DNA of 64,000 bases, from NCBI GenBank assembly GCA_049999805.1, contig JBNGIO010006348.1, positions 522,452-586,451 of the forward strand, in the 5' to 3' direction. Of the stretch, positions 1 through 64,000 are shown piece after piece. Under the pieces are notes generated by a model. It saw only the letters and a program-made list of their open reading frames with translations, was not told the origin of the DNA and ran no database searches. The first letter of the stretch is position 1. Every line of letters starts with the position of its first letter. The stretch is from Folioceros fuciformis. Its lineage: Eukaryota. The translations under genes and the position numbers were made by a program.

Positions 1-456
1 TATATATATATTCTTTATTGCTTGAAAAAAATCTATATATTATATGAATTTACAACATAGGTTGCAAAGACAAAGATATGAGCACTAAAAGGGTGTCTAA
101 TGGATACATTCCAGAAGAGCATAGCTTAATTTAAATTAAAATAATTTAATATGGTAGATATCTGTTTAACCATACAAAGGGTATTCATTTATGTGTCATG
201 AGGCCCCCTCCTCGGATACACTTGGATGGCCAGAGGAATTATTAGGGCTTCTCTTTGAGCATCGTTGATTCACGGGTACATGAAAACGTTTGTCCGTGAG
301 ATGACAGAACTCGAACTATGTATCGTTGAATCTCATGCGTCTGTTTGTGTGTGAGAAGGAGGCCTTTGTAGAAAGCATGGTGGAGTTCGGAGATTGAAAC
401 TAGAATCCGTGCGCCATAGCCTGGCACGTTGTGTAAATTCCAGTAATGCATTGGCC

Positions 457-1767
457 ATGGATCCGGCAGCGGCAGACGATGATAGATCCGAGGATTCATC
501 AGTGGAGCCACTGGCAGTTTGGCAAGCTGTGGAAGAGGCTGATGTAGACAAAGTGCTGGAAGCAATTTTGAGGGGTGAAGGCATCGATGTGCCGCAGCCA
601 GAGACACTGAGCACTCCTTTGATTCTGGCCGCAAAAATGGATCGCAAGGATATTGTCCAAATGCTGTTGAAGAAAGGAGCGAATCCCGCATTGCAGGACG
701 CTGCAGGAGACACAGTCTTGCATTGGGCCGCCGTGAGAGGAGACGAGGAGCTGGTGAGCAAGCTTCTGGAAAAGGGCGTGGATGTGGACGCACGGGGGGA
801 ATATGGGAACACGGCGCTGCACCTGGCAGCTGGAGCCAACCATTTCGAGGTGGCAAGCCTGCTGCTTCAGGCCGGCTCATCCGTGTTTGCCAGGAATGAG
901 TTCGGCAACAACGCGTTGCACATGTCCATCCTCAACTCGGATATAGCCAGGATGGTGAAGGGGCTGATGGTGGGAGGGGAGAACGCTGTGGCGGCGCTCA
1001 GGGCAGAGGAGAATGAGAGGAAGACGCGGCTCAAGGAGGAGCGGGAGGCCGAGATTCTGAGGCAGCAGGAGTTGGACATGCAGGAGAGGGTGCAGGAGGC
1101 TAAGGACCAGGCCCGGCGGGACGCAATTGCGGCGGAGGAGAAGAGGATCGAGGAGGAGGATTTGGCGAGGGAGCGCGCGGCGCTTGAGGCTATCAGGCTT
1201 GCTGAGGAGGCGCGGATTGCTGCCGAAAGGGACGCCATCGAAGCGGAGAAGAGGCGGAAGAAGAACGCTAAGAAGATCAAGAAATTGCAGAAAGCGTTGC
1301 AAATGGGGAAGATGAAGAAAGATGAGTACGAGGAAAAATTGCAGAGCATTCTGAATCCTCCCCCAAAAAAGGAAGGGGGAGTGGAGGCTGGGGAGGAAAA
1401 GAAAGGAAAGAAGGGGAAAAAGAAAGGGAAGAAGGGGAAGGCGGCGGCGAAAAAGGAAGGGAGTTCCGCGGTGGACGACGGAACAAAAGTAGAGAAGAGC
1501 CCCGGGGGAAAACCAGCAGAGGCACACAACCCAGAGGAGAAGAAGGCTGAGGACAGAAAGGGTGACGACAAGAAGCCAGAGGAGAAGAAGGGTGACGACA
1601 AGAAGCCAGAGGAGGGCAAGGCTGAGGAAAAGAAGGTAGAGGACAAGAGGCCGGAGGAGAAGAAGCCTGAGGAGAAGAAGGCGGATGACCAGAAGCCCAA
1701 GGAGGAAAAGTCAGAGGTGGAAAAACCGCAGGAAATGAAAGTAGAGGAGACGCCGTCGAAGCCCTAG
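457..1767 (+). CDS. Intronless ankyrin-repeat protein with coiled coil and K/E-rich repetitive C-terminus
   Basis: First ATG of ORF 394-1767 is at 457. About 4 ankyrin repeats (TPLILAAK, GDTVLHWAA, GNTALHLAA, GNNALHMSI), an E/R/A-rich coiled coil, then ~10-aa PEEKKxxDKK repeats (30-nt period, ~1531-1700). Confidence 0.85.
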   Translation: MDPAAADDDRSEDSSVEPLAVWQAVEEADVDKVLEAILRGEGIDVPQPETLSTPLILAAKMDRKDIVQMLLKKGANPALQDAAGDTVLHWAAVRGDEELVSKLLEKGVDVDARGEYGNTALHLAAGANHFEVASLLLQAGSSVFARNEFGNNALHMSILNSDIARMVKGLMVGGENAVAALRAEENERKTRLKEEREAEILRQQELDMQERVQEAKDQARRDAIAAEEKRIEEEDLARERAALEAIRLAEEARIAAERDAIEAEKRRKKNAKKIKKLQKALQMGKMKKDEYEEKLQSILNPPPKKEGGVEAGEEKKGKKGKKKGKKGKAAAKKEGSSAVDDGTKVEKSPGGKPAEAHNPEEKKAEDRKGDDKKPEEKKGDDKKPEEGKAEEKKVEDKRPEEKKPEEKKADDQKPKEEKSEVEKPQEMKVEETPSKP

Positions 1768-2418
1768 GAGAAAATAGACGAGAAAAATGTCGGCGAAGGG
1801 TAGACAAATACTCGTCCTTGGAGGTAAACTGGATGCAGGACCACATGCTGTGCCTCTCCCTCTCCTCCTTTGAGTGCTGGGAGGCTGGGTGCTGGAAGAT
1901 CAAAGAGGCTGCATTAATATTGCTGCATCATAGCAACAAGACTCTCAGGGAAGTCATGTCCGTCACGGTGACCCAGCAACTCTGGTGAGTTCAGTGTCCA
2001 GATGCAAAAATAGATAGATAACTGATAACATGTGTTGTAACTAATGATGTGCAAACTGCCAGGTTCACAAGGTGCATTACTCACGCGGTGGTTAGACTAT
2101 AGGCATGGGCAAGTCAAGGTCGTTTAACGACCAGGATTTCTCACACGGGTTACCGGTCACAAGGGTGAACTTCCACCACTCGGGTAACCACATCACTCTT
2201 GCAACTCTGATCCCGTCCAGAGACAACTGGCAGTTTTGTTGACAATACTATCTAATGAACATGAAGAAGAAACATGTCTACAAGATCTCAGCTACAAAAC
2301 TGAATCCCGAAAGAGACATGGAGATGGCCAGGAATTGTTCCACAAAACTGAAGTTCGAAAAGAGAAATGAGATGACCGGGAAGTGTGCAGCCTACGCATT
2401 CTCGTGAAGCAGCTCAGT

Positions 2419-4380
2419 TTAGGCATGCTTAGTGGAATCTGACAACAATGTTTCGTGAACTCGGATCACTTGCAGGCCATAGCGTGCACCATCCTGGAGC
2501 GCGAGTCCACATATCAGAACCAGTATAATGGAAAAGGCTCCGCGTTGTGAAGAGCACAAAATGAATTTGAAGTAAGATAAACGGACTGAACATACCTTGG
2601 GTAGCAGGACTGCAGTAGCGACTCTGCAGGAAACGTTTGCACCTGCACAACCAATTCAAAAGGTGATTACTGGCTATCACAGTCATGTCTTGCACAGTCT
2701 GGTATAAACTCTTGAATGAACAGAGCCTACCACTTCGCTGCTGTCTGTCAAAGGTCACAAGCCAGCCGTTCTCCCCAAGCCTCGTTGGACGTACTCGATC
2801 CGCCCATACCCGAAAATTCGAGCCCTTCAAAAACCCATATTTCGATCTCAGTTCTTGAATGACATCTCTCATACGATACCTCAGGCCGGTATGGCTCACA
2901 CCTTCTGCATTCTCTGCCTGCAGACAACAGACACTTTCGTCAACAGCACAGTCATGCATCTCTCCACCACAACACATTCTGGACAAGATAACTGCGTCAC
3001 TTACCAGGAGACTGTTGAAGAAATCGAAAACAGCTCCACTGTCATCAACTTCTCCGCGAATGTATCGTTCGTAAACTAGAAGTTGCTGGACAATAAGGTG
3101 TGCCGGGGCTGCCAGGCTTCCAGCTTCAATTGCGGGAAGACCATGGATAGGATCAACATCCCGGGGAGAAACATTGGGTTCAATTTTGAAGTGCTGCAAC
3201 GCTTGTAGAATCGCAGCTGCACATCTTTCCGTTGCCAGGAAAATTTTGGGATTGTTTTTAGCATTCAGGTCATGCCAATGCAGTAACTCCTCCTGAGCAT
3301 TGCCAACCTGCATGAGTGAGGGAGGTGTCAGGAGAATGCCATGAACTGCACCTCGGCCACACTATTAGGACAGACTGTTTGACGCTTCTCATGGAGAGTC
3401 TTGTCACTTACTATGACTCCATGCACGCCTGGCACACTGAAAAGTTCTGCATCATTTCCAGAGTCTCCACAGACGAGTGTAGTCCGTGGAGAAGTTCCCT
3501 CCGCCTCGTACCTGCGCAGAAGGTAAGCCAGGGCCTCTCCTTTCCCCGCTCCTTGTGGCAGCACATCCAGATCAGTGCCCCCACTGTAGATGATTTTAGC
3601 TTCCAGCTGTTCACAATCGCAGATGCATCGTGGTCAGCAGCTTATCTTCACTAGGCTCAGAAGGAAAGCAGCGAAGGTTCGTGCGGAGCCTCGTTTTGGT
3701 TGTGCTCACCCCACGCTTTCTCAATCTTTCTGATAAACTCGCCACAACTTCTTCCGCGTCTGCCTTCCGGCAACTAAAGCTAACTTTGTGAGGCCTTTGT
3801 TCTGTGTCTGCCTGCAAGGCACGAGCACACTTCGGTTATGACAAACGCTGGACAGGAGTAAGAACAAAGGGAACTTGATATGCACACAATCCTTGCAACC
3901 ATAACAGGTCAAGGCCCCTAACCACCAAACCTGAAAGCTCAGCTGGGAGTACTTTTTCGCCTCCTCCACAACAACACTTCGATCCCACCCTTCATTGAGC
4001 ACAGTCTCCCAAGCAGAGTCAGGAGTCATGGTGTCCCCGTACATAATTTCGGTCCCAACCGACATAATCGCAATGTGTGGTGTAGCCAGGGGCTTGGCAC
4101 TCCTGAGCTCCTTGTACAATGTCGGAGACCTCCCGGTGGAGAACACCAGGGTGGAGTCAAAATTGTACTCCGCTTGCCAGAGCGCATTGAACCTAAGTAA
4201 AGAGGTATCATCCTCATCATGATGATCAACCTGCGACAGCAATTCAAGCATCACAGACCTGGTACCTTTTTTGCCAGACTCCGCAACGAAAACACAAATT
4301 CAAGGACGCAGGAAATTTACCATGGTGTGATCAAGATCCGAGACGATCATAAGTCGCGGAGTTGAGGTTTGCTTCGCCAT
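2419..4380 (-). CDS. SPP: Sucrose-phosphate phosphatase (HAD family), 7 exons
   Basis: Spliced motifs: [77 protein letters not shown], plus an S6PP C-terminal domain ending [13 protein letters not shown]. Exons approx 4380-4321, 4230-3931, 3811-3710, 3606-3412, 3307-2731, 2642-2596, 2493-2419, with GT-AG boundaries. Confidence 0.95.
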
Positions 4381-5920
4381 TCTGCAGCCGTCTTAGCCAA
4401 AATTCGCTTCAAAAGACTGAGCCTGGCAGCACCTGCCGACCGGAGCTGTACAGGAATCTCAGGATCACAGGAAGCTCGGGATCACAGGAAACGGACCACC
4501 ACTGCTGGACTCTGCCAATCCCGGGCGTGCCACATGTAAAGCCCTGATTTCTTACAAGCAAATAAAATGGCCTCCACCACAAACACGAATTATGTTAGCA
4601 CGAAGCATTATGTTGCGACTCTACCTGATCTAAACTCACGTTTGCCAGTGCCCTCTTGCGGCTTAAGAGTGCCCTAATTGGGATAGGCTCAAAGACTAGA
4701 TATTTCCACTTGTTAGGTCCCAGCGGCAAAGCCTAGGCAAATTATTGGTAAATTGGTAGCCGATTGTGTCTCGCTTCCTTGTGGGCAGTCACTGCTCTTC
4801 GTGCAGGACGAGTGCAAAGAGATGCAGGGCGCAAATCTTCAGGTTCGTCTCCACGACTGAGTGAGAAATTCCCATGAACTGGTTAGTTTCCTTCTCCGCA
4901 AAATCACAAGTGAGAAATACATTCCTGCTTTCAGCGACTGCATTCCTGAGCCACAAACTCAAACACTGGTCAGGAGAGGGAAAAACATCCACTTTCGGGG
5001 CTCAAGCTGCAGTCACAGATGCAAAACGAGCTATCTACACCTACACAGTTCTTCCAAAGCAGGACGAGAGCGTTACCAGAAACTTGTCTAGCAACGAAAT
5101 CGCCTCTTGCTGGAAGCGAAACCGTCAGTCTCCATCATGGCAAGCTGGTTCACGTTCTAAGGAGATTCTTGTTGATTTGGTTTTGTCCGGCAAGAATGTG
5201 GGACAGTGTACACTAAAGGTGCGGGATCGACTCCGAACACTAGAAGCAACTAATGTGGTTCTGTGGCTTACCTTGATTGTGAAAGCTGAACCAGTACGCC
5301 TCCTTCATCTGTGTGCGTACTTCACCATGGAGGCGGTGGAGTATGCTTGAGGAGTCGCACCGACACGGTGTTCTCTATTTAAAATGATGCCTTCCGATCA
5401 TTCTTGCAATTCAGAATCCTCACGACACCCGCTGTTTAACTGTTTGACATGAGTCGAGAATCCGGAGCAGCCTTTGGCTTGCGGAGAGAAGGCTATCTGA
5501 TGAACACTGATTCGTGTTACTGTCTGGAATGCCTCTTCACTTAGGACAGGGACTTTGCTAGTCTCCTGAGATGGATATGCTTTGATACTCTCGGAATATC
5601 TCTGGCCTCAACATCGTTCACACCAACAATTTTGAAACGGGCTTCAAAACGCCGTCTAGCTACAACTCCTCCAGGTGGTGTGTCCCAGATGCGAAGATCT
5701 ACCAGGAAGCTTGTGATAGAAAACCTCGGATCACCCTGTAGCCGATAACTCTTTTGAAGGCCTCGAAGCACAATTTCTATTTGTCGATTTCAACTGCAAT
5801 CCATCTAACTCAAAACACTGACCTCTTTTGCTTTCTTTGAGGAAGCTCTATAGTATTTAGCTTGCAAGTATTTTCTATTATTGAAAATGACATAGAAAGT
5901 TCCTCTATTCCAAAGCTTGG

Positions 5921-6010
5921 AGGAACAACCTTTGGCCTTCCAATGATTGAAGAACAACTTGAGTAAGGAACAACCTCTAGCCTTCCAATGATTGGAGGAA
6001 CAACTTGGTT
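5921..6010. repeat. Short imperfect tandem duplication (~45 bp unit, aacct(t/c)t(g/a)gccttccaatgattg(a/g)a(-/g)gaacaactt)
   Basis: Two visible imperfect copies. Confidence 0.6.
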
Positions 6011-6603
6011 GTTCCTCGCACGACAAAGGCGGATGGCGTTCTCGCCAGCCAATTGCACTGTTTCAACAAATGTCCTCCCCGGTTATTGAAGTACTGACTC
6101 TGAGGAAAACACTGGCCGGAAACATAAGCCTGAAGGGGTGACATGTGGTTCAAGTTTCATCACCGGTGGGTGGCCTGTCATGCAAATCTGCTGGTCCGGC
6201 AGGCGGGGGACGAAGCGTGAAGAGAAGGAAAGGCACGAAGACATCGTTCAAGTGGCCAAGCAACGGCAAAAATTCGTCGTTGTTCCCGAACTACGACGGA
6301 CCGTTTTCCCTGGTTGAATTCAACGTGTCAGCCTGCATTGAGTGAACGCAATAATTCTACCTCCTAAAAAGCTACATGGAAGACTGCCTCTATCCAGTAA
6401 ACTCCACACCTACTGGACCATACATACCAATGAACTTGGTTCATGTCCATCAAGCGTGCCAAAGGCAGTTTGTAATTGATCAACATCAATGAATCCGGAA
6501 TCCGTCTCGATGCTGGAAGGAGAGGGCATAACTACGCAACGACTCCACACCGCTCCAAAGCCCGCTGCTTCCACCACCAGAAACATCCACCTGTAATCCG
6601 CTT

Positions 6604-6891
6604 TCAAGTATGAGTAATAGGACCGTCGGCGTAGCCAGTCGATGAAGACTCTCCGATTTCTGCGTTCGAATCGAAAACATTCCAAACAACGATGATCAGG
6701 ATCACTGGAACAATCATCAAGATCAGCAGCAGAGAACGCTTGTGCTGCATTTCCGATCTGTACGCCGCAGCACGCGCCTTGGATTCCGTCTTCACCGGCC
6801 GCGGAACCTCGGGGATCAGAACCTGCAGTTCCTCCAGCTCGCTCATCTCAACCTCCCTGCTCATCTGCGAATTTCCCTCTAATTCCGACAT
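6604..6891 (-). CDS. Hypothetical small single-pass membrane protein or degraded gene fragment
   Basis: 95-aa ORF with one strong hydrophobic helix (LLLILMIVPVILIIVVW). No clean downstream exons could be built. Confidence 0.25.
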   Translation of the reverse strand: MSELEGNSQMSREVEMSELEELQVLIPEVPRPVKTESKARAAAYRSEMQHKRSLLLILMIVPVILIIVVWNVFDSNAEIGESSSTGYADGPITHT

Positions 6892-7400
6892 ATGCTCTTT
6901 ACACCGCCCGACCTACGCTGCCACGATCCCACGACTTGCACGCCACTCTGCAACTCACACACCCGGCGCTTCTGAACCATCCCGACTCCAAACCATCTCC
7001 CACCTAGTTCTTCGGTCTCCTTGTCTGCGCACCGTTGCTGCCGACAACGCTGGTCACTCGCATCGCTCCACACTGACAACATCAACAATATAGGTAGCAT
7101 GTGGGGAACATGTTCTCGGTAACCTAACTGGGTTCGAACTCGAGGTTGGATCTCCTCGCGCGGAATTCACAGTTTGAAGCTATTCCTTCGTATGGAAGGC
7201 GCGTTCATCGTGGAACAGTTGGACTGCGAAGTTGTCATATTTTAGCGGCTTGATATGTTGCCGTCGCTGTTACATCTGCTTGGAGCTAACGAGACGTCTT
7301 TGCAAATGGGCAGAGGAATCCCTGTACGTGTGAGACTGATAGCGAGCTAGAGGAGCTCAGGGTCGCGGTCGAGTTTGAGGATTGTGCAGAATTCAGGAGC

Positions 7401-10400
7401 ATGGGGGATTCTGGTTCCCTTGAGGCCGAGCAAGGTGGTGTGAACGCGGTTCTCTTGAGAGTGCTACCCACTCTTTCAGAGGAGATACTCTCTGATCTCT
7501 TCTCGCTTGGGGTATGTTGTTGCATGGACTGTGTGTTCCCTCAAGGGCTTGTTCTGTGGTTCATTATTTGCTTGCCTGCAGGATGAGACTGAGGGCTCCC
7601 CGTGTGTGACATAGGTGTGCTCACGATGCGTGTTCCGGTTTCTGAATGTCCGGGATACAGTCTACAGCATAGAGTTACCGAGTCCTTCTGCCTTGTTGGC
7701 GCTCGCTCAAAAGGACTTGTTTAATGGAGACAACGTCAGGACTGCTAGTCGGAGTAAACCTGCAAATGCGGAGAAGAAGCAGAGTCGTGCTCTTGGGCCA
7801 CGGATTGCCAAACCGTGCAGTGTTTGTATGGGAATCTTGCAGATGCCGGATCCTGTTGAGTGGACTGATGTGCCCGACGCTGCCAACAATTACACCACTA
7901 AGTTCTCCATCTTGGAAGCAACGAAGCCTGGAGGATACACGTTTGACAGCTTCTGTTTGGAGGTCACGGTGCCAGCTGTAGCCCTCGTAAGGGAGAGAGC
8001 ACTTTGGTATTAGACTGATTGATTACTTGGAATGATATTTTTCTCAGCTGGTTGCAAATACTGTGTAGTGGAATCTGGTAGGCTCATTACCACCTCAGTC
8101 TCGCCGCCATCAACACACAGCACTTAAGGAGATCTATTTATGCAGGTGCTATTTGCAGAGGACTTACAATTCCAGGGGACTGTTTGAGGGTTGGGATCCC
8201 TCCGACCATATTGTATCGCTGAAGGAAGCAGTCAAATGGTCTTTGATTGAAGGGGTGGAAATTTTACTGGTATGGGCACCTTCGGCACGTGCAACCGGCT
8301 TGGGGTGGAATGGGAAAAACTCATGTTTAGGGGATGACTAGCTGTTTGGGCTCTTTGCAGGGTGTCAAATTTGATTCAAGATCTACTTTCCGAATTGCGT
8401 TAGTCTACAAGCATTCTGATCCGTCATTGGATCTGGATTTTCTTGTTGGGAACGACTCCAAGAGGAGGAGGAGAGGTTTTCACTAAACTCATTCTCATTT
8501 TAGTCAATATGGATGGATATTGTTCGTTTGTAAGACCACTGTGCTTAGTAGAGTTCCGTGGCCACTGCTTCTAGGTTACGCTCCAGCAAGTGATCGTGCT
8601 TCAGAAGGGTTTGCAGCGGTAGCGGCGGCAAGATCTGCAGAGAGTTCAGAGTCACTTGCATCCGTTCAGCGATCTCTGTCATCAATGCCTGATGAAACGT
8701 TCACTCGACACTTTCCAAGCCCTCCGCTCCAGGTGCCACATATATCTACCTCTTTTTCTTTATGTGCTTTTGTGACCAGTACCTTATGGTTCGAACAGGG
8801 CGCTACCTTTTTTCAGGTCTGATTGCTCCTAGGGTGGTTTGACTTGCAGCCTGATCAGTCATGTGAATTGACTATTATGTGCTGGAGAGATTCCACGTAT
8901 GTTGGTGGGCGGTATTGCAAGGTACGGAGCAAGCTCTCTCTATGGTGTCCTCTTTTTTCAAGCTAGTTGTGGTCTTAACAATTGAAGATCTTGCTCAAAG
9001 AGATGGCAGATATGTCATTGTTGCTGAGTTGTTGCCAAAACTGTACCTTTTGTTGTTGTAGTTCTCACGGAACATAACCCAGAGTCGCTGGATGATTGAC
9101 GAAGAGAGAATGGGGGATGGTTCAGTGCAAGTGAGTGGGGAAAGTTGTCTAGCGTTCTGCCATGTTCAAGAATTTTGGAGCTAATATGTGAGGAATATTT
9201 TTTCAGGAAACTGTGGGGAATGTCGTGTGTCCACATTTCAAAGCTGATGGCTACAAGTTCCATGCGGCCGGTCGTGAAGACATGGATGTGAGCCTCTTTC
9301 GTCTACCTTGACCCAGGTACCGTTTTATATCTGAAGCGTACGCCTTGTCAACTAATAGCTTCTCCATAGGTGAGAATGCTTGGCAATGGGAGACCATTTT
9401 TACTCGAGATAATGAACGCAAGGGTGATTCCAAGTCCAGCAGAGATGACTCACTTGCAGGGGCTAGTGAATAGTAGCCAAAGCTTGGTGTGTACTCGGAA
9501 GATCCGTCGTTGACGTTCTTTTGTGTTTGTATCTTCGGTATGCTGCTAGGTGTACTTTTAAGGGCATCACTAACCGGTATTTTGCTTTTTGGCATAATCC
9601 TGCCAGAGCAGGTTCAAGTGCGTGGACTGCAGGTGGTTGGTGTCGAGGCATGTGCGCTGATGAGGGAAGGAGAAGCAGAAAAACAAAAGGAGTATGTTGC
9701 GGTTGTCTGGTTATCTAGAGCTGCCCTGCCCTCAGATTTTGAAACACTCTCCAGTTTGTCAGAGTTGGTGCGAACTTTCTCATTCTGTCTTCACCTCTCT
9801 GGTTGATTATCGTCATTCTGGCCTGTTGATCCTCCTGACTTTTCACATGTGAGTGTGCAGATCATTGAGCAAAAAACGCCTATTAGGGTGCTGCATCGGC
9901 GCAGCCCACTCATTCGACAGCGAGCTATTCACTGGTATTGAGCAAGTCTTGTTTTCCTGTTCAATCTCTTGGCCAACTTGGCAACAATCAAATAACTCGC
10001 TTGCCTGTGCAGGATGAGATGTGAAGCGATTCCAGGCAGGAGCGAGTATTTTCTTTTGTATCTTTGCACTCAGGTACGCTACCAGCTATTTTCTCCTTCC
10101 TCACTCTGGTGCTCCTAAATCACAGTATCCGGAAAGATTTTCTCGAAGTAAGCTTCTGCCCAGGTGGGCTACTCTCATGTCTTCTGTGCCCACCTCATCG
10201 ACTGCGCGCGTGCAGGCTGGCACATACATCAAGGAGTTCGTTCATGGAGATCTTGGCCGGACAGTCCCGAAGTATGCCTTCTGGTGTATCTTTGTCATGT
10301 ATTTCCGTGTTTGAGCCATAATCTGAGAACCGTCCTCCACGGTCGCTTGACAATGCCTCCTGGTGTTCCCCCAGTATTGGATCGTTGTTGGGCTGCGAGG

Positions 10401-10468
10401 CGCAAATCTTACAGCTGGATGTTGTGGACGTCAAGATGGACTTTGTGACAACGGAGGATCAGCCGTGA
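7401..10468 (+). CDS. PUS10: tRNA pseudouridine synthase Pus10, multi-exon
   Basis: Spliced motifs YVGGRYCKFSRNITQSRW, FHAAGREDMDVRMLGNGRPF, EGEAEKQKEY, QKTPIRVLHRR, TQAGTYIKEFVHGDLGRT, LQLDVVDVKMDF, plus N-terminal CxxC pairs. Stop TGA at 10466-10468. Confidence 0.95.
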
Positions 10469-11267
10469 CAAACAATTTCGTCACAAACTCAACAGGTCTA
10501 GTGAATCTATTGTGATCTGGTGAATCATAGGGATGTTAGAAATTGTCTTCATTCAATGTAGAAGATGTTTGCAAGTGGCTCATCTCCAACAGCATCGCTG
10601 TGAAACGCAGCATGCACACTTAGGTCCGTACGTAGATGGGGTTGCCTTGACAGAGTGGATGCCTTGTGTGCAAGTACCCTGCTTAGGCATAGCAGGGTAC
10701 AAGTTTCCCATCGCCTTCTTCACTACCCAAAATTGATTGCTAAACTTTTTCACCTCTCCCTTTAGGTATGACAATTTGGACTCCTTTGTCAAGCATCCTT
10801 GAGCAGGATCGCTCTTAGGATCGGGTGCCATGTGTTCCCTGTGGGGAAAGCCTCACGATTCTACCTGCTCTGAATCCTGAAAGGGGGCTACTTTAAATAT
10901 GTGTATCTAGCTTTGTTCTCACAAAGAAGGGAAATTACCGCCATGGCTTACGCTGAGCAATGGTCAACTGGGTCCACTGTCGGAATCTAATTCGTCCTGC
11001 CCTCATCTGTCTGGAAAATTCACATCTCCTTTGTTCGTGCCAAATGATTATATGGGCTTCTTAGAACGGAGAATCTCGACAGGAGTATCTTGATCTCCTT
11101 GCAAATCTTGCGAATTGGAAAAATCGGCCGTGTTGGAACTGGCATAGTGCTATCTTCTGTCGTTGGGAGATCTGTGTTGGGTCCGGGTTCTGGTTGCGTG
11201 CTTCGACATTGATACTGCGCAGCTTGAGTTGGCCTCCATTTGGAATTTCAAAGGCATCCGACATGCT

Positions 11268-14200
11268 ATGGCTGAAAGGGGCAGAGCCACCAGGAAGGAT
11301 TGGTCCTCAGGAGCTGCTGTCGATGAGCGAGAGCTGGCCCGCAGGAAAGCTGTGGGCACTTATGGCTGGCTCAGCGAGGAAGTGAAGAGGCAAGGACGGA
11401 ACAACAGGCGAGGCTCAGGGCGAGGACAAGGAGTGAAGGCTGCAGGTCCTCGGGAGGCGCCTGTCTCCCACCCAAGGGGAACCTCTGCGGAGAGGTTCGG
11501 GTTGAGCAGCGGCTTGCCGATTTGGTCGGATCCCTTCCCGCAGCCGGAGAGGATCGGGGCGTACCAAGAGCAGGGTGGGCGAGCCCGGGAGAGCAGAAGT
11601 CCATCTCTGGGATTCTCGGGTGGTGAAGATCATCAGGGACTGAGACGTGGATCGCGCGAACGACCCACAACGCAGAATGTGAGGGGTGGTTTGAGAGGCG
11701 GGAATTGGAGTAGCAGGGGAATGGGTTTTTCTGGCTATGATGTGGGTGCGAGAAGGCATGGGTACTACGGAGACAGACCGACAGCAGCAGAGGAAGTTCA
11801 GGATCGAGGGAAAGAGGTGAGCGGCAGGGATGGGGAAGGCCGCCGTGTGGAGGCCTGGGAAGGTTCTGGGAACGCGCCTGTGAGGGATTTGGATGGCAGC
11901 TGGGCGAGGGAGCATGAGGCCAGGAGGGCGGAGCATTTTCAGGTGTTGAGGAATGTTACCAGGGGCCACTGGAGCAACAGGAGGGGGGGAAGGAGTATGT
12001 ACAGTGATGATCGAGAGTGTGTTGGGAGCAATGGTGCTGGAAGCTCTGTGGGTCAGACCAGAAGGGGGTCTGGTGGCTCGGGATTTATGGGGTCTGNNNN
12101 NNNNNNNNNNNNNNNNNNNNNNNNNNNNNNNNNNNNNNNNNNNNNNNNNNNNNNNNNNNNNNNNNNNNNNNNNNNNNNNNNNNNNNNNNNNNNNNNCTGC
12201 AGGTACTAGGGGACAAGGTCATGGGCAAGGTCAAGGAAGTACTGACAGCTATGGGAACAATGGGCTGGGAAGAAGTGGAGATTCTTTGCATCGTTCACCG
12301 CAGAAAGTGATGGCTGCTAGATTGAGTGTGGCTGCCCAGTTGAGAGACACGGTGAGGCAGGATGTTGGCTGGGAACATTCAGCTTGCAACTCTGATATGA
12401 TCTCTGGCCTGGCTGTTCGCCCCACCTCGGAAGTCAAGCCAAGGCCAGTAAAGGGTGACATGAAGAAGCGTGTCGTAGAAAGAACAGCAGGGGATGTGGT
12501 GAGGGAAGTCCCAGCAGGGAATGATGTGGAGAGAGGTTTAGGTAGACCCGGAAGGAACAGGTCGGGGGACTTGGTGAGTGCTGACGGGGAAGTTCTTCCC
12601 AGTATCGTGGGGTCTTGTCCAGACATGTGTCCTGGTAAGTTGTTGTGTTGGCATGTTGTGCTGATCCCTATCTAGATTTTTCTGTGATGTTTGATGTGGA
12701 GAAGGAGTAGTTAAGTGAGTGTGTGTATGCCTGCAGCCAAAGAAAGGGAAATGCGGGAAAGGCTAAAAGACTTGGCAGTTTTTGAGCGAGTGAGTGGACA
12801 ATTAGGAAGGACGTCACAAGCCTTGGCCGTGAAAAAGGTGCAGATATGCTGTGATTCCTTTTCAGGTGTTCAAAGGCATGGGATGACTGATCTAAAACCT
12901 CAAATTTTGTGCAGTTCTGCAGAACTCTTTCCAGTGCGGACTTGAAGCCATCTGACGTGCGGCCCCTGCCAGTCCTGCGCTTGACAGTCGATTACCTCTG
13001 GTCTCTTTTGGACAGGAAGGACTCTGGTTTCAAATTGGTGCACGACTTTCTCTTCGACAGGTGCCGTGGAGTTCGGCAAGATTTGAGCATGCAGCAGATT
13101 GTAAACAGACAAGCTATCAGCATTTGTGAAGAAATTGTAAGTGACTCACTCCGCCATTTGGCTAGGCACAGGAACATCCAGGTTCCGTGCAACAATTCCT
13201 GACCAGCATGCTGGTCCAGAGATTGGGTTGATGCTCTCATGGGCGTTCCCTTAAAGTTCCGCACATTTGCAACAACAGGTGAGGTTTCATATCATCTCAG
13301 AACGGGAGTTGCATGAGCAAAGTCTGTCAAAAAAGTATTTCAACTCAGAACTCAACTTACAACAGCTTGGAAAGACTCTGCTCAGTCTGCTGAGCATGTA
13401 CGCAGCCTGTGACCAACGAGTGGAATCTGAAGCTGAGTTCCAGGCCTATTTTTTGCTTTCCAACTTAGGAAGCGTTGGGAAGGGACAGGTAAGCACTCTC
13501 CACCCCATGTATGAAGCAGTCTCGCCATCATTGCCTATGAATTGGATATCGTCTTCTGTCTGTAGGCGGAGTCATTGACACTGTGGCTTCCTACTGTTCA
13601 TCCATCGCTGCTCAACAGGCCTGAAATGGTGTTCGCGAGGAGCGTCCTCAAGTAGTTTTCACCTCCACTTTTGCTTGATGTTTCAGAGGCTTGCTTCAAA
13701 CGCGGAATGGAAGGTCCTGGAGAAAAGATCACTGATATCTATTCTGGATTTCCAGGAGCTATCGAATGGGGAATTTCATGGCGTTCTTTCAGCTGGTGCA
13801 GGAAGCGAGTTATCTTCAAGCTTGTTTGTTGGAACTCGTCTTCAATCAAGTATGAGCATCAACTCTCGCCTTTGACTACATCCGTTCTCTGTTGAATGTC
13901 TATGTTTGAGGTAGTGACAGGGAAACGAATCTAAATTTCACTCTCATGGATACACAGGTTCGTGCTCATGCGCTTCACGTTCTGAACCAGAGTAGTTACA
14001 AGCTTCATCCTTATCCTCTGTCAGATCTTGCCAAGCTGCTGCTTATGGAGGTATGTGTGTTTATGGGTTGCAACTTTCAACAGCCGTTACCTCACCTTTC
14101 ATTGTCCTTCACTGATGGAACTAGGGGCACTATTCGCTTCTCCAACAGGAAGAGGATGTCAAGACTTTATGCACATTTTACGGGCTTTCTGTGGGCACCG

Positions 14201-14349
14201 AAAACTCAACAGGTGTACAATGTCTGCTTGTGAAGCAAGCACAATTTGCAGTGCAACCCGAAGCAGCTCCTTGGTACCATTGTCGTCATGTTGAAGCCAA
14301 GCGGCCATCTTGTTACTCGGCAGCCATCCTCAGCAGTGCGGAAGGCTGA
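11268..14349 (+). CDS. SAC3/GANP family protein (SAC3C-like) with long RG-rich N-terminus; spans an assembly gap
   Basis: Motifs IVGSCPDMCP, EREMRERLKDLAVFER, AVKKFCRT, DVRPLPVL, FLFDRCRGVRQDLSMQ, EAEFQAYFLL. Last exon 14149-14349 ends AEG*. Confidence 0.88.
12097..12196. other. Assembly gap (100 N)
   Basis: Run of N inside the SAC3 first exon. Confidence 1.
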
Positions 14350-14877
14350 AAGACTGTAATCTTTCTCTTTAGCAGTGTACTTTAAATGTAGGGTTGCAAG
14401 CATAGTGAAGCAAAGTCTGGAGCTATGTCTGACCTCTAGTCATAATATATTCCTTCGTGAAAATGTCCGTACTTCAATTTCTGAGTAGGACAATCGTCAA
14501 CTATGGCAAGTTCAGTAACGTTAACGTGCTTCGTGTTGGGTCTGTCACCGGTGTCATATTCCTTGGGAGGGGTCGTCTTCCTTCCACCTACATATTATGG
14601 CCATGGAGGAAAGGATGAAAGTATGAGCACACTTCCTCACATTGATGGAAGCACCCAGAAGTCTGTTGTAAGGTCTTAGTACACTCACCTCACCTGTAGC
14701 ATAGGCCTGCCGGCAGGACGGATTTCTTGCCAGCAGGAAGGCTGCAGTATTGTCGCATGACAAAGGGACAGAAGCAGCCTAGTGGATTATGGAACACCTA
14801 GAGCATAGAGACAATATTAGACTTGTGCGATGCCAATCCAGAAGTCAGTGTTGGAGACCTGGCGCACTACTCAGTGG

Positions 14878-17514
14878 TCATACATAATCACCTGCACGGT
14901 TGGGTAGGGGTAAGCCATCCAGCTCTAGCTTAGATAGATCACTTTCAATGCCATCTGGATCCCCTCCCTGGTAACCAGCCCCTCTGATGGCTGCAAGCGT
15001 GGCCCTTGCCTGGTCATTGGCACTCTGCCAGACACTTCTTGTTGAAGGCCCCTCTGATCTCGTCGGGGTTTTCATTTCCCTCTTTTCCCAACCTCTGCCC
15101 ACGCTGTTCCTGATTCCTTCACCCTGGAAGTCTGGGAAGTAATCCGATGATTTTTGCGGAGAAGTGGGAAAAGCCTGGCTCGTAGCCACCTTAGGATCGA
15201 GAATGGATGATCTTAACGGGAACGGATCCGGCCTTGGAGAGCCCTGGTCATTCAGCCATGGAGAAAAGACAGGGTATAGGTCATTCCTTGGGCGTCCAGG
15301 CAAACTTGATGGCAGTGGTGCTTCCTCAATTCTGATGGGATCCTCAGGAGGGCTTTTCGGGCCAGTGCCATTGAAACTGTCGTGCCCAATCTTTTCCACA
15401 TCTCTTCTTGAACCGTGCTCATCCGAACTCAAAGAACCCTTGTCATTCAGCCATGGAGAGTATCTCTCCGTCCTTGGGAGTCCAGGCAAACATGATGGAG
15501 GTGATACTTCCTCAATTCCGATGGGATAAACAGGAGGGCTTTTCAAGCCAGTGCCATTGAAACTGTCCCCCGGGTAGTTGTTGCCAAACTGTGTGACCCT
15601 GTCAGGACTTACCCTACCAGCAGATGCAGCGATGTCGTGCCCGATCTTTTCCACATCTCTTCTTAAACCGTGCACAATCTCTTCAAGCCCAGCCATGGCC
15701 TCCTGATTGTTAGAGACAAGGTCTTGAAACATGTCCATGAGCTGTGCCTGCTGGCGCTCGATCTGTTGAAGGTGCCTCCGGATTGCCGTCCACATGCTGG
15801 GATCATTGGCAACCCTTGTATCGAAGTCACTAGCGGCTGGACTGTAAGGGTTGGGCGATGCTGCATTCCCGTCCCAACTCCCACCATTGGTCAAGTCGAT
15901 CCCAATACTGAGTTTCTTATCCAAAGACAAAGGCTCCAGTGTTCTCAGAGGCAGATCTCTGGGGTCTGATTTCAAGACACTTGCCACAGAACTATTCAAA
16001 TCGCGTCCTGTCTGAAATTCCATCGAGTCCCCAGACTCTGTGCCAGATCTTAGATCAACCGAAGAATATGTCTGCGGTACCAACGTCAGTTGACGCTGCC
16101 CTTGTGTACACATTCTCGCCATTTCATCGCCCACCTCCTCTTGCGACAAAACCGATCGAGGCGGACCACACACCTCAATGGGGAAATTGTCAAAATTCTC
16201 AGTGTTCTTGTCTCCGAGCTTCTTAAAGAACTCCGGATTCGTTTTCCTGTCACTAATTTGTGGACTTCGCTTTCTTGCAGAAGATGGATTTTCTGGTGAC
16301 GCATTGGAAAAGCTTGAAGGGAATGTACCTTCCGAAGGAGGAGGAAACAATACCCTGCTCGTCCGAACGCCAGCTCCTGAGTCATGATCGGAATACCGAG
16401 GAACAGACATAAGGCTGGATGCCACAGAAATATCACCCCCAGACTTTGATGGTCTCCCTCCACCATTTCTGCCAGCAGAAGACGACTCCTCGTCACCCCC
16501 CGGGACATTCTTCCACAGTGCCATAGCATCATTCACACTGTCACGTACCGGTTTCACCTTGTCAAAACGGCAAGCTTCCAATGCGGGCATCACAGATCCC
16601 TTGAAGGGACTGAGAGCAGGCCCAACACTCATGGCCATGCGAACAAGGGTCTCAGCTGCGGCCTTTCTGGTTGTCCAATCAGTGCTATCCAGACATTCTT
16701 GAGTACAAGGAACCAGCGCGGTGAGCAGTGCTGGGGCTGCTGCGTCTGCTGTTGCGATTGCTTGAGACAGGCTCCCTATCACAGACAGAAGTCCAGCTTT
16801 AGCCAGAAACCCTGGCATGCTCATGAACTTCAGAATCCGAGGCAGAAGCCTCTGCACAGTTGCCGTTGGTACGTTCTCGATCCTGTCCAGAACTCGAGCC
16901 AGGCACAGCGATGCTCCAACCTGCACACCCTTGTTCTGCTCTGTCAAGGCCTCCAGCAGCGGCTTCACAAAAACCCCGATGGAGGTCGCAGGAGGCCCTG
17001 CACTGTCGCCCCCGCCTCCAGATGACGCCGAACCCGCAACCGGATATGACACGTGAACGGCTAAAACACCAATGACATCCACGCACACTTCACGAATGGC
17101 GGAGTCAGGATCCTTAAGCCGGCGAACAATGTTGCTGACAATCCTGGGAAGATGGGGGACAAGGCCATCTCCATGCATTGATGCAAGAGTGCCAAACATC
17201 TTCACACATTCTCTCCGCACCACGGCTTTCTGCTGCAGATCGGTATCATACAAACACGCCAGAAACATGGCAATCCCTTCCGGAGTCAAGCCCTGCGCAA
17301 TACTTTCCAAATCTTCCAGGGCAATCTGCTGAGTATCCCGATCAGAGAGCTTGTTCAAGGCTGCCAGAATCCTGTTCTTCAGTTCCACGAGAACCACTTG
17401 GGGAGGCAATCCAGGCTTCACATTCCCAGATGGCCCACCCCGAGGCCTACCCTTGGCCAGCATCATGCCGCCGTGAACATTCATGCCTTGGACCAGCTGT
17501 CTATAATGCTCCAA
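14878..17514 (-). CDS. TOR1: TORTIFOLIA1/SPIRAL2-like microtubule-associated HEAT-repeat protein
   Basis: 878-aa ORF with ELKNRILAALNKLSDRDTQQIA, IVRRLKDPDS, DWTTRKAAAETL, LEACRFDKVKPVRDS, coiled coil LQQIERQQAQLMDMFQD and SEGPSTRSVWQSA. A short extra 3' exon at ~14778-14689 is possible. Confidence 0.9.
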   Translation of the reverse strand: MEHYRQLVQGMNVHGGMMLAKGRPRGGPSGNVKPGLPPQVVLVELKNRILAALNKLSDRDTQQIALEDLESIAQGLTPEGIAMFLACLYDTDLQQKAVVRRECVKMFGTLASMHGDGLVPHLPRIVSNIVRRLKDPDSAIREVCVDVIGVLAVHVSYPVAGSASSGGGGDSAGPPATSIGVFVKPLLEALTEQNKGVQVGASLCLARVLDRIENVPTATVQRLLPRILKFMSMPGFLAKAGLLSVIGSLSQAIATADAAAPALLTALVPCTQECLDSTDWTTRKAAAETLVRMAMSVGPALSPFKGSVMPALEACRFDKVKPVRDSVNDAMALWKNVPGGDEESSSAGRNGGGRPSKSGGDISVASSLMSVPRYSDHDSGAGVRTSRVLFPPPSEGTFPSSFSNASPENPSSARKRSPQISDRKTNPEFFKKLGDKNTENFDNFPIEVCGPPRSVLSQEEVGDEMARMCTQGQRQLTLVPQTYSSVDLRSGTESGDSMEFQTGRDLNSSVASVLKSDPRDLPLRTLEPLSLDKKLSIGIDLTNGGSWDGNAASPNPYSPAASDFDTRVANDPSMWTAIRRHLQQIERQQAQLMDMFQDLVSNNQEAMAGLEEIVHGLRRDVEKIGHDIAASAGRVSPDRVTQFGNNYPGDSFNGTGLKSPPVYPIGIEEVSPPSCLPGLPRTERYSPWLNDKGSLSSDEHGSRRDVEKIGHDSFNGTGPKSPPEDPIRIEEAPLPSSLPGRPRNDLYPVFSPWLNDQGSPRPDPFPLRSSILDPKVATSQAFPTSPQKSSDYFPDFQGEGIRNSVGRGWEKREMKTPTRSEGPSTRSVWQSANDQARATLAAIRGAGYQGGDPDGIESDLSKLELDGLPLPNRAGDYV

Positions 17515-18336
17515 CTAGGATCCTTGCATGCCACAGCAACAACGTAGCAGGCCACGGCCAGGTTCCCCACCTCCATGCCCTACCAGGCCACCTTCTGAAC
17601 CACTCCTGGTCGGGTAGCCATACAACCCTCCCAACAAGCACCTCCAGACTCCGCTGTTACGTTGCCCTTTCATCCTCCACCAAACCCCTCCCTTCTCAGG
17701 CTATGCAACCTCATCCATCAAGGACAATCCATTCACAGAGTCACTCTTATATACAGCGACCGTGCAAAGGACGTTCACAAAAAAACGCTCCAAACTCCCC
17801 GCAGATCATAGATGTCCCCGCTACCAGGAGCTCCTCCAATCCAATCCGATCCAGATCATGCTGAAAAACCAACACCGAATCCACATCACTTCCACACCAA
17901 TGCTAAACACCAACACCAAACATCCACAGCACGCCTGAGCTGGCAATCAAGAAAATCCGCACTCCACCTCCTTACATGCAGTCACAAAGAGTCCCTCCCT
18001 CCACGACCGAGGTTCCGTTTCAATCATAGAAGTTGCAGAAGCTCATCCACGATGAGCAGAATGCAGCAGGCAGAGGCACAAACGCGAATCTCACAAACAA
18101 CAACAGAACGCAACGAAAAGAAACAAAGCGGAAATCGCCAAACCTGGCCTCCGGAAGTTGTCAGCCCGGCAGAAGTGGCAGCAGCGAGCGGGAAATCGAA
18201 CAATGCAGACTCCGTGCTGCAGATCGGGTCGCGCCCACAGGGTAGCAAGAATTCAGTACAACCAGGCTTCTCAGACGCTAGAGACGACTCCAATGCCAAA
18301 CGAGCGCTGTCCTGGGGTCCTCCTGTCCAGAGCCTG

Positions 18337-18520
18337 TAAGCGCGGTGGGGCCGACCGCGCGGTTTATCGCGCTGTGACCAACCCGGTCCGCGGTCGCGCT
18401 CGCCGTGGGCCCAGTAACCGCGCGACGGGAGGGCGGGTGAGCGGGACCCATCCGTCCCACTACCGTGCGGTCCTATTGGCTCCCGTTCTGTCCCAATCGG
18501 ATTGGCTGCATGTCACTACC
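18337..18520. promoter_or_regulatory. GC/CpG-rich putative promoter with CCAAT boxes upstream of TOR1-like
   Basis: CpG-dense tract, GGGCGG and TGGGCC motifs, ATTGG at ~18475, palindromic CCAATCgGATTGG at ~18493-18505. Confidence 0.35.
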
Positions 18521-19871
18521 GTTTTGGGGAATCCCGTCCCGTTGTGCTCGGACCCCGTCTTTCCTACCCTTAGCAGGGGCCGCGGTTACGTAGCCGGGGT
18601 TGAAACCGACCGGTTCGGGTCTTGGAGATACGAGCAACCGAGATCGTGCGGACGACAGGCAGGAGAATGGAGATGCCCGATGCTCGATGCTCCTTCTCGC
18701 AAATGCGCTTCACCGACGAGCGCCTGCTCCCGCTGTCTTTGTGTCAGGACATGAGTTCGCTTTTCCTATCATGCAGTCCGGACGAATGCGCCGTTGGAGT
18801 ACTGTAGCCAGTGCTTCCTTTCACCGACAGACTCACATGCGCGGAGTCTGGAGTACGTTTTGCTGCTCGGAGGACTCCAGTCTGGTGCTTTGAGGAAAAC
18901 GGGCTTCGGACTTGTGGACAGCTGGATCCCTCACGCAACCCCTAGTTGCCATTAGAGTCGAGAATCCATTAATCTGTTTCTTGCTTGGCTCCAAGAGCAT
19001 ATCCAGGCTGGGTCGGTCAAGCATTCTGGCAATAATGCAACGGGAAATCGGTGTTGTGAGCTTCCCGTGCATTGCAGTGCGGCGCCTGTCCTGTGTGGCA
19101 TGCATTGCATACCACATCCCTACATCTGCCGTTTGGAAAGGAGCTTCATGAGGAATCGATGAAGAAAGCATCGCACAACCCCCCGAGTGACGCCGGCAGT
19201 TTCGCTGTTGAGCCGATCTGGTGTAGAAGGGTCTTCAAATCCTCCCCTCCTTGCTAGGAGAGATGGCCCTCCCTGCTGCTGCATGGAAGGAACACTGTTT
19301 CCAAGAGCAAAGCTTCCTCCCACGGCAAACTCTACTTAACACTAAACCATCATCGCTGTGAGAATCGGGCGCTCTTGACGATCAACCATGATCGCGCTAA
19401 TAGCAAAGAACAATTGTGGGGTGCACCAATGGGAGTAGTGTTTCGTCCCAACGAGTGCCTTCGAAATCCAGCACTTTTTGGTTAGGTGCACGATGTCATT
19501 GAAAGTGCCCAACTAGTGATCCTAACGGTAATGGATAATTTAGTAATTCAATAGCATAATAATCTGCATCAGGACACTTTCCTCGACAACATGTGGAACC
19601 AAAGTTCAAGGGTTCTAGATGTCCGCTAAATTAATTTCCCTATCTATCCTACTTATCATAGCCTTCCATGGCATATTTAGCATCATATGATTGCCCTAAT
19701 TATGACTGACATTAGCAACTTCCCATTATACTCTCTCCCTACCTTAGTAAACCCTAAATCTGAACAAACCTTACTATATTTGTAATAACAACTTCTCATT
19801 ATAGACTTTATTGCTACCTTGGTAAACCCTAAACCTAAACAAACCTCACAATATAAATGTATCGGAAACCA

Positions 19872-20007
19872 ATTCTTCTGCTCATAGAGCCATTTTAACT
19901 TGTCTCCTTCTTTCCTACAATTGTTAACATCCTTGTAAACCTATTCTTCTGCTCATAGAGCCATTTTAACTTGTCTCCTTCTTCCCTACAATTGTTAACA
20001 TCCTTGT
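19872..20007. repeat. 71-bp tandem duplication
   Basis: attcttctgctcatagagcc...ttaacatccttgt starts at 19872 and again at 19943. Confidence 0.85.
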
Positions 20008-20454
20008 TCACTCATCTCTACTATACTCCTTTTAAGTTAAACTATATATCATGAAAGGTCTACATATCTCTCCTAAAACAAATTTGATCAGAAAACCAAC
20101 AAGTCGGTTCAAACAAACCAAGCTAAACCCATTGTTAGTAACTCGTGACCCAAAGTTGTGAATTCTACATTATGTTCTTAAGATATGTTTTGATTTTTCT
20201 AAGTCTCTTCCAGTATTCCCCTTTCTCCTGTCCTTTTCTTCTAATGTTTGGTTCTTCATTTCCTTTTGGTTGTTTTTTTTTCTCCCATTTTTTTGTTTGT
20301 TTTTTTTTTTTTGCTTCCTCGTTTTCTATTCTCTTTTTCTTCTTCTTTTTGTGAAATTTCATTTTTTTTGTTTTTTTTAGAGGTTTTTTTTTGTTTTTTT
20401 GTGTTTGAAAATAAATTCTTGGTATCTTCAACCTACAGGAACAAGTTCATAAAC

Positions 20455-21237
20455 ATGGAGCATAGCAACTTGATTAATGGTGCACATGCATCGACATCAA
20501 TGCAAACCTATCCTCATGAAGCCACTATTAGGCAGCATCAAGAGGTGACACATATAGTAACAAGGGAGACCAATTTGAACAAAGTGCAAACCTTGGATTC
20601 CAACCTAGATCGAACCCAACGTCCAATTACAAATCAAGAGGCGTTACTTGCAAAAATCGATAAGGAGCTAATTGCGGCCTATCACATTATCAAAAGCGTC
20701 ACTAATACATTGCAGTTGCCAGCCATGGTCCGTCCTTCAACAACGTACCTTTTTGGTCTATTAAAGGATTTGCATGAGGGCAATTCTAGAGAGTGTATTG
20801 TTGCAGCTCTTTACATAGCAAGCAAATGGAATATGACTTGTCATACCATCGACGAAATTAAAAATTCTTTGAGTACCATGCACATAAGAAATGAGGTCAT
20901 TCAACAAATGGCAAACAAAGTGGCAACCAACATCATGCAAAATGCTAAAGAACACATTAAAGAAGCTATTAGAAGATTAGAATTAAACTCTCTCGAGCAA
21001 GTTCTTGCACGAAAATATTTTAAGAATTTGTTTGTAATAAGTGATCCGAGAAAGTATTGTATACTTGAGCTTGTGGGTGCAGCTATTTATGTAGCTAGCG
21101 ATTTCAGTGCTGAAGAAGTTAGGTATGCTATGAAAATGGCAGTCGAATCGCAGATCATGGTAGAATTAAGAGATAGATTGCTCTATCTTTACCGGAAAGG
21201 GATAAAGGCGAAGGAGGAAGCAAAAAAACAATCCTAA
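20455..21237 (+). CDS. Intronless TFIIB-core-like (two cyclin-fold repeats) protein lacking the Zn ribbon, copy 1
   Basis: Pattern AYHIIKSVTNTLQLP...GNSRECIVAALYIASK...TIDEI and a second repeat LEL...LVGAAIYVAS resembles TFIIB/BRF cyclin folds. Paralog at 46284-47015. Confidence 0.6.
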   Translation: MEHSNLINGAHASTSMQTYPHEATIRQHQEVTHIVTRETNLNKVQTLDSNLDRTQRPITNQEALLAKIDKELIAAYHIIKSVTNTLQLPAMVRPSTTYLFGLLKDLHEGNSRECIVAALYIASKWNMTCHTIDEIKNSLSTMHIRNEVIQQMANKVATNIMQNAKEHIKEAIRRLELNSLEQVLARKYFKNLFVISDPRKYCILELVGAAIYVASDFSAEEVRYAMKMAVESQIMVELRDRLLYLYRKGIKAKEEAKKQS

Positions 21238-21324
21238 GTATACATTTCTATCTAAACATAGAGGTTTCCCTTTATCACAACCATGTATCATTGGATTTTC
21301 ATATTATTATTATTTCCAGTACTA

Positions 21325-24300
21325 CTATGAGCACGAGTGTAGGAAGCACTGAAGCGTTACGAGCACAAGCTTGTTCCGAGCGATGTGAACATCAACACCT
21401 CCGCATGCACCAAGGAACAGGTGCTCGGAATGATGAGGAAGCCTATGAAGATTGAGTTGAAGCCTGGCACGAAGGATGTTAGCATTGTTGAAGTGAGATG
21501 TTTGGTCACCAGTGCAAAGACATATGATGTCTTGTTGGGGTCGGATGGAACTAACCGACCTGCTATAGGAGTTGATCCCTCGCACACAGAAACCTTCTAT
21601 AGACCATTCTATTGGAGAGGAGATTTCACATATGTTGCACAAATTCTTTCAGGATGAACAGGAGTGGTGGGAAGAGCAGGATGAGAATGACAGGCAGCGC
21701 CATGATTGCCCACAGTGCTCAGAGTGAGCATCGACACGAGATGTGGGAGGAAGCGCAGGAGTTATCCTCTCTAGAGATGCCGAAGCCAAGAGAACAGAAG
21801 GGTATGCTCATGGTTGTTCGTTCAAAGTATTTGGATGAAGCTAGGGTTCGAGAAAACCAGCGAAGGAAGGAGAATCGACTGTGGAATCTTACAGACACAT
21901 CTTCTGAGAGGTCAATCCCACATATGAGGCCTGCCACGGCAAGAGATCGACGCATCAACGATGCTCTAGTACGATGGAAGGTGGGCGTTGAAGACATCCA
22001 TCTGTTGGAGCTCTGCTTAGAAATCAGCAGTGGCCTGGAAGTGGTGTTGCAGTGTGGCATCAAGGTACACAAATCTACCTGCATGGAGAAGGACAAGAGG
22101 GCTCGGGCTGTGGCTAGGAGCCGAATTCTCAGGTTCTATAAGCAGTACCCAATGCTATTGAGCAAGGAAGTAGTTCGAGGCTGCCAGAGCAGGCTGCGCA
22201 CACACGTGAACTTGGTGGGGAAGCGGCAGCTAGAAGCCTTGTCAAGTCCGATGGATATGTTGATCGAGGGATCACCCATAGGCCGATGGCCTGATAGAGA
22301 GGCTAGTGCAAACCTTCAAGGATGCACGAAGGAAATACTGCATCACTGTGGAGCCCAAGTGTTGGAATGAATTGCTCCCTTACATCGTGTTGGGGTATAG
22401 GGTTAGTGTGCAAGCAGCTCTTGGGAGTTTCAGTCCATATTTCTTGTTATTTGGATGCAACACAATGTTGCCAAATGTGGTGAAGGATACTTACTCCATC
22501 CCTGTTGACTGGAGCAAAGATGCAAATGTGTGCTTGGCACAGGTTCAAGCCATAGCAGAAGTGTTTCAAAGGATTCTTCCTATGGCTATGGACAATTTGG
22601 CTGTGTCCCAGCATTGGAACCGGCTGGGGTACGCTTACACGTGGGGGGGGCTTGTGGAAGCCCAAAGCTCTGCAAGTTTGCACCTAGAGATTATGTGTGT
22701 TTGCAGCACAGGCCTGCAAGCATGTTGGATGTCAGCATAGGGAGGCTTATCTAGAGAGTTGTGCAAGTTGGTGAGCAGGGTGTGGTTGAACTTGAAGGAA
22801 GAGATGGCAGACGATGCAAGGAGCACATGAAGCACTTGGCTCCATGCCATTTGCCTAACTTGGACACATGAACTATGCCTCAGGCCTAGATGCCACCAGC
22901 AGATTTGCCCTGTGGGGAGTGTGGGCACACAACTGATAAAGAGTTCATGTTGTTATGTGACAGATGTAACCGTGGTTACCATCTGTTTTGTCTCAAACTA
23001 GCACTGGACAATGTTCCAGAAGGAGAATGGTTATGTGAACACTGTAACGTGCTAAGTGTGAACATGGCTCTTGAAGAAGACGGGTTTGATATTGTATTAA
23101 ATCCACATGAGATGGAAGCTGAAGCAGAAGTCTTGAAGCACAGCAGTGAGGAGAAACGTGAGAGGCTTCAAGCCAAAATCACAGAGTGGGATGTTGCATA
23201 TGCTCGAGGGTAGGCAGACTTTGAGCGTGAAGCCAGTACTTTGCGAAGGCAGGAGATTGTGAGAAGGAGAATTGCGGAGTTACACAGGAATGTCAAGCTT
23301 GATAAGGGTCCAATTTGGACTCGAAATGAGAGGCAAAAGTGGGCTCGTGTAGCTACGAGAGAGCATGCCACTTTGAAGGAAGAATTTCTACATGTGCAGG
23401 CTGAACAAGCTCACAGGTTGGGAATTCCTCACAATGTGTTTCTGAATGTTGTTGCAGCTGTTTGGAGTTGGATACAGAGCGCCATGGGCAGGTTGGCCTC
23501 ACACGTATGAGGAAGAAGGTGTAAAATCCCTGCCCTACCCACAATTGCTGAAGGTAAAGCATCAAAAGGGGGAGCGCCACCATCACCCAAGCACAAGAGG
23601 GGATGTCCATGCAAGCATCCTCCATCATAGACCATGGAAGCCCAACAGGAGCTCAGGGCAAGTCGGCCTCGACCCAGGGAGCGATCAGCTAGAGCTAACA
23701 GCAACAAGAGGACACTCCGGTCGCCTCCTCATAGTAGAGTAGCGGAGCACAACGCTTACCTACCAAGACAACCGAAGCATACCCCTAAGCCTGCTCAGGT
23801 ATATCATGTTTGTCGGCATTCGGCAAGTGTTGTGAATTCCAGGGTCGTAACCAGGAATAGCAGATTTCACCCTGCACAGCAACCATGGAGGAGGCCTCGA
23901 GCAAGCGGCGTGGAGGTGCTGGAGGCTGTGCCCTCCAGGGTGTGCTATGAGTGTCTCCAATTCAAGCACGTTTCTCATGGCAGGATGGGACCCCAGTTTG
24001 TGGATGATGAGAGCGCGGGCAAGTGGAGTCTCTTTCATTTGCGCAAGTATGACCCAGAACGAGGTATTCCACCTGCAAGTTACGATGAACTTCACACCTT
24101 CATGCTGTATGTCGAGGAGCATCATGAAAGCTACAAAGTGGAGTATTATCCTAGTGAACACACCAGGATTTGTTTGAACTCCAGTGCCGGGGTTATAAGT
24201 GATTGCCCTGGGAATGGACAAGCTATATAGAAGGTGCTTGGAGGAAGTTGCAGCACCACTTTCATATGCATCAGTGGTTTGACGGGATGAGGTTGCCAAC

Positions 24301-25965
24301 AGAGTTCATTGATTGGGGAGACATGTACCCTCCTCACTTGGTCTTTCTCAAAGAATGGTTTAGAGTGTTCCACCATTTGCAGACATGGCATCATGTGGTA
24401 GGATGGCCTCAGCAATTTTACATTTTGACCAACAAGCTGAGCACGCCTTATGTTGACCAACATGCTTGGACTCAAGAGGAGAAGGACACGTTCGACTGAG
24501 TCAGGAACCTCGCAAGCCTGCATATTTACACTTACTGTAAGTTACCATTTTTCAATTACCCAACTCAGGAAGCTTACAGTAGGGACTTGGATGTCGTGCA
24601 AGATGGCACACACCCTATTTTGAATCAGCTAGATGTGCACAAGCGCTTTGTGGAAAAACAGATTGACCATCTCTCTGGATTCAAGTTGCCTAGCGAGATT
24701 GAGATCAAGCAGGAGCCACATGAAGACCCGCCGGATGATGAGGATCTTGAAGATGATTTTGTAACTCGCCCTCACGCAGGCCATCATGAGTGTTGGACAA
24801 GTTACATTTTCGATGATGGGGGCATTGGTAAGCAGCTGTTATGTTTTCTAGGCAAGGTGGTCTAGACAATTTTGTGGGAAACTTGGTGGCTTGGCCCCCA
24901 AGTTTCCGAGGGGGGTTGTTCGCGACCCTGGGCCTGCCTCTCTTAGGCAAACCCAGCCCTTCTTGTAGCCTTGCTCTTGGTCATAGGCCAAGGACAATTT
25001 GTGGCTAGGTTGTTGATCTTGGGCCATAGGCCAAGGATATCGCAGGCAGGTTGGTGCTTATATACTTAGCTTTGTGGATAGGCTAGGTAGGCATGCAACT
25101 ATACGGCTACTACGCGACAGCTATCATGCTGTAGCTATATGAAGAACATAGCATCTGAGACTTTATGACTAGATACTGATTGGAGCATCCTAGGCATAAG
25201 CCCTAATGTTGAAGTGCTTGATGATGCCATGTACATGGCCCATGGATGGCCTGCACATGACATGTATGCCTGAGTGTGTGCCATGTATGCATGTGTGCAT
25301 GTGAAGATGAAGGATGACATGTGGATGCATGTAACATGTCTAGAGAGAGTATGTATGTATCATGGTGGATGTGAACTATGTGTTGGATGCATGTGAGGAG
25401 CAGCGCCATGGTACATATGAATATGAACCATTGCGGAGATATTTCAAAACAAATATAAAAATGATAAAATAAGAAAAAAACGAAGTAGGCTTTTAGTTGG
25501 TTAGTATTTGGTAATAGACCAAAGGCCAAGGAGAAGTAGGACTATAAAGTGCCTACCATCGGAGCGAGGAGGCACTTCATCGAGAGTTCTTGAGGATTTT
25601 GCTTATATATGTGGGCTGCCCAGTCATGAATTCTTGGATTGTTGATGTTTGTCTTGTTCTAATAGATAGGCATACTTTGTCCCTGGTGTGTCTCTGTTTC
25701 CTGAAGGTTCTTGTGGTATGTTGCATTGCCAGGTTGCGAGAATTTTCCATCTTGATTTTACCTATTCGCGGCCCTGGGCCTGCCTCTCTTAGGCAGACCC
25801 AACCCTTCTTGTAGCCTTGCTCTTGGTCATAAGCCAAGGATAATTTGTGGCTAGATTGTTGATCCTGAGCCATAAGCCAAGGATATCGCAAGCAGGCTGG
25901 TGCTTAGATACTTAGCTTTGTGGACAAGCTAGGTAGGCATGCAGCTATGCGGCTGCTGCATGTCA
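21325..25965 (+). mobile_element. Degenerate, 5'-truncated and internally deleted Ty3/Gypsy LTR retrotransposon carrying DNMT-like and PHD domains
   Basis: Protease-like CLVTSAKTYDVLLG (~21500). C5-MTase-like motifs at ~21975-22266. Integrase C-half RDHP*ADGLIERLVQTFK / WNELLPYIVLGYR / FSPYFLLFG (22267-22870). PHD finger at 22905-23045. Polypurine tract gagggggg (24908-24915) followed by TG at 24917. Confidence 0.85.
24917..25965 (+). repeat. 3' LTR region with ~200-bp direct repeats at both ends (24917-25119 and 25763-25965)
   Basis: Begins TG right after the PPT and ends CA. Both repeat copies read t(g/a)ttcgcg(a/g)ccctgggcctgcctctcttaggca... Confidence 0.75.
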
Positions 25966-26807
25966 AGCGCAATTCATCAATTGTTCCAAGCACGTGACAT
26001 CCTGGTTGTAGGATATCCCTTCTCACCCCATGTATAGCTAGAGCACGATCTGAATTTCAATGATCGCTCAACTCTTAACACATATCAATCTTTTCACTCA
26101 TGTTCCATGCATTGTCTACCTTCTCCTCCCCCTCCTCCTCCTACGACGAGTCGAAACAAGAGCAGCAAACCGCACCACCAAGAGCAACAGTAAAAGGAGG
26201 TGGTGATCAAGAAAATTAGGAACGTTGTTGCCACATTGTTTGGTGATGCAATGTGTTATATGTTGGTGATCATGTTGTTCACACAATATAATATAGGTGC
26301 TTGGCACATTGTTTGCTACAATTCTCTACAATGTTCCTACTTTCACGCAATGGTCGATTTGCTGCTACAATGGTTTCATGTTCTTCAAGCACAAGTTGTA
26401 ACATTCACCTTTACATAGGGGCTTAGAACCTCATAGAAATAAATTCACCTGCTCACCAAACGGCTTGTGCTCACACACAAACGAGAGAGGGAAAAGGGGA
26501 GAGAACAGGTGCTTGTTCATTTGCTCCCATAAGTCTAGACTCGTGATACAGGTGCTTGTTCATTTGCTCCCATAAGATGAAGGTAACGAGCACTTACATT
26601 GACCGCTTATGAAGTGTCAAATGCCAAAAGTTACACACAATTAGTAAGTGCCTTCTACTTTGTCCAAAAGATTCAATCTTCCTAAAGCTCAGTGTGAACC
26701 TAGCAAAATTTGTATAATTTGCTACCTCACTTAATAGTCCCCTACAAAGAAATTTGTCTAAACTCACTAATTAACGTAAATGCTACACCACAAGATTTGG
26801 GGCTCCA
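25966..26807. repeat. Dispersed repeat block, inverted homolog of ~49016-49862
   Basis: Shared stretches include cccttctcacccca, gcaccaccaagag, aattc(a/g)cct(g/a)ctcaccaaacggcttgtg and cttatgaagtgtcaaa. Confidence 0.85.
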
Positions 26808-27619
26808 ACATCCACTGAGATGATCTAGAGGGGTGCAACAAGTAGCAAGCAATGTGCCTTGTGGGGCATGCGCTGTATGGGTGGTGTTTGCAAGGAGGTG
26901 AGTGAATCCTATCAAGGCAATGCGTGTGAAGGTGATGTTGCCTTGCCTTGGTTGTTTGGATGGGTAATAGTGCGAATGAAGTTAAGGCATGCCTATCCCT
27001 CTATCTCGTTTCTCGATTTTGTTTTACTCAGCTTCCTTCGCCAAAGGGCGAGCGCTGTTGTAAGAGAGGTCGTGAAGGCTGACCAAGGTGTGTATGTTGG
27101 GGTTGTGTCTTGCTTTTTTGTGGCTGCAAACACTCCATGAGGCAAGTGTCGTTGAAGATGTAGCTTGAGGTTGTTGCATCTCGAATCACAAGTCATGTGT
27201 GCGGCATAGTTTAAGGCAAATTCACAACATAAATGACAAAAGAGAAGGCACATTCACAACGCAGAAAAATGGGAAAATCATATTTGTATCATATCTTTCC
27301 TTCTATAAAAGGCACCTTCATATTGCATTCATCTCATGAATCGATGGCGTGAGACTCATATTTGACAGTAGGCAACCTTGATTACATGACGTCCACACAT
27401 GATCCTAAAAATTTCTTAATTGAGTGAATCCTACTGTGATAACATAATTTCACACTCCAATCATACGAGATATGATGGTAAGCATTGCCAAGCTTTGGTA
27501 CTAGAATGTGTGGCCACTACATTGAAGTCCCGATTCTCTTACGTCACTAGACTTGGGAGAGTGCTTATAGGTGACTACCAAACTTGCAGTCCACCAAATG
27601 TCGTGCTCATAGGGACCCA

Positions 27620-27900
27620 TGCTTGTGAGCACCTATAAGCATTAGACTCGATGGAGTCCAATGATCCACAACCGTGAGGTCATGAGGTGAACAAACTCAT
27701 GAGGTCTTGTGCTTATGAGCATTGGACGTAGTGAAGCCCAATGCTTCATAAGCATTGGATGAACTCAGGTCTCGTGCTTGTGAGCATTGACAAGCATTAA
27801 ACTTGGTGAAGTCTAATGCCTCATAAGCATTGGACGAACTCAGAGTGCACTTGATGTTGGTGCTCATGGAGTCCAATGCTTGTGAGCTTGTGAGAGTCTA
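27620..27900. repeat. Degenerate minisatellite (gcttgtgagcattgga / gtccaatgc / ctcataagcattgga motifs)
   Basis: Recurrent short motifs in an imperfect array. Confidence 0.6.
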
Positions 27901-28782
27901 ATGGAGAAAGTGCCCTCTTTTATACATAGCAACTACAATATAGACAAGGATAACAAGTATTACACATACATACAAGATTGTTCATACCTAGATTGGGTGC
28001 ATATTAAGAATTCTAGTGCCCCATCATGACGAGCAACATAGCTATGCTTCTGCATTGTTGCTAGGAAAAGGGAAAACAAACATGGAGACGTATCCACTCA
28101 ACTTTTACATTGTGCATCCTTACTTTCTCCACTATGTCACAACAACCCTTATGAAACTTGCCATTCATACACTTGAGGAAAATGTTTATGTAACATAGTT
28201 TATGGCAAGTAATATGTATACTAAAATAATATGTAAAATATTCCTGCAGAATATACCAAAAACAATAGCACACCATCACGCCGGACTTGATGGATACTCG
28301 ATGAAAGGGAAATGACTTGTGAATGATAGGTCGCGTTGTGTTGTGGACGCGTGGGCGTGACAGGTAGACTGGGACTGTGCACGAGCGTCGGAACTCGGTC
28401 CACGGCACAGTCGCAATTCTGTTACATTATATGTCCTCCACTCCGAGCGATATGCCTTCGTCTTCGGCCCACGTACATACGTATATATATGTACGTGGAC
28501 CGCATCTCAACTAAATCACGGCGAATGGACGACCGGAGTTGCAGAGATCTTGCTGCCCGATTGTGTCGCTCATGGTGGATCGCGGCTGCTGTGGGTCACT
28601 AGATGTTGGATGATCGTGACCTCTGCTGCTGGCTTCCTGGTGAGGATTGTTTAGGGGTTCCAGCGAAATTGAGAGGGCGGCTGTGTTACAGAATTTCAAA
28701 GCCTTGGACGAATTTGAGGAACAGGCCTGGTGAATCTGCCACAGGTGTGTAGGAGCAGGGATGTGCAGCAGGTCGTGACTCC

Positions 28783-31384
28783 ATGGATGGCGAGGGGGCT
28801 TGGATGGAGGATGAGATTCCCGAGTCTCCTACCGAAAGCGTAGGCCTTCACTGCGGCTACAGTCGCCCTCCGCACGTGACCATGTTGACAGACTACTTGC
28901 AAGGTGCTGAAGTTAGCAAACTCCCAGCTCCTAGTTCGAAGGGCAGGAAAAGGTCAACGGGTTCCAAAAAGAGGAGCCCTCCTGTGACGGCGTTGAACGG
29001 GGGCACCTGTTCCGCCTCTGAGCAGCAGGTGATGGTTAGGCGTGTAGTGGAAAAGGCAGGTGCAAGGAATCTGGCTGAATCGTGTGCGTTGAGTGAGTTT
29101 GAATCATGTGCTGTGAATGAGTCCGAGCCACCTTCTCAGGCGGACAAGATCAAGGGAGGGGAAAAGGGTTCAGAGGGGAATGTTGTTGATTTTAATGACG
29201 AATTAGTGGCAACGAGATTGAGGCAGCTGTCCATCGGTACTACAGGCGTTCATGCCATGGAGGCAGCTGAGGTGGAGGCCAACAAACAGGAACAGGAAGA
29301 TGAGGTATGTGCTTGACCGCTATGTGCGTGGCTGCTCGGGTTGAGTAGGATGGGCGGCCCCTGTTTGATGCATGTTGCACATGTTGCAGATGATGGTTTT
29401 GCAGGCCATATTTGGGGAGGATTTGAAGGTTGTCAAAGTGGAAGAGGGCTGTCCTTCTGTTTTCACGGTATTTTGTTTTTTCTCTTTTTGGTACCTACCA
29501 GATGTTTGCATTCTGTAGAACAGGTGTGCAGGCCCTGGGGAATCATCCTCCTTTGTGCGGCGTTGCATGTCGTCTTGTGAGGTTCCTGGAGAAAGGATGT
29601 GGTCTAACTCTTTTGTATTATACTTTCAGATATCCGTTCATGGGGAGACTCCGACTAAAGTGATGGTGTCTGCAGAGCTGCCACCGCTTTCCCTTCCGCC
29701 TGCCGAAAGCTGTACTTCTGGCCAGAGCGTTGACACTCCGGAAAATTCCAGCTCCAAGGATGGTAGTACTTCTGCCTCCAAGAGTAATAGGTCCGAGTAT
29801 GAGGGCAATGTACATGAGTTTGCGGTCGAGTTCCTTCCACCTATCATTTTCATGTGCACCTTTCCTCCAACATATCCATCGCGATCCCCTCCAAACTTTG
29901 TTTTGATGAGTTGGTGGTTACAACAATCTAGTCTTGCCAGCCTTTGTAGAGTCCTCGATTCCATCTGGAAAGATCAACGAGGGCAAGTAGTTTGCTATGC
30001 CTGGGTTTCGTGGTTGCAGGAAAACTATCTGAATCATCTCGGGTTCTGCGACAAGGTGATACTGGGATTGCCAGAAAATGGTGCCCAGAAGCCATTTAAT
30101 GTACGAGCTATTTCTGGATGCCATTCTGTGGATGTGGTTGTTCCCCGTTTAATGAGCTACAACGAAGAGAGGCTCTACCAAAGATTTTGTGACTCTTTAC
30201 ACTCATGCAACATTTGTCTCTCAGAATTCCCAGGTACTGGATGCTCTTTAGCACAGAAAACAAATGAACTGTGGCGTATTCTTTCGTGTAGGATGCTGAA
30301 TGTGGTGCACTTGTTCCTTTGGAGTTTCAAGTAGGAAGGGCCCCTGTGCGAGGTTTGTGTGCGATTTCTCGGTCTGATCTTTCCGAGTAGGATGCGTGTA
30401 CTCACTTCCTTTCTATCTTGTGCTTACATTCCTCATGCAGGGAAAGAGTTCATACGGTTGCCTTGTGGTCACACTTTTTGTCGCGCATGCATGAGTCAGT
30501 ATTGTGGGGGCCTGGTGAAAGAGGGATCAGTCAACAAGATAATATGCCCTGACATTAGTTGCAAACAACAAATTCCCCCTTTCTTGCTGAAGGAGCTGCT
30601 TACTGCCTTAGATTTCCAACGATGGGAGGACCTGACACTGCAAAGAGCGTTGGATTCTATGACAGATATTGAGTATTGTCCTCGGTGTCAGATGGCATGC
30701 ATAGAAGATGAAGATCATCATGTTCAGTGTGGGAAGTGCTTCTACAGTTTCTGTAGTATTTGTCGCGCCCAATGGCACGTTATTGACAAATGTGCATCTT
30801 CGAATGAGATGCTTACCATTATACAGGTTTGTACGTCAGAGTGGGACCGTCGCTGCGTGTGGTTGTATCCTGATAAGTGGGCAGCATGTGGCTGCAGGAT
30901 CGTGGAAGGAAGGCTGAAATGGTTTTTTGGTGCAGGAACGTCAAAGAAGATCGCAAATGGGTGCAGCTCAACGGAAGAAAGAGCAGGATCGCTTGAATGA
31001 CCTCCTTAGTTTGAAGGTTGTGAACGCCAACTCAACACGCTGTCCAACTTGTAACATTGCAATACAGAAGGACGGGGGCTGCAACAAGATGTACTGCACT
31101 TACTGCTGTTCTTATTTCTGCTTCGTCTGCCTTGCGAAGATTGACGACTACAATCATTTTGGGTACGTGTGGAACTTGTGATGTTTCCTCTGGTTCTCCC
31201 TTGTTGGCAGGGCAATTTTTTCACCCTCATTCTGTGGTTCTACGTGTGTGCGCGCCTCGTACAGCCAAGATAAATGTGCTCTGTTTGAAAGAGCAGATAT
31301 CGAGCGATGGGAAGCTGATCTGCTCTATGTTTAGTATTGGCTCTCAGTTATTACAGCTCCTGCGGCGGAAGCCGACTACAGTGA
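28783..31384 (+). CDS. RWD domain + RBR (RING-IBR-RING) E3 ubiquitin ligase, RNF14/ARA54-like
   Basis: EQEDE|MMVLQAIFGED, FLPPI..TFPPTYPSRSPPNF (RWD), CNIC..LPCGHTFCRAC, YCPRC..CGKCFYSFCSICRAQWH, CPTCNIAIQKDGGCNKMYC..C..FCFVC. Exons approx 28783-29304, 29390-29467, 29630-30232, 30441-30826, 30936-31162; the last exon 31357-31384 is tentative. Confidence 0.92.
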
Positions 31385-34107
31385 TGGTGATACCGCATTT
31401 CTTACCTTCGTGGAAATTCAACGATATGACTGGTTTGCACACTTTGCAGAGGTCTCTTGTTGAAGATTTGATGTCTATTTCTGTGAAACACTATTATGTG
31501 CATTTTCTAATCCCAAGACCGCATTTTGGCATACATTGCAGTCCTGATCTGCGAATGGACCTGCTTGCCTTGATACACATTTCTCCTCCGTAGTTCATGC
31601 TTGAAGGACTGATTCAAAAGTCATGACAGTCAGTCAGGCGGAGGCTACTCTGCTTGGACAGAGGTCAGGGGCCTCGCCCCTCTTCGCACACTCCACATTA
31701 TGAGGGCTATCGTTGCAGTCAGTGTCACCGGATCTTGGTAGGGGGCAGTTGATCTTAAAAGCACATGACCAGGTTTCCGCAATGTTTGTAACTGTGTACA
31801 TATTTTTTATTCTTCAATCAGTTGCTTGGAACCATGAGAAAGGCCATTTTTCTTTCCCAACTTGGCAACCCTCTACAAGCTTCCAGGAGGACACAAATGT
31901 GACAAGGCAGGGGAAAGTCGTCTTCTTTGTAGGTGTTGCTGTACACGTGCGGAGAGCCTAAATCTGAAGTGGAAACGAAAACTCCTAATCCACAATCACC
32001 GACGGCTGAGCATGAGCATCGATTGAAACGCCCTCATCGGCGCATCTGCACACCCGAGGTATCAAAGCGCGGAGTCCGGAGTCCTAACTCTCGTTGAATT
32101 GCTTTTCAAACCACGACGTGAACAGTCATCGCAGGAGGAACACAAGGCACACAAATTGAATCACACGGACGCCAAAAACCGCATCATGTGCCCGCCACAG
32201 TCCACCGAGTGCAGGCTCTACTCCACATCGCAATCCGCGGTGGACCCAACTCCTTGTACCAGACGCGAGTGGAGGTGGTGAAAGTGGAGATGGTCACAAA
32301 AGCTACATCATCATACTTCAAAATAATAATATTAATGTAGAAGCCTCACTAGAAAGGAAGACATGAAAAGACGCATCGACCAGGAATAATCTACCACGAA
32401 GCCAAGAACCACAGCGGGTGCCAATCGAAAACTACCTCATGCTCCACAGGGTTGAGATGAAGACAAGACTACCCATTTAAGAAGCAACCTACCGCCCCAT
32501 GGCCATCATGGGGTGGTAGCCCTGACTTATTCACAAGTCATATCCATGATGCCCTAGACTTATCCACAAGTTATATCCTTTGTCTTTGCCATCCATTATC
32601 TTCTTGTAAATGGCTTTCAGTAACATTGCATTGCATTGCATTGGGGTGATGGAAACTCACAATCAAAAGGAGGCAAGACTATCACTGAAGGCTACCCTAA
32701 ATTTCATCTTAAAAGCATAGCATGAGAATACCTTTGCTCTTACTCCAAATACATCCAAGAAGGAGAGATGAACTCACCTTGCCTGGACCTCCTTAACACA
32801 CAAAGTTATTCATCTTGGTCTTGTTCTATTGGTATCACTAACTTTGATTTTGATTAAACTATCCATCACACCCCAACCAACTTAACATCATGTGCTAGCT
32901 AGTATGTGAGATTATTCCGTCCCTTGTCTTAGTTTGATGAAAGAACATTTCAGGTTACAACGAAAAAAAAACATGTCTCTTATGCCTAATCAAACTTCAC
33001 CGCATTGTTTAGGACTGGTTTATCCTTACAATTTGACTAGACTGATGAATCCTACTGAATCGAAGTTAGTATCATGGAAGAATAACTTGGTCTTCTCAAT
33101 AATCTCAATTCTATACAAACTATATGGTGCTCTGTTCATTCTTGATTACACTGTACATTGTTCATGCTTAAATATTATATGAATCACAAATCATTCCATC
33201 TAAATATTAAACAAACTTTTAAAATTATGTGAAGAAATTATATACAACTTTCATAATTGATACCTTGTTGTATCCATGTCCGGACGGACACTATAGAAGA
33301 TGTTTTGAAGGAAAGTAAGATTTATTTATTTATTTTTTAAAAATAAGATGAATAAACTATCTTCGTCAAGAGAGAGATAAATCATAAAACCATGAAACTT
33401 AATGACTATCAATAGCACCTAAAACATCATGATGTAGGAAGACAAAATAAACACCACGTAATAGATCTATTGAGGAGAGAGACTGTTGCTTGCCTCGGAC
33501 TTGTACCCGGTGAATGTACATATGTATCTAGATGGAGAAAACGAAAGGGAGGAGGAGGAAGAACAGGGCGGGATGGAGATAATCCGGATGTGTACTTGAA
33601 ATTGTGGGAGGAGGAAGAAACGGGACGTGGTGGGTTTGGGAAGAAAGAAACGTTTGGTGGGCGATGCGGTCCACGACAGCGCCGTCCTTTATCTTGGGTC
33701 TGCCTGATGAGCGTTTTGGCATGCTGCTCAATCAGTGTCCCGCGCTCGCTGTGGCCCCCGGCCATCGCTACTTGTAGGCCTACCGGCCCGGGATCTCCCG
33801 TCGTTGCTGCGCAGTCCGCCGGCCACTGTGTGGACACGCCTCTACCATCCCCGCTCCCGGTTTCTCGGGCTCGACCCGTACCAGCGCCGCCCTCAGCTGG
33901 GCACCCTCACGGGGTCTGGGTCCAGGGGAATTCAGTTTTCCTTTCGTCGCTCCCTGTCCTGCCCCGGAAGCGGGTGAATGGAAGCGAGGCCGGATCGGGA
34001 ATTCGCGGAACCCTGGGCTTGAGAATGCGGGAGTGGTCGTGGGGTTAGGGAGGAGAGATCGTGAGGGGGAGCGAATTGGGATCGAGGATCGGGCACGAGC
34101 TGGTGCG

Positions 34108-35718
34108 ATGGCTTGCGTGGGGTTTCTGCAGTGCACGCTCAAGGTGCTCAATTTCCTGCTCTCCGTGGTGGGCGCCGGGATCATCCTGTACTCGCTGTGG
34201 GCGCTGAATCAGTGGCACATCCACGTACCGCACCAGGGAGATGCGCCTCTGCCGACGTTCGGGCCTAGTGCGCTTGCAGTCCCGGGGTTCAGCTCGGAGA
34301 TGCCACTGGGCATGGAACTCCCGTTTGTGGAGGGTGTGGTAGAGCAGGCGCTGCCCGAGGAGGGCGTGGATGGCTTGCCACTCACGGACTCCAAGCAGGA
34401 GGATGTCTGGCTGTCCAAGAGGCCCCTCTTCGTCATGGCCTCCGGTAGCAAGCTCACATATTCCCTGTTCCCCAAGAATCTTCCGGCTCCTTGGTGAGTG
34501 GATTCGACGGTTTTGGCTCCCTTTTGTGTGCCGGTGATGGTGTTGCAGCCTCTCCGGGGCCCTTGATGCCTCGTGATGTATTGCTCGGGTGAGCTGGTTG
34601 TTGTGTGTGTAGGGCTCTTTGAAGTGAAGCCATCAGTCGTGTTATCTCATGCTTTGCGTGTACAGGTTCATCTACTTATTCCTGGGAGTGGGAACTCTGA
34701 CCTGTCTCATCACGATCACGGGACACATTGCCGCCGAAATCACCAGTGCTTGTTGCCTCTCTTGCGTATCCTTGCTCCACAAAATGGTTGATGCTGTTAT
34801 GCCGGAGCTGGAGTTTTTGCACAGGATGATTTGTTGTTGTGATACATGGTTGTTTCTTAATGCCTTTAGTACACTTTCTGCCTCGGGGTCATGCTCATCT
34901 TGCAAGCTGCAGCAGCGGCAGCAATCTTCTTCGACGAAAATTGGTACAAGGTATTTGATTGACTTCAGGTTTGGCGTTTCTTCTTTTTCTTGTCTCCTTT
35001 GTCGTGAGGCATTCTCCCTACGCCTTTTTTTCTCACATATTCTGCTTCTGATGTGGCACCTCCAGGATATCCCCGATGACCCCACCGGCGAGCTGGACAA
35101 GATCAGGAATTTTGTGGATGACAACTTTGACATGTGCAAGTGGACTGCCTTAGCAGTTGTGGTCATCGAGGTATCTGATTTTGCGCCTCCTGTTGTGGAG
35201 CTTCCTGACGATGAGTTGTCTGTGTGGCTGCCCATTTTTCATGTGAGGAATGAAGCTTATCTGGCTGACAAATCGAGCTGACTGCCGACTATGGTTTGTG
35301 AAACCAGGTGCTGGGGTTGTTGCTGGCTATGATACTCCGCTCAGTCTCAGGGGCAGCCAGGAGAACTTACGACAGTGATGACGATTTCCTGGCCCCCAGA
35401 TCAGGGGCTCGTCAGCCTCTTCTGGCCAGGCAGGCTACTCAGGCCAATGGTGCACCTGCTGCACCTGCAGACGGAAGGAGGACTGATGCCTGGAGCACCA
35501 GAATGCGAGAGAAGGTGAGACTCAAAAGGCAATGGTGTTTATTCTAGAGGACTTTTTTGATGATTGGCATCAGCGGTTGCTCACCTCCTTTGCTTTTCGT
35601 GCTGCAGTATGGTTTTGATACCACAGCGTTCACCTACAACCCATCAGAATCCAGGAGGGTTCCCCAGCAGGCTGCACCAGCTACGGAGGAGAAAAAGGGA
35701 TGGTGCACAATCCTGTAG
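34108..35718 (+). CDS. TOM2A: TOM2A / tetraspanin-18/19/20-like four-TM protein with C-terminal CaaX
   Basis: MAC.GFLQCTLKVLNFLL, LPAPWFIYLFLGVG, DIPDDPTGE, YDSDDD, DAWSTRMREKYG, ending GWCTIL*. Six exons. Confidence 0.92.
34766..34869 (+). other. Putative U12-type (minor spliceosome) GT-AG intron
   Basis: 5' splice site GTATCCTT, branch-like TTCTTAAT a few nt before the AG, and splicing preserves the frame (CLSC|YTFC). Confidence 0.8.
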
Positions 35719-36305
35719 ATGGTCAGTTTGCTCTACCGTGGTGGCTCAGTGGGAAATGCAAGGCAGAAACAGAAGCTCGTTGTTCTCTGCTGGTGGTTCT
35801 CGTTGTCGACTGTTTCTGAATTGGCAGGATTCAGCAGGTGGAGATGTAGTGAGTGGCACCCGAAATCTTGCCTGGTTTTGTGGTTCTACGTGGTGTCTGC
35901 ACAAGTTATTCGCTGATCATCAGTTGTAACAGCTGTCTGGAGCACCAGTTCCCGTGACACCTCCTCCTTTGTTCAGCTGTGATTAGGAACAATGGTGCAG
36001 ATGCCTATATCTCTATAGCTGCGCAGAGATCTGTACAGCCTGTAAAAGTTTGTGCTTCACAAAGCGATGCTTCCACCCGCAACCACTGTTCCTCACCAGG
36101 TAGAACGGGATGCGTAGCTGGACGAGTACATTGCAGCTTTGATGTTGCATAGCTTTAGTGTGTAGTGCTTGCATAGTGATGAATAAACTACAAGGATTTT
36201 GCGTTGCTTGTTGTCCGTCAAGCCTTGACATATTGTGAGTCAAGGACAGTTTCAAACAAACTGTGACACTAACAGCAGAAAGAAAACATTTTCCTCTTTC
36301 ATGTC

Positions 36306-38112
36306 CTAAACTGGATACTCATTTTCCTGGCTTACATCTTCGTCTGTGAGTTCACCAGCCTCCTCTATGCCAGTCTGTTGAATCGCATTTTGCCCTGGCC
36401 GCGGGTACTGATCCTCATCACCTGCACCAACAAAGAGGTCTGTCCAAGATATTCCACTCAAGCTGCTCTCCTCATCATGGTCTTGCCAGAGATTTTTTGA
36501 GGTGGAGGGATAGGTGACAGCCTTCCCCTTGGACATACTCTCTCTCTCAATGGCCATCGGTCCTATGCCTACCAGAGGAAGGTCTGATATCTGAGGGAAC
36601 AATGTACGTACATGTGGAATAACACAGGATGCTGACGTGTAGTTTGTACGAGCATGAAACGTGACCATCTGCATTTGAAACAACGAACCGTGGGAATTTA
36701 CCAATGTGTGTTTGGAGTCGAGAGTCTAAACGTCGGATTGTCCTTTCATCATCCTGTGACCTACTCCCTTCGTATCGATTTCGTGGCTTCAGCATCATGG
36801 GACCCCAAGCTTGATTTAGTGCACCGGACTGCATCACCTATACCCAGTACGGATGACGAAGGCGGCAGGTTGTGCAAGGGGTCACGAACTGGAGGCTGCA
36901 TACATACCTTCGAGTTATTTGGAATGTGCTGCACTTTGCTCCAAGGCAGCTTTGGACAAGCTTGCGGATGTTCCACAGGATCATGGAGGAATGACTCCTG
37001 TAGAGCAGCTATCCGCACTGCTGATTCACTGTCTGTACTATCATGCATCTCTGATTCCGCAGAGTCATCTCCGTCAACGAGCAGTCGCAGAGCTATGAAG
37101 ATACACTGACCCTGCTCATAGTAAACGGCGGCGGCTGGTTGGAATGCTGGAGGAACCATCGGCTCCATAGATGGAATTTACCAGCTAATGTTTGACTTGT
37201 CCAGCAAACTTACTTCCAAAGCTATGAAACTCCAAGCTATGGTCTTGCAAAGCTGAAGGTGATCAGTCACAAAGGCTGCAAGTGCATCTACTTCACCTGT
37301 GGGATCGCACGGTAGAGCCTGAAGGCCAAATAAGAGAGGAGCATATCAACGGATTACATGGAAGTGCCAAGTTCCTAAATTTTCCCCAAAGGGAGAGGCG
37401 ATCATCTGATGTAACGCACTCACGTCATGCCAATTTACGTCAAAGAATAGGAAGCTTCCCAGGACAGTCTCCGACGTAAGGAGCGCTCCAAGCAACACAC
37501 TATACTGTGGCTTGATCAAGGCCAAGCCCACCTTAATTTTTACTACTACCTGGTCACAGAAAGAAGCCTCAGAAAGAAAATGACCTGTGTGCAAATCTCA
37601 ACCCAAATGTTATAGAGGTCATGGATACGCAAACAAGGAGCTTGTTATTAGACGTTTCCACCGCAACGTGGCCTGCAGAGGAAGTCAGGCAAGTCACGAT
37701 TCCAACAATCAGGACAGCCAAAATGAACCTGCACCATGCATACAAACATGCGCCTCAGCTCCAAGCCCATGCATGTCCTTGTCTAGGGTTTTCCAACCCT
37801 CGTGGATCAGTTTTCACAGGGTTGACACAGCAGCAGCTGCGGGTTGTGCATCGCACAGCAACTTACTCACCAGGTCTGTGGTCTCTTGGCAGCTATTTGA
37901 ACGACGTCAGACCCGCTGAAGTTATTGTGAGCAACTGGCCACCTTGGAAATCTGTCTGTGCCACGGAACATAGGATTCCAACCATAGTGCAAAGGTCGTG
38001 GTGCTTTCTCCGGATGCCACAGTTTGAACATGCCCCAAGCATAACATATCATCGTCGCTCCTGCCAAGGTGATGACAAAGTTCAGCAGCTTCAGCGTCTT
38101 GTGCATCACCAT
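36306..38112 (-). CDS. Divergent TOM2A/tetraspanin-like paralog with a novel C-terminus
   Basis: LKLLNFVITLAG..ICYAW, W|FILAVLIVGIVTCLTSSAGHVAVE, YSVLLG..FFDVNW, LPCDPTGEVD..FVTDHLQLCK. Intron positions match the neighbouring TOM2A gene. The 3' exon structure is uncertain. Confidence 0.8.
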
Positions 38113-39328
38113 CTTGTCGGATCACTGCCACAACAGGCTAGTCATGCATCATGTCAGATCCAAACATTCCATCTGGGAAGCTGTAACAACAGAAGAGACT
38201 CCCGGAAAGTGTACGTGCTCCTGGATCATGTTCTTGGCACTTCCTGTGTCATCGTCCCCTGGCAAGAACAGCCAAAACCCAGTTTATCCGAGTGGTTGTC
38301 GACTGGGCAGTTTAGGTTAACATTAAAGGGTAGAAGGTGGCTAGATTGCATCCCGGGTGGCATAGGCAGATACATTTCCTTGTGATTCACGCCCTTATCG
38401 AATGGAGAAACCAGGCCAGACCAGCCGACCGAAACCCTTGACTATATTAGGCGAGCCAGTAAGCTAGCGGGTTCATTGCTTCAACCTGCAGCCCTGGGCA
38501 CGATTCCAACAGCGGAATTCGACTTGGAAGCAAGACCTTTGTGGGTGTGTCGAGAATGGCTAGATCATCAGTTACAAACTTCGCAATGGTGTGAAGTCAG
38601 TTGGCCATGGTCACCATCTTGCTTAGCCTTGCAGCAATAAGCACACCGGCCAATTCTGCCTGCCTGCCTGTCTCATTTTCTGCTTGTCAGCTATTGCTTC
38701 TATGAACCGAGGTCGAACATCAGGGCGAATCAAATGGCTTGCAATATGAAGTCTGCGAATTGTTGGTATCTGTCGAAACTTTGAGAGGAAAATGAGACCG
38801 TACCGGGTAGGCTGAGTGTACAGCAGTTCAATGTTGTCCTCGCCTAAGAGACGATGCGGAGTGGCATAATGGAGGATCATAAGAACATGTATGCGTGCCA
38901 CGTGTAAGCTGTCCTCGTCATTAGTAGCGTGTTGGGAATGCCAGATTGGACATCTTCAGTCTGGAGATCTGCACGCCACAGAGCCAGTGATTCTTGGAAA
39001 ATGCAGCAATTCAAACCAGCTGGGCTCTACCTTTTGTCACTGGCTTGACAGATACTTGCTACAGCAGTGTAAAGTCTGAGAAGTGGACACCTGTGTGACA
39101 TCAGCCTGCTATACTGCGTGCCACGTTGCTTCAAGAACGTGGCGTCCATGCAGGAAACTAGTGCACCTGAACTTCCAGGCTCGTTGGATTATCCAGCAGC
39201 TCAGGTCCGTTGCAGCGTGGATTTCCAGACTGGTTCCTCAAGGCGTCCTGCGCAATTTGAATAGCTCTGCCCGAGGCTGGATTTCCAATTGGATTGGAGT
39301 AGAGTTCGTCGAGAGTATTCCTGGTTTT

Positions 39329-40229
39329 ATGAATCCTCCAGACCTCTGTCCCGTCCGCAGAGCTGAGATCCGATTGCAGCGCTTGGCAGCCACTGTCACT
39401 GTGGACTCACTCCACGTCCGACGTTATCGGCAGGTGAGGTCCGAGCTTAGCTGTGAGCATCACGTCATCCTTCCCAGCTGCAGGCCAGTGTTTCTCAAGT
39501 CCCAATGATGTCCAGGCAGCAGTAAGAAATCAAGCAGAGGAAGCAGCGAAGAAGATGTCGGGGGCGGGAGCTTTGGAAGTTGGTGTTCCCAGATTTGCTT
39601 ACACTATTGTGTATGTAAAGGACGTTGGTTCGGCGATAGATTTCTACAAGAAGGCGTTTGGTGTCGGCATTCGTCGCGTGGATGACAGTCGAAGGTAATC
39701 CAAGTTTGCGTAGCAGCTGTACACTTCAAGATAGATGCATACCACATTTATCATGTCTTTCAAAATGCCACAGAGATACGTGGGTCTTTCTGAACAGCAT
39801 GCACACGCTGCAGGTGGGCTGAACTGGAGACAGGGGCAACAACCCTGGCATTCACGCCCTTAGATCAAAGAGAAGCAGGTATCACGGGTGGAATCCACGC
39901 TCAGACTAAAGAAGAGAAGCGTGGTAATGTGGAAATCCACTTCACCTACAAGGATGTGGATGCGGCTTTTAAGGTTGAAACGCCCAGCTCTACAACTCTT
40001 GTGGGTCTTGCTGCAAACTTACTACATGTCATTGCTTGTAAATGGCGTGCATGCTTCCAGGGATCGGAACGTCTGACCCCAATTTTGAATTGTGGGCTTG
40101 CAGCATGCTGTGGAAGCCGGAGCTACTCCCGTAGCTCAACCAGAGCCGAAGGAATGGGGCCAGAAAGTAGGTTATGTGCGTGATCCAGATGGTGTTACCA
40201 TCCGGTTAGGTAGTGACTTCCAGACTTGA
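39329..40229 (+). CDS. Glyoxalase/VOC-family protein (lactoylglutathione lyase-like)
   Basis: FAYTIVYVKDV..IDFYKKAFG, RWAELETGATTLAF, YKDVDAAFKHAVEAGA..PEPKEWGQKVGYVRDPDG. Start is either 39329 (extra exon, possible targeting peptide) or 39555. Confidence 0.9.
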
Positions 40230-40620
40230 ACACATGTAGATATGATCCAATCAATGGAGCAAACCATTTACAGTGTGATGTCGGATAAAAATTCAACGAT
40301 ACTCTTTTCTTTCAGAAGTTGCGAGAGCTTCACTTCCTGCTCTCCAGGGTGACACTTTCGAATTCTGTCCATTCTTTGAATACCAGAAGAGGAACAAGAA
40401 AGGCCATCTCGCCCACATTCCTCGTAGAAAATCTCATCCTTAAGATTTCACTGCAGTAACTATGACTACCCTTCGAATTTGGTTATCTGAATTAGTGCGT
40501 CAATCCGATCAAATTAATCAGACTAAACGAATTGCAAATTTCTCCCTTTCAGCTCACGCTCGCTAAACAACCAGCTTCAAAAAACTTTACTTGTTGATTC
40601 TTATTAAAAAGAAAATACAC

Positions 40621-41376
40621 CTAGATCTTCATCCAACCATGATCGAGGATTTGTTCCGATGTTGGACGAAGCCATGAATGGCGATTCAACATAAGGTATA
40701 CTAAAGCTTTCCCATCCAATGAAATCTTGTTCCAAGGGTTGCGTGTTAAGTCTAACTTTGGATACGGGTCATTTTCACGAAAAAAAGGAGTGTATCCACT
40801 CAATAAAGCATGTAACACTATGCCTGCACTCCATATGTCGGCCTCCAATCCATAGTTCGGATAAGATACCTCTGGAGCCATGTAAGTGTTACTACCCAGA
40901 ATTTCAGTATGTTTATCACCTTTGTTATGGAAAGCAGCCAATCCAAAATCAAGTAGTTTTAAACATTGCTTGTCTTCATCAACAAACATAAAGTTTTCCG
41001 GTTTCAAATCTCTGTGTATGATTCCATGCTCGTGACAAACTTGGACAGCTTGCATAACTTGGCGAAATAATTTGACAACATCTTCCTCTTTATATCCTTT
41101 TCTACTAAGAATGTAGTCGAACATGTCCCCTCCTTTGCATAATTCCATAACGATCCGCACTTCATCCTCGTTCTCAAAAAAGTCCTTGAATTCAATGACA
41201 CAAGGATGTTTGGGAAGATGTTTCATTACACGCCCTTCGAGCCTCATGTGTGCTATTGTGACGTTATCATGCCCTTTCTTGGAGATGCATTTACATGCCC
41301 ATACCTGTTTCGTACTCAAATCCGTACATTCATAAACAATGCCAAAACTTCCTTCTCCAATCTGTGTTCCTAACAT
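40621..41376 (-). CDS. Intronless CDPK/PPCK-like Ser/Thr kinase, catalytic domain only
   Basis: GEGSFG, WACK, VMELCKGG, HRDLKPENF, DFG, APE and DIWSAG motifs all present. The stop follows the kinase domain directly. AT-rich relative to neighbouring genes. Confidence 0.75.
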   Translation of the reverse strand: MLGTQIGEGSFGIVYECTDLSTKQVWACKCISKKGHDNVTIAHMRLEGRVMKHLPKHPCVIEFKDFFENEDEVRIVMELCKGGDMFDYILSRKGYKEEDVVKLFRQVMQAVQVCHEHGIIHRDLKPENFMFVDEDKQCLKLLDFGLAAFHNKGDKHTEILGSNTYMAPEVSYPNYGLEADIWSAGIVLHALLSGYTPFFRENDPYPKLDLTRNPWNKISLDGKALVYLMLNRHSWLRPTSEQILDHGWMKI

Positions 41377-41683
41377 GTAAATATCTTCAAATTTTTCTCC
41401 ATGTTCGTTGTAAATCTGATTCTATTCCAAGAAAGGTGAAAAGTCATTTGATGTACAACCATATCATTCAGCATGGAAACTTTGATGGACAAACATAAAA
41501 AATCATTCTAGGTCTAGAAAGTTATTCACAATCATAGTATCCCAACAAGTATGTGAGACCTCATGTTCCAACATAGCTTTTCAAGCTTTGCCCTAACTTA
41601 CCAAGTCCATAGTTGATGTCATCTTCACGAAAAAAAATAGTTGATGTCGCTAATGAAGACAATGCTTTGATTGTGAGAGACCA

Positions 41684-41900
41684 CAAGGTTGCAATCATTT
41701 ATATACCCAAATTGTCCTTGACTCTTGAATGTCTTTCCTCAAGGTTGTGATCATCTATATACCCAAATTGTCCTTGGCTCTTGAAAGTCTTTCATCAAGG
41801 TTGTGATCATATATATGCCCAAATTGTCCTTGGCTCTTGAAAGTCTTTCATCAAGGTTGTGATCATATATATGCCCAAATTGTCCTTGGCTCTTGGAAGT
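41684..41900. repeat. 56-bp tandem repeat, ~4 copies
   Basis: caaggttg starts at 41684, 41740, 41796 and 41852. Confidence 0.95.
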
Positions 41901-42130
41901 TTAGCATAGAGGCCTTTTAAAGTATCACGAGAAACCAAGTTAGCATACTACCCTCCTAAACTATCACAAGATACTAAGTTAGTATATTGTCCTCTTAAAC
42001 TATCACAAGATACTAAGTTAGTATGTTGTCCTTTTAAACCATCTCAAGATACTAAGTTAGCACACTACCATCTTAAACTAGCAAAAGATACTAAGTTAAC
42101 ATATTGTCCTCTTAAACTATCACAAGTTAC
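41897..42130. repeat. 39-bp tandem repeat, ~6 copies
   Basis: Unit approximately cacaagatactaagttagtatattgtcctcttaaactat. Confidence 0.9.
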
Positions 42131-43626
42131 TGCAGTTAATAATTTAAGTCAACTCACTTCTTCGCAACTAAACTTTCACAAGGTACTGCTACCGAGAGTC
42201 TAAGCCAGCTTACTTCTCTGGGAAAGTATCACAAAACCATTGGAAGGGTACAAGAGTCTAAGTGGACGCACTACGCACTTCTAAACTAAGCTAGCTAATT
42301 ATGCTATAGTTTAGTTGAAAACATACTCGAGGAACCTTATCTTATGCATCTCAATGCTAACATCTCTTATTAGTTTATTGAAGTATGTTTGCAATCAATA
42401 ATGTGGAATCAATCAATCATATTGTCGTACATATGGTCAAATTGTGTAAGATCTCAAATATTGTTTGGATAAAAGTTAGAGAACATTTAGAAAGGAATAT
42501 GGATGGTTGTTTGATATACCTCCTATTGTATAGGGAAATGATTTTCTTTCCTGGTAATGAGGATCTTGATTGCCCTAGATATAGTATAGCACAAAGTATG
42601 TTCCATCATAATGAGACTAAGTTTAGGTTTCAAGAAACATACTTAGTTTAGATAATTACTAATTAAGGATGAAGTAAACATCATTTACTTTAGTAATGAT
42701 CACTTAGCTTCATTACCATCAAATATGTTTGATGACTTATGATGGTAATGAATCTAAGGTTATGCATTAAGAAAGTAGTTGATTTAAACAAATACTGATA
42801 AGAGGTGAAGAAAGCCTTCTAGTGTAAAGGTAATGGAATCTAAGACTCTTAACACTTGTACCGTAGACAAACTAACGGATATCCCAACATTCCCCATACC
42901 CTAAAAGTTTGGGGGCATCTTATTGAACCTAATGAGGTGTATGAGAGGTTTTGAGTTCTGTGCACTTCTCTCTCCTTTCTCTTTCATTTTGGAAATGCAT
43001 ATAGCTCCTTCTCCAATCCCAATTCCATAAAGACAGACATGGCTGGTTGCGTGAGTGCATCTTAGCATGGGGGTTGACCCTGCTTCCATGTTGCTGGCAG
43101 TCTTCCCCATTTTTTGGTTTTTTGATGATTTGATTAGATCAAAATAAGTTGAGTTTCGTGAGGTACATCTAGATGTGTCTATGGAATTGGGGGAGGTAGA
43201 ATGATTCTTGGAAAGAAAACACGAAGAGAGAAGAGAATGTGGAAGGTTTGGTGCACAAAGCTGAAAAACTTTTATATGGCTCTGTACTTGTTGCAAATTT
43301 ATGTTCCCACATTGTCGAACTGATTAAGTTATGGCAAGTAGCGTGGTGGGGGGTCTCGATTGAAGGTCGTGGCAGTGACTTGACGTGAATACGATGCACG
43401 CCACGAAACGCGGCAGCTGCTGCTGTTTCCTTTCAGAACATATTCGTTACGTAAACGCGTTGCGCGTGTGCAATTCAGTGGTGGGTCTACAATCCATTGG
43501 CATAATATGGACCCGCTTTGACTTATCTACATGAAGTAACACGAGGAACTAATGACGAGGGTGACGCTGTTAGAATAATCCCCCCCTAGCCCACCCACAC
43601 AATCCAGGTTAAATCGCGTTCAGGAT

Positions 43627-45320
43627 TTAGAGGCCATGGCCGCCATGCCGAATGGCATAGGAGCTCGAAGGTGACACAAACTCTAGCAAAGAATCACTGG
43701 CATTGTAAGAAGTCCCTGTCCCCGAGCTCCTCTGAGCAATGCTACCATCCCTAACTAGTTCAGTGAGCTCTGTGCTACCCCCAAAAGTCACCTTCTCGCC
43801 GAGGTGCTCTCCACACCCAGTCTTGCAGAAGAAGAGGAGGACTGTGTTCACCACAAGAGTGAACAGAGTGACGGCAGTGGCCACCGTGTTGTTGAAGAGG
43901 ATATCATAGTCAACAACCATCCACGGTATCTTAACCACACCCTCAGAACGGGCGAATTCTTCCAACGACTTGTGGCCCAGCAGTAGCCTGGCGCTGAAGT
44001 CCATGAACCCATAGATGAGTGCGTTCACTCCCAGCCCTAAAAGTAGGTATTGCACAACCAGGATGATGACTTTGAGCAAAAAGGCAGTTGAAAACTTCCT
44101 GGAATTTCTAATGAGGTATGCACTTCTTGCGAGAGCTGTCCATCCATACTTGCCCTCCAGAACAGAGACAGCGGGGGCTAGGGTGGTGACAATAAGCACA
44201 TGAATGGCAACCACGCCAAAGAACAGGAAGGTCATCGACAGAAAGATGATGGTGAGGGCAGGCACGTTCAGAAGAAGCATCAAGACAGCGTACTCAACGA
44301 TTAGAGCAGTGAATAGCAGCACATCAATAATTGTGAATAGACTCCCTAGAGCAAGGACGGTGACGAAGACTCGGCCAGAGGCGTGCCACAGTGACCTGGT
44401 CAATGAAAGAGAGGCAGAAAAGTTGATTAAGAGATCGACACTGAGGGGGAGTCCCCTACAACGTCGTACAAACAAGCACACTAGCAGCAGCCATACCTGA
44501 AATAATCACGGGTGAAGAAAACCTTCTTGGGCTGTCCAGGCAGCCCTGCCAGGGTTCCCAAGTAACTACCTGCAACACTGGTGGCCACAGCTGCTTCTGA
44601 AACACACTTCAGAAGAACCCAAGCTCCCAAATCGCACACGATCAAGAGCAGCATCCAGACAAGCTGGGAAGCCTTCTCCGAGGTGAAGCTTGCCAGCATG
44701 TCGTTTTCATGCTCAACGGAGTCTTTGTTCTCACCATTTACATCCTCACCCAAGTCCTTGATCTCACCATTTGCGGTGGAGTCCCCACCTATCTTCTGGC
44801 TGCTCAGAGAAATGATACCCTGAGATTCTGGTATGCTGGTGGATGCCTCAGTCGAGGCATTCAAGGCGAAATCATCAGGAAGAGTGAGGTTTTTGCTGTT
44901 TGCGCCAGACCCAAAGAAGCCTCTGAAGAAGTCCAAAACCCCCGATTTCCGTGCGTGGCCATCCTTGACCATAATCCCAAGCAATGAGCCCTCCTCACCT
45001 GTAAACTGAAGCAGATGCCTGCTGTGCGAGGTGAGATGTGTCGGGAAGTCCAGAAAGGAGTGTTGCAGATCAGCGGGGTTTTTTATCACTGACAGGGCCG
45101 AATTAGCGGGAACGAGGGTGAAAATGAGCCCCGGGGTGTCCTCGACAATCGTGTTGAAGGTAGGAGTATGTACCAGGGAAGAGATTAGGGTGAGAGGAAA
45201 GATGAGCACGGCTGCAACAAGGAAGAAATGCTGAGCGTGACCTCGCAACAACCTGAACGACTTCTGCAGCACCGCTCCTACTCCGGGCTTGGAAAGCTTC
45301 GGTACAGGCTGCCTTGTCAT
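43627..45320 (-). CDS. Uncharacterised plant multi-pass membrane protein, 2 exons
   Basis: ORFs 44481-45332 and 43627-44481 are joined in frame by a GT-AG intron at 44496-44396. About 6 TM helices, and the motif LAPAVSVLEGKYGWTALARSAYLI resembles conserved plant transmembrane proteins. Confidence 0.8.
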
Positions 45321-45562
45321 TTTCAGGTCCAACTATTTCCGGATCCAGTCCGGAGACTCTCCGATATCTACTGTCTCACATCATCCACCAGCACCCCCGT
45401 CCACTCCACCAGATCTGAACCACAGCATTGTCAACGTCAAACCTCACCTCAGCACTGCATTGCCTCAACACTTACTTACAACACCCTAGCCTCCCCCCAA
45501 CCCAACCCAAATTCCCAAGCTTGAAGCTCACGCACGGAGCACGCTGCCCGACGCAGACCACG

Positions 45563-45662
45563 NNNNNNNNNNNNNNNNNNNNNNNNNNNNNNNNNNNNNN
45601 NNNNNNNNNNNNNNNNNNNNNNNNNNNNNNNNNNNNNNNNNNNNNNNNNNNNNNNNNNNNNN
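45563..45662. other. Assembly gap (100 N)
   Basis: Run of N. Confidence 1.
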
Positions 45663-46283
45663 CCAGATGTGGCTGCCGTCACGGGTGGCCCACCTGTCCG
45701 ACTTTCTTCGATTAAACTGCACCGCGTCGGACACAGCTCATGGAATCCTCGTGTGGCAAAGCAAGGCCCTACGCACACGCAACACCTCCCTCGACCCACT
45801 CCAGCCGTTTCCAGCCCTTTCACACCAAACCTCGCAGCTCCGCGCACCACAATTTACACACTCCAGCTGCTGCCTGCTCCGATAAGTTCGTCGCAATTTC
45901 ACTTCCTCCAGATCCAGCTTCTGCACAACCGGCGGGACGAATCAGCAGGGGAGTTTTTTCTCGACATCGATTTCCGTTCGAATTGCGTGTACAAGGACTT
46001 GGCCTTGCTTATCACAGAGGCCCGGAATGCGGATTCAGACGACAGCAGCGCCCTGTGACATTTTGCTTGCAGGAGTGGGAGGTTCCAGAAACCTTTGATT
46101 TTCGATTCCTGTGGAAAGCCTTCGTTTCGTTTCACATATTTGCTTATTACTCTTACAACTCACAGCCTCAGCGTAGCGTACCGTAGCTACAAGCTGTGCC
46201 ATGGCCTCACTTTGCATACTCCCTAGTTTACAACACAAGAACAGCAAACGGGAAATTTTACCAATTTATATAGAAATGTGCGC

Positions 46284-47015
46284 TTAGGATTGCTTTTTTG
46301 CCTCCGCCTTCGTCTTCATCTCATCTTGGAGAAGTGAGAGAAAGTTATCTCTTAATTCTCTCATGACCTTTGTTTCCACTTCCATTTTCATACCATATCG
46401 AACTTCTTCAAAAGTGAATTCGCTAGCTGCATAAACAGCTCCACCCACAATGTCACGTATACAATACTTTCTTGGATTACTTATTATGAAAAATCTCTTA
46501 AAATATTTTTGCACGGCAACTTGCTGGCGAGAACTCAATTCCAATCTCAAAGCAGCTACTTCAATATGTGGTTTAGCATTGCCTATGATGTTGGTTTCCA
46601 CTTTGTTTGCCATTTCTTGAATGACCTCATTTCTTATGTGCATAGTATTCAAACAATTTTTAATTTCGCCGATGGTACGACGAGTCATATTCCATTTGCT
46701 TGCTATGTAAAGAGCTGCAACGACACACTCTTTGGAATCGCCCTCATGCAAATCCTTTAATAGACCAAAAAGGTATCCTGTTGAACGATGGACTTTGGCT
46801 GACAACCGCAATGTATTAGTAACGTTTCCGATTGCCTGACACGCCGCGACTAGCTCCTGATCAATTCGTGCAAGCATTAGGGCTGCTTGATTTGTAATTG
46901 CACGTTGGGTTTGATATAGGTTGGCATCCAAGGTTTGCACTTCGTTCAAATTGGTCTCCCTTGTTGCTACACGTATCACCTCTCGATGCTGCCTAATCAA
47001 GTCGCTACGCTCCAT
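46284..47015 (-). CDS. Intronless TFIIB-core-like protein, copy 2
   Basis: 243-aa ORF colinear with 20455-21237 (shared YLFGLLKDLHEG, VAALYIASKWNMT, MHIRNEVIQ, PRKYCI, EEVRY, EAKKQS*). About 700 bp of upstream sequence is also homologous (47696 corresponds to 19662). Confidence 0.6.
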   Translation of the reverse strand: MERSDLIRQHREVIRVATRETNLNEVQTLDANLYQTQRAITNQAALMLARIDQELVAACQAIGNVTNTLRLSAKVHRSTGYLFGLLKDLHEGDSKECVVAALYIASKWNMTRRTIGEIKNCLNTMHIRNEVIQEMANKVETNIIGNAKPHIEVAALRLELSSRQQVAVQKYFKRFFIISNPRKYCIRDIVGGAVYAASEFTFEEVRYGMKMEVETKVMRELRDNFLSLLQDEMKTKAEAKKQS

Positions 47016-47860
47016 TGTTTATGAACTTGTTCCTGTGGGTTGAAGGTACCAAGGGATTTTTTTACAAACAAAAATGAACCCTCAAAAGAAAAGAAGAAAA
47101 GAAGAAAAGAAAGAGAAAATGAACAACCAAAAAGAAACAAAAGAGAATAGAAAACAAGGAACGAAAAAAAAAAACAAAAACAAAGCAAAAACCATGGGAT
47201 TAAAGGAAACAAAGAACCAAAACATAAGAAGGGAAAGACAAGAGAAAGGGGAACAATGGAAGAGAGTCGGAAAAATCAAAACGTACCTCAAGGACACAAT
47301 GTAGAATTCACAATTTTGGGTCACGGGTCACCGGCAACGGGTTTGGCTTAGTTAGTTTGAACGCACTTGTTGCAAACTTGTTTTAGGAAAGATAGATAGA
47401 CCTTTCATGAGTGTAGTTTAAGTTAAAGGAGGATAGCGGGAGGGGGTGGACAAGGATGTTAGCAATCTTACGAAGAAGGAAACAAGCCAAAATGGCTCCG
47501 TGAGTGGGAGAGTAGGTCCAAGATAGCAATAGGATGCAAGTACCTACCACATTTATTGTAGGTTAGTTTAGTTTAAACTAGGTTATTTTAGTTTAGTTTA
47601 GGGTTTACCAAGGTAGGGATAGAGTGTATGATGGGGTAGTTGCTAATGCTTGTCGTAATTAGGGCGGTCATATGATGCTTAATATGCTATGGAAGGTGTC
47701 GTGCTCTAAGAGATCTTGCCTTTCAACATACGAAGGTCTTCAAGCCTAAGACTGTTTAAACTTAGCATATATTTTATATGTGCTTAGCATGAACTCATGT
47801 ATATATGGGGTGGCCGGCCCCTATATTGATTTACGCGTATATTCTTGCAACAGTGCACAT

Positions 47861-48157
47861 AGATGCCTCCCCTTGGGTGCTTCCTCCCCATCGTGCACAC
47901 GAAGGCTATTGGTCATCTTCCACTCTTTGGTGGCTCACTTCGCACGAGATCGACGAAAGGAGCAACTTCTTTGCCCCCCCTCCCTCGATGCGAGTGGGTG
48001 ATCACAGCTCACAGTACACAGATGCCTCCCCTTGGGTGCTTCCTCCCCATCTTGCACACCAAGGCTATTGGTCATCTTTCCACTCTTTGTTGGCTCACTT
48101 CACACGAGATGGATGAAAGGAGCAGCTTCTTTGCTCCCCCTCCCTCGATGCGAGTGG
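47861..48157. repeat. ~159-bp tandem duplication
   Basis: agatgcctccccttgggtgc...ccctcgatgcgagtgg starts at 47861 and again at 48020. Confidence 0.9.
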
Positions 48158-50109
48158 AACATAACATATTCTAGGGTCATCACCTGACAAGTTTCGTGAC
48201 GTCAATCCGACTACCTCATGTATCACGTCATTGCAACCCTCTCACGTGTAATGGAACATGAAGCTGCAAATTCGTGACGCAAAAGCTTTGATTCAATTGT
48301 TGAGTCCGCTACAAGCTTCATGATCAGGCTGCGCTGTCAAGATGTGCTGATTGTCAATTGACTTTGAGCTTTTTAAGCGAACTATGAAAAGAATGCTCAT
48401 TCATTCTTCCCAAACCCCTATATACTTGCAACATTTCGTTGCCAACTAAGTTGCCTGGGTGAGCATTCTCAACCGGTATAAACCGTTCATAAAGTTAACT
48501 ACCAAAATAACTGTGCCCGCCAGCTGTCCTTTCGCGATAACTTTTTAGGTACTGGCTGCCTCTTTGGTCAAAACGCAACGGCTTTATCTTCACTACGCAC
48601 TTGTTCGCCATGAGTTGTCAACTTGCATGGTATCGATATGCAAAGCAAGTTCGCGCAAATGCAGCACTCTACTAGACTTTCTAAGTCATCACAAAGGCCA
48701 TGATAATTAGGATAAATAGGGAAATTAAGTACCTCATAGAAATTAAGATAAATGATCTATACATAAAAACAAAAGAAATCCCTACATAATATCTAATTTC
48801 TTTATTTATCATAATCGTATATTCAAAGTAACACACATAATAGTCAAATATTTTCAGCCAATAAAACATGGGTGGGGAATAAAGAGGAATACTTTTCAAA
48901 GTAAAGCATGCCTCGAGACTCACTCGAGGTAGTAGTTATGGACCATAAGAATGTCGTACTTAAATGCTCTACATGCACCATGGCATGCCTACTAGAAGTC
49001 TAATCTACTTCTCGTGGAGCCCCACTTCTTGTGGTGCAACATGTACGTTAGTTACTTAGTTTACACAAATTTGTTTGTAAGGGACTATCAAGTGAGGTAG
49101 CAAATTGTACAAGTTTGCTAGGTTCACCCTCATCTCGAACGAGTTTGAATCTCTCGGGCAGCGTTGAAGGCACTTACAAAGCGCGCATAGCTTTTGGCAT
49201 TTTGACACTTCATAAGCGGTCGATGTAAGTATGCGTTACCTGAATCTCACCGCAGCAAATGAACAAGGACCCGCATCACCAATCTAGACGCTCGTCGTGT
49301 TGTGGCTTGTATCCTCTCCTCCCTTTCCCTATCACGCTTGCGTGTGCACACAAGCCGTTTGGTGAGTAGGCGAATTTATTTCTACGAGTTTGGAACCAAA
49401 AGCCCTCTTGTGTAAAGGTGAATGTTACCTAGGCTTGGAGAACATGAACATGAAACCATTGTAGCAGCGAATCCACCAAAGCATAAAAACAAGAACGTTT
49501 TAGAAAATGGTAGCAAACAATGTGCGAAGCGCCTACATCATTGTTGGTACGGCATGGACAACAATATGTAACACATTGCAGAACCAAAAAATGTGGTAGC
49601 AACGCTCCTAATTCTTGGTCACCACCTCCTCCTACCGCTACTCTTGGTGGTGCTGTTGTTGCTCTTGGTTCGACTCTTGGTCGACGGATCCGGAGGATGA
49701 TGGAACGAGGGTACAAAGAGTGAGTTGCGTTTCAAGAGTTGAGCGAGGTCGGCAAACTCAACACCACACTTTTGTTTTGGATGGTGCTCCAACTAGGTGG
49801 GGTGAGAAGGGATGTCCTACTACAACTAGGCTTTCACGTGCTTGTGACCGTTGATGAGTTGCACTCCTATTGTAGAGTGCCCAACCATGTGGTGCGTGTA
49901 GGGGGTGTGCAACAGGCCAGGCAAGGAGAAGAAGGCCCTTGCCATGTCCTTGCAATCACCTCCAACCATTGTTCGTAAACGTCCAACGTATTTTTTTGGA
50001 AACATGGAAGAAATTACCATGAAAATAGAACAATAAATTAATAATGATAATAATTCAATGATGCATAAAAATACTTGATTCTGCTCAACGGGAACCGTCT
50101 CTTGTTTAC

Positions 50110-50314
50110 ATAGAAATGTGCGCTTAGGATTGCTTTTTTGCCTCCGCCTTCGTCTTCATCTCATCTTGGAGAAGTGAGAGAAAGTTATCTCTTAATTCTC
50201 TCATGACCTTTGTTTCCACTTCCATTTTCATACCATATCGAACTTCTTCAAAAGTGAATTCGCTAGCTGCATAAACAGCTCCACCCACAATGTCACGTAT
50301 ACAATACTTTCTTG
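50110..50314 (-). pseudogene. 3' fragment of the TFIIB-like gene, apparently identical to 46270-46474
   Basis: 205-bp direct repeat at an offset of 3840 bp, abutting a Copia remnant. Confidence 0.9.
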
Positions 50315-51778
50315 CTAATTGTCTTGCTGATTCTGCGTGTTCCGAGCATCACCCCGTTCTCGGAATGAGCCACGATCTCTGTGGCCTCTCCCACGCTGGT
50401 TCGAAAAGAAAACAGTGTCTCTCCCTTGAGACATACCTGAACCAGTGTTTAGACCAAGCTTAACTTCTCATGGAGCAACAAAGCAACCAATTCATCCCAA
50501 CTTGGGGACTCAGCTCTCACAGAGATTGATGTGTCAAAGGACTTGTTCCTTGAGGACTTCGTTCAGAGTAGCTGCAACCATGTCATCTTCCGTCACACTT
50601 GCACCGATTGTAGCAAGCTGATCAGTTATGGTCTTCACCTCTGTTGTATACACGAGCATGGTTGTGGTACCTCGTGACAAGTTGTTGAATTGCTGCTTCA
50701 ACTAGATTTTCCTAGCATGTGTGACATTCCCATAGTTCCTCATGAGTATGTCCCATGCATCTTTCGGAGACTCACATCCCGTGATCTGTATGACCATAGC
50801 ATCTCAAATACTTAAGGAGAGCTAGTGTAACACTTTACATGCTCTCTTAGTCCAATGCTTGTGAGCAGTCTTTTGCTCCTGTGATGGAGTACGATCCATC
50901 TCCGATTCACTCTCATCACCTATGTAGAGGTCCCAATAGCGTCTACCTACCAAGAAGTTCTTCATCCTGAACTTCCACAAAGCAAAATTCTTGTTATCCA
51001 ACTTCTCTCCCACAACCTGAGAGATATTGTTTGATCCCTGCACATTAACCATGATTCAGGGTCCTTTACACGCCAACATTGTCCTGCACCTTAGGTCAGT
51101 TGCCTTCTCTTGCTTGCTGTGCCACCAAGTCCCTTGAGGACAGATTGTCAAAACAATTTCATGCGTCTTCCAACAAATGTTTTTGACAATCTTGAGTGCA
51201 ACTTCTTGCACTGCTGTAGAGCTCCAACACTCCACAAGCCTCAATCAGATCTCAACAATTCCTGAATGTGCAGCTGACTCTTCGCTAAGCAAAAATAGCC
51301 TTTGCTCAAGCTTTCAAAAAACAAAAAAAACAAAATACTGTTTGCCAAGTTCAGGCCTTCCTCCTCGCAAATCCTGGGCCTGCTGTGGCTTCCACGGCCT
51401 GGTTGCCTCCAGCAGTTGCTGCTCCTCCTGAGTCTCTTTCCCTCTCGCACCTCTCGCGCCCTCTTGCGCCTGTGGCGCCTCTTACGGCTTCCTATGCCTA
51501 CGCCGTTGTGCCTCCTGTGCCTCTCAATGGCTTGCATTGCCAGCCACCTTCACGGTCACAGCCATAGCCTCAAACCCCTGCCATAGCCACCATGGCTGCC
51601 GGCGCTCTCTTTGGCTCTGATACCATATTGAAATAGCACTACTAGCTTAGATGGACTCCACAGTACATTCCTTATGGTGCACAGGGTGCTACATATATAG
51701 CCTTTGGGTGGGGCAACCCTTGAGGCCTTAGTCTTGAGGGTGCAATATCTTGGTATATCCTGATATATCCTGATAACA
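50315..51778 (-). mobile_element. Ty1/Copia remnant: putative LTR, tRNA-Met PBS and decayed gag
   Basis: PBS TGGTATCAGAGCCAA (reverse complement of 51611-51625). Candidate short LTR at 51629-51778 (TG...CA). Gag-like EKLDNKNFALWKFRMKNFL and CESPKDAWDIL with premature stops. Confidence 0.85.
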
Positions 51779-51866
51779 CTTAGGTGGTAGATAACTACGA
51801 GTTCAATATGGGATAATCTACATTATCCTAAGTGTTGTATGCTCTTAATAACAATTCAGATAGAGC

Positions 51867-52540
51867 TTGATTTCTAACAAGTCCGCTATTGACGCCTGGG
51901 TACGGCAAGACAGACAGGCTATGCATATGCTAATCTTCGGATTAGACGAGGTTACCTTACACCATACTGATGGTGCCATAACCTCTGCTGAAGCTTGGAA
52001 GCAACTCATAGATATCTATCAATCTACTAATGTGATGACTCTTGTTACGGTACGTTTGGAGTTCTACTCATTACGTATGCAACCTAACGACATTGTTGCT
52101 CAGCACATAAGCAAGTTTAGGTATCTGCGCGCTCAACTTGCAGCACTTGGAATGGTAATCTCCGAATTTGATGCTGCGGTCCAGCTCTTAGCTAGCCTCC
52201 CGGCTAGTTATCAAACCTTTGTCTCATCCCAGAATCAGATGGTGAGAAATGCTCACCAAGCTGTTAGGTCGGGCCAAGTCCCGAATATAATTGTGTCAGA
52301 GATTGCTGGAGCTCTCTTGCAAGAGGAGGCTGCCAGGTTCAATGTTGGCACATCTTAATACGGGGGAGAAAGGGTCATGTTCGTGACCAACGATAGGTCA
52401 TAATAGAATAAGAACAGGAGCTCTCAGGGATCTTCGGGTTCTTCCAAGTCTCCTAAGCGAGAGGGGACATGTCATTGGTGCCAAATGACTAGCCATTGGG
52501 AGAGAGAGTGTCGGAAGAAACAGGCTGGTGAGGCCCGCTA
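51867..52540 (+). mobile_element. Second Ty1/Copia gag remnant
   Basis: DRQAMHML..TSAEAWKQL..LEFYSLRM..LLASLPASYQTFV, then a zinc knuckle CHWCQMTSHWEREC after stop codons. Confidence 0.8.
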
Positions 52541-54326
52541 GGAGCTAAGGATGGAGAATGCTGCCATCATCTCCAAGGCCAAGACCCAATATCTCGATCA
52601 ACCCGACCTCGTGCTCTAACTGTGTGTTTGGTGGTTTTTATCTACAGGATCTGTGGCTAATTGCTTTTGTGGCGTTAGTGCACGACTGTAGCCACAAACA
52701 CATGTTCACATCATGGCGAAAGATATCGTCTTCGTATGACAAGTCTTGCAAGACAACACGTTCCGCTTGATTTCGGCCAGGGAGATTGTCTTCTCTACCC
52801 AATCTTGCATGCGGTCGTCCACGTCATGCCTTGTACATTTCGTGGGCAGATCTATTCTTACATTTGTTGCCTCACTAATCTCGTGGCATCAATCTTGATA
52901 GATGGTCCATTTAGAGGGGGATCGTACAGTGGCGATGCTCTTCTCATACTTCCATGTTCTGGATGCTAGTTGCACTGCTCTTTATAATTGGCTTCTTCAA
53001 CTCAAGCGTTTCCAATGTTCATAGTTTACGCTCGAGAGGGAGAAGATGAACAAGCTATGGCGAGGAGTACCAGTGAACTTAATATCAGAATCATGGTGCT
53101 CCGTTACATTGGTGTGGTGCATGGCATTCCCAAGGCACCTATGGAATAGAAAAAAAAGGAGTTCAACAAGCCGACTTCACTACCTCTAAAGACATGCAGA
53201 TTATCTTTGTTGCAAAGGGAGTTCTACTTATGCTTTCAAAGGGTTACAATCCTGAAGCAGCTAAGTAGAGTTGTTGGCAATTGGTGATGAATATGATTAT
53301 TTGGCTTTCTTAGAAAAGTGGTCATTGGAATGGTAGATTGTAGATACTGTATGATGCTGTACGATTTAGGTCGCTCATTTGGTGGGGCTATCCGTTTTTG
53401 TTCCGTCACTAGGAGTTGTAAGATGTTGCAGAAAGCTTACTCTTTTCTGGTCACAAGAATGGTGTTTTTCTCCACGAGTTGCTGTACGCTACAAGCTCAT
53501 TGTGAGGCAGTTTGACCGACTCTAGGTAATAGCCGAATTGAGCAAGGCTGGAAACTTGACTACAACAAGAGTGATCTCCTTTTGTTTAATGGAGCTCTTA
53601 GATAACAGCAACCCGCAACGTGTCTGAGAGGGAGAGTTAGAAGAAAAAGCAAACCACATTGGTTAGTCTAACTAGGCCTTGGCTTTAAATGTAGTTAGTT
53701 AACTAGCAAGCTAGTGAAAGGACACAATCCTTCGTAACCCTTTACAAGCGCACCTATGAACCTAAACCTTAGTTGATTGTTTATTCTTCTTAGTAAAGCA
53801 TCTGCTTGATACAAGATGCTTCCGCATGGCATTTCTAACTTAAAGGCGCCACACAACTACAAAAGGAGAGAGAGCAGGCCAAAGGTTGGACCAAATCAAG
53901 GTGAAACCTGATCATAGTAGAGAAAGTGGTTGGTGCGATTCAGAAAGCCTAGATGCTAGGTTGAGCCAAGAGCCAAGAGCTTGTGCCCTTTCCTGAGCAT
54001 GAATAAAGTCGTGCCCAAACGAGCTTGGGGATAGAAGAATCCCGAAGAATATTAAGCTACAGCTGCTCGTAATCCTCCTCAAGAAGAGAATCTTGGAGTT
54101 AGAAGCTCATGGAGTTTGTGCAATACATCCGAACTAGAACTTAAGAGAATTAGGATGCAACGCATCTAAACTAGAAATTAAGAGAATTGCATCCCAAGTA
54201 TCTAGGATAATACTATGATCGAGATCATGTTTATCCTCATCGACATATAGTAATGTTTGAAGACTATATATGTATGCATGGACCATGAGTAGTATGCATG
54301 GACCATGAGTAGCGAACCATAGACTT

Positions 54327-54512
54327 GAACTTAGGATCCGCTGTTTTCCAACATATTGAGTAGTGGACCAGAGATTGAACTTATGATCCGCTGTTTTCCA
54401 ACAGATTGAGTAGTGGACCAGAGATTGAACTTATGATCCGTTATTTTCTAACAGGTTGAGTAGTGTGGACAAGAGATTGAACTTGGGATCCGCTGTTTTC
54501 TAACAGATTGAG
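54327..54512. repeat. 50-bp tandem repeat, ~4 copies, immediately upstream of the EDM2-like ATG
   Basis: gaactt.gatccg starts at 54327, 54377, 54427 and 54479. Confidence 0.9.
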
Positions 54513-54532
54513 CCGGGGAAAAGAAAATCAGA

Positions 54533-55855
54533 ATGGCCTCCAGCAGCCGCAGCGGTGGCAGCGTCGCGGAAGACAACAGCAGAGCGCTCCCGGAGGCTAC
54601 CAGCACGGTCCCCGACAGCAGCGAGGTGGACGAGACGGAGGACCTCTGCTGCATGTGCCACAACGGAGGGTCTCTCATCTCGTGTGATGGCCCCTGCCGA
54701 CGGGCCTTCCACGCTAACACGGATGAGATGGGAGTACTAGACAATTGCAACACGTTGGACATATCTGACGAGGAGTTCGAATTCTATTGCAACTCTAGCG
54801 ATTCCTTTTTTTGCAATAATTGCAGATACGGCAAGATGCAATGCCACAGGTGCAAGGGTCTCGGGTCATGGAACACTTCTGACAAGGGGCGGAAAGAATG
54901 TAAGCCACAAGTAAGCGCCGGATTTGAAGGCTGGAAAATTGCTTGTAGCTGAAGGTTGGAGCAACGTTGCCTGAAACTGGAAGAACTATTCGTTTCCTCT
55001 GCTGTAGGAGGTTTTCCGTTGCGTTGTGCCGGGCTGCAATAAGTTCTACCACCGGCGCTGTTCTCCGGCACGCTGCAGGAGACATAAGTGCGCTGCTTGC
55101 GATGTCGAGACTAAGGATGAGAGCAATCCTCTTGTTCCCTGCCGGCTGTGCGACACGGCTTGGCACAAAGAGTGCCTGGATCCGTAGGTGTTTCGTATCC
55201 TGGTTTACTGACTTCCTTTGCTTGCGCACAGGATTTTGAATGCCCGGCAGCTGCATCCTGCATTTGCTGCTGCAGGATCAGGCTGCAGTTATGGTGCGAA
55301 GAGTTCTCATCCAACCTGCTCTCCCTCTTTGCAGTGATATCAATTTCGACGAAGATTCCAAGAACCAGCGCGGATGGAAGATCATGGACCAGGATGACAA
55401 GAAAATATTACACATGTTTATCTTCTGCCGGTAAGCAATGCTTGCAATGGTGAAATCTCGCATGCAGTTTCCTCTTCCTCCGCGTTTGATTCTTGCAACT
55501 TCGCTGCTGCAGAGACCACCAGGCCAAATCCAGCACGGCCAAGTTCAATCCTTCGGACCTGATAGTTTTCCCTCCCGAGCACCCTCGTGAGAAAGCCGCT
55601 AGGAGATTGCGGATTCGTGAGAAGGTGTGGGAATGCGCAGTGTGCGGCAAAGTCGGTTCCCTGACGCTGCAAAACGAGTCTCAGGATTCAGTGCTCGCCG
55701 TGTGCAACATATGCCAAGGGGAATACCTGGTGAAAACCTCCGAATGCGACCAAGGACTGCGGTCGCACCCGAGAAACGCGAGGTTCGGCGGCCGCGTGAT
55801 TATCTTTGAGCGCGGGCCCTTGGCCTTACGCCCCGGTGGAACGTCTGGTTCATAG
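54533..55855 (+). CDS. EDM2-like composite PHD-finger protein, short form with C-terminal C4 Zn motif, 4 exons
   Basis: CCMCHNGGSLISCDGPCRRAFH, FFCNNCRYGKMQCHRCKGLGS, EVFRC..CNKFYH..C, HKC..C, CRLCDTAWHKECL, INFDE..RGW..IFCRDH..DLIVFP. Exons approx 54533-54910, 55008-55183, 55335-55430, 55513-55855. Confidence 0.8.
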
Positions 55856-56205
55856 AGAAACCCATGATGGCGTTGCGAGCTGAGTAGAGATACATAGACA
55901 TACATATTTATGTCCATACGTGCCTGGCTTAAGCGAACGGACCATTGTCTACTGTGTTCCACTCTTTATGTTCGCTTCAATGCCCGGCACGATGATGTGT
56001 AATGCTTGTGGGATTGACCTACCAGCCTGCAGGACGGTGCAACAACAGGACGAAAGGCAGGATTCCTTACAACTATGCGGCTGTGCCGCTTCCTGTTACT
56101 TGTTCTCCGCTGTTGCTGCATTCGTGGGCTTATTCACGGCCATCCACAATGCATCGGCTGATTTAAATAAATGATTTCCTCCAAAATTTGCTGTTGCTGT
56201 GTCCG

Positions 56206-58704
56206 ATGGGGTCCGTCTCGGTACAGGGTGGATTGCACCTGCATGGCGGGACGGCTGGGGGAGAGAAATGCCTGTCGGTGAGGCTGGTTGTTCGGATGGC
56301 TTCCTTGCCTGGACCTCGCAAGGGCTTGGCGGCCAGAAATTCGTCTGGCTGGAAGGCGGTCACAGTGCGCCCTAGTTGGGTTGGATTCGGGGGGGAATGT
56401 AGGAAAGGGAGGGGACTGTGCACTGCGGCTGTTCTGCGGAATCCCCGAAGTCAGCAGGCAGGAGTGACGGTGGAGGCGAAGGAGGAATTGGAGGAGAGGC
56501 AGGAGGTGGTGAGGGATGGGGAGCAAACGATTATACCCAACATTTTGAGGATTCTTAGGCCTGGCAAGTGGGATTCCGAGGTGGAGAGGACCTTGGCGGA
56601 GCTGGACCCCGACTTGAAGCCCCACCATGTGCGGCTGGTGATGCAGAAGGTGCAGGATGTGGATACTGCGTGGGGATTCTTTAACTGGGCGGGGACATTG
56701 CCGGACTACCAGCACACGGAGAGCACGTATGAGCCCATGTTGAGGCACCTTGGCTACTGCCTGAGGTTTGAGGAGATTTGCGAGCTGCTCAAGGTGATGG
56801 ATCGGAAAGGGGAGGACGTGCAGAATTACATCTTCCGGATTGTGTTGAGATTCGACAGGGAGAAGAATCCTAGCGGGGCGTATAAGGCCTTTTTGGCCCT
56901 GACGGGTTGTGGCCTGCAGCCCAGCTCGGTGGTGTGCAATTTTTTGCTCGGCACTCTGTCCAGACACGGGCTGCATCAGGGGTGCATCGAGGTTTATCAC
57001 CACATGCTGGCGCGTGGCTTTGTTTTGGACCAGAGAGCGTACAACCGTCTCATCTACAGCTCCTACAAAGTGGGGTTTATGGATGAGGCGTACAAGCTGT
57101 ACTTGGAGATGCGGAGGCTGGGTCTGGCTGTTTCCAAGTGGACTTATGTTGCTCTAATCAATGGTCTTGTGAAGGCAGGTCTTGTCTCTGAAGGCTATGC
57201 GATCTTCAAAGAGATGGAGTTGCCTCCGAATCTCCTTGTTTTCAATGGGTTGATACACGGCCTGGGGAAGGCGGGGCAGTTCAATGAGGCGCTGAGGCTG
57301 TTCGGCACCATGGAGGAGTCTGGTGTTTTCCCTGATGTTATTACGTATTCTACGCTTATGGATCAGCTCTGCAAATCTGGGAAGATCGATGAGGCCTGCG
57401 AGCTCTTTGCCGATATGAGGCGGAAAGGGATTCCTCCCAATCTTTTCACGTACAATGTTATGATTGGAGGGCTGAACAAGGCTGGTCGCCTCCTGGAAGC
57501 CACAGGACATTTTGAAGACATGTGTAAGGCAGGTATCTCTCCTGATGTCATTACTTACAACTCCCTCATAGATGCAAATGGTAAAGCTGGTCAAATGTTT
57601 GAGGCCATAAAACTTTTTGTTGCGATGAGAAAATCTGGAGTCACTCCAGACATGGTCACGTACAACAGTGTCATAAGTGGATTTGCAAAAGCGGGGCAAT
57701 TGGAGCAGTCGTTTCAAACACTGGACATGATGCAGGAGAATGGAATTTACCCCAACGCCGTTACGTACAACATTCTAATCTCAGCGCTTGCTAGGACTGG
57801 ACAGGTAGACCAAGCGCAAGTTATATTGGATGCTATGGCAGAAGCAGGGGTTCAGCCAAATGTTATCACTTACACGGCCTTGATCGATGGCTTGGGTAAG
57901 GCTGGTCAGCCCTCGACTGCTCTGGAGGTTTTCAACAGTCTAAAGGACAAACCGATAGCCCCCAATGCAGTATGTTACAGTACAATCATTGGTGTGCTTT
58001 GCAAAGCAGGGCAGTATGAGGAGGCTCACAGCATTTTTGAAGACATGAACAAGAATGGAGTTGTGCCTGATGCGGTTGCGTTTGGGACACTCATTGTTGG
58101 TTTTGGTAAAGGCGGTCAAGTAGATAAGGCTTGTTCTCTGTTTGATGAAATGAGGCGAAGAGGTCTTGTTACAGGAGTATTTTCGTATAATGTACTCATT
58201 GGTGTGCTCAGCCGCGATGGGCAGATAGAGGAGGCTTTGAGCATTTTCAGGGATTTGGGTCAGCAAGGCTTACAACCAGATGCTATCACCTACAATACCC
58301 TGATAGATGGGCTTGGTAAGGTGGGGCGGTTAGACGAAGCTTGCAAGCTTTTGAACGAGATGAAGGAACAGAATATGTCAGGGGATGTGGTTTCGTACAG
58401 TTCTTTGATCGACAGTCTCGGCAAATTTGGCCAGATTGATAAGGCATACCAGTTGTTCAAGGATATGCAAGCCGAAGGTCTCAGCCCAAATGTGATAACG
58501 TTCTCGTCGCTGATAGATGCCTTTGCCAGGTCCGGACGATTGGATGAAGCTTGTGTTCTGTTTGAAGAGATGAAAGAGAAGGGGCTTCTTCCGAACGAGA
58601 TCACGTATGCCAACATCATCAACGGGTTTAACAAGGCTGGTCAAACAAGGAAAGCGAAGGAGTTCACAGAACGGGAAATGAACCAAGATGTTTTCTTCGT
58701 ATGA
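56206..58704 (+). CDS. P-class pentatricopeptide repeat protein, intronless, probable organellar targeting peptide
   Basis: Long array of 35-aa repeats (PDVITYNSLID..GKAG..EA..LF..M). First ATG at 56206. Confidence 0.95.
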   Translation: MGSVSVQGGLHLHGGTAGGEKCLSVRLVVRMASLPGPRKGLAARNSSGWKAVTVRPSWVGFGGECRKGRGLCTAAVLRNPRSQQAGVTVEAKEELEERQEVVRDGEQTIIPNILRILRPGKWDSEVERTLAELDPDLKPHHVRLVMQKVQDVDTAWGFFNWAGTLPDYQHTESTYEPMLRHLGYCLRFEEICELLKVMDRKGEDVQNYIFRIVLRFDREKNPSGAYKAFLALTGCGLQPSSVVCNFLLGTLSRHGLHQGCIEVYHHMLARGFVLDQRAYNRLIYSSYKVGFMDEAYKLYLEMRRLGLAVSKWTYVALINGLVKAGLVSEGYAIFKEMELPPNLLVFNGLIHGLGKAGQFNEALRLFGTMEESGVFPDVITYSTLMDQLCKSGKIDEACELFADMRRKGIPPNLFTYNVMIGGLNKAGRLLEATGHFEDMCKAGISPDVITYNSLIDANGKAGQMFEAIKLFVAMRKSGVTPDMVTYNSVISGFAKAGQLEQSFQTLDMMQENGIYPNAVTYNILISALARTGQVDQAQVILDAMAEAGVQPNVITYTALIDGLGKAGQPSTALEVFNSLKDKPIAPNAVCYSTIIGVLCKAGQYEEAHSIFEDMNKNGVVPDAVAFGTLIVGFGKGGQVDKACSLFDEMRRRGLVTGVFSYNVLIGVLSRDGQIEEALSIFRDLGQQGLQPDAITYNTLIDGLGKVGRLDEACKLLNEMKEQNMSGDVVSYSSLIDSLGKFGQIDKAYQLFKDMQAEGLSPNVITFSSLIDAFARSGRLDEACVLFEEMKEKGLLPNEITYANIINGFNKAGQTRKAKEFTEREMNQDVFFV

Positions 58705-59362
58705 GATACAGCTCCGCTAAACATGTGGATGCGGATGTGTGGGAGTGAGCTGTTGATGCTCCAGGGGGTCTCTGATGCTTACTGCTGCGCAAGGCTCTCG
58801 ATCACTGAACTAGAGTTTAGTCAGGTTGTCTTGCTAACTATCCCTCGGGCGGGGATCTTGTTCAGGGAAACCTGCATGGTATGTATATTAATCATCTCAT
58901 TGTAGGCACGTGCTCTCTCGAGCACCTGCGTGGAGTGGAACCTGGTGAATCTTAAATTCACTTTGTATCTTCTGTCGGGCTTTGAATGTGATCTACTACG
59001 AAGTAGCAGCTCACGTAGGGAGATACTCGAGGATGAGGCACACAGAGGCGATGACGAAGTTTTGTGATTTCGGGTGAAGTTGAGGATACTCTCGGCATGC
59101 ATCTGCTCTTAGAGAGTGTCGGCGTTATGTCCGAACCAACTCAAAGGTATGAAGTATCTGGTCAATGACGAAGTCTGAGCGTGAAGAGCGTCCGCTCACA
59201 TATTGGGTATTTCGTAGTCTGAAAAAAGTGTAACAGCCGGTGAACAGGCACTTCTGAGAGGCCATGTTAATCTGAATGGCTCGATTCCAGTGCAATCCAC
59301 ATGAACGCCAAACAGCGTCATTCCCAGGCCCTGACATCCCGAGGAAGTGTAACGTAGCTGTC

Positions 59363-62003
59363 TTAATTGTCATCACCGCAAGAGCATGCCCCTTCTTTGA
59401 AATGATGGACACGGTGAGCATCCCTCACGATGATCTCTCGTTTTTCAATGCTAGAGATAATTTTGGTGCCGCTGTGGCAGTGAAGGCACATTTTGAGGTT
59501 CTTGGTCACCAGCAGAGTGCTGCCTTCAGGAGTGTTGAGAAGGCCGAAGGCTACAGCAAGTTTTTCAGCATGTCCACAAAGAGCATCTTCCTTCTCCTTC
59601 TCAGACAGCGATTCCAGGAATAAGTCCATTTGTGGGCCATGGCCGCCCAGTGTAAGCTGCTGATTCAGGCTCCTTAGCTTCGCTCCTGTATCATCCCTGT
59701 TTGATCCCACGGTGAATTCGTGCACCTGGTTATTGACTTCTATCGAAGCTGAGGCAAACTTCTTCTCGGCACCAGCCCATTTTCTCAAATTTTCTATGTC
59801 ATCTACATCCTGCCACCTCCCTACCTCAGAATACATGTCAGACATGAGAGCATAGCACGAGGCATGCTGAGGTTCCATTTGCACAAGCCGGTCAAAGCAC
59901 CGCCTTCCGACCTCGATGGTATGATATGTTCTGCTGGCGCTGAGCAAACATCTCCAGCCGACGCTGTTTTGTGCAAATGGCATTGTTTCCAGCATTAGCT
60001 CAGCCTCGTCCAATCGGCCGGACCTGCCGAGGAGATCAACCATGCAGGTGTAGTGATCAACGCCTGGAACGAGGCCATAAGTCTCTACCATCATTCTGAA
60101 GTACTTCTGCCCCTTCTCCACCAGTCCCACATGACTGCACGCTACGAGAAGACATAGAAAGGTTGCTGCATCCGGGACAACTCCCTGTAGTTGCATTTTG
60201 TCAAAGCACTGCATTGCCTTGTCACACCTGTTGTGCTGTCCAAAGCCATTGATCAGGGCAGTCCAAGTCACCACGTCTCTCTTTGACATTCCGTCGAATA
60301 CTGATTGAGCCTCCTCCAGGCTCCCACACTTTGCATACATGTCGACTAGGCTGTTTGCCACAATGAGATCTACTAGCAGCCCCTTCTCCACAACTTGTGT
60401 GTGTACCCGCTTGCCCTCCTGGATCGCCCCCACACTGCCACATGCCTTCAGAATATTCACAAACGTAGTCACATTGGGCACCACCCCTTCCTGCTGCATT
60501 CTTGCAAACAGTGTGAAGGCTTCCTGGCCAACACAATGCTGGGCATATCCTGCAATCATGCTGTTCCAAGTGATAACATCTTTGGACGTCATTGTATCAA
60601 ACACTCTGCGGGCATCCTCCAGGCTCCCGCACTTCACAAACATTTCCAGGAGGCTATTCTTTATTAGCAAGTCTTCAACAAGTCCCAAATCCAAGAGCTG
60701 GGCATAGATCCGTTTGCCATCCTGCAGAGCACCTGTGTTGCCACATGCCTTCAGAATGCTTAAAAACGTTACGCTGTCAGGTCTGTTCCCATCCTCCTGC
60801 ATGCTCGTGAGGAGTTGAAGAGCCGCAAGAGTATGTCCGTGCTGGGCATAGCCTGAAATCATGGCACTCCAGGTTACAGTATCTCTTGCTGGTAATCTAT
60901 CAAACACTTTCCTGGCATCTACAAGGCTACCGCACTTGACGTACATGTCCATTAAGGCACTGCCCACAAAACCATCAGTCTCAAGTCCTATTTCCACTAT
61001 CTGAGCATGGATCTGTCTGCCTTCGTTTATGGCTCGGGCACTGGTACAAGCCTTCAACACGCTCAAAAACGTAGCTTTGTCTGGAGTTATTCTGTCTTCG
61101 CGCATCCCTGCAAACACCTTAAGGGCTTCTTCACCGAGCCCCTGACTAGCATATCCTGTAATGATGGTGTTCCACGTTACTACGTTCTTGGAGGACATTC
61201 TGTCAAACATCCTTCGCGCATCCTCCAAGCTCCCACATTTTGCATACATGTTCAGGAGAGCACTCCCAACAAAAACGTTTGACTCAAACCCGTTATCAGT
61301 TACATCAGCATGCACTAGTTGTCCGGATTTCAGATCTATGGCCATGGTACAGGCTTTAAGGACAGTCACATACAGGTACGAATCCGCTCGAATACCAGAT
61401 TTTCGCATGCGGTCATAGAGCTTTATAGCATGCTCAGCTTGCCCATGCTCAGCATGCGCTGAGATGATTGAAGTCCATACAAATGCAGTTGGGGCGGCCA
61501 ACTTCATAAACACTTCATCTGCCTCATTTAGGCTTCCCAATGTAGCGTACATACGAACGAGGTGATTTGCCAGAAACGTGTTGGTCTCATATCCACGTCT
61601 CACAGTAAGATTATGAACTCGCCGTCCGACTGGCAAATTCTTCTGTACTATGCACCCCTTTATAAGACAGTATATCATCTCCCTGGTGATGAAAGTTCCT
61701 TCCTCAGCCATCAGATCCACAGCTTCAAAAGCCTTAAACACCTCGCCATCTTCACAAAGTTTTCTCCATGGAATAGAGCGCAAAGAATTGCACACATCCA
61801 CGCTGCGAGGCAAGCAGGTTAGGACAAGGAAGTGCGGAGGCGGCTAAGTCAGAGAACCCGAAATCCCCCTGAAGAGTATTACTGCAAAACTGTCGAGAGC
61901 TGTAGAAGAAACTGCACCTCACAGGTTCAACCCCCGATGAAACACCAGAAGGCAATGGAACTGAATTTGGTACTCTAGATGGCTTCTGCTGCCGAAGGCC
62001 CAT
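59363..62003 (-). CDS. PLS-class PPR protein with E domains and a DYW:KP-type deaminase-like domain
   Basis: PLS triplets (MYAKCGSLEDARRMFDRM), KKFASASIEV, LCGHAEKLA, KNLKMCLHCH, HHFKEGACSCGDDN*. Main exon 61803-59363; the short 5' exon (to ~62003) is tentative. Confidence 0.92.
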
Positions 62004-63069
62004 GTCCTTTACCCATCCAACTTCTAACTTAAACCGCTGGCCTTCGTCCACGAAGGTCAGGTCCGCGAGGGGTCTCTGCAGAATTTCTCAGGCTCGTTAC
62101 TAAGATCTCTATGCCATATAACCCACGTTCCATCAGCGAAGAACGAATCTTACCTTGCTCGGGCTATTTCCCCTCCATCCTCGCAATGCATTTTGATCAT
62201 CTGGAAGCCAAACCAAGTTCCGAGGTCAGAAAATCAACGTGAGCTGGGCAAGCCAAATGAAAGCATACAGACCACTCACCCAGGGTGCTTCCAAGCTTCT
62301 GGCCTTCGGAATGATCTCGGAGACTGGAGAAGCTTAGGTACCCTTCTTCCTTGGGCAGGAAAGAACGGGATTTGATTAGCATTTGACAGGTTCCGGCCAC
62401 ATGGCGGAAGGACCCAACTATCCTCATTTGAGCAGCTCATTTGCGTTGCAATCAGTGTCTGATACAATGGGCTGGACAGCTCCGGCTCAAAGAACGTAGA
62501 AATGGAACTCGCGCATACTGTCTGGAGCAGACGCAGCATTAGTGAGGCCACCAGTTGCGGTGATGGAACCCGGATGGCGAGTTGAGCATCTTGGTCGGAA
62601 CAGAACTCGTGCACTCTTGACACATCTCATCTTCTTCCAGCATGATCATTTCAGAAAGGATTCGGCTTCTTCATTTGCAGCGTGTTAACACTGCAGATGG
62701 TTTGGAGCGTTGTGACGAATGAAGACCTGTTTGAAGCAACGGAAATTCATCGCTTGTCTTCCTGCGGAGGCATGGTGCAGGCGGCAATCAAGTATGCAGA
62801 GTCGCGTGAAGCGTAGGCAAATCTGTGGGCATTGATCCTCCGGTTGTTGCTCCTGTCGTAAATTCTTAGGACCTCACCGTTCCAGCTGGCTTGCAGATGA
62901 CCTGGACAAGAACAACGCAGTTGTGAACATATCATTTGCTGATCCATCGCAGTTTTGGAACAGGAGGTCGGGCAAGGTGAATTGGTTTAGGTCTTAGCTG
63001 TCTCCCAATCTCTTTTGGAAGGTGTTGCCTGGTCGTTAGGTGGCAGTTGACCCTGGGTGATCACCACAG

Positions 63070-64000
63070 ACAGAGCTCAAGCATCTAGACTTCGTGCACA
63101 GGACAACAAACGATGGGTTGTGGCTGGACTCATTGTCAGTTCCCACCAGCAAATCGAGGAATACATTATCTGCTGGTGCGGCATCTATCCGAGAAGATGG
63201 AGGCCATGCTGGTGCAGCATCTATCCGGGAAGATGGAGGTCTTGCTGGAGACCATCCGCATGCCGTCAGGTATGTTCACAGTGTGCACTCCTTTAGGTGT
63301 GGAGAGACTGAACTTCTAGCCTTCTTGCCACCACCGTTCCTAAATTGCGCTGTTTGATTTTGAATTTCAAGGAGGGCATGTAGGGGTGCAAGGGCTGAAG
63401 GTCCTTCAGGAGCTTGGAGCAGTTTTTATAAGACGGGACAGGTTGATGAGGTATTCCAAGCTTTGGACCTCATGCACCGGGAGGGCCTTGTGGTTTCTGT
63501 AGACTTGTTGTACCAGCTCCTCAAATGGTGCATTGCACAGAAGGACCAGGCTGCTGGGAGACGTGTCCATGCCATCACTGTGAGGAATGGGCATGAGGCA
63601 AACGCATTTCTGGGGAACCACATTATTCGCATGTATGCATCTCACGGGGAGTTGCAGAAAGCGAGTGAAGTCTTCCGCAAACTTCAACCCCCCAATGTAT
63701 TTGCTTGGAGTGCAATTATCTCGGCCCATGTGGATCATGGGAAAGCAACGCGGGCTATAGAATTGTATAAGCAACTGCGGCAAACACCGGTGCCGCCTGA
63801 TGACTATACCCTCGTTGCTGTTCTCAAAGCCTGTGCAAGTTCGTCGGATTTGACATCAGGAAAGCTAGTTCATGGTGATGTGGTGAAGAATGGATCCGAG
63901 TCTAATGTGTTCGTTGGTAACACATTAGTCGACATGTATTGTAAGTGTGGGAGTCTGGAGGATGCTCGCACAGTGTTTGATAAGCTCCAGACCAGAGATG
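63070..64000 (+). CDS. PLS-class PPR protein, 5' part, runs off the window end
   Basis: Exon from ~63384 reads GQVDEVFQALDLMHREG..AGRRVH..FLGNHIIRMYA..VFAWSAIISAH..MYCKCGSLEDARTVFDKL. An upstream exon ends at 63269. The true start is unresolved. Confidence 0.88.

Follow-up and report, generated by a model that had tools for sequence, protein, structure and literature searches.

Relic of a repeated Ty3/gypsy-type retroelement with DNMT3-type methyltransferase and PHD finger remnants in a land-plant genome

The region from 21316 to ~25957 of the window (the whole stretch of DNA that was analysed, 64,000 nucleotides in length) is interpreted, with a probability of about 0.88, as a dead copy, truncated at its 5' end and deleted internally, of a retroelement with genes of Ty3/gypsy type that is repeated in a land-plant genome and whose intact relatives have the structure proposed here. 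Intact members encode Gag, a protease (PR) and a DNMT3-type methyltransferase (DNMT), followed by an in-frame stop and by RT, RNase H (RH) and an integrase (INT) with a C-terminal PHD finger, and would be bounded by split direct repeats in the arrangement A1 ... B1-A2-B2. In the window copy, a gap of ~3.3 kb fuses the methyltransferase, which breaks off just short of its catalytic Pro-Cys motif, to a mid-integrase position, and stops and frame changes have accumulated. The features are as follows:

21316..21654, + strand, retroviral-type aspartic protease, C-terminal part, frame 1 (tblastn)
21645..21648, + strand, frame switch from protease (frame 1) to DNMT (frame 3) (ORFs overlapping at 21603-21657)
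21969..22262, + strand, DNMT3-type cytosine-5 methyltransferase remnant, reaching from motif I nearly to motif IV (HMMER, alignments, tblastn)
22005-22034, + strand, degenerate motif I (alignment)
22262..22263, + strand, deletion junction, ~3.3 kb missing (comparison with L030; loose ends of contigs)
22263..22868, + strand, integrase C-terminal half (tblastn, translations)
22911..23045, + strand, PHD finger (C4HC3), immediately 3' of the integrase (Pfam PF00628, 5.4e-12)
23080..24662, + strand, segment absent from the commonest family form (contig joint 23079->24663)
24919..25111, + strand, terminal repeat unit B1 (91% identity to 25765-25957; high contig depth)
25112..25764, + strand, terminal repeat unit A2 (between B1 and B2; contig depth 600-2000)
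25765..25957, + strand, terminal repeat unit B2 (91% identity to B1)

The methyltransferase piece is located in an open reading frame of the + strand, 21603-22370 (255 aa), the presence of which was confirmed. An exhaustive HMMER search against a library of 1.84 billion representative proteins gave 18 matches (E ≤ 0.001, the best 1.3e-9) to residues ~117-227, all 18 of them lying within 76-228, the part that had been read as DNMT-like from the letters. Ten of the 18 were scanned with Pfam; PF00145 (DNA_methylase) was found at E ≤ 0.01 in seven, in six of these above the curated cut-off, and two (P0004 and P0010) showed an aspartyl protease N-terminal to the matched region. Protein records are designated P, and 54 metagenome loci are designated L. 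The claim of the sequence-only reading that a cytosine methyltransferase remnant is placed between protease and integrase was thus confirmed. The expected methyltransferase profile match was obtained only by way of relatives: the ORF itself gave no methyltransferase match in Pfam at E ≤ 1 and none in the PDB (phmmer) at E ≤ 10, but the intermediates carry PF00145, and a family profile retrieved DNMT3A, 3C and 3B as top PDB matches (8.7e-25). Because both direct searches were blank, the identity of the ORF rests on intermediate sequences; the blank searches, taken alone, would have been a wrong refutation of the methyltransferase finding.

In the same profile search DRM structures came next (1e-14), covering profile positions 76-204 only, and DNMT1 and CMT were absent among the PDB matches listed. 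The motif order I, IV, VI, VIII, X of the relatives is unpermuted, unlike that of DRM, and the window piece begins at motif I. The stub, of ~100 residues, is 27-43% identical to each relative compared, with tblastn counterparts at L030 ORF1 aa 930-1031 and P0004 aa 488-582. By these searches and alignments together, what the segment preserves is a genuine remnant of a DNMT3-type C5-methyltransferase. It had been described as extending from motif I to the start of motif IV; the stretch does reach to just before motif IV, but motif I is degenerate, with C-L-E-I-S where the aligned relatives have F-x-G-x-G or F-[AGS]-G-[ILM]-x, and the cofactor-binding motif is not conserved. Motif I is intact in L030, L010, P0007, P0015 and P0032. 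The PCQ of motif IV (catalytic Cys), the ENV of motif VI and the RxR of motif VIII all fall in the region that the window copy has lost; in agreement with the prediction for full relatives, FxGxG, PCQ, ENV and RxR are all kept in the alignment of intact ones.

The complete order gag-PR-DNMT, one in-frame stop, RT-RNaseH-integrase-PHD is intact in the metagenome locus L030, and L010 follows the same order, gag-PR-DNMT-RT-RH-INT-PHD, as far as the contig end, as had been foreseen for full-length members. The DNMT, integrase and PHD pieces of the window match 12 of the 54 loci, in that sequence, and a PHD finger is present 3' of the integrase in all the long relatives' ORFs reaching beyond the integrase (6/6). 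PR, RT, RNase H and a DDE integrase were observed in this order in L030, L010, L035, L038 and L043, and Integrase_H2C2 plus rve in P0023, L030, L035, L038, L042, L043 and L045; of the Ty3/gypsy genes, the window itself keeps no more than the C-terminal part of PR and the C-terminal half of the integrase. In L035, L038, L040 and L043 a C5-methyltransferase-like domain follows RNase H and precedes the integrase. Where the DNMT of an aligned relative stands after RNase H or before the integrase, the motif reads ECQ in L038, L043 and L045 and PCQ in L042, the catalytic Cys being kept in L038 and L043 (ECQ for PCQ). A comparison of P0004 residues 340-607 (protease-DNMT) with proteins of 1064-3035 residues yielded no match, which is weak evidence. 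Named relatives occur in the protein sets of Marchantia, Calypogeia and Sphagnum, and the window also holds one gene of PPR-E-DYW type and one resembling TORTIFOLIA1, which supports the proposed land-plant family.

The family is repeated in the host genome. Contig depth was 526-884 across 21259-23015, against 12-14 in the flanks (~50 times), contig depth not being equivalent to copy number; evidence on the genome's own family comes from contigs, in which no member was seen whole. One contig of the same sample, with a depth of 612 and 87% identity, covers the element from the protease through the DNMT. This contig bears on whether the DNMT-like stretch might be a piece of a host gene (DNMT3 or DRM) that happens to lie beside retroelement debris, or a one-off capture. 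DNMT3 genes are native to land plants (according to PMC12344493) and the family profile is closest to DNMT3, with DRM second, which speaks for such an origin; nevertheless it is extremely improbable, given that the protease-DNMT linkage is repeated in independent, unrelated records (P0004, P0010, P0021, P0022 and P0034 by Pfam, P0045 by eye), that the high-depth contig runs from protease to DNMT and that the protease-to-DNMT distance is the same as in P0004. A host pseudogene, a chance match and a one-off capture were rejected on these grounds, in accordance with the earlier proposal of a family trait.

In 22 of the 32 loci matching the start of the RT ORF, a TAG or TAA falls directly on the boundary between DNMT and RT, the next six bases being CAACCC, CAACCA or CAGTTA; these 22 conserved stops amount to few independent observations, because L001-L028 are closely related. 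DNMT and RT share one open frame, without a stop, in P0043 and P0090. A CAR-YYA context is a mark of leaky stops, and the stop of intact members, being in this context, would be leaky. Gag-PR-DNMT would consequently be made in abundance, and the RT-integrase-PHD fusion only rarely.

The protease remnant 21316-21639 showed 47% identity to P0004 aa 282-389 (tblastn) and also matches L030 ORF1 aa 720-823. Since the catalytic DTG region and the whole gag are missing, the window copy is considered 5'-truncated, between 21289 and 21315; a high-depth contig (X1 record 3) reaches 639 bases farther 5'. At the frame switch, 21645..21648, the high-depth contigs and the window differ in length by one base. 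The integrase remnant 22282-22740 matches P0023 at 57% identity (E 1.4e-39), and its counterparts in L030 are ORF2 aa 776-909 and 908-1041 (tblastn). The integrase half as a whole, 22263..22868, is interrupted by two in-frame stops (22279-22281, 22752-22754) and changes frame near 22643 and near 22671, and here too contigs differ from the window by single-base lengths. Two more in-frame stops, 22869-22871 and 22887-22889, precede the PHD finger. The latter, already recognised 3' of the integrase from the letters of the sequence, was verified by Pfam (46 bits versus a cut-off of 24) and retains all eight zinc ligands (CGEC, CDRC, H..C, CEHC). Its top single-domain PDB match is the PHD finger of ATXR5 (5vab; 1.1e-13, with identity at 24 of 48 residues). 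H3R2 is contacted by two Asp in ATXR5, and at one of these positions the window has Asn. Chromodomains were not matched by Pfam in any scanned ORF of the window or the relatives. The window copy is regarded as dead because of its four stops and three frame changes, its 5' truncation and its internal deletion; it is almost certainly a non-functional relic, and neither the enzyme nor the integrase is makeable by it.

The loss of the catalytic PC, of RT and RNase H and of the N-terminus of the integrase had been ascribed to a single deletion, and comparison with L030 agrees with it, showing one gap of ~3.3 kb in which the integrase core is also lost. The break into the integrase, previously placed at ~22266, is real but is located ~4 bases away, at 22262|22263. 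Missing at this point are the C-terminal two thirds of the DNMT, the site of the putatively leaky stop, RT, RNase H and the zinc finger and core of the integrase. Four tblastn blocks are colinear between the window and L030, and nothing in the window corresponds to ORF1 aa 1032-1369 or to ORF2 aa 1-775 of L030. In the same sample, two contigs align with the window from 22263 rightward and have loose ends there; 5' of 22263 they encode DRSLIDHRRT (by eye), the P0023 sequence directly before SRDHP, and the integrase core is retained by these other copies.

The two halves, protease-DNMT and integrase-PHD, could alternatively derive from two copies joined by recombination or rearrangement. The locus has been rearranged elsewhere, as the truncated 5' end adjoins another repeat at 21288 and an additional 1.6-kb segment is present at 23080-24662. 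Such an origin is nonetheless clearly improbable: the halves share one orientation, stand in the correct order and meet without filler, both map onto a single element, L030, and their nearest relatives, P0004 and P0023, are probably on one foreign contig of 7980 bases. It is unlikely, if less so, that the deleted form represents a non-autonomous subfamily of single origin, copied many times with proteins from full-length members. Contig depth is equally high on either side of 22262|22263, and in L011 the DNMT and integrase pieces are also merely 0.95 kb apart, short forms therefore recurring; against this, no contig spanning the junction is found among the contig rows listed, the sole junction-specific rows among them are the loose ends of copies retaining the integrase core, and the window copy is itself no transposable unit because its 5' end is missing. 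A deletion within one copy is the reading preferred for this junction.

The element had also been named a gypsy LTR retrotransposon. The gypsy-type genes stand, but its ends resemble the split direct repeats of DIRS elements more than plain LTRs, as far as the repeat pattern indicates, and the copy is 5'-truncated. No LTR pair flanking the window fragment was found; its 3' end consists of B1-A2-B2, and the partner A1 is expected at the missing 5' end. The repeated DNA stops between 25957 and 26027, with contig depth falling from 870 to 14 at 26028. The layout A1...B1-A2-B2 is complete in one locus only, L021; no terminal repeats were found within L030, L038, L040 or L043, their contigs probably ending before them.

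DNMT-bearing retrotransposons are known from Symbiodinium and Klebsormidium, as the sequence-only reading had stated (PMC5890265). KnitGypsy-Dnmt3 of Klebsormidium nitens bears a non-rearranged Dnmt3-type domain in a gypsy-type retroelement (de Mendoza et al. 2018, PMC5890265), and its repeats are arranged as in DIRS elements according to a figure legend of that article. Compared by description only, it resembles the present family in the Dnmt3-type domain, the gypsy-type polyprotein, the DIRS-like repeats, as in B1-A2-B2, and the streptophyte host, which is an alga there and a land plant here. The main text of PMC5890265 mentions neither a PHD finger nor a stop between DNMT and RT, either of which may be shown in its figures or supplements. 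SymbioDIRS-Dnmt3 and SymbioLINE-Dnmt of Symbiodinium are described there as encoding a cytosine methyltransferase, for which cDNA methylation was proposed; they are tyrosine-recombinase (DIRS) or LINE elements of dinoflagellates, whereas the relatives studied here have a DDE integrase (H2C2 + rve). The family likewise differs from the DIRS order in possessing an integrase in place of the tyrosine recombinase. In chromoviruses, which are Ty3/gypsy elements, the integrase carries a chromodomain, presumed to target integration (Gao et al. 2008, cited in PMC6673714); both groups have a putative histone-mark reader at the integrase C-terminus, a chromodomain in chromoviruses and a PHD finger here. 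PHD fingers encoded by retrotransposons were reported earlier, once in 2005, as cited in PMC6673714. The PHD finger of ATXR5, a host H3K27 monomethyltransferase, binds unmethylated H3K4 selectively (PMC5499861), and the putative histone reader of the element has 24 of 48 residues and all zinc ligands in common with it (5vab).

The DNMT3-type domain of intact members would methylate the cDNA of the element or its new insertion, and in these members the enzyme is somewhat more probably active than inactive. The PHD finger would tether the integrase to nucleosomes with unmethylated H3K4 and steer insertion into silent chromatin, in the manner of the chromodomains of chromoviruses; the chances that it guides integration are about even. 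Self-methylation of cDNA combined with PHD-guided insertion is plausible by analogy only. It is suggested tentatively, at somewhat less than even odds, that land plants (liverworts, peat moss and the window plant) host an undescribed integrase-bearing lineage with DIRS-like split repeats, in which a DNMT3-type de novo methyltransferase lies on the abundantly made Gag side of a leaky stop, an ATXR5-like reader of H3K4me0 is carried on the integrase and some members are catalytically intact. If this is true, such elements would set the methylation of their own DNA and select silent chromatin, and DNMT3 and PHD modules could have been exchanged with host genes.

DNA methylation is the principal weapon of hosts against transposons, and a transposon with its own de novo methyltransferase therefore reverses the usual roles. 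In the literature searched, such elements are described only from dinoflagellates and one charophyte alga, and no land-plant report was found; the kind of element is already known from Klebsormidium, and its occurrence in land plants is the addition. A family in land plants moves the question to organisms with genetics, methylomes and histone maps, in which the DNMT3-type domain before a conserved stop, the ATXR5-like PHD finger on the integrase and the split repeats provide testable hypotheses on expression and landing site. The value of the window relic is as a pointer to this family.

The segment 23080-24662, situated between the PHD finger and the repeats, has no match among the ORFs of the 54 loci, and four of its own ORFs have no Pfam family. 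The joint 23079->24663 that omits it was recovered in one contig per run, at depths of 493 (X1) and 356 (X2), and depth within the segment is only ~50. In a further run, X3, which was left out because contigs give no methylation levels, C>T and G>A are in excess; it may be a conversion library.

The window copy of the element is a dead relic of a family carrying a DNA methyltransferase (DNMT) and a PHD finger. The metagenome locus L030, the best-preserved relative, was used as the reference for the window, and its two open reading frames (ORFs) matched it in four colinear blocks:

21316-21624 (+), residues 720-823 of L030 ORF1
21969-22277 (+), residues 930-1031 of L030 ORF1
22264-22665 (+), residues 776-909 of L030 ORF2
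22662-23066 (+), residues 908-1041 of L030 ORF2

Residues 1-719 and 1032-1369 of ORF1 and 1-775 of ORF2 had no match anywhere in the 64 kb, the last two stretches thus giving an internal gap of about 3.3 kb. Contigs from three sequencing runs of a single sample (X1, X2 and X3) were compared with window 19000-26500. Two of them agreed with the window from 22263 rightwards and encoded, directly left of that position, DRSLIDHRRT (translated by eye), the residues preceding SRDHP in the related protein P0023. This places the deletion junction at 22262|22263 and shows that the integrase core survives in other copies within the organism. In the DNMT frame, the first five codons past the junction read IEGSP, close to I-A-G-W-P of the relatives, which may represent a short likeness at the joint. 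In-frame stops were present at 22279-22281, 22752-22754, 22869-22871 and 22887-22889, and frame changes near 21645-21648, 22643 and 22671, where high-depth contigs differed in length by one base each. The 5' end was truncated between 21289 and 21315, adjoining the end of a different repeat.

ORF 21603-22370, the integrase-like frame from 22282 and the PHD ORF 22890-23213 read as quoted in the sequence-only reading, which had recognized a cytosine methyltransferase by eye. Searched directly, ORF 21603-22370 gave nothing relevant in Pfam at E≤1 and zero matches among PDB sequences at E≤10. Its likeness to DNMTs was nevertheless confirmed when 1.84 billion representatives were searched exhaustively with HMMER, giving 18 proteins at E≤0.001 (best 1.3e-9), all matching within residues 76-228. 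Ten of the 18 were scanned with Pfam, and DNA_methylase (PF00145) was detected in seven, exceeding the curated cut-off in six, and not in P0001, P0004 and P0011. A retroviral aspartyl protease was located on the N-terminal side of the matched stretch in P0004 and P0010 (Pfam). Longer members of two clusters, P0021 (1344 aa; protease, then DNMT) and P0022 (1169 aa; CCHC zinc knuckles, then DNMT, with the protease region seen by eye only), were also resolved by Pfam, and both terminate directly after the DNMT domain. In the alignments, the window stub starts at motif I, from which the Phe and both Gly are gone, and ends at the residues directly preceding motif IV.

A profile of nine sequences (alignment A4) was compared with PDB, and matched DNMT3A (E 8.7e-25), DNMT3C (8.1e-24) and DNMT3B (1.2e-22), followed by DRM (1.3e-14) and by M.HhaI and DNMT2 (about 1e-7); DNMT1 and chromomethylase were absent from the 55 PDB matches listed. 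DNMT3A also ranked first (TM 0.71) in an ESM Atlas structure search with P0032, a relative from Calypogeia fissa.

The protease piece (21316-21639), which starts directly past the catalytic DTG position, showed 47% identity to residues 282-389 of P0004. Among proteins of 267-2000 residues, the integrase piece had P0023, with Integrase_H2C2 and rve domains, as its sole match (57% identity, E 1.4e-39). Since the longest contig of both P0004 and P0023 is 7980 bases, a single element carrying both is suggested but unproven. The identity of the PHD finger is solid (PF00628, 5.4e-12). Its top single-domain PDB match was the ATXR5 PHD (5vab; 1.1e-13, 24/48 residues identical), followed by the CHD4, MLL3, WSTF, KDM5, DPF, UHRF1, PHF21A and AIRE fingers. 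Selective binding of unmethylated H3K4 is described for the ATXR5 finger (PMC5499861).

When metagenomes were scanned with seven aligned relatives, 54 loci were recovered, with two gene orders among them. In the first, the DNMT lies ahead of RT: L030 has an ORF1 of 1369 aa (DNMT at residues 940-1086) and, one stop past it in the same frame, an ORF2 of 1047 aa with RT, RNase H, Integrase_H2C2, rve and PHD; L010 has this order as far as its contig end. The order gag-PR-DNMT-RT-RH-INT-PHD had been predicted from the window, and this structural reading, gene order included, is borne out by L030 and L010 and by the four colinear blocks. In the second order the DNMT lies between RNase H and integrase (L034-L041 and L043, including L035, L038 and L040), with a terminal PHD again where scanned; L043 forms a single 3609-residue open frame. 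In L042 and L045 the order DNMT-integrase-PHD is visible. The PHD follows the integrase in all six long ORFs extending that far, and in 12 of the 54 loci the DNMT, integrase and PHD pieces of the window find matches arranged in this order. Intact relatives retain FxGxG, PCQ, ENV and RxR, with ECQ replacing PCQ in L038 and L043, the two aligned loci of the second order, and in L045.

Of 32 loci matching the start of the RT ORF, 22 had a stop directly at the DNMT/RT boundary (TAG in 14, TAA in 8), always followed by CAACCC, CAACCA or CAGTTA (among L002-L025, L029, L030 and L033; for example, L030 5083-5091 and L010 4509-4517); many of these loci are close kin. CAR-YYA is a leaky-stop context of plant viruses. 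The boundary context fits it, which suggests that pol would be expressed by readthrough. No such stop was present in the remaining ten loci, namely L031 and nine others in which the identity of the RT-ORF start to the query reached no more than about 35-38%; these nine include the loci whose DNMT follows RNase H. In the proteins P0043 and P0090, DNMT and RT share one open frame.

At the 3' side of the element, window 24919-25111 and 25765-25957 are direct repeats, 91% identical, enclosing a 653-base unit, and contig depth was high up to about 26027, then dropped to 14. The full pattern was observed in L021:

1676-2017, repeat unit A1
10238-10350, repeat unit B1
10350-10691, repeat unit A2
10693-10805, repeat unit B2

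Such A1...B1-A2-B2 ends are the split-direct-repeat layout of DIRS-like elements, and the Klebsormidium element likewise has this layout according to the figure 4c legend of PMC5890265.

Summed contig depth in X1 was 526-884 over 21259-23015 and 12-14 in the unique flanks, depth not being equal to copy number. A contig of depth 612 (87% identity) covered 21315-22051, from the protease into the DNMT, and extended 639 bases further 5'. On the basis of contig depth, which is taken for nothing further, the element is a repeated family of which the DNMT segment is part. Positions 23079 and 24663 were joined in one contig of each of two runs (depth 493 in X1, 356 in X2), and the commonest form of the family therefore does not contain 23080-24662. 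This 1.6-kb segment inside the element, 3' of the PHD finger, had a contig depth of about 50; its ORFs of 98-199 residues matched no Pfam family and none of the 54 related loci. X3 showed 236 C>T and 116 G>A changes against 33 and 56 reverse changes, the pattern expected of a cytosine-conversion library, and might hold methylation information on the element.

In a profile search of a collection of 5.8 billion proteins, 7999 candidates were scored, of which 188 reached E≤1e-10. The best 120 of these 188 included proteins from Marchantia polymorpha (MARPO_0008s0049, P0045; in P0045, a zinc knuckle and protease ahead of the DNMT, by eye), Calypogeia fissa (P0032, with every motif retained), Sphagnum troendelagicum (P0054) and two Closterium strains (P0073, P0090). 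P0024, also among these 120, is labelled as from a bacterial MAG (NCBI: Candidatus Obscuribacterales); it has 91% identity to the L030 methyltransferase domain and probably stems from a eukaryotic retroelement whose contig was binned among bacteria. One of the two relevant items found in the literature is de Mendoza et al. 2018 (PMC5890265), on the Klebsormidium element. The present family is a land-plant member of that known kind, with further detail from its type of PHD finger, the stop conserved at the DNMT/RT boundary and the split-repeat ends; the roles of the enzyme and the PHD finger are putative. No land-plant description of such elements was found in the literature searched, subscription journals and supplements being outside its reach.

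The DNA around the element is nuclear and of land-plant origin. Its genes are a TORTIFOLIA1-like gene, a PPR gene, a PPR-E-DYW gene and an RWD/IBR-RING gene, the first located as follows:

14878-17514 (-), TORTIFOLIA1-like gene

A second repeat family occupies 19662-21288 (+), its end at 21288 adjoining the truncated methyltransferase element, and 46247-50314 (-). The two copies share 76% identity (19939-21256 against opposite-strand 47517-46265) and in each an ORF encodes a TFIIB-repeat (cyclin-like) domain (Pfam 1e-8 and 1e-7). A unit of 4.07 kb is delimited by 228-base direct repeats (46247-46474 and 50087-50314) with 96% identity. Tandem arrays (repeat periods 56, 39 and about 50 bases) were also present at 41684-42131 and 54313-54524.
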